Below, one piece after another: positions 1 to 64,000 of a stretch of DNA of 64,000 nucleotides. The number at the start of each line of letters is the position of its first letter. The first letter of the stretch is position 1. The position numbers and the translations under genes were made by a program. Source of the stretch: Octopus sinensis (lineage: Eukaryota); NCBI RefSeq assembly GCF_006345805.1, contig NC_043008.1:25234001-25298000 (forward strand). The letters run 5' to 3'. Under the pieces are notes generated by a model, which was not told where the DNA came from, did no database searches, and saw only the letters and a program-made list of their open reading frames with translations.

Positions 1-1439
1 ATCATTTATGTCTGCAAACAGATGTCTATAAGTGCAATGCATATTGCTTGATTATATGAAGAAAGATGCTTCAGGTAAGCAATTTTGCATTTACTGTTGC
101 TTTGTAGGAGGCCTCTGATATTTATCAGAAGAATTGGTGTGATTGCTGGCTTTGCAGCAATGTTGACCACCCTGGGTCCTATCATTTGTGGATGTCTTGT
201 GTGTGGGTGTGCATGGCTTAGTTTTACTTGCAACCATGTCAGTTGCTGCACTGTTTTTGTTCTACATTCAAAACCTTTGCTGTCCTATGGTTGTATAATA
301 TACATACTTACATATACATGCATACACATATACACACACATATGCACACACACACACACACATCAGAAAGAAAGAATGAACATGCACAAGTCTCATTACT
401 TTATTGCCCAGACCCTAAACATTTGAAATCTTTTTGTCATAAAAAATTATCTGAAACCTAAAGAATTTACATACCAAAGACATTTTACTTGCTTTCCATT
501 TCAATAAAAGAAAAATTGCCTAAGTAACAAAGCCTAGTGAATCATTAGAAGGAACACATTTATGCACACATTTTGTAGCTGATGTAATTAACATAGTGTT
601 TATGCTAAAAGAAATGAAAAACAGTTAGAAAAGAAAGTGACATCAATCTATGATCAACTCTGTATTTCTAAGTTTCTATTAAGTTTTTGTCATCAGCATA
701 TCATTTCATTCCAAATTAAATATTAGTATTTTATTATTACATGTTTTACAGCACTGATTGATCAAATCTTTAGTATCTTTTATTAGCCCACAGCAGAAAT
801 TCTGTACCAAGTGACTTGTGTTGTTTTATAGATACTTAATCCTAACAGTAAAGAGAAATCTTATCAAGATTTCATTCAGCAATCCTGATAAAAACAATAT
901 TGCTTCCAGTCTCTGGGGTTAGATATTTGCTTCCTCCAACCACCCTACTCTGTACTTCTAATCAATGTAGATCTGTCAGTAACGCTTTTGACATGCAAAT
1001 CACTGCAAATAGATTCAATCTCAGTGGTCTGATACAATTTGTCTGATTCTGTCAAAGCTAAAAGAACTGAGATAACTTTGGCATTGAATCTCAAATGGAC
1101 ATTAACTATGACATGTCTAAAGGGTATAGTTATAAGAATTCTCATGTTGGACTTCATGTAATATAGTTATTTTGTTTTAATTCTAAATAGTTTAGTGGTG
1201 ACAGTGTTGTTACTCATTGTTTATGGTATTCATATAAAAATCTAGTCATTTTGATTTTGATGGTTCATATCATATGAATATTTCCCAAAAACTTTAACAA
1301 AATAAGTCAAACAGAAATTTTGAAAAGTTTGAGGTAAAAATCTATAAAATATAAAAAAGACATTTCTTTTCAACTATGCAGAATAATCATCATGACATTT
1401 TTATTAATTTAAAATTGATATTGTCTAAAAATATAGATG

Positions 1440-1830
1440 TAGCAAAAATAAACCATGAAGATATAACTTAATACAATTCCCCTTGATTTTCTGGAATGTA
1501 ACTATACCAAGAACAGTAAATGGCACATTGAGACACTCAAAAAGCACAGACAAGCCATAAGAAGAAAGAGACCAAAAAAGAATCTAAAAATGGTCCATAT
1601 TCACCCTGACAATGTATAACCACATGCATATTTAGAAACATTATCAGGCAGTCAACAAACCACACTGTTCTCTGGTACTCCAGCCTGGATCTGGTACCCA
1701 ATAACTTCAACCTGTTTGATCAAATAAGTAAGGCATGTGTAAAATTTGAATGAAATTGGTTGTGTAGTTCTCAAGTTTTAGGGAAACAGACAGACAGACA
1801 CACATTCTCAGTTTTATATATATAGAGATA
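1440..1830 (+). mobile_element. Non-autonomous Helitron/Helentron-like (HINE/DINE-1-like) repeat
   Basis: Ends in aaatttgaatgaaattggttgtgtagttctcaag...(CAGA)n cacattctcagttttatatatatagagat; the same end recurs at 38505-38596. The (CAGA)n plus tatagat terminus resembles HINE-type elements. Left boundary approximate. Confidence 0.5.
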
Positions 1831-1934
1831 TATATATACACACATACTGGTGCAAACATGCTATCTTTGAGATAGTGTATTTTACATTGTATTATATATA
1901 CCCCTCGTTGTCATAACCGATGGGGTGCCACAAG

Positions 1935-2985
1935 TATATATATACCTAAGTATACATATAGAATGCAGTAATTAATAATGGAGCAGAAAAGTCTTTGTAT
2001 CTGATATGGAGTAGCTGAAATATTTGCAAACTTCATAGTCCAATAGTATTCATGGTCATCATGTGCTAAACCCAGTTTCATTGCAGCCACTTTGTAACTA
2101 TAGCAAACTACACCATTAATAATCCTCATATCTTTGAATGATGTAGCTCTGGCAATATATAATAAAGCTCTCAGATAGAACTTCTCTTGTTCCTTTTGTG
2201 AAACAAAGTAGATACGCCCAATTGAGTGTGTATTATTTTTTCTGAGATCTCACAATTTCTCACTATTATTCTTAATTCAGGGTAAACAGTAGAGTGTAAT
2301 GCACATGCAAATGAGTCGGCTGCTGATTCCTGGTTAACTCGCATCCATTCAGTGAGAGTGGATCTGTCATGTGCATGAATAACAATATCATCATTGTCAT
2401 TAAAGTAAATGCATTGCTATTGGGATAAATGAACTGTAGGCTGTTGGACTGCAGGATATGAACCATGTAATTTGAACCCTAGAATCCTTCAGACTGCCTC
2501 TGATGAAGATACATAGCAGCCATTGATATAATTTTCAATTTCAACTCGGTGTGTTTGTCTTGCTTTGGTTTGCCCACTAATATTGACTGTCACCCGATCA
2601 TGACCTTTATGAATATATTTGCCAATATATTTAACTCATTTTACAGATACACATATCTCTACATTACAATGATCCCCATATTTGACTGAAAAGAAGGGGG
2701 AATATGGTACTGCTGAATGATTATCTAGTTCAACAGTAGACTTTGTAAATGTAAAACCATTATTTCGATGTCAGTAAAGTGGATAGCCATTATAACTGGG
2801 TAATGTATTTTCCTGAAAGTTTTTAGGGAAATGTTTTTTACATTTCCCATCAACCATACATCTTACATTGGGTTATCATTTCCACATGGACCATGTAGCA
2901 TGCTTTTGGTGACATGTTGAAACAGAATTGGTTGTGCTTGTGAATTTGCAAGTTCTGCATAAACAAATTAATCATAATGCTTTGG
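1935..2985 (-). pseudogene. Helitron RepHel (Rep to helicase linker) relic with stops and frameshifts
   Basis: Minus-strand translation gives MLHGPCGNDNP, DGKCK..FPKNF, GYPLY, DNHSAVPYSPF, HCNVEICVSVK*VKYIGKYIHKGHDR, YVSSSEAV*RILGFKLH, VHL, IGRIYFV, FYLRALL, TSFKDMRIING and LGLAHDD, in the canonical Helitron order. Confidence 0.92.
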
Positions 2986-3016
2986 ATCTTTTTTTTAATT
3001 TAAGAACAAAAAGCCA

Positions 3017-3190
3017 TTAGATTCACTTCAACATTTAAATTTAATTTGCATCAAAATATTTTCGGCGCTCTGAAACTGTGAGCTGTTTACTGACAAAATT
3101 TCGTGCTGCATCTGCAGTGAACAGGTTGTGGTCTCAGAGCAACGGAAACATTTTGACACAAATTAAATTTAAATGTTGAAGTGAATCTAA
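3017..3190. mobile_element. Palindromic MITE
   Basis: ttagattcacttcaacatttaaatttaatttg at 3017 is the exact reverse complement of caaattaaatttaaatgttgaagtgaatctaa ending at 3190; the interior is also loosely self-complementary. Confidence 0.75.
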
Positions 3191-3299
3191 CACTTTTTTT
3201 GTTTCCTTTGAATGGCTAACAACTATTTTCGAAGCTGCAATTGCTATAGATATGTATATATACACGTATAATGTAAAGAAAGCACAAAAACTCTTGTGA

Positions 3300-3722
3300 A
3301 AAACAGCAACCCAGGGTTTTGTGGATGAAATATATATCAGATCAACTTTGACATGAAAAAAATTGGGAATAATGCAGAATTACACCTCTCCTGGAAAAAT
3401 GCCTTTTTTTGAAAAACTTTTTCAGATTTCTCCGTTTTAGATGTTGGAGATTACGAATATGCAAAAGAGAACATTTTTGAAAATTCAACCTCCAATGCCA
3501 CATACCACCACCACCAATTTAAAATTTTGAACATTTTTCGAAATTTCTTTTTTTAAAACCACGTTTTCCAAATTTAAAACCCTCATCTCAACTTTTCCTT
3601 TCCTTAAATTTTAAATTTTTCAAATTTCACCCAACACCTCTGGCGGACCTGGCGCACAGTCACTCCCCCTCACACACACGCACAGAAAACCAGACCTTTC
3701 TGATTGTTTTTATCAGCAGATT
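3300..3722 (+). mobile_element. Probable HINE-like non-autonomous element
   Basis: Ends cacacacgcacagaaaaccagacctttctgattgtttttatcagcagat, a terminus similar in style to those at 1830 and 34460. Boundaries approximate. Confidence 0.35.
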
Positions 3723-3834
3723 CCTATGTTTTCAATGACAGAGATTCCAAATATGTAAGAAACCACGTTTTCAAACTTTTAAATTAAATAAGAATATAAA
3801 TATGTATATAAAGCAATTTTGGTAGGAGTGGCTG

Positions 3835-4290
3835 TCTGTTGAGTGTCTACCTACACATGTGCGTAGGAGAATGGTCAGTAGAAATGTGTTTAGCTGGTAG
3901 TTTGAATGATGTGTATTTTGTGTGCAGTGTGTGTCTGTGTGTGTGTGTATATGGGTGCACGCGTGAAGTTGTGTGTGGGGGGTTGTGTCTGTGGAGTAAA
4001 TGTAAGTTACTCTGTGTGTGCTTGTATGTGCGTGTCTGTGCCCATGTATGTATAATTGTGAACGTGTGTGCGTGTATTTTGTGTGTATGCATGTGTATGC
4101 GTATGTGAAGGAGGGGTTGTGTGCAGAGGTATTTTTTGCTCATGTATGCGTGTATGTGTATGTGCGTGTAGTTGTGTGCATGTGTATATGTGTGTGTGAA
4201 CGTAGAGATCGGTGTCAAGTCATGTGTGCATTTTGTTGGGTGTATGCGCGTGTGCTTGTGTATGTATGTATGTGTGCGTGAATGTGTGTA
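3835..4290. repeat. Degenerate (GT/GTAT/GTGC)n cryptic microsatellite
   Basis: Continuous imperfect GT-rich repeats; source of the spurious His/Thr and Val/Cys ORFs. Confidence 0.9.
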
Positions 4291-4296
4291 CGTGTA

Positions 4297-4430
4297 TAAG
4301 TCTGCTTTCCATGCTGGCGTGGACTGGACGGTTTGACTGAAGACTGGTGAGACAGAAGCTGCACCAGGCTCAATCTGATCTGGCAATGTTTCTATAGCTG
4401 GATGCCCTTCCTAACACGAACCACTCCGAG
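4297..4430 (-). mobile_element. RTE-LINE-type 3' tail fragment
   Basis: Reverse complement of the sequence at 25910-26040 (ggagtggttggcgttaggaagggcatccagct...gtccaacccatgctagcatgga). Confidence 0.65.
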
Positions 4431-4454
4431 AAGCAGCAATTTTCCAATCCTACT

Positions 4455-4654
4455 CTTTTACTCTTTTAGTTGTTTCAGTCATTTGACTGCGGCCATGCTG
4501 GAGCACCGCCTTTAATCGAGCAACTCGACCCCGGGACTTATTCTTTGTAAGCCCAGTACTTATTCTATCGGACTCTTTTGTCGATCCGCTAAGTAACGGG
4601 GACATAAACACACCAGCATCGGTTGTCAAGGAATGCTATGGGGACAAACACACA

Positions 4655-4660
<6 letters not shown>
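4455..4660 (-). mobile_element. tRNA-derived SINE, 3' half
   Basis: ttttactcttttagttgtttcagtcatttgactgcggccatgctggagcaccgcc recurs at 39950, 46415 and 29035. Confidence 0.75.
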
Positions 4661-4694
<34 letters not shown>

Positions 4695-4699
<5 letters not shown>

Positions 4700-4985
4700 A
4701 GTTAATCCAAACAAGAAAACACAAAAAAACACAACAACGCGAGGACGTGGAACAAATATAGTATTATTGGACGCTCAGGAAAGAAGGAAAGAAGGAGGGT
4801 TTAACGTTTCGAGCGGGGCTCTTCGTCGGAAACATAAGAGAAGGAAAGATCCAGAGACGGGAAGACAGAGGAAAAAATCGCCAACGGTACACACAAAGTC
4901 ACATTTCGAAAGACCGGAAGGGAAAGGGGTGAAGAAAGATGTTTTCAAAGACAGAAGAGTAGTATAGTCAAAGACAGCGGAATGC
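4695..4985 (-). mobile_element. Penelope-like pseudo-LTR fragment
   Basis: Abuts a (TA)n tract and carries a minimal hammerhead motif (next feature), as PLE pLTRs do. Confidence 0.55.
4799..4833 (-). ncRNA. Minimal hammerhead ribozyme variant (CCGACGA core)
   Basis: Minus strand: GUUU-CCGACGA-A-GAGC-CCC-GCUC-GAAA-CG-UU-AAAC. Stem I 4 bp, stem II 4 bp, palindromic ACGU stem III. Confidence 0.6.
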
Positions 4986-4994
4986 TAGGAAGGG

Positions 4995-5913
4995 GAATGT
5001 GTGTGTAAGTGTGGATGTGTGCGTGCGCGGAGGTCTGCGTGTGCATGTGTGTGTGTGTATGTGTGCAATGATGACACGTGTGTGCGTGTATGCGTGTGTG
5101 TGTGTTTGTATGTGTGTGTGGTTGTAGCTGTAAACAACTGGCTAGTAGTAAGCTGGCTAGTTTGTAAGAATAAGGAGTGGTGTTTTTGTCCCTGCCACAG
5201 GTCAGTACTTTTAAGTGTGTGTGTGTGCGTGTATGTATATGTATCGTGTGTGTGTTTTGTTTGTAGTGTGTGTGTATGTATGTGTGTGTTCGTGTGTGTA
5301 TGCGTAGAGTTTGGGTGTGTGGCGAATAACTGTGCTTTGCTTAGTGTATGTGTGCGTGTGTGCTTGTACGTGCGTATGTGTGTATATATGTATGTATAAT
5401 TGTGTGCCGTGTGTATGGGAGGTATGTGTGGGTTCATTTGTGTGTGTGTATGTATGTGCGTGCGTGTAGTTGTGTGTGCGTTTTTATGTGTGTGTATGTA
5501 AGCGTATATGGATGTATATGCGTGTATCCGCGGGGTTGTGAGTTTTGGGTGTGTACATTGGTGTGCGTGTGTGCGTGCGTATGTGTGCGCATGTTTATGT
5601 GTGCGTATGTGTGTGTGTGTCTGTGCCTATATGTGTATGTGTGTGTGCGCGTGTAGGCATATATTGTGTGTATAATATGTATCGGTGTGTATGTGAATTT
5701 GTGTGTGTAGGTTTTTTGAGTTGTGTGGGCGTAATGTGCGTGCGTGTGCTTGTGTGCGTGTGTGCGCTTACGTGCATGTATGTGTGTGTATGTCTGTGCC
5801 CATGCGTGTATGAATGTGTGCGTATCTGTATGAGTATTGTTTTTTGGAGTTATATGTGGGCATCTGTGCTGGTGTGTGTGTTTGTACGTGTGTATGTGTG
5901 CGTGCGTGTATTG

Positions 5914-5946
<33 letters not shown>

Positions 5947-6040
5947 ACGTGCGTGCGAGTGAATGTATGTATACATGTGCGTATGTGTACAAATGTAGAG
6001 GTTTATATGTGTGCATATATATGTATGCAAGCACACACTT
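4995..6040. repeat. ~1-kb degenerate GT-rich cryptic satellite
   Basis: Imperfect gtgtgtgcgt/gtatgt repeats throughout. Confidence 0.9.
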
Positions 6041-6067
6041 TATAATTGAAAGATTGATGGAAAAAAA

Positions 6068-6237
6068 TTGGTATACGACGGGCTTCTGTCAGTTTCCGTC
6101 TACCAAATCCACTCACAAGGCTTTGGTCGGCCCGAGGCTATAGTAGAAGACACTTGCCCAAGGTGCCACGCAGTGGGACTGAACCCAGAACCATGTGGTT
6201 GGTAAACAAGCTACTTACCACACAGCTACTCCTGCGA
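6068..6237 (-). mobile_element. tRNA-derived SINE, 5' half with A/B-box head
   Basis: Minus strand reads gcaggagtagctgtgtggtaag...ggttctgggttcagtcccactgcgtggcaccttgggcaagtg, with a GGTTCAGTCC B-box-like motif. Copies at 23020, 26211, 37790 and 46680. Confidence 0.8.
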
Positions 6238-6266
6238 CCCTGTATATATATATATACATATATGTG

Positions 6267-7105
6267 CAGGGGTTGGACAAAATAATGGAAACACCTAGCA
6301 TCATAGCATCATAATTTTGAGATATCTATAAAACCATCAAAAGCTTATTTATTTTTATGTTTTTGATATGTTATTAGTGTTGCTTAATATGTTTTTGCTA
6401 AAATTGCTGTTTCTTTTCATGAGAAAAGTAATTAAAATTCATTAAAATGACAGATCTATCGGACTTTCAAAAAGGTCAAATTGTTGGTGCTCAAATGGCA
6501 GGTGCTAGCATAATGAAAATAGATGAAATGTTTGGTGTATCAAGAAGTACTCTCTCTTGAAACTAATGACAGCCTTTCAGAAAGAGGGAAAAACCTCCTC
6601 GTCGAAACAAAACTCCGAAAGAAAACCAAAACTTTCAAATAAAGACCGCCAGACTCTTATGTGAATTGTTAGAAAGGATCACAAAAGTACAGCTCCACAA
6701 ACTACTGCAGAGCTTAATGACCACCTCAAGAACCCAGTTTCCACCAGGAGCTGCACAAAGAAAACCACTACTTTAAAAAACAAATGTTGCAAAGCATTTA
6801 GAGTGGAGTCAAAACCTACAGAATTGGTGCCTAGAGCATTGGAAGAATGTTATTTTCTTTGACAAGTCATCCTTTACCTTATTTCCGACTACCGGCCAAG
6901 TATACGTGTGAAGACAGCTGAAAGAAGCATTTGACCCAGGTGCTTTCTTCCAACATGGAGGAGGATCTGTGATGATCTGGGGGTGGGGGGCTATATCTTG
7001 GAAATCCACTGGCTCAATGGTTTCCTTTCATGGCAGAATTGATAGTCAAGACTATTTAAGTATTTTATCTGATCAAATTCATCCTATGGTTGCAGAACTC
7101 TTTCT
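6267..7105 (+). mobile_element. Tc1-family transposon, 5' part (TIR plus disrupted transposase)
   Basis: CAGGGGTTGGACAAAATAATGGAAACACC TIR-like start. ATG at 6447 gives MTDLSDFQKGQIVGAQMAGAS; later F(D)KSSFTLFPTTGQVY and GGSVMIWG. Internally deleted. Confidence 0.9.
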
Positions 7106-7885
7106 GAACAAGCAGCTTTCCATACTTTCATTATTTTAATTGCACTATCTCACACATTACTGTTAATATGAATTGCTGGTTTCTCTATTGGTTCAACTTA
7201 GGGTAGACCCTATTTGTCTCATGCATTCTTCTTATTCCTCAACCTCTCATAATAGCACTTCTTGTTATCATCAATAAGGGCAAGTGGGTGTTTATCATTC
7301 TGGGTACACTTTTCTCAAATAACATTTCAGTTTATTTGACTCTGCCTAGCAACTGAAAACTCCTCAGATTTGTGATCCTTATATCTCAGGATATGCACGA
7401 ATCACCTAACTTTAGTTTTGTCTCCCATATCATACCACCATCATATCACCCTTTGTCTGGTTAGGATCTTACATCTGTAACTCTCAGTAAATTATTTCAA
7501 AAGAACTCCCAATTGTAATCTAAGTTTCTGTCTCATTCATCCTTTTACCATGAAAGTCATATAGAATTTCTCAAAATCTGTGGAGTCTTTTAGTAGGTAT
7601 CACTATAGAGCTCTGTAGAAAGGAGACAAGCACCGTTTGACCACACAAAACCCACTTTTTGCTTGATCATTTTCATGTCAAAATACATTTTCTCTATGGG
7701 CAATTATATATCATTTGAAAGTTCTGGATATGAACTTTCTTCTCAAATACTTTTGATCAAAGTCCAACATGTATCGTGCCTGATTACCTCAGTCGCCCTA
7801 GTGTTTCCACCCATTCACAAAGTTTGTTACATTTTGTTTTTTTTTTTACTTCTGAATGGTAACCCTTGTTCTAGAGATTGTGAAA

Positions 7886-8476
7886 GTGAAAGCGGGGAGT
7901 AAAGTGTAGTGTCAGAATGAAACAGGGGATGCTAAGCTAAGAGAAATTAAGATAAGTTAGTATGAGTATGAGCTAAGGCACTTGTGAACATGATAAGAGG
8001 AATGACAGAGGGAATGAACAGGTAGAACAACATAACAACTGAGAAATTAGCAATTAAAGATGGAAAGACGAAAAGCTAAAAATGAAAAGTAGCATAATTG
8101 AAAAATTATGGAAAAATGAAAAAAAATTATGAAAAGCTGAGGTAGTGTGAAAGGGTGAGGTTTTAATAGATTACATAAGCTGTGAGGAGACCCTTAAAAT
8201 CCTTGTTTAAAATTCCAGAAATTGCCAAAGTCTAATGGTTTTATGAGAGTTAGAGAGATAAATAGAAAAATAGACAGACAGACAGCATCTCTCCGTCACT
8301 AATTGCAATTTTCTTAGTTGTCACTTTCTTTTACCATTCCATTCCTCCTGTCATTCCTGTCTTTATTCCTCCTATCATGTTCACAAGTGCCTTAACACAT
8401 ACTAACTTATCTTAACTTCTCTTAGCTTTGCCTCCTGTTTCTTTCTGACACTACACTTTACTCCCCCCACTTTCAC
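7886..8476. repeat. Foldback element with ~180-bp imperfect inverted arms
   Basis: ggggagtaaagtgtagtgtcagaa pairs with ttctgacactacactttactcccc; aaggcacttgtgaacatgata pairs with tatcatgttcacaagtgcctt. Confidence 0.75.
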
Positions 8477-8824
8477 CTCCCCAACCTCTCCTTCTAAAAG
8501 CGCTATCTTGTTGTCTCTCTGTACTGGACCACAACTATGTCGCCTGAAATACACCAACACATTAAACTCTATTTGTGTCAAAAATCATACAGTCATGAAG
8601 ATTTTTGTTGCTTTATTTTGATATATAAACTGATGGGGGTAGGTCACATAATCATTATGAAATATAAAAGTGAAAATTTTATTATTCATTTTCACTAAGA
8701 AAAGTACATATTTTCTTCAAGATTTTTATATCATGAGAAAGAAAAGATTCTTGTGAATTCAATACAGTCATTGCCAAAGAAAAATGACCACCTTGGTTTC
8801 AAGATGAAAGGTGTTCTTCCATCA

Positions 8825-9169
8825 GGGTAATACTCAGCCACATACAGTGAGGATGACATTCCAAAGGCTGGAGCATATTTGCCCGACATTGCCCCATCTG
8901 ATTATCATTTATTCAACTGTCTTCAAAATCCTTTGGACGGAAAAAATATGAATTCTATAGATGAGGTCAGAAAAGTACTGGAGGAGTATTTTCCATCATG
9001 GACGAGTGAATTTTAAAAGATAGATCTTGCAAATCTACTAGATAGATGGAAGAGCATTGAAAAAAATGAAGGAGAGTATATTTTAGATTAAAAAAGAACT
9101 TTTTTATCTTAATTTTGAAAATTAAAAGAAGTATAAAAAAAACTGCATTATTTAAGGAATGACCTAATA
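8825..9169 (+). mobile_element. Mariner transposase 3' remnant plus right TIR
   Basis: PDIAPSDYHLF motif, then RWKSI...EGEYILD*, then TIR-like gcattatttaaggaatgacctaata. Confidence 0.8.
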
Positions 9170-10489
9170 TTTTGTTGATAATTGAAGTCCAAAGTGATGT
9201 TTTCTTCCTGATTTTTAATACAGTTGGATAACTTGAGGTAAGTTTTACCTTTTCACAAGTAGTGTTCATTCATTTTGGGCTTTCTTTTTCTCTCTCTTCA
9301 ATTAACAAATTTGCTATAAGTTTCAGATGTTTTTGATGCCTTTAATTTATGTTTTAATGATAAAGCAAGGAATTTATTTTCATATTTTGTTTGTTTTTTA
9401 ATCTAAGTCAACATGCAACTCTGAGAAAGGTATCAGGTAGTCGTGCGATGTACTAGAACCAACAGCTAAATCTCCCTTAAATCACAACCCATTCATTTGA
9501 AAATATTTTCAAATTTTTTACGACAAAGGTTTCTCCTATCGAGAAAGAGGAAGAGTGGGTGAAAAAAAAATCATAAATATTCAAACACATTTTTCCCCCA
9601 TCATTTCCAAGGCCATAGTGAAAAGAAAATTGGAAAAGCTTCCTGTTAAAGGCAGAGAAAATCAACTAATGTGGACATTCCAATCCAAACCCCTACCATT
9701 TATAGCTATTTTTAATAGTTCATTAAAATTTTATTGAAATGGTACCATGTCACAAAACCTTATAATTTATTTAGTTCTATACCTACTACAAACATGCTGA
9801 AACTCAAATCCCTGTGGCTTGTACTTTTGGATTTAGTTTGGTCTGAAAACAGTGCACAATTGACTGACTGTTACATGCAATAAAATAGGCTTTACATGAA
9901 TATTTTTAAAATTGCTAAAAGTTTTATTGTCAAGAACCTGAAATCCCATATATTCTATATACAATTATTTTATTGTATAATTTAAAGATGATTATCACTG
10001 CAGTTTCAAAGATATGACATCACAAATATGGCTAATTATTCATTTCAGCCAATTAGAAAAGATTTTAACCAATTCACTGATCATTCAAATTGTCACACTT
10101 CCTAAAATATTCATCCTAATTTCACAAGTGAGGCATCGAAATGTTTCTTTTTGGATGAACTCCAAGAAAAAGTACACCAGAAGTTAGATTTAAATATTTT
10201 CAAAAATTCATAGTGATACCAACTTTTAGCTTTTGACTTCCTTCTCCAGATAGTCTTCTGTCTCTAGTCAACCTAATCGAATCTGAAGTCACCAACCACT
10301 GTTCTATGTTGGATAGTGCATTTTTCACCAGGAAAGAATAGCATTTACAATGGTCTGCCTGTCCCATTTCCTAGTGAGAAAAAAATTTAATTCATGTCTT
10401 CATAAGATTGGCACATGAAGAGGTTGATGGTTAGTTTCTTAAAATGTGTGTTGCATATAATTACAGCAGCTGTATCAGAATACTTCAAG

Positions 10490-10575
10490 AACCACCCAGA
10501 GCAATCACTTTCACTCCTAATTATGGCACATAGGTAACAAAAGCTATCTACTACATCTGGTAAGTTTGACAGGCA
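10490..10575 (-). mobile_element. RTE-type LINE RT remnant
   Basis: Minus frame VVDSFCYLCAIIRSESDCS resembles the RTE V.sF.YLG motif. Confidence 0.5.
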
Positions 10576-11629
10576 TTTAAGAGAATCTATTTTCAGCATA
10601 CACTTAGTGTTTATTGCTTCAGTGTATCGGCAACATACAAAACCTGATTTCTCTGTTATCCTCCCTGTGATCCCACTACAGCACTTATCCATTCATAGCT
10701 TGTACAAGACACAATATATAGAGTCCCTATTTACTCCCTTTCTGCATAGCAAGCAAAGCTATCTCCTTAATGGAACCAAGGTTCTATCTTCTTTTCTGCT
10801 TACTAACACATTTGTCTTTGCTAAGTTTACTTTGAGACCACTTGAGTCTAGGTTTTGCTTTCACATCTGGAATTTCTTCTCTAATTCTAGTAGATTCACC
10901 TGTCAGAGATAGATCATTAGCTTATGGGAGTTTCCATAGATAGCCAGATTTGAACTCCCTATTTCTTGCATCATAGTCAAAACTCCACTGACAACAACAA
11001 AAGCCTTCATCATGACAGATTTTTCACAACATGTAATATCTACTCATGATTAATACCAGCACAAATCATTATAGTTTCCTCAAATGACACAAGTACCCAT
11101 CATATGATAGAAAAGATATTCTTTGCACAGCAAAACCTGATTTACACATTTTGTACTTCATATTCAGGACAAGAAAATTTGTTGGTGTTTATAAAAGTAC
11201 AAAGATATCTTACATTAGAATTATCAACCAGCCATCTAATAGAATGCTCAGTGTGCACGCATGCTTTTTAGATCATGCTGAAGAAATGGCTGGCCAAGTT
11301 GGCATTCTTTTATTCATCCAAAGTAAGCATAGTTCAGTTTAAATCTTGAATACTGAACTATTTGCAAAAAAAAAACAAAAAGAAAAAAATTAACTAAAAT
11401 GGAAAGAAGCTTGTTTTCCAGAGCCCTTCACAAATTTTGAAAAACTGTTTGTTTCATGTGAGCATCTCCTGGGTATTCAGGCAACAAAGTCAAATTCAGA
11501 ATAACTTTCAAGAGCAGTATGTTTTTAATGACTGTAAACCCAATATTGGTTTTCTACTTCAATATCATACATGCAACACACACTCACCTTTTATCTTTCA
11601 GCACATATGGACAAGCTATAATAATCGAC

Positions 11630-11760
11630 TTTGCCTTTCATCCTTTCGGGGTCGATAAATTAAGTACCAGTTACGCATTGGGGCCGATGTAATCGACTTA
11701 ATTCGTTTGTCTGTCCTTGTTTGTCCCCTCTATGTTTAGCCCCTTGTGGGTAATAAAGAA
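11630..11760 (+). mobile_element. SINE body/3' fragment
   Basis: cctttcatcctttcggggtcgataaattaagtaccag is a recognisable SINE-domain-like motif. Confidence 0.55.
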
Positions 11761-12497
11761 ACATATAATAATTGTGCATTATAGAGTTTTCCATTCTCAA
11801 AAAAAAAAAAAAATTGAGAATGCCTCTTAAATTTTCTTTCTGGTCTGAACCTTTGTTAATAGTCTTTGACAAACTTTCTTCTGCGTTATAGCATACCAAA
11901 TGTATTTTGGTCCAACCCATGCTAGCATGGAAAACAGATATATGATGATGATTTTATGTCCATTTAAATCTATATTAACTAACAACCTAAAAGCTCACAT
12001 CTATTCGCAAAGATGCATATATATGGAGTTAAGAGCTAAGAATTTTCTGTCTCATATCCAGTACTGGTCAGCATTTTTCTAGTAATACAACTACTATTCC
12101 ATGTTCTCTTAATAATCGTTATATAATGTTCAGGTCTTGTCATTTATTGTAACTGATGCAGACATTTCTATTTAAACTCTATGCCAAATTGGACTTAACC
12201 TAATACTAAATAAGAATATATCTATATAATTTGCTGTATTCATCTATTTTCAACTGAAAATTCAAAGAAAATCTTAAATGTCCTTATCCCTATGTCTGAA
12301 AAGGTAAATGCATTGAAATTTGCAAAGGGCAAGTATATATAGACTTTGCATTTTAAATGAAACAAATTCCATTAATCATTTCTACAAATGAATTATTAAA
12401 AAAAAAAATACTGTATTTATGTCCTTTTGAAACAAATCTGTTCATCGTATATTTGAGTGTGCAAGTGTGTGTGTAAATATATGTTTATGAGAGCACA

Positions 12498-12533
<36 letters not shown>

Positions 12534-12878
12534 TATACATACATATATAGACACACGCACACAAACGAGTGTGTATTTGTATATGTAGAGGTATGTTTGT
12601 ATGAGTATCTATGATCCCATTCGTACATATTTCCCCTTCAAGCAAGTAGAACTAATTTCCTGTTGAATCTCTTCCACACCATTATAATTCAACTTTATTC
12701 CAATAAAGTCAGTATAGCATAGCCCTAGCTGAGAGGCAAGCTTCTATTTATTTCAGTAAACATTGTGGAATTTTCTCACATACTTTTCTTCATCATTCTC
12801 TCCACATCACTCACTCTAATCATAGGTATCTTTCTTTCTCTCTCCCTTCACTTTGCAGTTTTGCTCTATCTCTCTCTC

Positions 12879-12927
<49 letters not shown>

Positions 12928-13040
12928 GTCTTTCTTATATTTTGTAGCTATATTAAAATCTATCTTTCACTCTTTTATTCCCTTCTCCATGTTCTTTTCC
13001 TTTTGCTATTCATCTTACCCTTTTACACACGACACAATGT

Positions 13041-13076
<36 letters not shown>

Positions 13077-13494
13077 TCACTATTTTGTATCTTCATCATG
13101 TACCTTCCTTTTACCATTTTCTGCTTTTTCTTCTTATCATTTTCTTCTCAGTATTTTTCCATTTTTTTCTTATTTAAAATATTCTCTTTTCCTATCTATC
13201 TGCTTTTCTCCTTATCACTCCTTCATCTTCTCTTTCATTATTTCAATGACACTTCTTACTTTTACTCATTGGCGTAACTAAGTATACACTTGCTGTTGTC
13301 TCTTTTCTTACTTATTTTAATCAATAATAAAGAAAATAAAGCCAAATAAAAATATTAAGAAACCCCTTAGTTGTTGTCAGATGCCTACTGGTATATAATT
13401 TTTACAGCACATCAGGCCAATCAAATTAATATGTGTTACTTTACTGAGGCCATCAAACTTTATCAATAATACCACTTTATGTGAACACTACTTT

Positions 13495-13561
13495 CAAACA
13501 TATATATATACATATATACATAAATATATATATATATACATATATACATATATACATATAT

Positions 13562-13643
<82 letters not shown>

Positions 13644-13660
13644 CATATATATATATATAG
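13495..13660. repeat. (TA)n/(TACA)n microsatellite
   Basis: Directly visible. Confidence 0.95.
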
Positions 13661-15060
13661 TGACATGTTTTTCATTTTCTATGACATATGTACCACTAGG
13701 CCATCTTTATTGATCTGAGAAAGTCTTACTCATTGATATGTTCAAATGTCACATCAAGCACCAACTATTCTGTAACTTATTCCTTTTGCATAGGTAGTCA
13801 GCTGAATCAGTCACCATCTTTGGATATCTACTGAACTCTGGTCTATTGTCTTCTTAGTACTACTGTCTAGCCTGTCTGACTTTAAACATATACATTTTAT
13901 TCATTTATTCATACATATGTCATGTTCTGAATGCAAAATCTTTGCACAGAATAGATACCCTTTACTTCTAAAATGGGTTTATATTCCATTGTTAAATTTA
14001 ATGTGTTTTACATTTATTTTACTTAATATTTATTTATCTGCCTTAGCAAGTAGTAGTTTCAATGACAATATAAATTATATTCATATATCTGTCCATATAT
14101 ATGAATATATATATGGATATTTTTATGATATTTTATTTTCTGTTTCTTTCTTTTCTTTACAATAATACTACTAAACATCAATAAATTAGCTCTTCTAGCA
14201 AAACATGTAGATGAATGTCTCTATGCAATGTAGCGTATAGTTGAAGTAGAAGTTAGTGATATGGCTACTGCTTCTATTGTTGCTGTTGCTTTTAAGAAAC
14301 CTCTCTTAGTTTCGTTGTTTTGGATAGACATGCTGCTCCAGTATCCTGAGCTCTGTTTCAGTCTTTTCCAGGACCTGGTTTCTGCTCAACTGTAAGCCGT
14401 GGCTTTAGCAGTAGAATTTAAAAAATGATTTATTGACTTGGAGACAGAAACGTTTGCAATGCACTGATGCCCTATAACTGTAGAGGTTTGCCCTCATTTG
14501 TTGCAGGCAATAGAAATAAAAGTACTGATTCCAACAGATTATTGTCATTCATAAAAATACAGAAATGTGAGAAAAATTTTGAAGCCATTATGGGCAATAT
14601 ATTCTATTAGAAGTATTTGTTTGATTACCTTTAGAGATGTGAAACTATTTTATCATTATGGAAAAATTTAGTATACAGAATTATCAGATATCAAACCAAC
14701 TAACAGAATATTTCATAAGTTCTTCTACTGGTGTTTCAATTTAAAAGTTTAAACGTAATCAGAATTTTTCTAAAACTGGATGACTTACCTACTGTTTTTT
14801 CAGTGTCCACTTTCCCCATAAACTATACACTTTTTACTTTTTGCTGAACATGAGCCACTCTGATGAACCTTTTCTTTCTCATACCCATATTTGTCACAGG
14901 TAACCCTCTTGTGGGTCTTACAAAGAATTTTAACATAATGTACAGAGTCCATTTGCAACATACTGGCCACTTGTTTGTCAGTTGAATGCTTTTGAACACA
15001 CCTCAAATAAACTATGTAAACAGAGTTCACCAAAGAAGACAAAGAGTTAGGCATCGAAAT

Positions 15061-15400
15061 TCAAGGTCTGAGATTATTGGCTAAAAGGAGGGCTGAGGAC
15101 TTGATGGGGATACTAGGCTTGGAGGAATTGGTGGAACAGTTGGCAAGGGTGAATGGTGTGTGGTGGTATGGAATGTGTTGAGAAGGAATGAGGATCATGT
15201 TCTGAGGAGAGTGCTTGAGTGAATGAACCACGAAAGGTTGACCAAAGAAAGCGTGGAGGGGACAAGTAGAGGAGGATATTGGGAAGGTTGGCTTGAGGAA
15301 GGAGGATGCCCAAAATCGGGTGAGATGGTGTGAGAGCGGTTGCTGTAGGAATGAAGTAGATCCAGCCAGCTCCGTTAAAAGGGACAAACCTGGATTCAAA
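15061..15400 (+). mobile_element. RTE-like LINE 3' end
   Basis: Translation EDLMGILGLEE...NGVWWYG.VLRRNEDHVLRRVL...EEDIGKVGLRKEDAQNRVRW matches the RTE C-terminal RW.GHV.R region. Confidence 0.75.
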
Positions 15401-15932
15401 ATATTTGAAAAAAAGAAGAGATTACTGTTTTATTTTTGCAGATTCAGAATCCCCACTGTCGAAAAAGTGGGTTTCTGTAGAAAAAAAAAATGGAAAGTGA
15501 GTGCGGTCCATGTCCTTTACCTTCACCTTCATTTTTGCCGTAAGGTGATAAATAAAAAGTTAAAAGCTTTTAAACTTTGTAAATTTTGGGTAAATTTAGC
15601 CAATCAAAAACCAGATATATTGGTGCCTGTTTTCATAGTAACAAGCAAAGCTGTAGTCTCCTATCCAAACTGCCATCACCATGTGTATGTTCTTTTAGAC
15701 TATGTAATTTCTTTGATAACAAGCTGAACTCTAAGCCTAAATTCTCCCCGAAAATCCTAACGTACAGTTTATCTTTTTTTTTGTAATTTTTTGCAAAAAT
15801 GTTGCACTGTTTTTTTCTTTTTTAAACGATTGACTGTTTCATATGACTTTATTCATTAAAACTTATAAAAACTTCATACAAATTTCATCATCATAATATT
15901 TTTACTTTCATTTTGTAATAGCTATCATGCAG

Positions 15933-16250
15933 AAAATGCCAGCTTCCAAATCTTGTTTTCAGAATGGGTTAAAATTATCAAACTTCTGTTACAGTTTTCA
16001 AATGATTTTTTAGAATAAGTGAATCCCAAAGACGGACTCAGCATGAAAAATTACATCAATATACTGTTTGGCTCACACTTTTTTAAATTGAAAATTAAGT
16101 GGAAATTTTCAAATTTGGTATATTGATGTAATTTTTCCTGCTGAATCTGATGTTATTCACTTGTTCCAGAAAAATGTTTTAAATGTTACAGAATTTAAAG
16201 TTGTATTAGTTTTACCCAATTAGAAAACAAGACTTGGAAGCTGGCATTTT
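15933..16250. mobile_element. Palindromic MITE
   Basis: aaaatgccagcttccaaatcttgttttc pairs with gaaaacaagacttggaagctggcatttt; inner aaaaattacatcaatata pairs with tatattgatgtaattttt. Confidence 0.75.
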
Positions 16251-19200
16251 GTGTGCATGTGTATGTACACATACATACACTAACAAATAAACTATGTTAA
16301 TATGATGGCTGTGATGCTTGAGATTTAAGTTACCTGTTCTTTTAACATATTGCTAAATGGCAGATCTCACCAAATCTATTCTTTGAAATTATTACATTCT
16401 AACTTTGAGCAATATGCTCACTGAACAACTGAATGATTTATAAATAGTTTCAATTTGCCATCTACAAGAAAACTAATGATGTAAGAGCTTAATACTAAAT
16501 TGATATGAAATAACAGCAATTTAAATAAAATATGATGTGAAAGAGCATCAATTATTGTGAAAACAAAGTTCACAATAGTGTCCATAATAATTATTAAACT
16601 TTTGAGTAGCACTTGGAGAAGCTCTGTTAGCAAATTCTACAGAAGCTAATGAGATGAATTTAAAGATATAGCAACTTTGACAACAATCGTATTTTCATTG
16701 TTACATGTTGTTTCAGACATATATTTTCTGAATTTGTCTTTACTATATCTGAATCCTTGAGCTCATATTTATTCTTCTGATCCCTTGCAATAAACTATAC
16801 TGATAACGTGTATGAATGTCCATTTGACTATAATATGAATTAATGGCTGATGTGCAAAATGCCACATGCAAGAAGTTTTTAATTGAAAGTACTCTTTTAG
16901 ATGGAAAGAGAAAACAAAAGCTTACAAGAGTTTGAGAGTTTGTACATCTTAAGCAAAAGAGGAAATAACTTCAAGAAATTGAAAATTAATTTCTCAAATC
17001 TAATGTACATACTTAGGGGAAAGAAAGACTTATTTTTGGTTACAGGCAAGGGATAACTTTGGACATGTTTTAGTCTGTTAGACATCATCAACATTGCACA
17101 GTTTAGCACAGTATAACCAAACTTGCTGGTCAATTAACAGAATTTTACATACAAATAAAATGTGCAAAGGAAAATAACTGGAATAACCAATGGTTTGAAT
17201 TTTGATAATCAATTTAAAGGATTGTGTACAAAATGTTGTTTGCAAAAATGTCTAATTGAAATTTTCCTATTCCTTGGTTTGACTCTGCTATGCTGAGAAG
17301 GTCTAATAAAGTATAACTAGAGTTGTGCCTTCCTTACAAATGAAGATCAGACTTTCATTGCCCTAAGCGTGTAAACTTTGAGAGATTATTCTTAACTTTT
17401 TGAAATTATCAGCCTCCTAACAAATGCCACTAATGTTTTTTTTCTGTTACTGCAATTAAGAGAAAATTTCAATTAATTAGGAATTTTTTTGTGTACAGTA
17501 TTCAGTACATCAGCCTTTAACTTGATTATCCAAATTTATGCCATTGGCCTATTTGAGTTATTTGATTTATTTTTCTTTGAATATTACAAAGTCAATATTC
17601 TCATCGGTTGTGATGAATGGATTTTTCAATCTTTAACATTCATTATCCAGTGCCAATATTGATAAAATAGATTTTGGTGAAACTGGGCATTTGCATATTG
17701 CTGCAGCAATTAATTTTACTGATGCACATTCAATTTACAAGCTTTGAAACAAGAGTGAATCATGTCAATCAAGTTAAATACAGTTTCAGTCCCACTGCAC
17801 AGAACTTTGGACAAGTGTCTTCTAAAATGACCCCATGACAATAAAACCTAGTGAGTGCATATAGTAGATGGTAACTGAGAGAAACCCAATATATATATAT
17901 ATATGTGCATAGATATGTGAATGTGTAAGTGTGTGTGTTTCTGTATCCTTGTCTCAACATCATACACTGATTATAATCAAAAGTCCCCACCATAGATGTG
18001 GTGGTGTTTATTTGTAATCTGTGAAATCATTTTCAAAGGAATAATAGAAATAAAAACTTGCTTGAAAACAGGTGAAGTTTGATAACAGGAACAGCATATG
18101 CTGATAAAAAAAATCTACCTTGCTGAATTTTGTCTGACCTATGCTATCATAGAAATGTATGTTAAAATGATGATGACGATAACGAAGATGACAGTGTTAC
18201 CACTGCCAATGCTGAAGCTGACAATATCAAATCTAGGGGCACCAAACAATGGCTATGGTACACAGCCATACACATGTACTTTTAATCATTTATGCATGCA
18301 TTTGTACAGTAGTACAGGTCAAGTGCCATAGAATAAAAATCATAGTTTCAGAGCAAAGAGCTGCTGTCTTGTTCCATCACTTCTTTCAAGTCTGTTACTG
18401 GATGAACAAGGTTTTCTTCACTTATCTCTTGCTATATATTTCTGTCTTTCAAATTCTCTGTACTTGTCTAGGTTTCAGAGAATGGGTTCAATAACTACCT
18501 TACACTCCACAAGTTTGGTTGTTTGTTCCATATCAAGATCTTTATATACCCAGCTTCTCAAATGACCAGAAGTTGCATTGGTCCATTTTCTCTAACTTTG
18601 TATCTCTTCATATGTGATAGGGGACTATCCAGATTCTGGAAATGCCTTAGATTTTCCACTGTCGGTCAAGGTACTCAAATAGTTAACCAAATATCTACTT
18701 GTTGTTACAAAAGCTTTGTGTTACTTCTGTTGAAAAATAGCCCATGTTTTCATATGTCATTTTAAATCTTGGTAAGTGTCTATAGTTCTCCTGCTGAAGT
18801 CACGCTAACTGTGACATCATTTACATATTGAAATTCAAATGCTGATGCTTTATTTTAGCACTGAGTCTATTAGAGTTGAAAAGCTTGCATCAATACAGTA
18901 TGGTATCTAGGTACCAAGTTCTAGAGCAGAGTTGAGTGGAAGCAAGAAATCTTGATTATATGACATCATTTTTGATAGTCTGACTATTCTGTGTGAATTC
19001 CAGACCATTGGTCCCCTAAACAATACATCAATGAAGGAAAGGATATGCAAAGGAAAACATAGCAAGAGATTCATGAAATATATTTTAAAAAGTGTAGCAG
19101 CAGTTGTTGGCAAAGAGACCAACACAAGTGGAGATAGATAGATCATCTGTGATGGAGCACAATCATCCTCATTTGTCTGTTAACATAAATAGACAACAAA

Positions 19201-20799
19201 GTCCTAGGTATATGAATGTACAACTAAGATATCATTGTCAGTTGTATCAGTTTCATTTAATTTCCACAATTAATACCTTTCTATTTCTACACTTGAATGA
19301 GAGCCTATGCACAATTTCTCAACTTACTAGAAATAGCTGTTAAACTCTTTCAAATAACACTCTTGGAAATTTATATTGTTGTACTCTTTTACACAAAAGA
19401 CCAAAGACACAAAAGGCTTGGAATATTTCTTCTACTTAATCAGAGCAGACCTGAAACTAAATAACAGTCCTGAAGCCAATAGGAACAATCCTGTATTGGC
19501 AAGAACTTGTGATTATGAAAAGTAAGACAATAGAAACTATTCTTGCACTTGTACCCAATACTTTTGTATACATAATGTAATTTCCTGTTACTGCTGTTAG
19601 TAACTGGCTCCAAACTGTCTGTCATGAATTAATATCAAACTCAAGGCATTGATAAAATAATGATGACCAAGATAGAAACAATAAATTATCAAAACGCAAT
19701 GAACTTGTTAATTTCCTTTTTCAGTTCTAATGAAGCATCTCTGATTGTTTGACACTGAATTTTCAGTTATTTTAATATTAAAATAGTTTCTCTTAATTTC
19801 TGTAATTGCTTTTTTAAATATTTGATTTTGGAAATCTTGATTGCTGATAACTTAAATGATAACCAAATTATTTTATTATCGTAAATTTTATTTATTGTTC
19901 ATAACTCATTGAAAATTTTCTTATCTGTTGTTCAGGTTTTATCTATAGAAGTGAGCAGCTTATATTTTTTGTGTAAATGATATAAAAATAAAAATGAAAA
20001 ATACATATCCAAAAAATTAAATAACATTCATTGTTTATGCAAAAATGCTTTGTCATTAAAATATAGGGAAATGTGTGTGGTTATCAATAAATTTTTTGTA
20101 GTTATGTTGTTAATAAGAAACTATTATTGCAAAAATAGATTGTATTTATAATCCTGGATACAGGATGTTGTTTCATGCTGTCCTTACCACTATTGGGTTC
20201 CATCAAATGAAATACCATGTAAATGTTCAGCTACATGTAAAACCTACATTAAAGAAAACAAATTCCTTACAGAAACAACATATGTATCTTTATTGTGTGA
20301 CCATCTGATTATGAAGCATGTCATTGTCATGCAAAGCATTTCCTGTATTTTGAGAATAAAACAATAATACTATGTCTTAATATTGTTTAGGAAAAACGTC
20401 TTTGTTTACTCCTTTGTTTTCACTAACATCATTGTGAGTTATGCTATTGCTATTGACATTAATTTCATTTAGTGAAGGGATATTATCACTCATCAATTGA
20501 TGCACGCTAGTCTTCTGATTTTATTTTAAAATACCATATTTTATTTTCCTCATCACTCTCAGAACAGTTTCTAATTTCATGATTATGTACCAAAGCACTA
20601 GTCATTCTTTATCAACAATGTTGTATTTCTGGCCCTCTATATAAGATATTGAGTTTCGGGTGTAATTGCACTAGATTTAGAAACTTACCACAGAGAAACA
20701 TCAGTAACAAGAAATACTGTTCAAGGTATTTGTATCTTATATTCCTTCGATGTAGAAGGTTTTGCCTTTCTTCCAGTAAGCGGAATTGACTGCTACCAT

Positions 20800-22700
20800 A
20801 GTATAAATGAAAAAATGGGTATCAAAGAGTTCCAAATTGTTTAGAAAAGTATTTAACTCTTATTTCCAGTACCATCCTTTCAAATTTACCAGTAAATAAT
20901 GGATGGTATGGTGGGATATTAAAGAGTTTGCACCCTACCTTCTTTAACTACTCTAGTGATCTTCCAAGACAATTCTGCAGCATTATTAGAAAACAACATA
21001 TGTGGAACTCTAGTTTTTACAAAGCAGTTCTCAAAACATTGATCATTGTTTTAGCAGAATTGTCATTAACTTCAATGACTTCTGGTGAACTAAAAAAGTG
21101 CATCAACAAGTATGAGTAACAAATCACCATCAGAAATATAACCACGGTCCACATATGCATGTGAATAGGTCTTCTCAGTAACTCTTGCTATGGGTTTAAT
21201 CCGGCAACATTCAAAATAACTTTTAATATCATTATGTTACCCAGGACACCATGCTTCTAATTGCAGTTTATTTCTAATTACTGTAGTTCCAAAATGGAAG
21301 TGTAGCAGAAAGTATGGATAAAAAATTGTTGGATGGATAAAAAATTAGTGTATGGATAAAAAAATATATTATAAAAAATTGTTGCAAGATGGTCGGTACA
21401 ACATCTCCATTGAAAACTATCTCATCATCAACAGTGAGTCATTATCTAACTGCTGTAAAGGATCTTTTGTACTGAGCAATTATTCTATCTATTCATTTAG
21501 AGTACATCATTCTTTATTTCAGTTTGTAATTCTTGTATTTTCAGCTCATCTGTTTCTACCCAAAGAATATATTATGTCTGCATTACACTGGCTTCATTGG
21601 TTCAATTATCATTATTCTTAATATAGCATCCATCTGGGGAATTGTACTGCTTTTTGAACAAAGAATATTAGAGTTAAAAGTAGACAGATGGATTGCCCAA
21701 CTGTAACATAATAACAGATATTGCTTTAGACACCTCTCTTCTGGGATTGTATGTGAATTCTAAAGTCTTATTATCAGTTTGCAAGAACAATTTTATCCTA
21801 GGACAAGCTCTTTAATTAATCTGGTCAATCAACAAAGCCTCTCAGAGGTACTGAGACAGTTCACCAAATATTGAATATCGACTTGTATCTTCAGTAACTA
21901 CAACCCTTTTGTTGTATCCAATATCCATAATATGGGTGGTTCAGCCAAATCTTTCTTCAATGATTCAGCAATGTTGGTGTCTTGCTTCTTTCACAAAAAC
22001 TTAGAGTACTTTCATCATAGGTTTCAAAGTATAGATTTTCTTCAGAGGATATAGAAATAAGCTGACCATAAAAATGTGTCATTTTAAAAATAAGTCCAAT
22101 ACTTTGCTGCTGTCTGAGACTTTTAGGTGTAATATCTTCTGTACTAATATAATGACTGTTTGAATACCATGTTTGACATTTTATATGCTAGAAAGGTCAA
22201 TTTTTCCACTTGAAAGATGGCACTTTTCTTTTCCTTAACCATATCATAAGAGGAATGTCACTGTAAAAAGGCTTTTACTTTGTGTTCAAGGTGCCACCAC
22301 TAAGACATATCAAATCTTGATAAAATCATTTTAATGATAAAAGCTTCAAATAAAATGTCCATAGCACATTGAAATATAGCATTTGTTGTTTTTATATAAT
22401 ATGACAAACATTTCCATTTCAGTAATTCAAGAGGAATATTCACTTGTTAGTTTCTGTGCTTCATCAAAAATTTGAATTCAGTGAGCCATGCAAAAATTAA
22501 TCTTTGCAAAATATTTCATATTTGCCATCTTATGTAATGCTGTTTTAATGTTTGATGAAGAGTACGCATTGGAAAATGTATTCGAATTTACTCTTGTCTT
22601 GTAGTCTGTACAAATATGTCAACTACTATTGGGCTTGCATACAGTAACCTACAATGAAATCCACTTTTACTTCAATATTTAGTGTTTCCATTAATTTTGT
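20800..22700 (-). pseudogene. Highly decayed Ty3/gypsy pol (RT-RNase H-integrase)
   Basis: Minus-strand motifs in gypsy order. RT: YASPIVV, ICTDYKTRVN, YFAKIN, NAIFQCAMDIL, FYQDLI. RNase H: LKKDLAEPPIL, EDTSRYSIFGELSQ, IPQMDAILR. Integrase: LILVDALF, IPPYHPLFTGKFERMVL (20867-20917). Confidence 0.8.
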
Positions 22701-25170
22701 TCCAACAAGGGAATATATGTATAGTAAGTTGTCTAGATTCATAATATGCCAATTAAACATTATCCTTTAATATGATTCTTGGTTTAAACTTTTATCAACT
22801 TCAACTTCATGCACTTTCTCAGATATCATGTCTTTCTTGACAGCCTGAAAATTGTCATTCATTTTAAACATTGATAGTCTTCCCAGAAGTAAAACATTCT
22901 CAAATTGTGGTTATAACTACAAATCTTACAGGTTACCTTTTTCTTATGGTTCTTGGCTTCATGTAACACTGACAACTATTTTTCATGCGACCATTATTAT
23001 GACTTGTAACTAGTAGAAGACACTTGTACAAGGTATGACACAGTGGGACTGAAGCTAAATCCACGTAGTTGGGAAGCAACCATCTTAACCACATAGCCAT
23101 CCTTGTACCTGTGTGTGTGTGTGTACGAGTATAAAATTCACACACCCATTTTTAAAGTGAGAGAGGGTGAGAGGGGTTTTTTTTAACCTTAGCCAAGAAT
23201 TGCATATGTTTGTGTTAATTTCCTATTTTTCCACTACCATGATATTTTTTCTTTAATAAGAAAGAAAAAATGACACTTTAAAAATTTCAAGATATGCTTG
23301 AAATAAAGATTTTTTTATTTACAATTTATGTAAATTTTTTCTTATATAATTTCAATGGTTTTTCAAATTCAGGTAATTACATTTTAGTATAATATGGCTA
23401 TGTCTATTAAACTGTCACTACCATACCAAGTTGCTGCAGTTGTTGCTTAACGCTAAGTCATGCCTAATTAAGCTGGCCTCAGTTCAAAGGCATTCAAGCC
23501 ATAACAATCCATATTCTCTTTTACCAGACACTATGCATCTAGAACCAGCTTCTTTTGAGACAGCATGGTGAGATTTGATGGCAATTTGGCAGTTGCTTCT
23601 AAGAGGTCTAATGAACCCCATATACGCCAGCCCTCTTGCCTGTTTCCTCAAGTATGTTGGTAGTGGTGAGTAATACAAAGCTGCTCTTATGACTGCAACT
23701 GTTTCTCAAGCTAGTCATAATCATATATTTCTAGGTTTCTCTAATTTTGTACTTTAATTGTTAACTCATTAATTTGATTATGTGCTTGAGTTTTAATTAC
23801 TAATTTCAATTGTTTTGCATCACTTATATTTGTAGGATATTTGAGAATTTTGAAACTGGTGAGATATTGAAAATCATATTTCAATGTATAACAGACTGGA
23901 AAGACAACATGCGCAATCAAGAATATCTTTTAGTGATAATCAAGTGGTACTTCTTACCTGGGGATTTCATTAACATTGTAATTTGAAAATATTTCGTCAA
24001 AAATTAGCAGTATAGGGAAAAGATTAGCTGTTAGTATGATGTCTAATCAAGTCTCAATTCTCACACATGCATTTCATTATTGATGCTTTGGAGAAGCATG
24101 CTTGTCACAACTTCATATTGCATTATATAACATTTTCTTTTCTATAAAGAGATCAAAGTTTGGTGCATTCCAAGTCAATCCAGTGAATGGATTGTAAATA
24201 TATAACTTCAATGAGGTTAACTTTTAAAACAAAGCTTTTACATTTTGAGGTGGATTTTGATAATAATGCTCAATGCTATTTTTAGTAGGCTGAGAGGATG
24301 TATAGAGGTTCACTCATTGGATAACAACAACAACAACAAAGTCTTCACTAGTTCTCTGATGACCCTATGTCAGCATTGCTATTATTATCTTGTGGCACCA
24401 CAGCTCTAGTAGTATTCTTATCTCTTGTAACTTTAAATTTCAAATTGAATTACATTTACTTAGATCAATCCCTTTATGGTTCTCTTAGATTAATTCCATC
24501 TCCTCTGTTCTTACTGCCATCAACATTGCTAAACTAACAACAGCATTCAAGTGAAGTATCATAAAAAATTCCTAAGTGTTAATACATTTTACATACAACT
24601 ATCTTGTTAAATATCTAGAAAGATACCAGGTTGCTTAGAAACAAAGTGATAAAATTTGATTGCCTTTATCATATTCTGTATAAAAGTAAAAATTCTCCTT
24701 TATATCAGGGAATCAAGGAATATCTGGTGTAAAATTTAATTAGCAATTAAAAAGTATTCAGCTTTAGAAGTTCTCTGCCTAACAGAGATAAAATTAGTTT
24801 CTGAAAACTAACAATTTCTACATGAAGTATTGGGATATATTTTTAATTTTTTCTTTGTGAGGATAAATCAATAGACGTAGAGAATTGATTTTTCTTTTAA
24901 GCAAATGCCTTTATGTATTAGTGAAATTTTTGGGTGAATAAAATGACTTTAGAAACGAAATGATGATGGAGGTACAATATATTAAAATTTTTGATAATAT
25001 TAAAAACTTTCAGTGCTTTGACCTGCTTCAATTTAATGTTGTTTATGTTTTGACCTACCAGATACAAAATGAGGTCATAGATCTTAGTCTATGATTTTAC
25101 ATTCCAGTTATTAATTTTTTTTCATGCAAAATCATGAATTTTCATAACCTACATTTTACTCTGTTTTGTT

Positions 25171-25221
<51 letters not shown>

Positions 25222-25616
25222 ATGTGCGTGCTCGTATGTGTGTTTATGTTGTTGGTATGGGAGGGCATGGATTTTTAAATCTTTTTTTATTGATATGGTC
25301 TTCATCAGTTCTTGAGATGCATTTAGTTTCACGAAATTGGCTTTAAATACATTAAAACATAAAAAGGATAATGAATATGTAGGAACTGGTGCTGGTTGAA
25401 AAATCTCTTTCCTCTCAGAAGAAGGTCAATACCAAAAAAATTCTGTTTTCCTCTGCCTTTCTCTCATCAACTCCTTTGCCTTTTTCTTTCATGCTCCCTA
25501 CTTGAAATGATGAAGAAAGCAATTAATTCACTGCCTTTTTTTCTTTTCTTGATAAGCAAACATGATCTTATTCTACTTAAATGTCTTAAATAATATTGAT
25601 TGTTTATGATTTATAC

Positions 25617-26068
25617 TAATCAAATCAAATCAAAATAGATGAACATCAATGGAATTTGTATCCTTGTGGTACCAGTGCCGGTGGCACATAAGAAAACCAT
25701 CCGAACGGGGCCGTAGCCAGTACCGCATCGACTGGCCTCCGTGCTGTGGGCACGTAACAAACACCATCCAATTGTGGCCGTTCGCCCGCCTCGTCTGGCA
25801 CCTGTGTCGGTGGCACATAAGAAAACACCGAAAACACCATCTGAGCGTGGCCGTCTGCCAGCCTCGTCTGGCACCTGTGTTGGTGGCACATAAAATCACC
25901 CACTACACTCTCGGAGTGGTTGGCGTTAGGAAGGGCATCCAGCTGTAGAAACACTGCCAGATCTGACTGGCCTGGTGCAGCCTTCGGGCTTGCCAGACCC
26001 CAGTTGAACCGTCCAACCCATGCTAGCATGGATAGTGGACGTTAAACGATGATGATGATGATGATGAC
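25617..26068 (+). mobile_element. RTE-LINE-type 3' UTR with internal tandem repeats and (GAT)n tail
   Basis: Three ggtggcacata(a) units, then cactctcggagtggttggcgttaggaagggcatccagc...catgctagcatgga...(gat)n. Confidence 0.7.
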
Positions 26069-26210
26069 TAAGATATGAAGGAATGGGAAATAGAAAAAAT
26101 ATTGAGTACTATGAAGATTGTAAAAATTATCAGTAATAAATTTTATAATTTACAAAAAAAAAGTAAGCCATGCATTGCATACATATACCCTTTGCCCTGA
26201 TATATATACA

Positions 26211-26302
26211 GGTGCAGGAGTGACTGTGTGGTAAATAGCTTGCTTACCAACCACATGGTTCTGGGTTCAGTCCCCCTGCATGGCACCTTGGGCAAGTGTT
26301 TT
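26211..26302 (+). mobile_element. tRNA-SINE head
   Basis: Same head as 6068-6237, in the opposite orientation. Confidence 0.8.
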
Positions 26303-27150
26303 CAGATAGAGACTGTCAGACTCATATGCAAATTGTTAGAAAGGATCACAAAAGTACAGCTCCACAAATTACTGCAGAGCTTAATGACCACCTCAAGAAC
26401 CCAGTTTCCACAAAAACAGTTCACCGGGAGCTGCACAAAGTCAGATTTCATGGGAGGGCTGCAATCAGAAAACCACTACTTTAAAAAACAAATGTTGCAA
26501 AGCATTTAGAGTGGAGTCAAAACCTACAGAATTGGTGCCTAGAGCAGTGGAAGAATATGATTTTCTCAGATGAGTCATCTTTTACCTTATTTCCGACTAC
26601 TGGCCAAGTATACATGTGAAGACAGCTGAAAGAAGCATTTGACCCAGACTGCTTTCTTCCAACATGGAGGAGGATCTGTGATGATCTGGGGGCGGGGTGG
26701 GGCTATATCTTGGAAATCCACTGGCTCAATGGTTTCCTTCATGGCATAATTGATAGTCAAGACTATTTAAGCATTTTATCTGATCAAATTCATCCTATAG
26801 TTGCAGAACTGTTTCCAGAAGGAAACGCAATATTTCAGGATTATAATGAACCAATTTACACAGCTAAAGTTTTTACTGAATGGCACAAGGAACATTCTGG
26901 TGACATTGAACATCTTATCTAGCCACCACAGTCCCAAGATCTCACTATTATTGAACATTTATGGTGCATTTTAGAAAAACAAGTAAGGAGTCAATATCCT
27001 CCACCATCAGCACTACAAGAACTGGAGACTGTTTTAGCTGAAGAATTCTGTTGGAAACAATTCAAACTTTGTATGAATCCATACCTCATAGAATTCAAGC
27101 TGTAATTACTGCCAAAGGCAGTCCTACCCCATATGAAAATAAATTTGTTT
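26303..27150 (+). mobile_element. Tc1-family transposase remnant (DD34E region)
   Basis: Near-identical to 6650-7100. WKNMIFSDESSFTLFPTTGQVY, GNAIFQDYNEPIYTAK and PPQSQDLTIIEHLW are visible. Confidence 0.9.
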
Positions 27151-27272
27151 GATTATTTACATTATTTACAATTGACAGATATTTATCCTCTTCTTGTTTG
27201 TTGTTAACACAACATTATCAGGTGTCTTGGGGAAATTTCGAACCTGGGTTCTTATTCCTAAATTATTTTTTG

Positions 27273-27346
<74 letters not shown>

Positions 27347-27875
27347 TATTATTATTCAGGTCACTGCCTGGAATTGAACTTGGAATCTTGGGGTTAAGAG
27401 TGCGGGCTACTAATATTTGATTGTCATTGGGATATGACTCTGGAGGATGCAATTGTAACAAATACTCCAACACAATTCAGAGATCTGTTTGCAGATCCTC
27501 CCTTTTAGGGTCACTTGCTTAAAAGCTATATACTAGCTTATAAACTGCCCTATTAGGTGGCTTTAAGCAAGTACATGCATATATTTACAAACATATACAG
27601 AAACGCACCTATAGTTAAAAATGTAGAATGTAGTTTAAAATTCATGTATACATAATGATATTATAAAAACATGATAGTTTTCAAAAATATCCAAGGAATG
27701 AAAGTACCTCTTAATATGTAAATAAGAATATAAAAATAAAGGAATACAAAAAATATAATGACATCCTGGATGAGTTAGAATATGAGAATCCAGTATAAAG
27801 TCAGGAAGTGAGAGAAGGGAATATAAATATAGGTGAGAGAAGAAGGTTATGCCATGAATGAAGTCAAACATTTTA

Positions 27876-28756
27876 TTAGGGTTTTTCTTTTTTAAATACT
27901 GTCCAATTTATCAAAAATATTTTTTCAAATTCGATTTAAGATGTTATTTTTATAGTGTTTTAAACAAAATTGTAAATGCTTAATAATTGATGTGTACGCT
28001 GTAATAAATTTTTATTGATTTCTTTCAGAATATAATGTTGAAGCATAGAAATCCTTAATTTCAATCATGAAAGAAGAAATGCAGTTACTTTCTTTTGCAT
28101 GAATTTGACATAATGCTTTCCAAGCAGCCGGCAATATCAACAGAGCATGGGGTGAAGGGTCTACTAGTTATTGGATGATACAATAGTGGTTTGAGAGATT
28201 CCTTAATTGGGATGAGAGCCTTGAAGATCAAGAAGATAGAGGACGTCCATCCACTCTTTATGATCACCATTTGAAAACAACTGTCAAACAAAACCCACGG
28301 CAAAGTGTCAGAGAAATATTTCATATGCTTGGTGTCTGTAAGCAACTGGAAGAAATGCATGTTCAATTGAGCAAAATGAGACCTGGTCCAATTCTGCTGA
28401 TGATAACACTTGACTGCACATTTCCAGGATGACACTGCAGAAGCTCACACATTTGGGATACAAGACCTTACCACATCCTCCATATTCTCCTGGTCTTTCA
28501 TGCACCAACTACTAATTTTTTAAAGCAAAAACCTTTTGTTCCAAAACTAAGATTGAAAACCGAATTCAAGGATTTCTTGGAATCAAAACCTTTAGATTTT
28601 TATTGAAGAGGCATAAACGACCTTGTTAAATGGTGGGAGAAATGCAAAGCTGTTCTGGTATCATATTTTGAATAATTAAACTTTTGTATAAGTTCAGTTT
28701 TTCAAGAATATAGGTTTATTTTTTAAATTGGCTGTTATTTTCTGGAATACCTAATA
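27876..28756 (+). mobile_element. Internally deleted mariner element
   Basis: SLEDQEDRGRP (HTH linker), LPHPPYSPGLS, and a right TIR ggctgttattttctggaatacctaata. Confidence 0.8.
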
Positions 28757-30459
28757 TTATGTAATGTAATCACAGTGACAATACTTATAACAATTATAGA
28801 GGTACAATAGGAGTTAGAGAATTACAGAATTAATGTTCAGGAGAGATAGAAAGTTTGTTGTTAGTAGTCATCACCTGACAGGTTTGATGTAAGCAGGTAT
28901 GTCTGCAGGTATGTGCAAATGTGTTTGTGTCCTGAATGTTAAAATACCTTGATTCAAGTGAATCTTACAAATAATATATATATATATACAGAGATACCTG
29001 ATATGTGATATATATATCACATATCTTTTACTTATTTCAGTCATTAGACTGTGGCCATGCTGGGGCACTATCTTGAAGAATTTTTATTCCAATGCATCAC
29101 CTCCTGTACTGGTGGGGTACAAACACATACACAAAGACACAAACTCATTATATTAATGTGTGTGTGAGCAAGCATGTGGTTGCATATGATGCTAATGTGT
29201 GCATGGGAGAACACATATATGCATGTGTGTGCAAACAAGTTCATTGGTGTGTATGAAACAATATGTGCATGTATAATCTATGTGTATGTGTGAGAGAGAC
29301 AATTAAGCATACATGACCTACATTGAAACTGTTTTGGTGATTGCATTTTTTTGGCAGTAGAGGCAGACATACATACACGAACATGCATACAGAAGCAGAA
29401 ATATACATGTTCAGATAGAAAGTGAGAGAGAGAAAGATCATAAATGGGCAGAATATGAGAGAAACATTAAAACATCTGATGATATATATATGACGGGCTT
29501 CTTTCAGCTACCATCTGCCAAATCCACTCACAAGGCTTTGGCTAGCATGGGGCTATAGCAAAAGTCACTTGACCAAGTTGGGTGTGGCAACAATGGCAAG
29601 CTTTGATCTCAGTTACTTGAAATATATGTTTTAAACCTGTGTCATTTAATACTTTACACCATTTCAGTAAACTACATTCATAATTTTGCTGGCTCGTCAG
29701 CATAACAAATTAATATGATTCTTTAAAAGCGTATTTTGTCATTTGATCTGCTAGTAGAAGCAGCTAAATTCCTTAAACAACATTCTTCAATCCTAAAATA
29801 AGAAAGGACACTTATATTTTGAAATTCTTTGAAATGTTGGGATTATTATCACAATACCTTTGTTCTTATGTTTGCTTGATAAAGATTGATCTGTGGTTAA
29901 ACTGCTAACAACAATAGTATTCAGTTTCCTGAAACAATATTCGAGTATATTTTTTAGTCGGTATTTAAATTGATTAAATTTTATCAATCTGTCTAGTTTT
30001 GTGTATTGTTTTCTTCAATATTTGTGTTTACCTTTTATATACATAAATAGATTAATTCAATTTTATTATTCACAAAGCTCTCATGTTAATAACAGTTCTA
30101 TTCTTGTAAATAAACATAAATTTAATTTTTTCTACTTATCTATGATAAATGTTTTAAATATTAGTTATAGACTTTTATTGAAGTTATATGGTTTAGAAAT
30201 TGCACTGTATATCATTGTTTGACTTACACAATAATTATACTGAACAAGACACAAAATACACATAATATAATAGAAATATGTGCTGCTAGCCTGGATTTTA
30301 TTCTTATTTCATTTAAAATTGTATACTGTTTATTTTAGTAAGGACTTAGAGATATTGTGAAAGTATTGTTAATGGGTTTGTCTGCTGGAAGAGGCTGTAC
30401 CCATGATCTTTGTAGACATTCTAAGACACTGTGAGATCAGCATATTAATCTTGATGCTG

Positions 30460-30900
30460 TACAAGGGTTGGCTGAAAGGTTCACTGGCAGATGGATATAC
30501 TCTCATGAAATATGACCAAATGAGTTTTATTTTTCAGTGTAGTCCCCCTTGTGGTCCACACATTTCTTCCATCAGTACTGCAGTACTTCGTTCCCATTTG
30601 TGAATAAACTTTCATATTGTTTGGCAAAAGATTTATCACCAAATTTATCACTGTGATACTAGTTCTCAGCCAAGTGTTTTTTCATACTGGGGAACAGATG
30701 ATAGATAGCACCAAATCAGGAGAGTAAGGAGGATGGCCAACCAGTTCAAAGCCACAGTCTTGCACAGTAGCAATTGAAAGCATGGGTAGACAGGGTACTC
30801 TGGAGGTTTAACTGAAAAGTAAGGACTAAGTAAACTGTTTATAGTAAAACCTAAATAAGGACACAGTATGAGTGATGACAATAAGAAAGATGCCTGAGTC
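30460..30900 (-). mobile_element. Mariner remnant
   Basis: Minus strand HPPYSPDL and RWKKCVDHKGDYTEK*, followed by a TIR-like end near 30460. Confidence 0.8.
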
Positions 30901-32770
30901 AGAAGGACTTCAGTGGAGTTTGTAGAAGACTAGTAAGTTCCATAAAGCAATTTGAGACTGGATGAAAAGGCAGAGTAAGGAGAACAGAGCTTATGATGGC
31001 CAGAGTTTTTTGAGTATTGGTGAATGACTTCTTGCCCATGAGTCGAGAGCTGTTTTAGAACAGGGTGTAGGATATCTACATGTACAGCATGTAATTTGTT
31101 ACATTTATTTCCTACGGTGAGATTTAATACTAGAAAAAGAGAGTTTTGAACTACATAATAGATGGAATTAACCTGGTTCTTTTTTTTATATGCCTCTATC
31201 AAAAATGTTTTATGTAAATAATTTGTAAACTTTTAGTGAATTTTTGTAGACATAGATTGATATAAAAAATGAACATAAATAACTGGTGCCACTTCAACTA
31301 TATAGCTTAGTTCTGTATTCTAATATATTTTCTACTCTTTGAATAGGAGCTATATTATCATATATTGTCAGAATTTTGGTGATATCAAGCATTCTATTAG
31401 TGACTGAATGCTGCAAATGTAATACACAATTGCTGGAAATACATGCACCATAATTCTTTAGCCAAATTTCTTTCTTTTAAATCCTGGACACATATACTTT
31501 ATTATTCATGAAGGTAAATTGAATAAGATTTATTCAGATTTATCTTATTCAAAGAAGCAACATTTCATATATTTTCAGATTCAAGCAATGATTCCCATAA
31601 AAATCAATTTAACAGGTGAATTCTTCTGATTAATTACATCAGCAGCAGGAATTTCTCAAGTATCATATTTTAATATTCCAATGGTTCTCAATCTTTTTGA
31701 TTCTGTAGTCCACTGAAGTACAAATAAAAGTTTGAAGTCACACTTTGCAAGGAAAATTAAAAATTACTCGCCAACTTTGCATGGAAGGTTAAAAATCATG
31801 TTTTGAAGTTAAAAATCTATATAATATGACTATGGCTTAACTTGTTTTATTAATCACACTTGTACGCAACAAAATTATGAAGAATATATTTTCAAGACAT
31901 TTTTATGGATTTTCAATATACCTTCAATTATATTTATGAAAATACATTGTTCACCTAAATACCCTTTACTGTACACTAGCAAGCTAGGAGAGCCAATGTA
32001 ATATACAATATATATATTTATTATTAATAAAACTTTATTTTTTAAAGTTTAGTTTCTGAACTACATAAGACATGATGCACATGATGCAGGAATGTCTATA
32101 AAGAAAAGAGGTTGACTTAGTAGGTAAACGGTTTGGGATTTGGTCCATCTTGGGCCAGTGTCTTCCACAATAGCCTTCAACTATTTAAATCCTTTTGAAA
32201 GGAATTTTGCAGATGGAAAATGTGCCTGCCAGAAGGACTGCCCTTGAATGAGTTGGCTTAAAAACAACTTCTGATCTTTGTTTATCTTTAGCAAACATCT
32301 CATTTGCATGTATTTAAGATGGGCCTCTGATTTGAGATTGACTCCCTCTTTTCTTCTTGCCAGGTTTTAGATGTCTGAAAAGAATAACTTTCCTCATTTG
32401 ACTAAAATAATAACAAAGAAACTTTTTTCTGGAAAATATTCATATTTTTGTATTAACTACATGGAATATATTTTTTTAATAGCTTAGTTTACTTTTTAGT
32501 ATTTGTGGCTACTGGAATGTGACAACGTTTGGGCACTACTGGCAATTGTCAGATATCACTCTCAATTTGGTGAATTATTGAAAGAATAAAACTGCCCAAC
32601 ACAATATTTTACAGTATCATATACCTCCATTAATATTCTCATTTCAAATCTTCTAGATCTAAAAGGGAAGATACTCCTGTTTAGTACAGGAGTATCAAAC
32701 GTAATATCATACCTACACCCTACAAATATATGGAATTGTACCTATGTTACAAAATTTTGGTTTTAAGCAT

Positions 32771-33944
32771 TACTAGCAGTATAGCTCAGCTTTGTTCAGG
32801 GTTAAGTTAGGATTATTAAGCTAATCAAGCTCTTTATTTCAAAGCAAACTAAGTAACATCGACATCAAATTTGAGGGAAATCCGTTGAAATTGGTAAACT
32901 TTTGGCTGAAATTTTGCAGAAAACCTGATTGGGAAATCCCATAAGGAATCGGTTTATCGATTTTTTCCACTCATCGATTGTTTTATTTTCTTCGTTTTTG
33001 GAGAATTTAAAGCATTCAAAGATCCCATGAGTCCTAAGTAATGCTGGAATTAAGTTTAAACAAAGTACATCAAAATTGGTAGACGTTATGGTTGAAAATG
33101 GAGTGTAGCCAATTTTAGTGGGAAGTCCTATAAGGAATCGGTTTATCGATTTTAAAAAAATTTTGATTAAATGGAAAACCCCATAAGGAATCGGTTTATT
33201 ATTTTACACCCCAAATAGAACTTAACCGAACATTGCTGATTCAAAAACATCTATATTTATACTTTAAAGTTGGCTTTCATACCCAACCCAGTTATGCAGA
33301 ATCAGTGTCACGGCGGGAGTGCATGGGTTGCGAGTTTGATCGGCAGAGGTGATCAAGTTGCATATGCCAACCCTTTTGAAAACACCCCCCCCATCATATA
33401 ACCCCATTTTGCCCATGGGTTGGAAACCCTTCCAGCAAGGAAAATAGAACGCCGAAAAGGGCCCTCGATCCTCTGTGCGAGAAGTGGTTATGTTCAGATC
33501 ACAACTAAGTATATATATATATTATATGGGCAACACACACACACACAAATATATACGTACATACACCTATTGCATGCATGTTTTTGCACGCTTTTGCCCC
33601 TGCCCCCTCCTCCTACTTGAGTAATACCATCAATTGAAGCCAATTTGCCACCCAGACGTAAGTTTTTAACAGGAATAGAGAAACCTAACTTCTCCCGCAG
33701 AGATGTGAGAGTCAGATCTCTCCATTCGAAAACATGAACAGTTTCGAAACATTGTTTACAAAATAATAGCTGATCGTTGGCGAAGGAGCGTGTCTACAGT
33801 CAACACGTAGGTCTTTTGCTCTGGTAACCTCTGCCCTCTCCCATGTTCACGCACGACCAGCTATATACCACTATGATTAGAGCAACGGGTTCAGCTAATT
33901 TGGAAATTAGTTGTGGAGAAACGGAGAATATCGTTTATATAGTG

Positions 33945-33986
<42 letters not shown>

Positions 33987-34460
33987 ATTATATATATATA
34001 TATACGGTCAACACACACATTGCATGCATGTGTTTTGTACGCATACATGCTCGTGTGTGTGTGTGTGTGTGTGACTGAAGCCATTCACACATACATAACA
34101 ACACCTGTCCGTCTGTTTTTGTGTGTCAGTCTCTCACTAAAAAGAAATTTTTTAAATCTGTTATCTCTCTCTCTCCCTTTCCCTCCCTCTCTTTACACCG
34201 TCGCTAGAAGGTGACTTAACTCAGTGAATTTCTCCGCTGTGAAAATTGAAGTTATGGCTCAAAATTATTTACCACTATTCGCGGGTGCCTCGGGGGAAAA
34301 TAATTTGACGAAAATAGAGCTAGGATCGTGACAAATGTCCTCCTAAAATTTGAGTGACATGCATGCTAATTTGTGGATGTGCATAAACTACAATCACGTA
34401 CACACCCAGATGCACACACACACACACACACACACACATCATGCCTTATATATTTACAGA
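32771..34460 (+). mobile_element. ~1.7-kb HINE/Helitron-like non-autonomous element
   Basis: Starts tactagcagtatagctcagctttgttcaggg (cf. 36103 and 38592). Three ccataaggaatcggtttat repeats; ends (CA)n...tatatttacagat. Confidence 0.5.
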
Positions 34461-34589
34461 TTATTTGTAGTAGTAAAGCCATCCTCTGGGTGTTTTTTCA
34501 ACCAAGCATTAAGATAAAATTATATATATATACTTCGTTTTTGTATCTGGTCTGCAAGATTCTTTATGCGATTTGTGTGTTGAAACAAA

Positions 34590-35000
34590 TTTTGTTGTCT
34601 CTGGGGAGAGTCATTATGTCTTAAGAAATCTTATTAACTAACACACTCACTGGTTTGATTTACACTCATTTTATTTATTTATATATTTATTTTCTCTTCC
34701 AGAATTTTTATTGCTTCTTACAACCTTCTCAATAGTTGTTGACCTTGTCTGTTATTGGAACTGCATTCCTTTTGTTTGTTTATGTATATACATACATACA
34801 TATATACATACATATGTGTATACACACGAATGCTGATGCACACAAACAAACAAATGGAATGCATCAGACAGAAGCAATGAAAATTTTGGAAGAAAGAATA
34901 AATATATAATAATAAATAAAATGAGTGGTAATCGAATTGGTGAGTGTGTTGGTTAATAAGGCATAATGACAAAATGGTTCTCTCCTGACACAACAAAATA
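34590..35000. repeat. Imperfect inverted repeat (~130-bp arms)
   Basis: cttattaactaacacactcact pairs with ggtgagtgtgttggttaataag; cttccagaatttttattgcttct pairs with agaagcaatgaaaattttggaag. Confidence 0.7.
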
Positions 35001-35007
35001 TATGTAG

Positions 35008-35046
35008 CCCTAATCACATTCTACCATCTTAAGTTACATAAAGATA

Positions 35047-35104
<58 letters not shown>

Positions 35105-35147
35105 ATTGTATCTTTATGTAACTTAAGATGGTAGAATGTGATTAGGG
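35008..35147. repeat. Perfect 41-bp inverted repeat around an (AT)n(GT)n spacer
   Basis: 35008-35048 is the exact reverse complement of 35107-35147. Confidence 0.9.
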
Positions 35148-37539
35148 ATAATTTGGGTGCTATATCTAGTAGATCATGTGTCTCATTATAGATCTTCCAT
35201 TGCAGGTTAAAGTAAATTTTCATATTGTTGTGTAGTCCCTAATCAGTTGTACATAAAATAAATTAACAACAATTAGGAGAAAATACATTCCATTCTTGTC
35301 AATGATTTTGTATAAAAAGCAAGAATGTATTATTCGACTTGAACGTTATTTGAAGATAAGTACCAGCTTGTATGGAACATCATTACCGTTTAGGAAACTA
35401 TTGGCAGCAACACTTCTTCGCTAGGGAGAAACTGAAGATATTAATATATAAGCATCATAATAGAGAACAAAGACGACTCAGCTACATTGATGCTATTGGC
35501 AAAGGCACACAACATCAACCTCGGGACTCCAAGGCTAATAGTGAATAGAGATTCAAGGCTTGGTATGGGAAAATGCATTCAGTAGTAGCCACTTGAACAA
35601 GGATAGTTAGTGATGACATTTAGTAGTCAAACCATGCTACAAAGAAAGAGAGATTAACAACTATCACAATGTTGTGTAACCATTGTATAAAACAACTGAA
35701 AAAATTGTATTTGGATGTGTTAAATGAATTTCTGATTTATTTGCTTGGTAAATAGATTTGCTTAAGTAAATCTATAATGAAAGGCATTCAAACCATTGTC
35801 ATTCTGTCTTTTTAGTAGTATGTTTTGAACCACATTATTTAATTTTTCTTTTATATTAGCCATTAGCTCGATGTGATTTAAAGAATATTTGGCTGATATA
35901 TTTAGTAAGTTGAGCGACCATTTAGAGATTCTTTCACTGGTTCATAGATAAAAGTATTGTTACATAATATGGAGGTTGTAATTTTTAAGAACTTCAACGT
36001 GACTCAAATTCTTGTGGTTTTGTGGGTTTATAAGGTTATCACCATATATTTTTGCTCACTTAGCTGAACCATCCTTCAGTTATATGAATATATATATGTA
36101 TACTAGCAGAGATACCCAGCATTGCCCGTGTTACATGCAATTGAAGAATTAGACTTTTCTGTTATATTTTCTGTAATGAACTAGAATACCTATGTTTCAA
36201 ATTTCATCAAAATTGCAGATGAGGGTTATTTCCCTCTTTACACACCCTAAAAAAATTGTAATCTTGCTACATGTATCCCATACTACTGATTTTTATGCGC
36301 ATATTCCAAAATATACTACTGATTTTTATGCGCATATTCCAAAATATAAAGAACCTGTTAAAAGGATTTCGCTCCTGAAAAATGGATGTCATGGAGCTCT
36401 AAAATGTGAGAGTTAAGGCCTCTATTGGAGGTGGGTGTCTTAATGTCAACCAGAGAAGTTGAATTGTTGAGAATCTTTTTAACTTGGGTCTTATATCTAT
36501 TGTTTGAATTTCTTTGAAATAGTAAATATATGTATGTTCACTGGGTTTGTAAAAGAGAGCAAAGCTACAGGAAACCAAAAGATGAATGATCACAATAAGC
36601 AGTCAGCTACCCTACTCTAGTCCTTACCACTCCCCAATGTAGGATTCCTCACCATCCAGGTGACAGGCACAGCCACAAGATGCATTATAAATCTATAGCA
36701 ATTGGAAGGGCATTCCCAACTGAAATAAACATTAACAACCGTGTGACATGAGGGCTAAGGAAAAATAAAAGTGTCACCTCTGGAGTTTGCATATGACTAC
36801 CATACTGATACGTAACTGGACAGAATAAATGTACAATCTATAAATGTCTTTGAATAACCAGTTACTCATCTGGGAAGGCCTTGAAATCAATGTTACCATC
36901 TGGGGACTATGTGACCCAGTGATAATAAAAAGACTGAAAGGAGGTCTACAATCAAATAACTTTACTCATCATTTTGCAACTGAATCAGTGGAGGCAAAGA
37001 TGCCTCTCATTTACTTGACAATTTATGCATCACATTGCACAAATCACAATGTAAGTCAAAGCAAACTCTTACACTGTTGTACTATTGAATTACAAATAAT
37101 ACTCATCTTTTATGCTCGGGTAACCTTACAGCTTCCAAGAGTACAACTGTATTCATCTTTGCTTAGATAAAATGACTAAATTGTGGGTGTTATTTCCCCA
37201 TGAAGGAGTCTTTCTAACTTCTAAGAAGATGAAATTTTATAAATATTGCTTTATTTTTGTCTATCTATAGTTAAAATTTCATCAACAGCAGTTTTCGAAT
37301 GCATAAGTAACAAATGATCACACATAAAGACATTCACTTTGATATAATAGATATGAATATGCACATATACATGCATGTATATATATGTGTGTGTGTGGGG
37401 GTGGTGTCTGTGTGTGTGTGTGTGTGTCTGTGTGCATGCATATGTGCATGTGTGTATATTATACACACATACACGCACACACACGCACACAAAGATAAAT
37501 TGATAGATACAACTGAGTGGGCAAACAAAAATATGAGAC

Positions 37540-37875
37540 ACAGCCTAGGGCTTTTTCTATGTTGATAATCCTCGTACTTATTCTATTAGTTTCTTTTTGT
37601 GAAACCAGTAAGTTATGGGGATGTAAATAAACGAACAGCAGTTGTGAAGCAGTGATGAGGGAGAAACACAAAGACACACATATAGACTTACATATATACA
37701 TACATATATATACGATTGATTTCTTTCAATTTCTGTCTACAAAATCCATTGAGAAGGCTTTGGTTGGTCTGAGGCTATAGCAGAACACACAAGCCAAGTC
37801 ACCACGCAGTGGGACTGAACCCAGGACCATGTATTTTGGAACCAAGTTTGTTACCACACAGCCACACCTGCACCT
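37540..37875 (-). mobile_element. tRNA-SINE, decayed
   Basis: gcagtgggactgaacccaggaccatg...ccacacagccacacctgcacct head; body similar to the other copies. Confidence 0.7.
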
Positions 37876-37964
37876 ATGTATGTGTGCGTGTGTGTGTATA
37901 GGTATATATATATATGCATGTATATATGTGTATATATGTGTACATATAACATGTACATCTATAT

Positions 37965-38120
37965 ATATATAGGGAAAGTTTACAAAAAAAACAAAAGACG
38001 AAGACAGGTGGTGTACAAAACAAACAGATATATTAGTACAATGCTCAGGAATAGAAAAACTCTTTTACGTTTTGAGCCTACACTCTTCTACAGAAAGGTA
38101 CACAGAAAAAACAAGGAGAA
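37965..38120 (-). mobile_element. PLE pLTR fragment with decayed minimal hammerhead (38062-38097)
   Basis: Minus strand CUUU-CUGUAGA-A-GAG-uguagg-CUC-(A)AAA-CG-UA-AAAG. Flanked by (TA)n; second copy at 63430-63590. Confidence 0.55.
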
Positions 38121-38143
38121 TATACATCTACACATATACATGT

Positions 38144-38208
<65 letters not shown>

Positions 38209-38744
38209 TACACATATACATGTATACATATATATATATATACATGTAAATTTAAATTTAAAATAATAAGGGTGAAAAATTGAATATTAATTTGATTATA
38301 TTAATTTGATTTCACTTTCACAGTATGAAAGTGAAACTATTAAAGTGAAAGCATCTGACATTACAATATTGAAATGTTCTTGTTTCACTTTTGACACGTA
38401 ATACTGAAAAATGGTAGAGAAGATATGATATTGCTGTGGGCTCGCACTAGGCAAGAAGTTCAAAATTTCTTTTTGCCCATGACACTACATAGACCCTAAG
38501 TAAGGCATGTGTAAAATTTGAATGAATTTGGTTGTGTAGTTCTCAAGTTTTAGGGATTCACACAGACACACGTTCTCATCTTTATATATATACTAGCATT
38601 ATCACCCGTCGTTGCCGGGTCATAGTGTTAGTGCATGTATATATGTGTACATATTACATGTACATTTATATATATACATCTACACATAAAATACAAATTA
38701 CAATGTTATATCTTGATATCGCTAGTGATAACAATACTCAAAAT

Positions 38745-39217
38745 ATATAACAGACTGGAATTGTAGGCCCGTCTCTTGCAATTTCGATCAATTGTATCTT
38801 GTCCTCCCTCTTGTATAGAAGTGTGGCTACAATCCAGCCTACCTCTACTTCTGGGGGGACATTTTTAATTTTTATCCGGGACGTCCTACGTCCCAGATAT
38901 AAAGGTAAAAATAAAATATTTCCACTTTGCAAGGTTCGAGTCTAGTACTCCCTTGCACGCTCTGTTGACTCGAACCTTGCTTTTATTGTGGCGAATTTAC
39001 CGCCTCTGGTTAGATACTTGATATCTTTCAAAGTCGCACCAAGACACTTTTCGACGGTGCTTTCCTCCAGGTGTTCAAATTTTTTTTTCTCTATATTGTG
39101 TACTTTATAGACAATAGTCTTTTCTTTAATTTATTTTTTTATTTCGTTTGGTGGTGTTATCCTAGATTCACCGTTTTTATCGGTGATCAATCTGAAATAG
39201 GTTTGTATTTCTTCCAT
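38745..39217 (-). pseudogene. Non-LTR retrotransposon ORF1-like (gag-like/RRM) remnant
   Basis: One frame of ~155 codons with only two stops: MEEIQTYF...KEKTIVYKVHNIE...KYLTRGGKFATIKARFES...LFLPLYLGRRTSRIKIKNVPPEVEVGWIVATLL. Family assignment is by resemblance only. Confidence 0.5.
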
Positions 39218-39934
39218 TTAAATTTTAATGAGTTCGCGCCCGCCGACGGCTGCAGCGAATTTCATTTTTGGACTTTCTTCTATCGAAGGCATTCTAACAA
39301 AAATGCTTCCGTATAAACGGTGAAAATATTGTCAATTTCCCCAAACAGGGACACAATTAAATTTTTAAACAATAACCAAAGCTCCTTCTCCCAAAGGTGG
39401 AGGGTTATAGTTTACAATTATTTAACAAATGCAACACAACAACGTTTCCCTTTCGAGGAACCAACAAACGTGATAACAATAGTTAAAAAGTAATAATAAT
39501 AACAACAAACCTTATGGTGAATCAAAAAGCTGTACGCAGTTGAAGCTATAGTCCTTTATGTATAAGAAATAAACCAACAGCAGTACTCAGTAGAAGCGGT
39601 TGTTCGAGAGAACAGACATTACATACAGCCAAATTTCATATAGATACATAATGCTAGCTAATTAGCAGATAATCTAATGTAAAAGCCGTGGTAAAAGGTA
39701 TGTGCACAGCTCCATCTGGTCTATTCCATTTCTGCACACTAATTTTATTTCTAATTTATTCCCATTCATGTGAAACTACTTATTAAAGTTCAAGTCATTG
39801 ATGCAATTTTATACCAATTGCTATTTTTACTTTTGTTATGTTACGATTATATTATACTTTAGTTTGATTTTAATTATTACTTACTACATATAATTCAATT
39901 GTTATTATTATATCTAATTTTTATTGTTAAAATG

Positions 39935-40090
39935 AAAGTATCTCTTTACTCTTTTACTTGTTTCAGTCATTTGACTGCAGCCATGCTGGAGCACCGCCTT
40001 TAGTCGAGCAAATCTGCTCCGGGACTTATTCTTTGTAAGCCCAGTACTTATTCTATCAGTCTCTTTCGCCGAACCGCTAAGTGACGCTAG
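39935..40090 (-). mobile_element. tRNA-SINE 3' half, interrupted by the following PLE
   Basis: Matches 4455-4600 and breaks off at ccgctaagtgacg. Confidence 0.75.
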
Positions 40091-40136
40091 GACAACCCAA
40101 GGAAGAGGAAAACAAGAACAAGTCATACCATTCATA

Positions 40137-40721
40137 GTGACACACAACCCATGTCACCAGAATATCTTCAACATTGCCAAAGCAAACCTACCAATCAAAG
40201 CCCAAAGTTATGAATTAAAAGACATAATCACGGATCGAGCTATGGTGCTTAGTAAAAGACAGCATAAAAACTTGAAAACATTACTAACAAAGGCAAAATT
40301 TGACCTTAGCAACAAAGACCAAATATTCACTGTATCTAAATGCAATGATAGCCGATGTGGCACATGCCAATTCATACATACCGGCCAATATATAAACACA
40401 AAAACCGGGAAAATATTCACAAATGCGAATATGAACTGCAAAAGCAGAAATTTAATTTACTGCATCAAATGCCCAAATTGTGAAGAAATGTATGTAGGTC
40501 AGACGGGAAACGCACTATCAGAACGCTCACGTGTACACCGGCAACAGATTAGAGACCCAGAGGTCCGTCAGATACCTTTGAGTAACCACCTAGCAACATG
40601 TGGCCGGAAAATGTATATAATATTTCCGTTCTACAAATTACACAGCCCAAGTGAAATCGAGAGGAAAATCAGAGAAAAGAATTTTATTGATAAATTAGAA
40701 CCCAAGCTAAATAAGCAATAA
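40137..40721 (+). CDS. PLE C-terminus: Cys linker plus GIY-YIG endonuclease (5'-truncated, frame intact)
   Basis: KCNDSRCGTC Cys motif, NLIYCIKCPNCEEMYVGQT, R...HR, HLATC and E..FI.KL.PKLN; homologous to ORF 48263-48790. Confidence 0.88.
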   Translation: MTHNPCHQNIFNIAKANLPIKAQSYELKDIITDRAMVLSKRQHKNLKTLLTKAKFDLSNKDQIFTVSKCNDSRCGTCQFIHTGQYINTKTGKIFTNANMNCKSRNLIYCIKCPNCEEMYVGQTGNALSERSRVHRQQIRDPEVRQIPLSNHLATCGRKMYIIFPFYKLHSPSEIERKIREKNFIDKLEPKLNKQ

Positions 40722-41025
40722 TAATAATACTTAGAGGTACTACTTCTACTGCTACGACAATGACCACTAACAACAACAACAATACTAAAGGTGATCAAGA
40801 TGAAGATAGCAGGAAAATTATCTTATTTAGGGTTAAAAGTTCTATTGCCACCACCATCACCACTAGCAACAATAATTAAGGTGCTGACAATGATGATGAT
40901 GACAATTGAAATATAAAAATATAAAAATCTCTGACAAAGGCTATTTACAACATTTCTAAAAATAACCCAACAATTGCTGCTTCGGCCAGGGTCAAGATAC
41001 AGGACTCTTGACATGTCCAACAAAG

Positions 41026-41153
41026 CGTGACGCCTAAACCAATCAGCTCAACCAACCAATCAGCTTAAGTAATTGAGTGATACTACACACTGATTGGTCA
41101 GAATACAGTTTGCAAAACCTAGCCCTCTGGAGCCTACCCAGCTGTATTTATAG
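41026..41153 (+). promoter_or_regulatory. Putative pLTR Pol II promoter
   Basis: CCAATCAG at 41039 and 41056, inverted CTGATTGG at 41090, TATTTATAG at 41145, about 65 nt upstream of the hammerhead. Confidence 0.45.
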
Positions 41154-41215
41154 CACAGAATCAATCATCTTGCTACAGTCAAAAATTGTGAAGCATGACT
41201 GTCACCACTACTACA

Positions 41216-41260
41216 TGAACCTGAAGATTGCAGAATTTAATGCATGAAAGTACTACTTCA
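41216..41260 (+). ncRNA. Minimal hammerhead ribozyme (slightly decayed)
   Basis: UGAAc-CUGAAGA-uUGCA-gaauuuaa-UGCAu-GAAA-GUAC-UA-cUUCA. Palindromic AGUACU stem III; mismatches at the base of stems I and II. Confidence 0.65.
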
Positions 41261-41407
41261 ATCAGAATGAACATTTAACATTCTACTATTTTATTTTATT
41301 TTATTCTATTATAATATATCATTATAAGATTGTAAATAAAACGTGAAAATCAGACAAGGTTGGAATTCCTTTTATTAATATATTCTTCTATACACAATCA
41401 CACACAC

Positions 41408-41458
<51 letters not shown>

Positions 41459-43433
41459 TACAGGCACACACATCTCATCATTGACAAATGACCTCCTAAA
41501 TGTTAGTGACAATGGCTGTCTGCTATACCCACGCTGAAATTTAAGTCAACAACTTGCCTAATACTTCTAAGTCTCACCTACAATGCCAAATATTTAGGAA
41601 ATGAGCAAGTACAGGATCTACTGCTGTTTTATAATGAGGTAAGTGTTATTTCACAATTTCTATCTGTTATAGAGATATCTAAAGTAATGGTCTCTCATCT
41701 CTAGCTTTTAAATGACCATTGACTCTGCTGTATTCGTCCATTCTTTGGCAGGTTTTATTTTCCGTCCTGCATAGTGTCCAACAGTAAACCCTCTTCACTA
41801 ATACAGCTCCGTAGGGTTTCCAGTTTAGTTGTTAATGGTCCAACCTTGTGACACGTTCTACTTGGTTTTTTGCTTTCATGTTATCAGTAGTACTAAGAGT
41901 GACCATACATTCATAGAAACACACACACTCACAAAAACACACACACACACATACATACACACACACACATACATACACACACACACACATACGTACACAC
42001 ACACAACTGTGTGTTTAGTTACATATATATATAAACGTTTTCATGAACGTGTGTATATGTATATACTTATAAATGTTAATATATAAATGTATATATGTGA
42101 AGGTGGATGTCGACTTTTACATGCCGAAAAGCTATATCTGATACAGAACTATATATTATATGAACGATGTCTTTTTCAAATTCTTTCTATATCATATCTA
42201 AAAACATTTACATATTGTTAAAACAAGTCACATCACATCACTTTAATATGAATTACTATGTGCTATAAATAGAAATTCATCAGTCATTCTAGACAATATG
42301 TTCTCTAAGAAAATTTTTTGATTATTTTGAGCAGATTATTCCTAGGTGAGTTTGAACATGATTTATTTGTTTAAAATTAATGCATAAAGCAAAATGACAG
42401 TTGGCAAGATATTTGATGTATTTGGTCTATTTATTTCTGTCTTATTTTTTTGTTCATTTATTCTGCTTATTAATTTTCTTGTTTATTTACTTTTGCATTT
42501 ATTAATTGTTTGTTTATTTGTTTAGTTCTCAAGTTTGTTATTATTTGACGTTTATTTTATTTTATTGTTTGAAATGTTAATTTAGATTTTCAATAATATA
42601 TTTTGTGCCAGTAGACAAAAAAGCCAGCATAACTAAAACATGAAATTATAATTTACAGTTATCTATAATAAACATTTTATCTAATCTTTTTTTCTCCAGG
42701 ATTCCCTGCATCTGTAATGGCATCCTTTCTTACCCATAACTACTAATTTTTATTGATTCAAACTACACATTAGCTAAATTAAGTTTAACCAGTTAATCTA
42801 GCTAAGAAGGTTTGAAAATTGTATGATATCTGGCTGTTTTACACATTGATAAATATAAATAAAAAGAAAATATAACTGACATTATCCTGTAACTTAACAG
42901 ATGGTTTGAGTATTCGGGTTACACATGGGCTAATCAGTAGATTTGGATGCTATTTTCTCTAAAAATAGTTCTCTATAAATGTGAAATCTGTAACATACAA
43001 TCTGAAATGTTGAAACCTCAACATATGTGTTGTAGATAGCATTTCAACTGAAAGTTTTCAATGTGTCTATTGATTATTTAAAGTAGTAGAAACAATTTTG
43101 TTGATTTGGGGAATTGAACTGCAGAGTCAAAGCAACTGGGAATGTAAGTCTAAACATGGAATAAGCAATCAACTTGAAATAACTGAGCTGTTCAAAAGAA
43201 CCTTCATTTGAATATTTTACAGATATCAAGCATTCTTAATGTATATTGATGTCTAAATCTGTGATAGTATTTCTATGGGACATAGGAATCATATTGCATA
43301 ATCTAATGATCAATACCCTAACCAAGGATGAAATATTAAGAACAACAGGCTCATTTCATTATTATGGGCATATTGTTTAAGGCTTAAAACATGGGTCAAC
43401 TGTTTAAAAGTATGAATATTAAGGAGTTGAAAG

Positions 43434-43626
43434 TAATGTTCCCACTAAGGTTTGGCTCTGGGTGCACACTGAAATTTACAATGTGTGCAAATTTTGTCTT
43501 TTTTTGCAAAGTATGTGCCCATTCATGAAAGTTGCTATTGCTCAAATTTCTTCAATAAAAATATCTGGTTTCATCTTGAAAACCCTGTGTGCATGCATAC
43601 AAGGACACAGATTAGAGGGAACACTG
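43434..43626. mobile_element. hAT-type MITE
   Basis: TIRs taatgttcccactaa and ttagagggaacactg; 8-bp TSD gttgaaag (43426-43433) / gttgaaaa (43627-43634). Confidence 0.75.
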
Positions 43627-45195
43627 GTTGAAAATAACTGGATTTTCGTATGACCAAATTGAGCAACTTCATAGAAGCTCCTTTGCTAAAATCAAGCACA
43701 CCAGAAAACTTCTATGATTTTCTCATTGTCTTGGATTATTGAAGAGATTTTCACTTTACTGGAGAGATTTTTAGATTTTGTTCAATAATTTTATTCTTAT
43801 ATTCAAAAATAGTTTTCCAAAACAAAATTTTTATCTAAAACTAGATAATAATCATATATATAAAAGTAGTGATTTATTTATTAATGTTTTGAACTTGACA
43901 CCATCTACATGAAAAGGAATAACTGAGTAAGTGTTAACATATTTAATGCAAAGAGCCAACAATAAACAATTACGCAGTGAGAAAAAATGATTATAGTCAA
44001 TGATTAAAGTTAACTAAATTATATTAGCAATTATAGGTGACAATTTCAAACACGGTTTAGTTAATCCTAGCTGTGTGGATAATATATCTGAGTTATTTAT
44101 TCGATACCAATCAGTGCACAATTTTGTACATTTACTTAAAGATACTTCCATCACTAATTTGGTAAGCACGAGAAAGCCTATGATTTGCTGATAATGTCAT
44201 AAGATTGAAACATATATGTAGATGTATCTGCTGAAAAATATTGGCCATTGACTAGAAAGTTTTAGAATCAGATTATGGAGCACACTTAGGGTTATAAATG
44301 TATGAAAGGCCAGTGCACATTTTCTGTTCACTCACAAGGTATTAATCAACATAATTCTAGAGTAGAAGATAGTTACACAGGTGCTTCAGAGTAGGATCAA
44401 ACATAGAACAACTTAGCTGTCAAGTGAATTTCCTAACCACTTGTTGCTGCCTGGCTTTAACCATATAATTATTTAGATTTTAATGCTCCTTACATTACAT
44501 GTGTTAACACTAACATGATCCCGAGCAATCTCATAAAATAATACTCTCTATATGTTGTTGAATATGGCTCAAATAACTTATGAAGGAACTGCATCAAACA
44601 CACACAAAGGACAATTTTATAGACAACTTGCTTTATCTACATACTGTTAATTATTTATTGCAATTTATTAATGTACTTCCCTAAGTAAACTACAACTAAG
44701 ATATTATGTAATGAATAAAATTAATAAGTGTTTACTACTGAGAGTATTTTTTTCCTTGCTAAAACTGTACATATATATTGATATTGTGAATTTCATAAAT
44801 AAAGAGGTACTAAATTTACTAGATAGTAAATAAACTGCCAGGAAATAAATTCTGACGAATAAGTTAAAAGTTACAAACTGACTGTTGTAGTTCCTTTTAA
44901 GATATTTTACCTCACACTTTGCAAACATAGCTAAGGGCACTCATTTATTCTTTAGAAATAGCTAGTTACATAATGGTTCTTTGGCTTTCTGAAAAGTTTC
45001 TATTTCCTGTCTGCTGTATGACAATTTGAAAGTGCATCTGTTTAAAAGAGGTGAATACAAAAGTTATATCCTGTGATTTCTATCATTTCATATACACTTC
45101 AACATGCTAAAGATAAAAATAGTATTGTTAAATATTGTTTCATATAAAGAAGAAAAGTTTATTTCTTTTGATTGGATACAAACACCCTATATTAC

Positions 45196-45349
45196 CAAGT
45201 AATTGAAATACGATGGAGAAGTGTTGATCATGAATTTATCAATAACAATAGCAGCAAAACTAGGATAAAATTGCTTCCAACAAGAATCAGAGCCAGCTGG
45301 TGGATTTGACCTACCAGAGCTTACTTTTTGTTCTAAGCATCTGTCAATT
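45196..45349 (-). CDS. Candidate internal exon of an unidentified host gene
   Basis: ttcctgtttag|...acttg|gtaata boundaries, 154 bp, only one frame open: IDRCLEQKVSSGRSNPPAGSDSCWKQFYPSFAAIVIDKFMINTSPSYFNYL. Protein not recognised. Confidence 0.3.
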
Positions 45350-46404
45350 CTAAACAGGAATACATACCAGTTAAATACTTGGAAATAATCTAGAGTATAG
45401 ATAAATTTGATAATGGCATTTTTTAAATATTTAATTTTTTCAGAGAAGCAGATAGAGTTTAACAATTATTTTCATAAGTTACAAATGCTGTGCTGTGGCT
45501 GAGGAAACCTTATCAAAAAGCTTATTCCTTCGATAAATGTTCTTATCATTATTTGCTTTGTTGTTTTCTATATACTGATTGAAAATATTTTCTTGTTTCT
45601 TGACATTTATTCATGATAATCAAACAACAAACATATGAGTTAGATGAATATTATCATTCAAGCAATAATAGATTTACCTAAGCATCATACACAATATTTT
45701 CAGATGTGCTGTGACTGAATTAAAATATGAGGAATGGGTTGAAATAACTTCCAACTCCACTATCTCTCACTTGTAATCAAAGTTTTCCTTCTATGATTAT
45801 CCTACTTTTATTCCAGACTACATTATCCAGTATGTCCTGATTTTTACGCAGTAGAAATAAATTAAAGGAAGATTTGGTTGCTACTTCTAGCAGATTGTGT
45901 GTCTCTGTAGAAGTGCATTCATTTGTTAAAGCTTTCATTATTGTTTGTTTTTGGCAATGTGTATTATAAGATAAACTTCTTAACAATACTGTAATCAAGA
46001 CCTATTTTATTGACCAGATATAATTTAAATATCATAAAATTCTGACAGAATGCTTTGATTAAATTTCTTTCAGTTCCAGCTGATAACACCATGACGATGA
46101 ACATATTTAGTATGATTTGATATTAATAAGACCTTGTATTTAGGAACTGAGAGAAAAGAGCTTAATACGAGCTTGTACATTTGACTTTCTACTATTGCCA
46201 ATTTCAGATTATCTTGAAGAAAACGTCATTGCTATAAGATTTTCAAAAGATAGTTGTTATTACTATTAAAGTATTTACAAATATTTAACATCTAACAGCA
46301 TTCAAATTAAAAAAAAAAGAACATTACTATATAACATTTAAACTATAAGCTTGAAACAAAACTGGATTGTAGAAGTTTCCAAAACGATTTCGTTCATATA
46401 TATT

Positions 46405-46770
46405 TTTTTATTTGTTTCAGTCATTTGACTGCAGCCTTGCTGGAGCATTTCCCTTTTAGTCGAACAAATAGACCTGAGGACTTGTTCTCAGTAAGCTTAG
46501 TACTTATTCTATCGGTCTCTTTTGCTGAACCACTAAGTTACAGGGATATAAGCACACAGTAGTTGTCAAGCGATGATGGTGGGGACAAACACACACATGT
46601 ATATGACGGGCTTTTGTCAGTTTCTATCTACCAAATCCACTTACAAGGCTTTGGTCAGCCCAAGGCTATAGCAGAAGACACTTGCCCAAGGTTCGAAGCA
46701 GTGGGACTGAACCCAGAACCATGTGGATGGTAAACAAGCTACTTACCACACAACCACTTCTGCACTTGTA
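46405..46770 (-). mobile_element. Full-length tRNA-SINE
   Basis: The 3' half (cf. 4455) and the head (cf. 6068-6237) are contiguous here. Confidence 0.8.
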
Positions 46771-46790
46771 TATACATATTATTATTATTA

Positions 46791-46828
<38 letters not shown>

Positions 46829-47353
46829 CATTATTGTTGTTGTTGTTGTTGTTGTTGCCCAAAACTAAAACAGAAGGAGGGCACTACTCACTTCATACAA
46901 GCATCACCCACATCACAACAGCTGAAGTAACTACAGAAGAAACTCCACGAAAAGAAAGCAGAGAGGGATCCAGCCAACATACCACCAACACCACCACCAC
47001 CACCACCAACTACATGAGAGACAACAACGCCAACAACAAAAGATGCGCTTAACACAACCACCTCCACATCACCTACAAAAGCACCATCAATGCGGTTCTT
47101 GCTAGAGGAATAAACAACATCAGTGAATTTCGACCCACTGGAACTATCTCTTACTGACTCTGACCCCTCAGACATGTGTGGAGAGGCTGACAGAATTGAG
47201 TGGACAGAAGTCACACGTAAAAGGCTAAGAAAAAGGCACAACAGTAGACCATACTGTTGATATACAAATATGCTATTCTTGATCCTAACCTTGTGTAATT
47301 ATTATTAAAATATCTTTGATTTAATTGGATCCTGCAAATATGTATGTACATAT

Positions 47354-47411
<58 letters not shown>

Positions 47412-47424
47412 ATATAATATATAT

Positions 47425-47463
<39 letters not shown>

Positions 47464-47549
47464 AAGGGTGAAAAGGAACACACGAGTTGATATATATGAA
47501 AAAAAAGTAAAAAATAGAAAATGCTAAAATAATTTTATAGTGAACATTT

Positions 47550-47587
47550 CAGTACCGGTTTCGGGCATTTTGAGACCTTTTCAACTG
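47550..47587 (-). ncRNA. Minimal hammerhead (U3-A8), copy in the inverted tail
   Basis: Reverse complement of 53473-53510. Confidence 0.7.
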
Positions 47588-48262
47588 TAACGATTAAATA
47601 ATTAAATTTAGAAAAATTAGAAGAAACGTTTTTTTAAAAGAATATTTCTATAGTAGTGTTCAGATTTAAGTGGCATTCTGCCTTTCTCTGACTCCCTTGT
47701 TTGCACTTGTGTGTTCGAGGTAGTTGTGAGTTCTTGGTAGGGTAGTAGAGGGAAGGCTGGTGAGGAAAGGGGGGTGGGAGAATCTGGGAGTGCCCTGATG
47801 GTCGTATTTTGAATGGTCAGTGGCGGCTGGCAGTCTCAGTTCAATTCAGGAGAATATTTATATTGACAGGCTTGTTTATAGAATTAGCGTAGGTGTTATA
47901 CTAAAAAACATTAGTGACAAACTTAAGGGGTAGGGGGTGGAGAAGAAGAAGAAGAAGGAGAAAGAGAAGGAGAAGATGACGATGATGGTGATGGTGGTGA
48001 TGATTATGACGACGATGATGATGAAGGAGGAGAAGGAGAAGATGGTGGTGATGATGGTGGTGATGATGATGATGCCGATGATGATGATAACGATGATGAT
48101 GAAGAAGAAGAGGAAGAAGAAGAAGAAGAAAAAAACAGAGAAGGGAGAATATGAATGGGTGTAAATATAGCTATGAAGGGGCTGATTAGTAATGGATTCT
48201 ATGGAGTGTAGTATTTGTGTGTGTATATATATTTTTTTCTTTTATTCTAAAGTTGAGGTATA

Positions 48263-48976
48263 TTAATTGTTTGTCGTAGACCCGTTAAGAAGTGGCTTGT
48301 ATTTTGTAATAAAGAGATTTTCTTTACTTATTCGTTGTCTCGAGGTTGTATCGTCCCTAAATTGGTAGAGGGGGAAAATTCTGAAGTTTGGTGTTTTTTT
48401 GTTGGCGCAAGTATCTATGTGTTGGCTAAAAGCTATTTTTCTGTTTTGGGGAATTTTTATCTGGGATCTGTGCAGGGCCATTCGTTTACGCAAACCATTT
48501 TTTGTTTGGCCTATGTACTGCTCTTGACACCCGGAGCAGGTTAGTGAGTATATTAGGTTCTCCGAAGCACATGTGAAGTTGCTTTTCACTGTAAAACGTT
48601 GTCCCTGTTTGAAGGAGAACTCAGAACCCTCGATTAGATAGTCGCATATCCCGCAATTGGGTCTTCCACATTTTTTTACTGTCGGCTTCTGTGTTGAAGA
48701 GTGAATTCGGGCTTGTGTAAGGAGACTTTTCATGGATCTAGGCTGTCTTTTGCTTTTTATGATCGTGTGTGTTTGGAGGATTGTGTTCATTCTGTGGTCT
48801 TTTTTTAGGAGGGGTATGTTGTGGAGGATGGTGTCGAAGGCTTCGTTATTGAGAGTGTTGTGTGTGGAGATGTATGGTAAGGCTTTTGGTTGTAAGTTTT
48901 TCTTTGATTTGGGATGTCTCAGTTCCTTGATGTTAAGTTGAAGGGCACGTTGAATGCATTTGTCAATAAGTGAAGG
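48263..48976 (-). CDS. Open-frame PLE C-terminal segment (RT thumb/linker, Cys motif, GIY-YIG)
   Basis: 238 uninterrupted codons: PSLIDKCIQRALQL...KKCGRPNCGIC...LIYSLTCSGCQEQYIGQT...FITKYKPLLN. Confidence 0.85.
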   Translation of the reverse strand, partial: PSLIDKCIQRALQLNIKELRHPKSKKNLQPKALPYISTHNTLNNEAFDTILHNIPLLKKDHRMNTILQTHTIIKSKRQPRSMKSLLTQARIHSSTQKPTVKKCGRPNCGICDYLIEGSEFSFKQGQRFTVKSNFTCASENLIYSLTCSGCQEQYIGQTKNGLRKRMALHRSQIKIPQNRKIAFSQHIDTCANKKTPNFRIFPLYQFRDDTTSRQRISKENLFITKYKPLLNGSTTNN

Positions 48977-49153
48977 CTCACCAGCCTTCCCTCTACTACC
49001 CTACCAAGAACTCACAACTACCTCGAACACACAAGTGCAAACAAGGGAGTCAGAGAAAGGCAGAATGCCACTTAAATCTGAACACTACTATAGAAATATT
49101 CTTTTAAAAAAACGTTTCTTCTAATTTTTCTAAATTTAATTATTTAATCGTTA

Positions 49154-49191
49154 CAGTTGAAAAGGTCTCAAAATGACCGAAACCGGTACTG
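49154..49191 (+). ncRNA. Minimal hammerhead in the 5' pLTR (UUGAAAA core)
   Basis: CAG-UUGAAAA-GGUC-ucaaaau-GACC-GAAA-CCGG-UA-CUG; palindromic ACCGGU stem III; stem I extends cguu/aaug. Confidence 0.78.
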
Positions 49192-49311
49192 AAATGTTCA
49201 CTATAAAATTATTTTAGCATTTTCTATTTTTTACTTGTTTTTTCATATATATCAACTCGTGTGTTCCTTTTCACCCTTATACATATCATTAACCCACACG
49301 AGATACAGAAA

Positions 49312-52300
49312 ATGCCGACAAAAACAGACACAATCACCTCCATAAACGAAGAAATACTGAAAGAACTCAAGAAAATCAACACAAATTTGTCAACTTTTTT
49401 GAACGAATTCGACTCGACACTTCAACCCAATCGAGAGAACAATGAAGAAACAGATACGAAAAATACAACCTCCGAAATTGTCGAAAACCTTGGAAACTTA
49501 TGCGAAACAATTAGAACATTTTTCTCTAACAACGCTAACCAAGGACCTCCAAACGAGTCAATATATGGGATCAATACTCTAACAACATACCAAATGAAAC
49601 ACCACATAATACCACAATGGAACAAATCATCAGAGATAGAAAGTTCGCCTTTTGGAAGATGATCCAAAACAACAACAAAGCGGATATATACGAAAAATGG
49701 CTCAACCGGACCCCGTTAATCCTCCCACGTAAATTCCAGTTCAAAGCTATTACAGAAGAACCTGAAACACAAAGACACCTCAGGGAGAGAATGGTACTGG
49801 AAAAAATGAAAATGGAAATAGAACTTCTGAAATGAGGGCCCAAACGAATGAGGATAAAAAAATCCACCGATGAAGATATCAACGAAGAAATTCGCAAAAT
49901 GACCCAAGGCCCAGATCAAGAGAAGTTCTCCAAACTATGGAAAGAGGACTGTGAAAAAGAAGACCTAAAATCTCTCCAACGCTGGGAGAAAAGCGCCACT
50001 TGGTTCTCAGAATATGAAGCCGTCTTTCAAACAGAGCACGCCTCCAACAACCCTTTCCAGAAAATAAGAAAACCAAAACAACACCCAAACACCGATACAC
50101 ACCTGTCTAAAAATCGGAACCTTCACTACTATCAAAAAAAGAATACAGGACCTAACCCTAACTCTGTAAGCAGCCAGCGATACAATATCAGGATACCCCA
50201 CTTCAAGCAGAGAAGGATAAATCAACACCCACAGCATAGACACTGCAACCTCATCCCCACCCAAAGGAGTTACCAACGAAATCTTCGTCCCATTAACCGG
50301 TTAAACAACCATGCCACAACAAACCCACACCACTTGCAATGATTACCAACGAAGGCCTCCTAGACCACCACACCCGAATATGGGATATCGGGATGCTCTC
50401 CTCAATACTGCTCCAAGAACACACACCATAAATCACAACAGGAGACCCCTAATCAACAAAGAACAACTATATACTAGCTACCGTCCCAACCACACGCATT
50501 CATTTTTTAGACCCAATACGCAAACACAGAGACACAAGATAGCACCAAACAAGCAGGAGGAACCAAAAGTTATAAAATTATTAATCTAACTCACAAGGAA
50601 CTAACAGCAAACCAAATAAACATACTTTCCAAAGGACTCCAGTTACACCCCCCCCCACAACACCCCAACTACAATGAAATGAAAGAAGACATCGCAGAAT
50701 TCTGCAGAAAATTAAGACTTACTGAGGAGCTATACGATAAATACAACGAGCACGAATCGTTAGCCAGAAATAGGAGTAACTACACCCCCTCGAAAGGTAA
50801 GAATAAAACACTTGATGATTTCTGTGACCACATATCAAATTACCCATATCAACATATGCACAAACAAAAACACAAACCAAACTTCAGCAAAAAAGAATGG
50901 CTGAGTTGAACAAATTAAAACTAGATAAAACAATAACAATCAAAGAGGCCGATAAAGGGAGTGCTGTTGTCTTAATGGATACGACATTTTACATAACTTT
51001 GGTACTTTCTATGCTGGAAGACACAACATACTATGAAAAGGCACCAAAACTACAGTCAACAAAAAATAATGAGGGAACTAAAATCCATATTAAACCCATA
51101 CAAAGCAGGGCTAACCGACAAAGAATATGATTATATGACCAATTTCACAAGTAAAACTAGCCAATTCTACGGTATACCTGAGATCCACAAGTGAAAAAAT
51201 AAGCAACGCATGCAAGATAGCTACAGAAAAAAATAATTAAAGTCCCTAATCCTAATGACCTCAAATTGAGACCCATAATAGCAGGTCCCGCATGCGAAAC
51301 CCACCGCCTCAGTAACTTTTTAGACACCCTGTTAAAACCACTCCTCAAACATGTCAAAAGCTATATAAGGGACGACTTAGATATGCTCAATCACCTACCG
51401 AATACTATAAACAAAAAACACCATACTGGTATCCTTCGATGTAGTCAACCTCTACTCCAATATCCCCCACAACCTAGGACTAGAGGCAATCCAATTCTGG
51501 CTAGAGAATCACGCCAACGAACTACCACACCGCCATCAAAAAAGAATTGTGATAGAGAAGGGTTTAAATTCATCCTGGAAAATAACTTCTTCGCCTTCAA
51601 TGACAACTTCTACCGACAAAAATCGGGGACTGCGATGGGTACACGAATGGCCCCCTCCTTTGCCAACCTAGTCATAGGATACCTAGAGATCAGTCTGTAT
51701 CGTAAGGTTCTAGAAAGATATGGCAGCCCTTTCTCCATCTACATAGAAAACAACTGGAAGAGATATCTAGTGACTGTTTCATCCTTTGGCATAAAAATAT
51801 AGAAAAACTCATAGAATTCCAGAAAATTTTAAACGGACTGGACGTAAACATCCAATTCACGATGGAATATAGCCAACAACAACTCCCCTTCCTCGATATC
51901 CTCATTAAGAAAGCTAATATATATAATAGAAACAGACATATACTATAAGCCTACAGACTCTAAGCAATATCTTCAATTCAATTCATGCCACCAGACACAC
52001 CAGGATGAATATCCCCTACAAGAACTAAAGATACCCTAATCACCAGGAACTATCCACCTTCACTTATTGACAAATGCATTCAACGTGCCCTTCAACTTAC
52101 ATCAAGGAACTGAGACATCCCAAATCAAAGAAAAACTTACAACCAAAAGCCTTACCATACATCTCCACACACAACACTCTCAATAACGAAGCCTTCGACA
52201 CCATCCTCCACAACATACCCCTCCTAAAAAAAGACCACAGAATGAACACAATCCTCCAAACACACACGATCATAAAAAGCAAAAGACAGCCTAGATCCAT

Positions 52301-52773
52301 GAAAAGTCTCCTTACACAAGCCCGAATTCACTCTTCAACACAGAAGCCGACAGTAAAAAAAATGTGGAAGACCCAATTGCGGGATATGCGACTATCTAAT
52401 CGAGGGTTCTGAGTTCTCCTTCAAACAGGGACAACGTTTTACAGTGTGAAAAGCAACTTCACATGTGCTTCGGAGAACCTAATATACTCACTAACCTGCT
52501 CCGGGTGTCAAAGGCAGTACATAGGCCAAACAAAAAATGGTTTGCGTAAACGAATGGCCCTGCACAGATCCCAGATAAAAATTCCCCAAAACAGAAAAAT
52601 AGCTTTTAGCCAACACATAGATACTTGCGCCAACAAAAAAAACACCAAACTTCAGAATTTTCCCCCTCTACCAATTTAGGGACGATACAACCTCGAGACA
52701 ACGAATAAGTAAAGAAAATCTCTTTATTACAAAATACAAGCCACTTCTTAACGGGTCTACGACAAACAATTAA
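49312..52773 (+). pseudogene. PLE polyprotein (long N-terminal region, RT, GIY-YIG), ~1150 codons, frameshifted
   Basis: IKEADKGSAVVLMD, RPIIAGP, SFDVVNLYSNIP, YRQKSGTAMGTRMAPSFANL, WKRYL, LPFLDILI, YYKPTDSKQYL and LIYSLTCSGCQRQYIGQT, spread across shifted frames. Confidence 0.92.
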
Positions 52774-52884
52774 TATATCTCAACTTTAGAATAAAAGAAA
52801 AAAATATATATACACACACAAATACTACACTCCATAGAATCCATTACTAATCAGCCCCTTCATAGCTATATTTACACCCATTCA

Positions 52885-53120
52885 TATTCTCCCTTCTCTG
52901 TTTTTTTCTTCTTCTTCTTCTTCCTCTTCTTCTTCATCATCATCGTTATCATCATCATCGGCATCATCATCATCGCCACCATCATCACCACCATCTTCTC
53001 CTTCTCCTCCTTCATCATCATCGTCGTCATAATCATCACCACCATCACCATCATCGTCATCTTCTCCTTCTCTTTCTCTTCTTCTTCTCTTCTTCTTCTT
53101 CTTCTTCTTCTTCTTCTTCT
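52885..53120. repeat. Composite (CTT)/(CAT)/(CAC) trinucleotide tract in the PLE 3' UTR
   Basis: Visible; mirrored at 47938-48135 with different (GAA) lengths. Confidence 0.9.
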
Positions 53121-53472
53121 CCACCCCCTACCCCTTAAGTTTGTCACTAATGTTTTTTAGTATAACACCTACGCTAATTCTATAAACAAGCCTGTCAATA
53201 TAAATATTCTCCTGAATTGAACTGAGACTGCCAGCCGCCACTGACCATTCAAAATACGACCATCAGGGCACTCCCAGATTCTCCCACCCCCTTTCCTCAC
53301 CAGCCTTCCCTCTACTACCCTACCAAGAACTCACAACTACCTCGAACACACAAGTGCAAACAAGGGAGTCAGAGAAAGGCAGAATGCCACTTAAATCTGA
53401 ACACTACTATAGAAATATTCTTTTAAAAAAACGTTTCTTCTAATTTTTCTAAATTTAATTATTTAATCGTTA

Positions 53473-53510
53473 CAGTTGAAAAGGTCTCAAAATGCCCGAA
53501 ACCGGTACTG
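53473..53510 (+). ncRNA. Minimal hammerhead in the 3' pLTR (stem II mismatch GGUC/GCCC)
   Basis: Same as 49154-49191 except A to C in the 3' strand of stem II. Confidence 0.7.
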
Positions 53511-53763
53511 AAATGTTCACTATAAAATTATTTTAGCATTTTCTATTTTTTACTTGTTTTTTCATATATATAACATTATATAATTAGGGTTTAGTAAAAT
53601 AAATTACTTTGCCACATACTGAACTTTCTAGAAATAGCAGCCAAAAAAGTTTTTTAGCCATTTCCACTACTTAAAGAAAATTTATCTCAGATAATGTTTA
53701 CTCAAAATAACTCACGAAGGTATGGAGGTAAAAACAGAAAAATATCACAAGTACAAAGATTAT

Positions 53764-53824
53764 TTGAGAACGTTAACGTTTCTAGATTAGCCAAATAAAT
53801 TCAGCATTTCTTTCGTCAGCTCAA
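53764..53824 (-). ncRNA. Hammerhead-like motif, left arm of the palindrome
   Basis: UUGAG-CUGACGA-[30-nt stem II: aga/ucu, gcug/uggc]-GAAA-CGUUAACG-UU-CUCAA. Stem III is the perfect palindrome ACGUUAACGU. The base of stem II is an A/A mismatch. Confidence 0.6.
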
Positions 53825-54053
53825 CATTTCTTATTTTGGATTTGGAAGCACTAAAAAGAAAGAACATACCCTTCGTTGACTTATCACCTCAGATGAACCC
53901 GTTCAGACTGCCAGTGCTAACAAATTCAAAATATGCAAGCGAAGATTCTCTGAATTTGTCGGTACTGGCAGTCTGAACGGGTCATCTGAGGTGATAAGTC
54001 GCCAAAGGGTGTGTTCTTTCTTTTTAGTGCTTCCAAATCCAAAATAAGAAATG

Positions 54054-54114
54054 TTGAGCTGACGAAAGAAATGCTGAATTTATTTGGCTAATCTAGAAAA
54101 GTTAACGTTCTCAA
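54054..54114 (+). ncRNA. Hammerhead-like motif, right arm (C to A at 54100 in stem III)
   Basis: Mirror of 53764-53824. Confidence 0.5.
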
Positions 54115-54422
54115 ATAATCTTTGTACTTGTGATATTTTTCTGTTTTTACCTCCATACCTTCGTGAGTTATTTTGAGTATACATTATCTGAGAGAAATTT
54201 TCTTTAAGTAGTGGAAATGGCTAAAAAACTTTTTTGGCTGCTATTTCTAGAAAGTTCAGTATGTGGCAAAGTAATTTATTTTACTAAGCCCTAATTATAT
54301 AATGTAATATTTTGAATTCACCTTAAATGGTCCTTTTACATACTGAATACTTGGTGAAATTGATTAATAACTAATTAATTTTACCCTCAATTGTTGATAT
54401 ATATATATATATATATATATAT

Positions 54423-54791
54423 GGATGGAAGCACTCCGTCGGTTACAACAACGAGGGTTCTGGTTGATCCGAATCAACGGAACAGCCTGCTCGTGAAATT
54501 AACGTGTAAGTGGCTGAGCACTCCACAGACACGTGTACCCTTAACGTAGTTCTCAGGGATATTCAGCATGACACAGAGAGTGACAAGGCCGGCCCTTTGA
54601 AATGCAGGTACAACAGAAACAGGAAGTAAGAGTGAGAGAAAGTTGTGGTGAAAGAGTACAGCAGGGATCACCACCATCCCGTACCGGAGCCTCGTGGAGC
54701 TTTAGGTGTTTTCGCTCAATAAACACTCACAACGCCCGGTCTGGGAATCAAAACCGCGATCCTATGACCGCGAGTCCGCTGCCCTAACCAC
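54423..54791 (-). mobile_element. tRNA-derived SINE (second family)
   Basis: Minus-strand head gtggttagggcagcggactc...ggttttgattcccagaccggg has A- and B-box-like motifs; flanked by (TA)n. Confidence 0.7.
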
Positions 54792-54792
54792 G

Positions 54793-54793
54793 C

Positions 54794-54860
<67 letters not shown>

Positions 54861-54862
54861 AT

Positions 54863-54900
<38 letters not shown>
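54793..54900. repeat. (TA)n tract flanking the array on the left
   Basis: Directly visible. Confidence 0.95.
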
Positions 54901-54901
<1 letters not shown>

Positions 54902-55022
54902 CAACAATCAAGGAACGGCCATAATAGGCCATTCACCCACTAGAAATAACAGCCAAAGCTTCAACCGCAAATAAAAATCAATTCCGTAAACAGGAGAAAA
55001 TTTAAAAAACATTTACCCTGTA

Positions 55023-55129
55023 ATTTCTTATACGATGCACCGTTTCATCTGCTGTTTAATGGTAAACTAACCTGATTAAATTAAATCAAGCCAATCTTCC
55101 ATAGGCCCTCAGATTCTTCAGTAAGAAAT
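55023..55129 (-). ncRNA. Type I hammerhead ribozyme in array unit 1 (repeated in every unit)
   Basis: Minus strand: AUUUCUUA-CUGAAGA-AUCUG-[58 nt]-CAGAU-GAAA-CGG-UGCA-UCG-UA|UAAGAAAU. Stem I 8 bp, stem II 5 bp, stem III 4 bp, GUA cleavage triplet. Confidence 0.85.
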
Positions 55130-58100
55130 AGCCCAAGTCGGAACAGATATTTTCACGGGGCATTTCCAACCCTGCCAAGGTAATATCTGACCTAAAATTT
55201 TCAAATCATCGCACTCGCGCCAAATTTATCGGCAGCAAATAAATATAAGCCGTCGATTCCATTACGGAATTAACCAGAAAATTCATAATTAATCAATATA
55301 GTGTGCCAAAAAAAAATTTTGTGGAATTTTTTTGCCACCAGCGGCCTAGTGGGAAAAAATTAAATAGTCATAGACCATTTTTAAGTTCAACATCAACAAT
55401 CAAGGAACGGCCATAATAGGCCATTCACCCACTAGAAATAACAGCCAAAGCTTCAACCGCAAATAAAAATCAATTCCGTAAACAGGAGAAAATTTAAAAA
55501 ACATTTACCCTGTAATTTCTTATACGATGCACCGTTTCATCTGCTGTTTAATGGTAAACTAACCTGATTAAATTAAATCAAGCCAATCTTCCATAGGCCC
55601 TCAGATTCTTCAGTAAGAAATAGCCCAAGTCGGAACAGATATTTTCACGAGGCATTTCCAACCCTGCCAAGGTAATATCTGACCTAAAATTTTCAAATCA
55701 TCGCACTCGCGCCAAATGTATCGGCAGCAAATAATATAAGCCGTCGATTCCATTACGGAATTAACCAGAAAATTCATAATTAATCAATATAGGGTGGCAA
55801 AAAAAAATTTTGTAGAATTTTTTTGCCACCAGCGGCCTAGTGGGAAAAAATTAAATAGTCATAGACCATTTTTAAGTTCAACATCAACAATCAAGGAACG
55901 GCCATAATAGGCCATTCACCCACTAGAAATAACAGCCAAAGCTTCAACCGCAAATAAAAATCAATTCCGTAAACAGGAGAAAATTTAAAAAACATTTACC
56001 CTGTAATTTCTTATACGATGCACCGTTTCATCTGCTGTTTAATGGTAAACTAACCTCATTAAATTAAATCAAGCCAATCTCCATAGGCCCTCAGATTCTT
56101 CAGTAAGAAATAGCCCAAGTCGGAACAGATATTTTCACGAGGCATTACCAACCCTGACAAGGTAATATCTGACCTAAAATTTTCAAATCATCGCACTCGC
56201 GCCAATTTATCGGCAGCAAATAAATATAAGCCGTCGATTCCATTACGGAATTAACCAGAAAATTCATAATTAATCAATATAGAGTGCCAAAAAAAAATTT
56301 TGTAGAATTTTTTTGCCACCAGCGGCCTAGTGGGAAAAAATTAAATAGTCATAGACAATTTTTAAGTTCAACATCAACAATCAAGGAACGGCCATAATAG
56401 GCCATTCACCCACTAGAAATAACAGCCAAAGCTTCAACCGCAAATAAAAATCAATTCCGTAAACAGGAGAAAATTTAAAAAAAATTTACCCTGTAATTTC
56501 TTATACGATGCACCGTTTCATCTGCTGTTTAATGGTAAACTAACCTCATTAAATTAAATCAAGCCAATCTTCCATAGGCCCTCAGATTCTTCAGTAAGAA
56601 ATAGCCCAAGTCGGAACAGATATTTTCACGAGGCATTACCAACCCTGCCAAGGTAATATCTGACCTAAAATTTTCAAATCATCGCACTCGCGCCAAATTT
56701 ATCGGCAGCAAATAAATATAAGCCGTCGATTCCATTACGGAATTAACCAGAAAATTCATAATTAATCAATATAGAGTGCCAAAAAAAAATTTTGTAGAAT
56801 TTTTTTGCCACCAGCGGCCTAGTGGGAAAAAATTAAATAGTCATAGACCATTTTTAAGTTCAACATCAACAATCAAGGAACGGCCATAATAGGCGCTTCA
56901 CCCACTAGAAATAACAGCCAAAGCTTCAACCGCAAATAAAAATCAATTCCGTAAACAGGAGAAAATTTAAAAAACATTTACCCTGTAATTTCTTATACGA
57001 TGCACCGTTTCATCTGCTGTTTAATGGTAAACTAACCTGATTAAATTAAATCAAGCCAATCTTCCATAGGCCCTCAGATTCTTCAGTAAGAAATAGCCCA
57101 AGTCGGAACAGATATTTTCACGAGGCATTTCCAACCCTGCCAAGGTAATATCTGACCTAAAATTTTCAAATCATCGCACTCGCGCCAAATTTATCGGCAG
57201 CAAATAAATATAAGCCGTCGATTCCATTACGGAATTAACCAGAAAATTCATAATTAATCAATATAGGGTGGCAAAAAAAAATTTTGTAGAATTTTTTTGC
57301 CACCAGCGGCCTAGTGGGAAAAAATTAAATAGTCATAGACCATTTTTAAGTTCAACATCAACAATCAAGGAACGGCCATAATAGGCCATTCACCCACTAG
57401 AAATAACAGCCAAAGCTTCAACCGCAAATAAAAATCAATTCCGTAAACAGGAGAAAATTTGAAAAACATTTACCCTGTAATTTCTTATACGATGCACCGT
57501 TTCATATCTGTTTAATGGTAAACTAACCTGATTAAATTAAATCAAGCCAATCTTCCATAGGCCCTCAGATTCTTCAGTAAGAAATACCCCAAGTCGGAAC
57601 AGATATTTTCACGAGGCATTTCCAACCTGCCAAGGTAATATCTGACCTAAAATTTTCAAATCATCGCACTCGCGCCAAATTTATCGGCAGCAAATAAAAT
57701 AAGCCGTTGATTCCATTACGGAATTAACCAGAAAATTCATAATTAATCAATATAGGGTGGCAAAAAAAATTTTATAGAATTTTTTTGCCACCAGTGGCCT
57801 AGTGGGAAAAAATTAAATAGTCATAGACCATTTTTAAGTTCAACATCAACAATCAAGGAACGGCCATAATAGGCGCTTCACCCACTAGAATAACAGCCAA
57901 AGCTTCAACCGCAAATAAAAATCAATTCCGTAAACAGGAGAAAATTTAAAAAACATTTACCCTGTAATTTCTTATACGATGCACCGTTTCATCTGCTGTT
58001 TAATGGTAAACTAACCTGATTAAATTAATCAAGCCAATCTTCCATAGGCCCTCAGATTCTTCAGTAAGAAATAGCCCAAGTCGGAACAGATATTTTCACG

Positions 58101-61100
58101 AGGCATTTCCAACCCTGCCAAGGTAATATCTGACCTAAAATTTTCAAATCATCGCACTCGCGCCAAATTTATCGGCAGCAAATAAATATAAGCCGTCGAT
58201 TCCATTACGGAATTAACCAGAAAATTCATAATTAATCAATATAGGGTGGCCAAAAAAAATTTTGTAGAATTTTTTTGCCACCAGCGGCCTAGTGGGAAAA
58301 AATTAAATAGTCATAGACCATTTTTAAGTTCAACATCAACAATCAAGGAACGGCCATAATAGGCCATTCACCACTAGAAATAACAGCCAAAGCTTCAACC
58401 GCAAATAAAAATCAATTCCGTAAACAGGAGAAAATTTAAAAAACATTTACCGGTAATTTCTTATACGATGCACCGTTTCATCTGCTGTTTAATGGTAAAC
58501 TAACCTGATTAAATTAAATCAAGCCAATCTTCCATAGGCCCTCAGATTCTTCGGTAAGAAATAGCCCAAGTCGGAACAGATATTTTCACGAGGCATTTCC
58601 AACCTGCCAAGGTAATATGTGACCTAAAATTTTCAAATCATCGCACTCGCGCAAATTTATCGGCAGCAAATAAATATAAGCCGTCGATTCCATTACGGAA
58701 TTAACCAGAAAATTCATAATTAATCAATATAGGGTGGCAAAAAAAAATTTTGTAGAATTTTTTTGCCACCAGCGGCCTAGTGGCAAAAAATTAAATAGTC
58801 ACAGACCATTTTTAAGTTCAACATCAACAATCAAGGAACGGCCATTCACCCACTAGAAATAACAGCCAAAGATTCAACCGCAAATAAAAATCAATTCCGT
58901 AAACAGGAGAAAATTAAAAAAACATTTACCCTGTAATTTCTTATACGATGCACCGTTTCATCTGCTGTTTAATGGTAAACTAACCTGATTAAATTAAATC
59001 AAGCCAATCTTCCATAGGCCCTCAGATTCTTCAGTAAGAAATAGCCCAAGTCGGAACAGATATTTTCACGAGGCATTTCCAACCCTGCCAAGGTAATATC
59101 TGACCTAAAATTTTCAAATCATCGCACTCGCGCCAAATTTATCGGCAGCAAATAAATATAAGCCGTCGATTCCATTACGGAATTAACCAGAAAATTCATA
59201 ATTAATCAATATAGGGTGGCAAAAAAAAATTTTGTAGAATTTTTTTGCCACCAGCGGCCTAGTGGGAAAAAATTAAATAGTCATAGACCATTTTTAAGTT
59301 CAACATCAACAATCAAGGAACGGCCATAATAGGCCATTCACCCACTAGAAATAACAGCCAAAGCTTCAACCGCAAATAAAAATCAATTCCGTAAACAGGA
59401 GAAAATTTAAAAAACATTTACCCGGTAATTTCTTATACGATGCACCGTTTCATCTGCTGTTTAATGGTAAACTAACCTGATTAAATTAAATCAAGCCAAT
59501 CTTCCATTGGCCCTCAGATTCTTCGGTAAGAAATAGCCCAAGTCGGAACAGATATTTTCACGAGGCATTTCCAACCCTGCCAAGGTAATATGTGACCTAA
59601 AATTTTCAAATCATCGCACTCGCGCCAAATTTATCGGCAGCAAATAAATATAAGCCGTCGATTCCATTACGGAATTAACCAGAAAATTCATAATTAATCA
59701 ATATAGGGTGGCAAAAAAAAATTTTGTAGAATTTTTTTGCCACCAGCGGCCTAGTGGCAAAAAATTAAATAGTCACAGACCATTTTTAAGTTCAACATCA
59801 ACAATCAAGGAACGGCCATTCACCCACTAGAAATAACAGCCAAAGATTCAACCGCAAATAAAAATCAATTCCGTAAACAGGAGAAAATTAAAAAACATTT
59901 ACCCTGTAATTTCTTATACGATGCACCGTTTCATCTGCTGTTTAATGGTAAACTAACCTGATTAAATTAAATCAAGCCAATCTTCCATAGGCCCTCAGAT
60001 TCTTCAGTAAGAAATAGCCCAAGTCGGAACAGATATTTTCACGAGGCATTTCCAACCCTGCCAAGGTAATATCTGACCTAAAATTTTCAAATCATCGCAC
60101 TCGCGCCAAATTTATCGGCAGCAAATAAATATAAGCCGTCGATTCCATTACGGAATTAACCAGAAAATTCATAATTATCAATATAGGGTGCCAAAAAAAA
60201 TTTTGTAGAATTTTTTTGCCACCAGCGGCCTAGTGGGAAAAATTAAATAGTCATAGACCATTTTTAAGTTCAACATCAGCAATCAAGGAACGGCCATAAT
60301 AGGCCATTCACCCACTAGAAATAACAGCCGAAGCTTCCACCGCAAATAAAAATCAATTCCGTAAACAGGAGAAAATTTAAAAAACATTTACCCTGTAATT
60401 TCTTATACGATGCACCGTTTCATCTGCTGTTTAATGGTAAACTAACCTGATTAAATAAATCAAGCCAATCTTCCATAGGCCCTCAGATTCTTCAGTAGAA
60501 TAGCCAAGTCGGAACTATTGTTCACGATGCATTTCCACCCTGCCAAGGTAATATGTGACCTAAAATTTTCAAATCATCGCACTCGCGCCAAATTTATCGG
60601 CAGCAAATAATATAAGCCGTCGATTCCATTACGGAATTAACCAGAATATTCATAATTATCAATATAGGGTGCCACAAAAAATTTTGTAGAATTTTTTTGC
60701 CACCAGGCGGCCTAGTGGTTGAAATTAAATAGTCATAGACCATTTTTAAGTTCAACATCAACAATCAAGAACGGCCATAATAGGCCATTCACCCACTAGA
60801 AATAACAGCCAAAGCTTCAAAACCGCAAATAAAAATCAATTCCGTAAACAGGAGAAAATTTAAAAAACATTTACCCCCTGTAATTTCTTATACGATGCAC
60901 CGTTTCATCTGCTGTTTATGTAATAAGTAAACTACCTGATTAATTAAATTAAATCAAGCCAATCTTCCATTGCCCCTCAGATTCTTCAGTAAGAAATAGC
61001 CCAAGTCAGAACAGATATTTTCACGAGGCATTTCCAACCACCCTGCCAAGGTAAAATCTGACCTAAAATTTTCAAATCATCGCACTCGCGCCAATTTATC

Positions 61101-62576
61101 GGCAGCAAATAAATATAAGCCGTCGATTCCATTACGGAATTAACCAGAAAATTCATAATTAATCAATATAGGGTGGCAAAAAAAATTTTGTAGAATTTTT
61201 TTGCCACCAGCGGCCTAGTGGGAAAAAATTAAATAGTCATAGACCATTTTTAAGTTCAACATCAACAATCAAGGAACGGCCATAATAGGCCATTCACCCA
61301 CTAGAAATAACAGCCAAAGCTTCAACCGCAAATAAAAATCAATTCCGTAAACAGGAGAAAATTTAAAAAACATTTACCCTGTAATTTCTTATACGATGCA
61401 CCGTTTCATCTGCTGTTTAATGGTAAACTAACCTGATTAAATTAAATCAAGCCAATCTTCCATAGGCCCTCAGATTCTTCAGTAAGAAATAGCCCAAGTC
61501 GGAACAGATATTTTCACGAGGCATTTCCAACCCTGCCAAGGTAATATGTGACCTAAAATTTTCAAATCATCGCACTCGCGCCAAATTTATCGGCAGCAAA
61601 TAAATATAAGCCGTCGATTCCATTACGGAATTAACCAGAAAATTCATAATTATGGCCGTTCCTTGATTGTTGATGTTGAACTTAAAAATGGTCTATGACT
61701 ATTTAATTTTTTCCCACTAGACCGCTGGTGGCAAAAAAATTCTACAAAATTTTTTTTTGGCACCCTATATTGATTAATTATGAATTTTCTGGTTAATTCC
61801 GTAATGGAATCGACGGCTTATTTGCTGCCGATAAATTTGGCGCGAGTGCGATGATTTGAAAATTTTAGGTCAGATATTACTTTGGCAGGGTTGGAAATGC
61901 CTCGTGAAATTAAATAGTCATAGACCATTTTTAAGTTCAACATCAACAATCAAGGAACGGCCATAATAGGCCATTCACCCACTAGAAATAACAGCCAAAG
62001 CTTCAACCGCAAATAAAAATCAATTCCGTAAACAGGAGAAAATTTAAAAAACATTTACCCTGTAATTTCTTATACGATGCACCGTTTCATCTGCTGTTTA
62101 ATGGTAAACTAACCTGATTAAATTAAATCAAGCCAATCTTCCATAGGCCCTCAGATTCTTCAGTAAGAAATAGCCCAAGTCGGAACAGATATTTTCACGA
62201 GGCATTTCCAACCCTGCCAAGGTAATATCTGACCTAAAATTTTCAAATCATCGCACTCGCGCCAAATTTATCGGCAGCAAATAAATATAAGCCGTCGATT
62301 CCATTGATTGTTGATGTTGAACTTAAAAATGGTCTATGACTATTTAATTTTTTCCCACTAGGCCGCTGGTGGCAAAAAAATTCTACAAAATTTTTTTTTT
62401 GCACCCTATATTGATTAATTATGAATTTTCTGGTTAATTCCGTAATGGAATCGACGGCTATATTATTTGTTGCTGCCGATAAATTTGCGCGAGTGCGATG
62501 ATTTGAAAATTTTAGGTCACATATTACCTGGCAGGGTTGGAAATGCCTCGTGAAAATATCTGTTCCGACTTGGGCT

Positions 62577-62683
62577 ATTTCTTACTGAAGAATCTGAGGG
62601 CCTATGGAAGATTGGCTTGATTTAATTTAATCAGGTTAGTTTACCATTAAACAGCAGATGAAACGGTGCATCGTATAAGAAAT
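62577..62683 (+). ncRNA. Type I hammerhead, plus-strand copy in the inverted end of the array
   Basis: atttctta ctgaaga atctg...cagat gaaa cggtgcatcg ta taagaaat, read directly on the + strand. Confidence 0.85.
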
Positions 62684-62912
62684 TACAGGGTAAATGTTTT
62701 TTAAATTTTCTCCTGTTTACGGAATTGATTTTTATTTGCGGTTGAAGTTTTGGCTGTTATTTCTAGTGGGTGAATGGCCTATTATGGCCGTTCCTTGATG
62801 TTGATGTTGAACTTAAAAATGGTCTATGACTATTTAATTTTTTCCCACTAGGCCGCTGGTGGCAAAAAAATTCTACAAAACTTTTTTTTGCCACCCTATA
62901 TTGATTAATTAT

Positions 62913-62936
62913 AGATATATATATATATATATACAT

Positions 62937-63019
<83 letters not shown>

Positions 63020-63020
63020 T
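62913..63020. repeat. (TA)n tract flanking the array on the right
   Basis: Directly visible. Confidence 0.95.
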
Positions 63021-63429
63021 AGTTCCTTTTGGTAAAACATTGCACACTGCTATGTTCATTTTCTGTATGCACATTAGCAACTTATTTAATCTTCCATAAA
63101 TTTTTATGGTTAAAACATATATACTGACAGAGAATTAAGTCCAAAATCTGCTGAAATTGAGCCAATCCTTACTGATAAAGCAACAAAAATTGCCAAAACT
63201 GATCGGTCAGTATAGGGAATTCGTGATTGGTGTTTTTGGGATGATTACAGTCCCTGTCAGTGTATATGTATACAAACACATGCTTTGACTACAGCATTAG
63301 AGCATTTTAGCTCTTATTTCTAGCAATGAAGGTGTTTCTAATACTCTAGTCATATTTCATGAGAACTGGAGATTTACCTTTTGGTTAAACATTGTAGACT
63401 GATGTCATACATACATACATACACATATA

Positions 63430-63590
63430 TATATATAGGGAAAATTCACAAAAAACAATAGACAAAGACAGGTAGCATAGACAACAAACAGATGTATTAG
63501 TTTAACATCTCAAGCCTATGCTCTTCTACAGAAAGGAATACAGAAAGAAACAAGGAGAGAAAATAAAGAATGTGTAGTAGCGTGGCTAGT
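63430..63590 (-). mobile_element. PLE pLTR fragment, same family as 37965-38120, hammerhead decayed
   Basis: atatagggaaaattcacaaaaaac...gctcttctacagaaagg matches the 37970-38100 copy. Confidence 0.55.
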
Positions 63591-63594
63591 GATC

Positions 63595-63641
<47 letters not shown>

Positions 63642-63756
63642 CACACACACACACATACATACATACACACACACATACATACATACATACATACATACAT
63701 ACATACATACATACATACATACATTAATATTACTTATAAAAATTATACATGTATCA

Positions 63757-64000
63757 AGTTGTTTGGAAAGTTCTTGGCATCTTTTAAGTGCAATACAGAA
63801 TAAACATACTCACATTTTTATTCATTAAAATAATTTTCATTGTTTTCTATGACATTAGTCCACTGAGCAAGCAATTTAAATATTCCATTGGCATAAAACT
63901 CAGTTGCTTTCGAGGAAAAGAAGTCATCTAAATGGGTTTTGACATCTAAATCATTAAATGATTTTCCTTCTACAGATTTCTGCAAATACAAAAAGAAATG
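63757..64000 (-). mobile_element. Mariner transposase 3' end (runs off the window)
   Basis: HFFLYLQKSVEGKSFNDLDVKTHLDDFFSSKATEFYANGIFKLLAQWTNVIENNENYFNE*. Confidence 0.8.

What the first reader, a model, noticed from the sequence alone, without database searches (positions are those of the whole stretch)
54901..62912. 8-kb satellite whose ~490-bp monomer encodes a complete hammerhead ribozyme: candidate non-LTR retrozyme array
Seen: each unit contains, on the minus strand, all conserved hammerhead nucleotides in the correct order (C3U4G5A6A7G8A9, G12A13A14, A15.1-U16.1, A17) with three formable helices. There are 16 copies, at a spacing equal to the unit length. Known: tandem HHR repeats of this kind (newt satellite 2, Schistosoma Sm-alpha, Dolichopoda pDo500, metazoan non-LTR retrozymes) give monomer-length and often circular RNAs. 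Inference: read-through transcription here would be cut into ~490-nt monomers that may circularise and be retrotransposed. I am not aware of such an array being described in a cephalopod, and the unit is longer than the retrozyme monomers I recall.
Basis: partly seen in the sequence, partly recalled or inferred. Interest (0 to 1): 0.95.

Follow-up and report, generated by a model that had tools for sequence, protein, structure and literature searches.

The report
Hammerhead-ribozyme tandem repeat (retrozyme) in octopus-like genome
An 8-kb block of 492-bp repeats in an octopus-like genome carries a complete self-cutting hammerhead RNA motif in most units, so it looks like a new cephalopod example of the known "retrozyme" class of small parasitic elements that spread through circular RNAs.

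Summary
Window 54900-62912 is a 492-bp satellite inserted in a (TA)n microsatellite. It carries 16 hammerhead (HHR) motifs, 15 on the minus strand and 1 on the plus strand, and 12 are fully intact.

The motif is a type I HHR:
- 8-bp helix I and core CUGAAGA
- 5-bp helix II extended into a 68-nt arm, then GAAA
- a weak helix III whose 12 nt are self-complementary

A motif this good is expected about 1e-5 times per monomer by chance. Two successive HHRs are predicted to fold into a classic double hammerhead.

The unit has no ORF and 36% GC. Its HHR-sense strand folds far better than shuffled sequence (z = -4). The distal 1.26 kb of the array holds inverted, truncated unit pieces, so both outer ends are 3' ends. 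Two other elements in the same (TA)n tract show the same layout: a Penelope-like element and a 742-bp HHR-like palindrome.

The best reading is a non-LTR retrozyme mobilised by Penelope-like elements, a new member of a known kind. Cleavage, circles and mobility are untested. Rfam finds no hammerhead here, but it also misses a compact Octopus bimaculoides PLE hammerhead. The unit length is not unusual, since known retrozymes span 51-972 bp.

The parts
54900..62912 (-). Whole 492-bp satellite / candidate retrozyme array (8.0 kb)
   Evidence: TRF; monomer BLAST map
54900..61652 (-). Head-to-tail part. It holds a partial unit (positions 1-131) at 54900-55030, then 13 full units, then a partial unit (232-492). 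Unit position 1 is the first base after the HHR cut. Units are 87-100% identical to each other. Units u58464 and u59436 are 99% alike, which points to a two-unit duplication.
55023..55129 (-). Reference hammerhead (107 nt). Helix I 5' strand 55129-55122. C3-A9 (CUGAAGA) 55121-55115. Helix II arm is 68 nt. Then G12A13A14, then helix III ACGGUGCAUCGU, then A17 at 55031. The cut is 55031|55030. Helix I 3' strand 55030-55023.
55031..62073 (-). Predicted cleavage-site A17 of the 15 minus-strand HHRs, at + coordinates 55031, 55523, 56014, 56504, 56996, 57488*, 57975, 58464*, 58944, 59436*, 59917, 60406*, 60891, 61392, 62073 (* = defective motif).
61649..61912 (+). Inverted unit fragment (unit positions 106-375), joined on both sides through 4-6 nt of overlap.
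61907..62305 (-). Direct-orientation fragment (unit 260-492 plus 1-166) with an intact HHR (cut at 62073).
62299..62912 (+). Inverted 1.25-unit fragment (unit 116-492 plus 1-238) with an intact HHR on the plus strand (C3 at 62585, cut 62675|62676). Its 3' end abuts (TA)n.
54794..54901 (.). Left flanking (AT)~55 microsatellite, taken to be half of the target site.
62910..63019 (.). Right flanking (TA)~55 microsatellite, taken to be the other half of the target site.
47499..53571 (+). Context, candidate source of the mobilising enzymes. A Penelope-like element: full copy at 48977-53571 with 276-bp pLTRs (48977-49252 = 53296-53571), a frameshifted RT (about 50.7-51.8 kb) and a GIY-YIG EN (52074-52679). 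An inverted 5'-truncated copy lies at 47499-48933. The element sits next to (AT)n at 47330-47470.

Best explanation
The array is a cephalopod member of the metazoan non-LTR retrozymes. These are non-coding, non-autonomous retroelements whose 492-nt unit encodes one type I hammerhead ribozyme on one strand (here the window's minus strand).

Proposed mechanism, with each step marked shown or inferred:
1. The minus strand is transcribed across several units (inferred).
2. Helix III is only 3 bp in cis, but its 12 nt (ACGGUGCAUCGU) are self-complementary. Two successive or separate HHRs can therefore pair into a double hammerhead with a 12-bp helix III and cut after GUA. This releases 492-nt monomers with 5'-OH and 2',3'-cyclic phosphate ends. 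The fold is shown by prediction. Cleavage itself is inferred from established hammerhead chemistry and from the dimer behaviour of newt and PLE hammerheads.
3. Monomers are circularised by a host RNA ligase or by the ribozyme itself, giving a stable, highly structured circRNA in which the weak single hammerhead is largely switched off (inferred by analogy with PMC7229834).
4. A Penelope-like element RT/GIY-YIG endonuclease nicks (TA)n DNA and copies the RNA by target-primed reverse transcription. Repeated passage round the circle, or a multimeric template, gives a tandem insertion. Priming from both nicked strands, plus template switches at microhomologies, gives the inverted truncated pieces at one end. 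The architecture is shown. The process is inferred.
5. After insertion the array drifted neutrally and was partly reshaped by unequal exchange. This is shown by the two-unit duplication and by equal divergence inside and outside the HHR.
For: HHR motif:
- Complete core and three helices in 12 of 16 units, on one polarity only.
- Chance expectation about 1e-5 per monomer and 1e-3 per window.

Predicted folding:
- The isolated 107-nt segment reaches the hammerhead fold within 1.4 kcal/mol of the MFE (-29.3 vs -30.7). Helix II forms a stable 68-nt arm.
- Two HHRs cofold into a canonical double hammerhead at -75.7 against 2 x -30.7 kcal/mol. Helix III is -17.5 in trans against -0.2 in cis.
- In a 599-nt transcript spanning two successive HHRs, the MFE itself contains the 12-bp inter-unit helix III. 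The full double hammerhead lies 0.5 kcal/mol above it.
- The circular monomer folds to -132.3 kcal/mol on the sense strand, against -108.7 +/- 5.8 for dinucleotide shuffles (z = -4.1). The antisense strand gives -89.4 (z = -2.6).

Element properties:
- No stop-free frame longer than 55 codons. GC is 36%.
- The array splits a (TA)n tract into about 55 + 55 repeats.
- Both outer ends are 3' ends of sense copies. Internal junctions have 4-7 nt overlaps.

PLE link:
- The same head-to-head layout in (TA)n is seen in the neighbouring PLE (47499-53571), in a 742-bp HHR-like palindrome (53568-54310), and in an O. bimaculoides PLE 3'-end pair.
- The literature reports inverted 5'-truncated copies as a PLE hallmark, and microsatellite/(TA)n insertion bias for Naiad-clade PLEs (PMC8557442).
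- PLE RT and GIY-YIG remnants lie in the window.
- PLE hammerheads of this lineage share N7=A, a non-G:C 10.1-11.1 pair, an xUA cleavage triplet and a palindromic helix III with the array's HHR.
- Short palindromic helix III and action as dimers are described for metazoan type I and PLE HHRs (PMC4209133).
- Retrozymes are reported to be PLE-derived or PLE-dependent.
Against: - No Rfam hammerhead model matches, even at E<=10 on a single 126-nt motif. The weight is low, because a compact HHR in O. bimaculoides L003 is missed as well.
- The 10.1-11.1 pair is A-U rather than the highly conserved G-C. Helix II carries a 58-nt insertion, and no canonical loop1-loop2 contacts are recognisable. Catalytic activity may therefore be low.
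- Four of 16 motifs are broken, and the HHR is no better conserved than the rest of the unit (0.024 vs 0.023 differences per nt per copy). This particular array shows no sign of selection.
- No homologous copy from any other locus or species could be retrieved. There is therefore no covariation evidence and no evidence of dispersal or copy number.
- The monomer shows no significant similarity to the PLE sequences in the window.
- The two-unit duplication shows that at least part of the array grew by DNA-level exchange.
- There are no expression data.
Confidence: 0.8

Rival explanations
1. The array is an ordinary satellite DNA expanded by unequal crossing-over. Its hammerhead is a fossil, for example of a former PLE terminal repeat or an old retrozyme, and is no longer transcribed, cleaved or mobile.
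For: - Four of 16 motifs are broken, including U4->C in two units.
- Divergence is equal inside and outside the HHR.
- A two-unit higher-order duplication is present.
- The A10.1-U11.1 pair and the oversized helix II may reduce activity.
- No other copies were found with the accessible data.
Against: - Twelve motifs are perfectly intact and most units are 96-100% identical, so the array is young.
- The sense strand keeps a strongly non-random RNA fold (z = -4.1).
- The array's ends and its inverted 5' pieces in (TA)n look like a retrotransposition product rather than in situ satellite growth.
- This rival concerns present activity only and is compatible with a retrozyme origin.
Confidence: 0.25
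2. The hammerhead-like motif is a chance arrangement in an AT-rich repeat, multiplied by tandem duplication, and has no ribozyme meaning.
For: - No Rfam hammerhead hit at any threshold.
- No covariation support is available.
- A genome of a few Gb is expected to hold tens of chance matches to a strict descriptor (about 1e-8 per nt).
Against: - Expectation is about 1e-5 for this monomer and 1e-3 for the window, and no random motif in 200 Mb was as good as the observed one.
- Several features that the descriptor did not require are also present. These are the fully self-complementary 12-nt helix III, a double-hammerhead MFE, strand-asymmetric structure, the PLE-type insertion architecture, and idiosyncrasies shared with octopus PLE hammerheads.
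- Rfam also misses the compact O. bimaculoides HHR.
Confidence: 0.04
3. The array is a set of tandem terminal repeats (pLTRs) of an autonomous Penelope-like element. In that case it would be part of a PLE rather than an independent non-autonomous element.
For: PLEs form tandem or partial-tandem copies and carry HHRs in their pLTRs. PLE copies lie 1.3 kb and 13 kb away.
Against: - Sixteen units occur with no RT or EN coding sequence between or beside them, and the longest stop-free stretch is 55 codons.
- There is no significant similarity to either PLE in the window.
- The array is separated from the nearest PLE by two other insertions and by (TA)n.
Confidence: 0.05
4. The array is a DNA copy of an RNA-replicating viroid-like or deltavirus-like circular agent.
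For: A small, highly structured unit with a self-cleaving ribozyme.
Against: - A ribozyme is present on one polarity only.
- There is no ORF.
- The unit is chromosomally embedded between host repeats, with a retrotransposon-type insertion architecture.
Confidence: 0.01

Closest known systems
Metazoan non-LTR retrozymes (Cervera & de la Pena 2020, PMC7229834: coral, mussel, axolotl; vertebrate survey bioRxiv 10.64898/2026.07.22.740005)
   Same: - Tandem short repeats with one type I HHR per unit on one strand.
- Low GC (36% here against <45-50%).
- No ORF and no LTRs.
- Co-occurrence with Penelope-like elements.
- Unit length inside the reported 51-972 bp range.
   Different: - Helix II is a 68-nt arm, against about 4 bp plus a loop in canonical metazoan HHRs.
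- The 10.1-11.1 pair is A-U.
- The host is a cephalopod. No cephalopod retrozyme description turned up in the literature searches.
- circRNA expression is not shown here.
- No similarity to a PLE pLTR was detected in the window.
Newt/axolotl satellite 2 hammerhead (HHR_Amex1) and other dimer-acting metazoan type I HHRs
   Same: Very weak helix III with a palindromic loop. Efficient cleavage is expected only as a double hammerhead between two copies. Tandem ~330-bp satellite context.
   Different: Here helix III is 3 bp plus a 6-nt loop, giving a 12-nt palindrome with one G.U pair, against 1 bp plus a tetraloop. The conserved loop1-loop2 tertiary motif is absent. Helix II is much longer.
Penelope-like element hammerheads (min-HHRs in pLTRs; PMC4209133), including the octopus PLE HHR found here (L003:106/486; decayed copy at window 41221)
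   Same: Type I topology, palindromic helix III, N7=A, a non-G:C 10.1-11.1 pair, and an xUA| cleavage triplet. Elements end in (TA)n and occur as head-to-head inverted pairs.
   Different: The array unit encodes no RT or EN and is repeated 16 times. Apart from the core there is no sequence similarity. Helix I is longer (8 bp against 4-5 bp).
Plant LTR retrozymes (PMC4918200)
   Same: Non-autonomous elements that carry an HHR and are proposed to spread through circRNA intermediates.
   Different: Plant elements have type III HHRs in two LTRs, a PBS and PPT, 4-bp TSDs, and Ty3/gypsy dependence. None of these applies here.

Membership tests
Hammerhead ribozyme (type I) | Conserved core C3 U4 G5 A6 N7 G8 A9 / G12 A13 A14 / A15.1-U16.1 / H17 (not G), in the correct order | tested here: met
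   CUGAAGA ... GAAA ... U-A| is present in 14 of 16 copies, and 12 of those also have all helices intact. Two copies have U4->C.
Hammerhead ribozyme (type I) | Three helices radiating from the core. Helices II and III are closed and helix I is open, which defines type I. | tested here: met
   Helix I is 8 bp. Helix II is 5 bp plus a long arm. Helix III is A-U, C-G, G-C. The hammerhead-constrained fold is -29.3 against an MFE of -30.7 kcal/mol, and the dimer MFE is a double hammerhead.
Hammerhead ribozyme (type I) | More than chance | tested here: met
   Two strict hits and no hits of equal quality in 200 Mb of matched random sequence. No hits in the rest of the window.
Hammerhead ribozyme (type I) | G10.1-C11.1 pair (typical and highly conserved, but not strictly defining) | tested here: not met
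   The pair is A10.1-U11.1. The octopus PLE HHR has U-A at this position. The literature calls G-C 'highly conserved'.
Hammerhead ribozyme (type I) | Match to curated covariance models (Rfam hammerhead families) | tested here: inconclusive
   No hit at the gathering score or at E<=10, even on a single 126-nt motif. A compact HHR in O. bimaculoides L003 is also missed, so the test lacks power for this class.
Hammerhead ribozyme (type I) | Compensatory base changes among homologues | not testable with these tools
   No homologue was retrievable. Within-array variants are few and none is compensatory.
Hammerhead ribozyme (type I) | Site-specific Mg2+-dependent self-cleavage | not testable with these tools
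   Needs an experiment.
Metazoan non-LTR retrozyme | Short tandem repeats, each with a type I HHR on one polarity | tested here: met
   13.8 head-to-tail units plus rearranged units. HHRs lie on the sense strand only.
Metazoan non-LTR retrozyme | Non-coding, low GC, no LTRs | tested here: met
   At most 55 stop-free codons. GC is 36%. No terminal direct repeats other than the unit itself. PBS and PPT were not specifically searched.
Metazoan non-LTR retrozyme | Unit length within the described range | tested here: met
   492 bp, against 150-450 bp and 51-972 bp.
Metazoan non-LTR retrozyme | Co-occurrence with Penelope-like elements in the genome | tested here: met
   GIY-YIG domains (Pfam) and an RT fragment with PF00078-bearing relatives. 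The PLE architecture is described.
Metazoan non-LTR retrozyme | Sequence relatedness to a PLE pLTR (reported for Xenopus families; not defining) | tested here: not met
   No significant similarity to the PLE sequences of the window or of four Octopus/ENA loci.
Metazoan non-LTR retrozyme | Expressed as monomeric linear and circular RNAs; dispersed and multiple genomic insertions | not testable with these tools
   No cephalopod genome or transcriptome search was available.
Autonomous Penelope-like element | RT plus GIY-YIG ORF between the repeats | tested here: not met
   No ORF in the array.
Plant-type LTR retrozyme | Type III HHRs within two LTRs flanking a non-coding body | tested here: not met
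   The HHR is type I, and the arrangement is a multi-copy tandem without LTRs.
Viroid-like / deltavirus-like circRNA agents | Ribozymes in both polarities; no DNA stage | tested here: not met
   The HHR is on one polarity only, and the unit is embedded in the chromosome.

The most novel reading that the evidence does not exclude
The array may represent a distinct hammerhead subclass, with a 68-nt helix II arm, an A10.1-U11.1 pair and a 12-nt palindromic helix III. Standard covariance-model annotation cannot see it. If so, cephalopod genomes, and perhaps others, would hold many uncounted retrozymes producing abundant, highly base-paired ~490-nt circRNAs. The long helix II arm could have a function of its own, such as binding the PLE RT or a host protein, or serving as a double-stranded RNA substrate in animals known for heavy RNA editing.
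Probability: 0.15. Interest if true: 0.6.

Novelty: new member of a known kind. Interest (0 to 1): 0.4.

Why it matters
- If active, this would extend retrozyme and circRNA biology to cephalopods. No description of cephalopod retrozymes turned up in the literature searches, only a count of Rfam hammerhead hits in the giant squid.
- It shows that routine Rfam annotation misses these ribozymes entirely, so counts of hammerheads and retrozymes in invertebrate genomes are probably underestimates.
- Within 16 kb, the locus holds an array, an autonomous-type PLE and a small HHR-like palindrome. All three sit in one (TA)n tract and have the same head-to-head architecture. The locus is therefore a compact natural example for testing the proposed link between retrozymes and Penelope-like elements.

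Tried and rejected
- Rfam scans at the gathering score on the whole window, at E<=10 on 8.8 kb and at E<=10 on one 126-nt motif gave no hammerhead. I do not count this as evidence of absence, because Rfam also misses a compact HHR in O. bimaculoides L003.
- An exact 22-mer scan of JGI metagenome contigs gave no hit.
- I searched the 5.8-billion-protein collection with a concatenate of all stop-free six-frame pieces of the unit. The aim was to catch spurious ORF calls on related satellites in other assemblies. It gave no hit.
- An exact-protein look-up of the window's GIY-YIG ORF, tried to identify the source record, found nothing on record.
- Four Octopus/ENA PLE loci (84.5 kb, L001-L004) were fetched and searched for the monomer. 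None contained it. They did yield an intact octopus PLE hammerhead.
- Sensitive BLAST and local alignment of the monomer against the neighbouring PLE, the palindrome and the rest of the window found only one 18-nt match (z about 3.5). I do not count this as homology.
- A test for stronger conservation of the HHR than of the rest of the unit found none.
- ARAGORN on the 370-bp insert left of the array found no tRNA. BLAST found no second copy of that insert in the window. My impression that it is a tRNA-derived SINE is therefore unverified.

Full report
**1. What is there**

Tandem Repeats Finder reports a 492-bp period from 54900 to 61652, with 13.8 copies and 96% matches. It also reports (AT)n microsatellites of about 55 repeats directly on each side, at 54794-54901 and 62910-63019.

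I cut one monomer from predicted cleavage site to predicted cleavage site and mapped it back with BLAST. The anatomy, with "sense" meaning the HHR strand, is:
- 54900-61652, sense on the minus strand: unit positions 1-131, then 13 full units, then positions 232-492.
- 61649-61912, inverted: unit positions 106-375.
- 61907-62305, sense on the minus strand: unit 260-492 plus 1-166.
- 62299-62912, inverted: unit 116-492 plus 1-238.

The three internal junctions overlap by 4-7 nt. No other copy of the unit exists in the window.

Full units are 87-100% identical to each other. Units u58464 and u59436 are 99% alike but only about 96% identical to the others, which indicates a two-unit duplication.

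**2. The hammerhead**

On the sense strand each unit reads AUUUCUUA-CUGAAGA-AUCUG[58 nt]CAGAU-GAAA-CG-GUGCAU-CG-U-A|UAAGAAAU. This gives:
- an 8-bp helix I
- the full core C3-A9 with N7=A
- helix II starting with A10.1-U11.1
- G12A13A14
- A15.1-U16.1 plus two further pairs as helix III
- a GUA cleavage triplet

There are 15 motifs on the minus strand and one on the plus strand. Twelve pass a descriptor scan. The four defective ones are two with U4->C, one with a damaged helix II 3' strand, and one with a deletion in helix I.

The descriptor finds nothing else in the window, even when relaxed. In 200 Mb of first-order Markov sequence trained on the array it found 57 relaxed hits, 2 strict hits and 0 hits of equal quality. 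The expected number is therefore about 1e-5 per monomer and 1e-3 per window.

**3. Folding**

- The isolated 107-nt segment has an MFE of -30.7 kcal/mol. This fold already contains helix I and helix II as a long 68-nt arm: 5 bp, a 2x2 loop, 1 bp, a 4x4 loop, 4 bp, a bulge, 14 bp and a hexaloop.
- The full hammerhead fold costs only 1.4 kcal/mol more.
- Helix III is negligible in cis (-0.2 kcal/mol). However, the 12 nt from A15.1 to U16.1 (ACGGUGCAUCGU) are completely self-complementary, with one G.U pair.
- Two copies cofold into a textbook double hammerhead with a 12-bp helix III: -17.5 kcal/mol for that helix, and -75.7 for the dimer against -61.4 for two monomers.
- In a 599-nt transcript containing two successive HHRs, the MFE itself contains this inter-unit helix III.

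This matches the behaviour described for newt and axolotl satellite hammerheads and for PLE hammerheads.

- The circular 492-nt sense RNA folds to -132.3 kcal/mol, against -108.7 +/- 5.8 for dinucleotide shuffles (z = -4.1).
- The antisense circle reaches only -89.4 (z = -2.6).
- In the predicted monomeric circle part of the core is paired. This fits a ribozyme that acts in multimers and is quiet in the circle. That last point is inference.

**4. Other properties of the unit**

- The longest stop-free stretch in any frame is 55 codons.
- GC is 36%.
- Differences among units are as frequent in the HHR as elsewhere, 0.024 against 0.023 per nt per copy. This array shows no selection on individual copies, as expected for genomic copies of a mobile element or a satellite.
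- Of the 116 differences, 33 are indel events. Nineteen of those are 1-2 nt changes in homopolymer runs and may partly be sequencing error.

**5. Context**

The array is the last of several insertions in what looks like one long (TA)n region running from about 47.3 to 63.0 kb.

- Immediately upstream lies a Penelope-like element.
  - The full copy is at 48977-53571, with identical 276-bp pLTRs, a frameshifted RT and a GIY-YIG endonuclease.
  - An inverted 5'-truncated copy lies at 47499-48933.
- The RT fragment's best relatives are from Octopus bimaculoides (64%) and O. sinensis. This supports a cephalopod, probably octopod, source. The species was not identified.
- Next comes a 742-bp palindrome at 53568-54310, with 332-nt arms that are 97% complementary.
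  - Each arm carries a weaker hammerhead-like motif: CUGACGA...GAAA-CGUUAACG-UU|C, with an A.A mismatch at 10.1/11.1.
- Then comes a 370-bp unclassified insert, and then the array.

In the PLE, the palindrome and the array alike, the two outer ends are 3' ends of sense copies abutting TA repeats. The literature describes inverted 5'-truncated copies and complex tandem/inverted insertions as typical of PLEs. It describes microsatellite and (TA)n targets for the Naiad clade of PLEs (PMC8557442).

A second PLE fragment has a GIY-YIG ORF at 40137-40721 and ends in (TA)n near 41410. It carries a decayed hammerhead at 41221. The homologous O. bimaculoides sequence is 79.5% identical (L003:480-708). 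There it carries an intact compact type I hammerhead, again as a head-to-head pair ending in (TA)n. That octopus PLE hammerhead shares four features with the array's HHR:
- N7=A
- a non-G:C 10.1-11.1 pair
- an xUA triplet
- a palindromic helix III

**6. Rfam**

No hammerhead family matches at the gathering score or at E<=10, even when only one motif is searched. The compact O. bimaculoides PLE hammerhead is not found either. I therefore treat the negative as a limit of the models for this class of open-helix-I, minimal-helix-III hammerheads, and not as evidence against the motif.

**7. Interpretation**

The best explanation is a non-LTR retrozyme. This is a non-coding, non-autonomous element transcribed as multimers, cut by double hammerheads into 492-nt monomers, circularised, and copied back into (TA)n DNA by PLE enzymes. 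Twin priming and template switching would explain the inverted pieces.

Shown here:
- the motif and its statistics
- the predicted folds
- the lack of coding capacity
- the insertion architecture
- the presence of PLEs

Inferred:
- transcription
- cleavage
- circularisation
- reverse transcription by a PLE

The main rival concerns activity rather than origin. It holds that the array is a decaying satellite partly grown by unequal exchange. The broken copies, the two-unit duplication and the lack of selection on the HHR support it. Pure chance, a PLE's own terminal repeats, and an RNA-replicon copy are each poorly supported (see Rival explanations).

**8. Comparison and novelty**

Retrozymes of this type are known from cnidarians, mussels, insects, fish, amphibians and reptiles. 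Their unit lengths run from 51 to 972 bp, so 492 bp is unremarkable. A giant squid genome paper counted 235 Rfam hammerhead_1 loci without further analysis. Two literature searches found no description of retrozyme arrays in cephalopods.

The unusual features here are the very long helix II arm, the A-U pair at 10.1-11.1, and invisibility to Rfam. I rate the finding as a new member of a known kind, of moderate interest.

**9. Limits**

No cephalopod genome or transcriptome could be searched with the available tools. Copy number, dispersal, covariation and expression are therefore unknown. The inverted segments could in principle be assembly artefacts.

Noticed in passing
window 53568-54310: A 742-bp palindrome with 332-nt arms (97% complementary, 79-nt spacer), flanked by TA repeats. 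Each arm carries a weaker hammerhead-like motif: UUGAG-CUGACGA-(A)AGA...UCU(A)-GAAA-CGUUAACG-UU|CUCAA. C3 is at 53819 on the minus strand and at 54059 on the plus strand, and the plus copy has GAAAAG. The palindromic helix III is PLE-like, but 10.1/11.1 is an A.A mismatch and the MFE is not a hammerhead. It may be a head-to-head insertion of another small PLE-dependent element.
   Followed up: partly
window 47499-53571: A Penelope-like element. The full copy (48977-53571) has 100% identical 276-bp pLTRs. An inverted 5'-truncated copy (47499-48933) has arms 98-100% complementary to 52099-53561 in the blocks that match. The RT/EN reading frame is split into many frames. The identical arms suggest a very recent insertion of an already broken copy, gene conversion, or indel errors in the assembly. 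No hammerhead was found in its pLTR with my descriptors.
   Followed up: partly
window 40137-41460; L003:1-720: A second PLE fragment (GIY-YIG ORF 40137-40721) whose 3' end (41215-41446) is 79.5% identical to O. bimaculoides L003:480-708. The window copy has a decayed hammerhead at 41221. The O. bimaculoides copies (L003:106 minus, 486 plus) have an intact compact type I HHR, UGAAC-CUGAAGA-UUGCA-UAAA-UGCAA-GAAA-GUAUAC-UA|GUUCA, arranged head-to-head and ending in (TA)n. Rfam does not detect it.
   Followed up: partly
L003:19979-20030 (+), O. bimaculoides CM046618.1: Another hammerhead-like motif: CUCAUA-CUGAGGA-UGGGU-AACC-ACCCA-GAAA-CCUAUG-UC|UGUGAG. It has a 6-bp helix I and a 5-bp helix II, and lies within or next to a gene whose product has a Snf7 domain. 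It could be an intronic HHR or a chance match.
   Followed up: no
window 54424-54793: A 370-bp insert between (AT)13 and (AT)55, just left of the array. It contains a B-box-like GGTTTTGATTCCC on the minus strand and looked to me like a tRNA-derived SINE. ARAGORN finds no tRNA and there is no second copy in the window, so it remains unclassified.
   Followed up: partly
window 47330-63019: At least four unrelated insertions (a PLE, the HHR-like palindrome, the 370-bp insert and the 8-kb array) are all bounded by TA dinucleotide repeats. This suggests one long (TA)n tract acting as a repeated landing site.
   Followed up: partly
window 47937-48164 and 52872-53147: Trinucleotide-rich (GAA/GAT)n-like low-complexity blocks inside the PLE's 3' region, present in both inverted arms. 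They generate long spurious ORFs.
   Followed up: no
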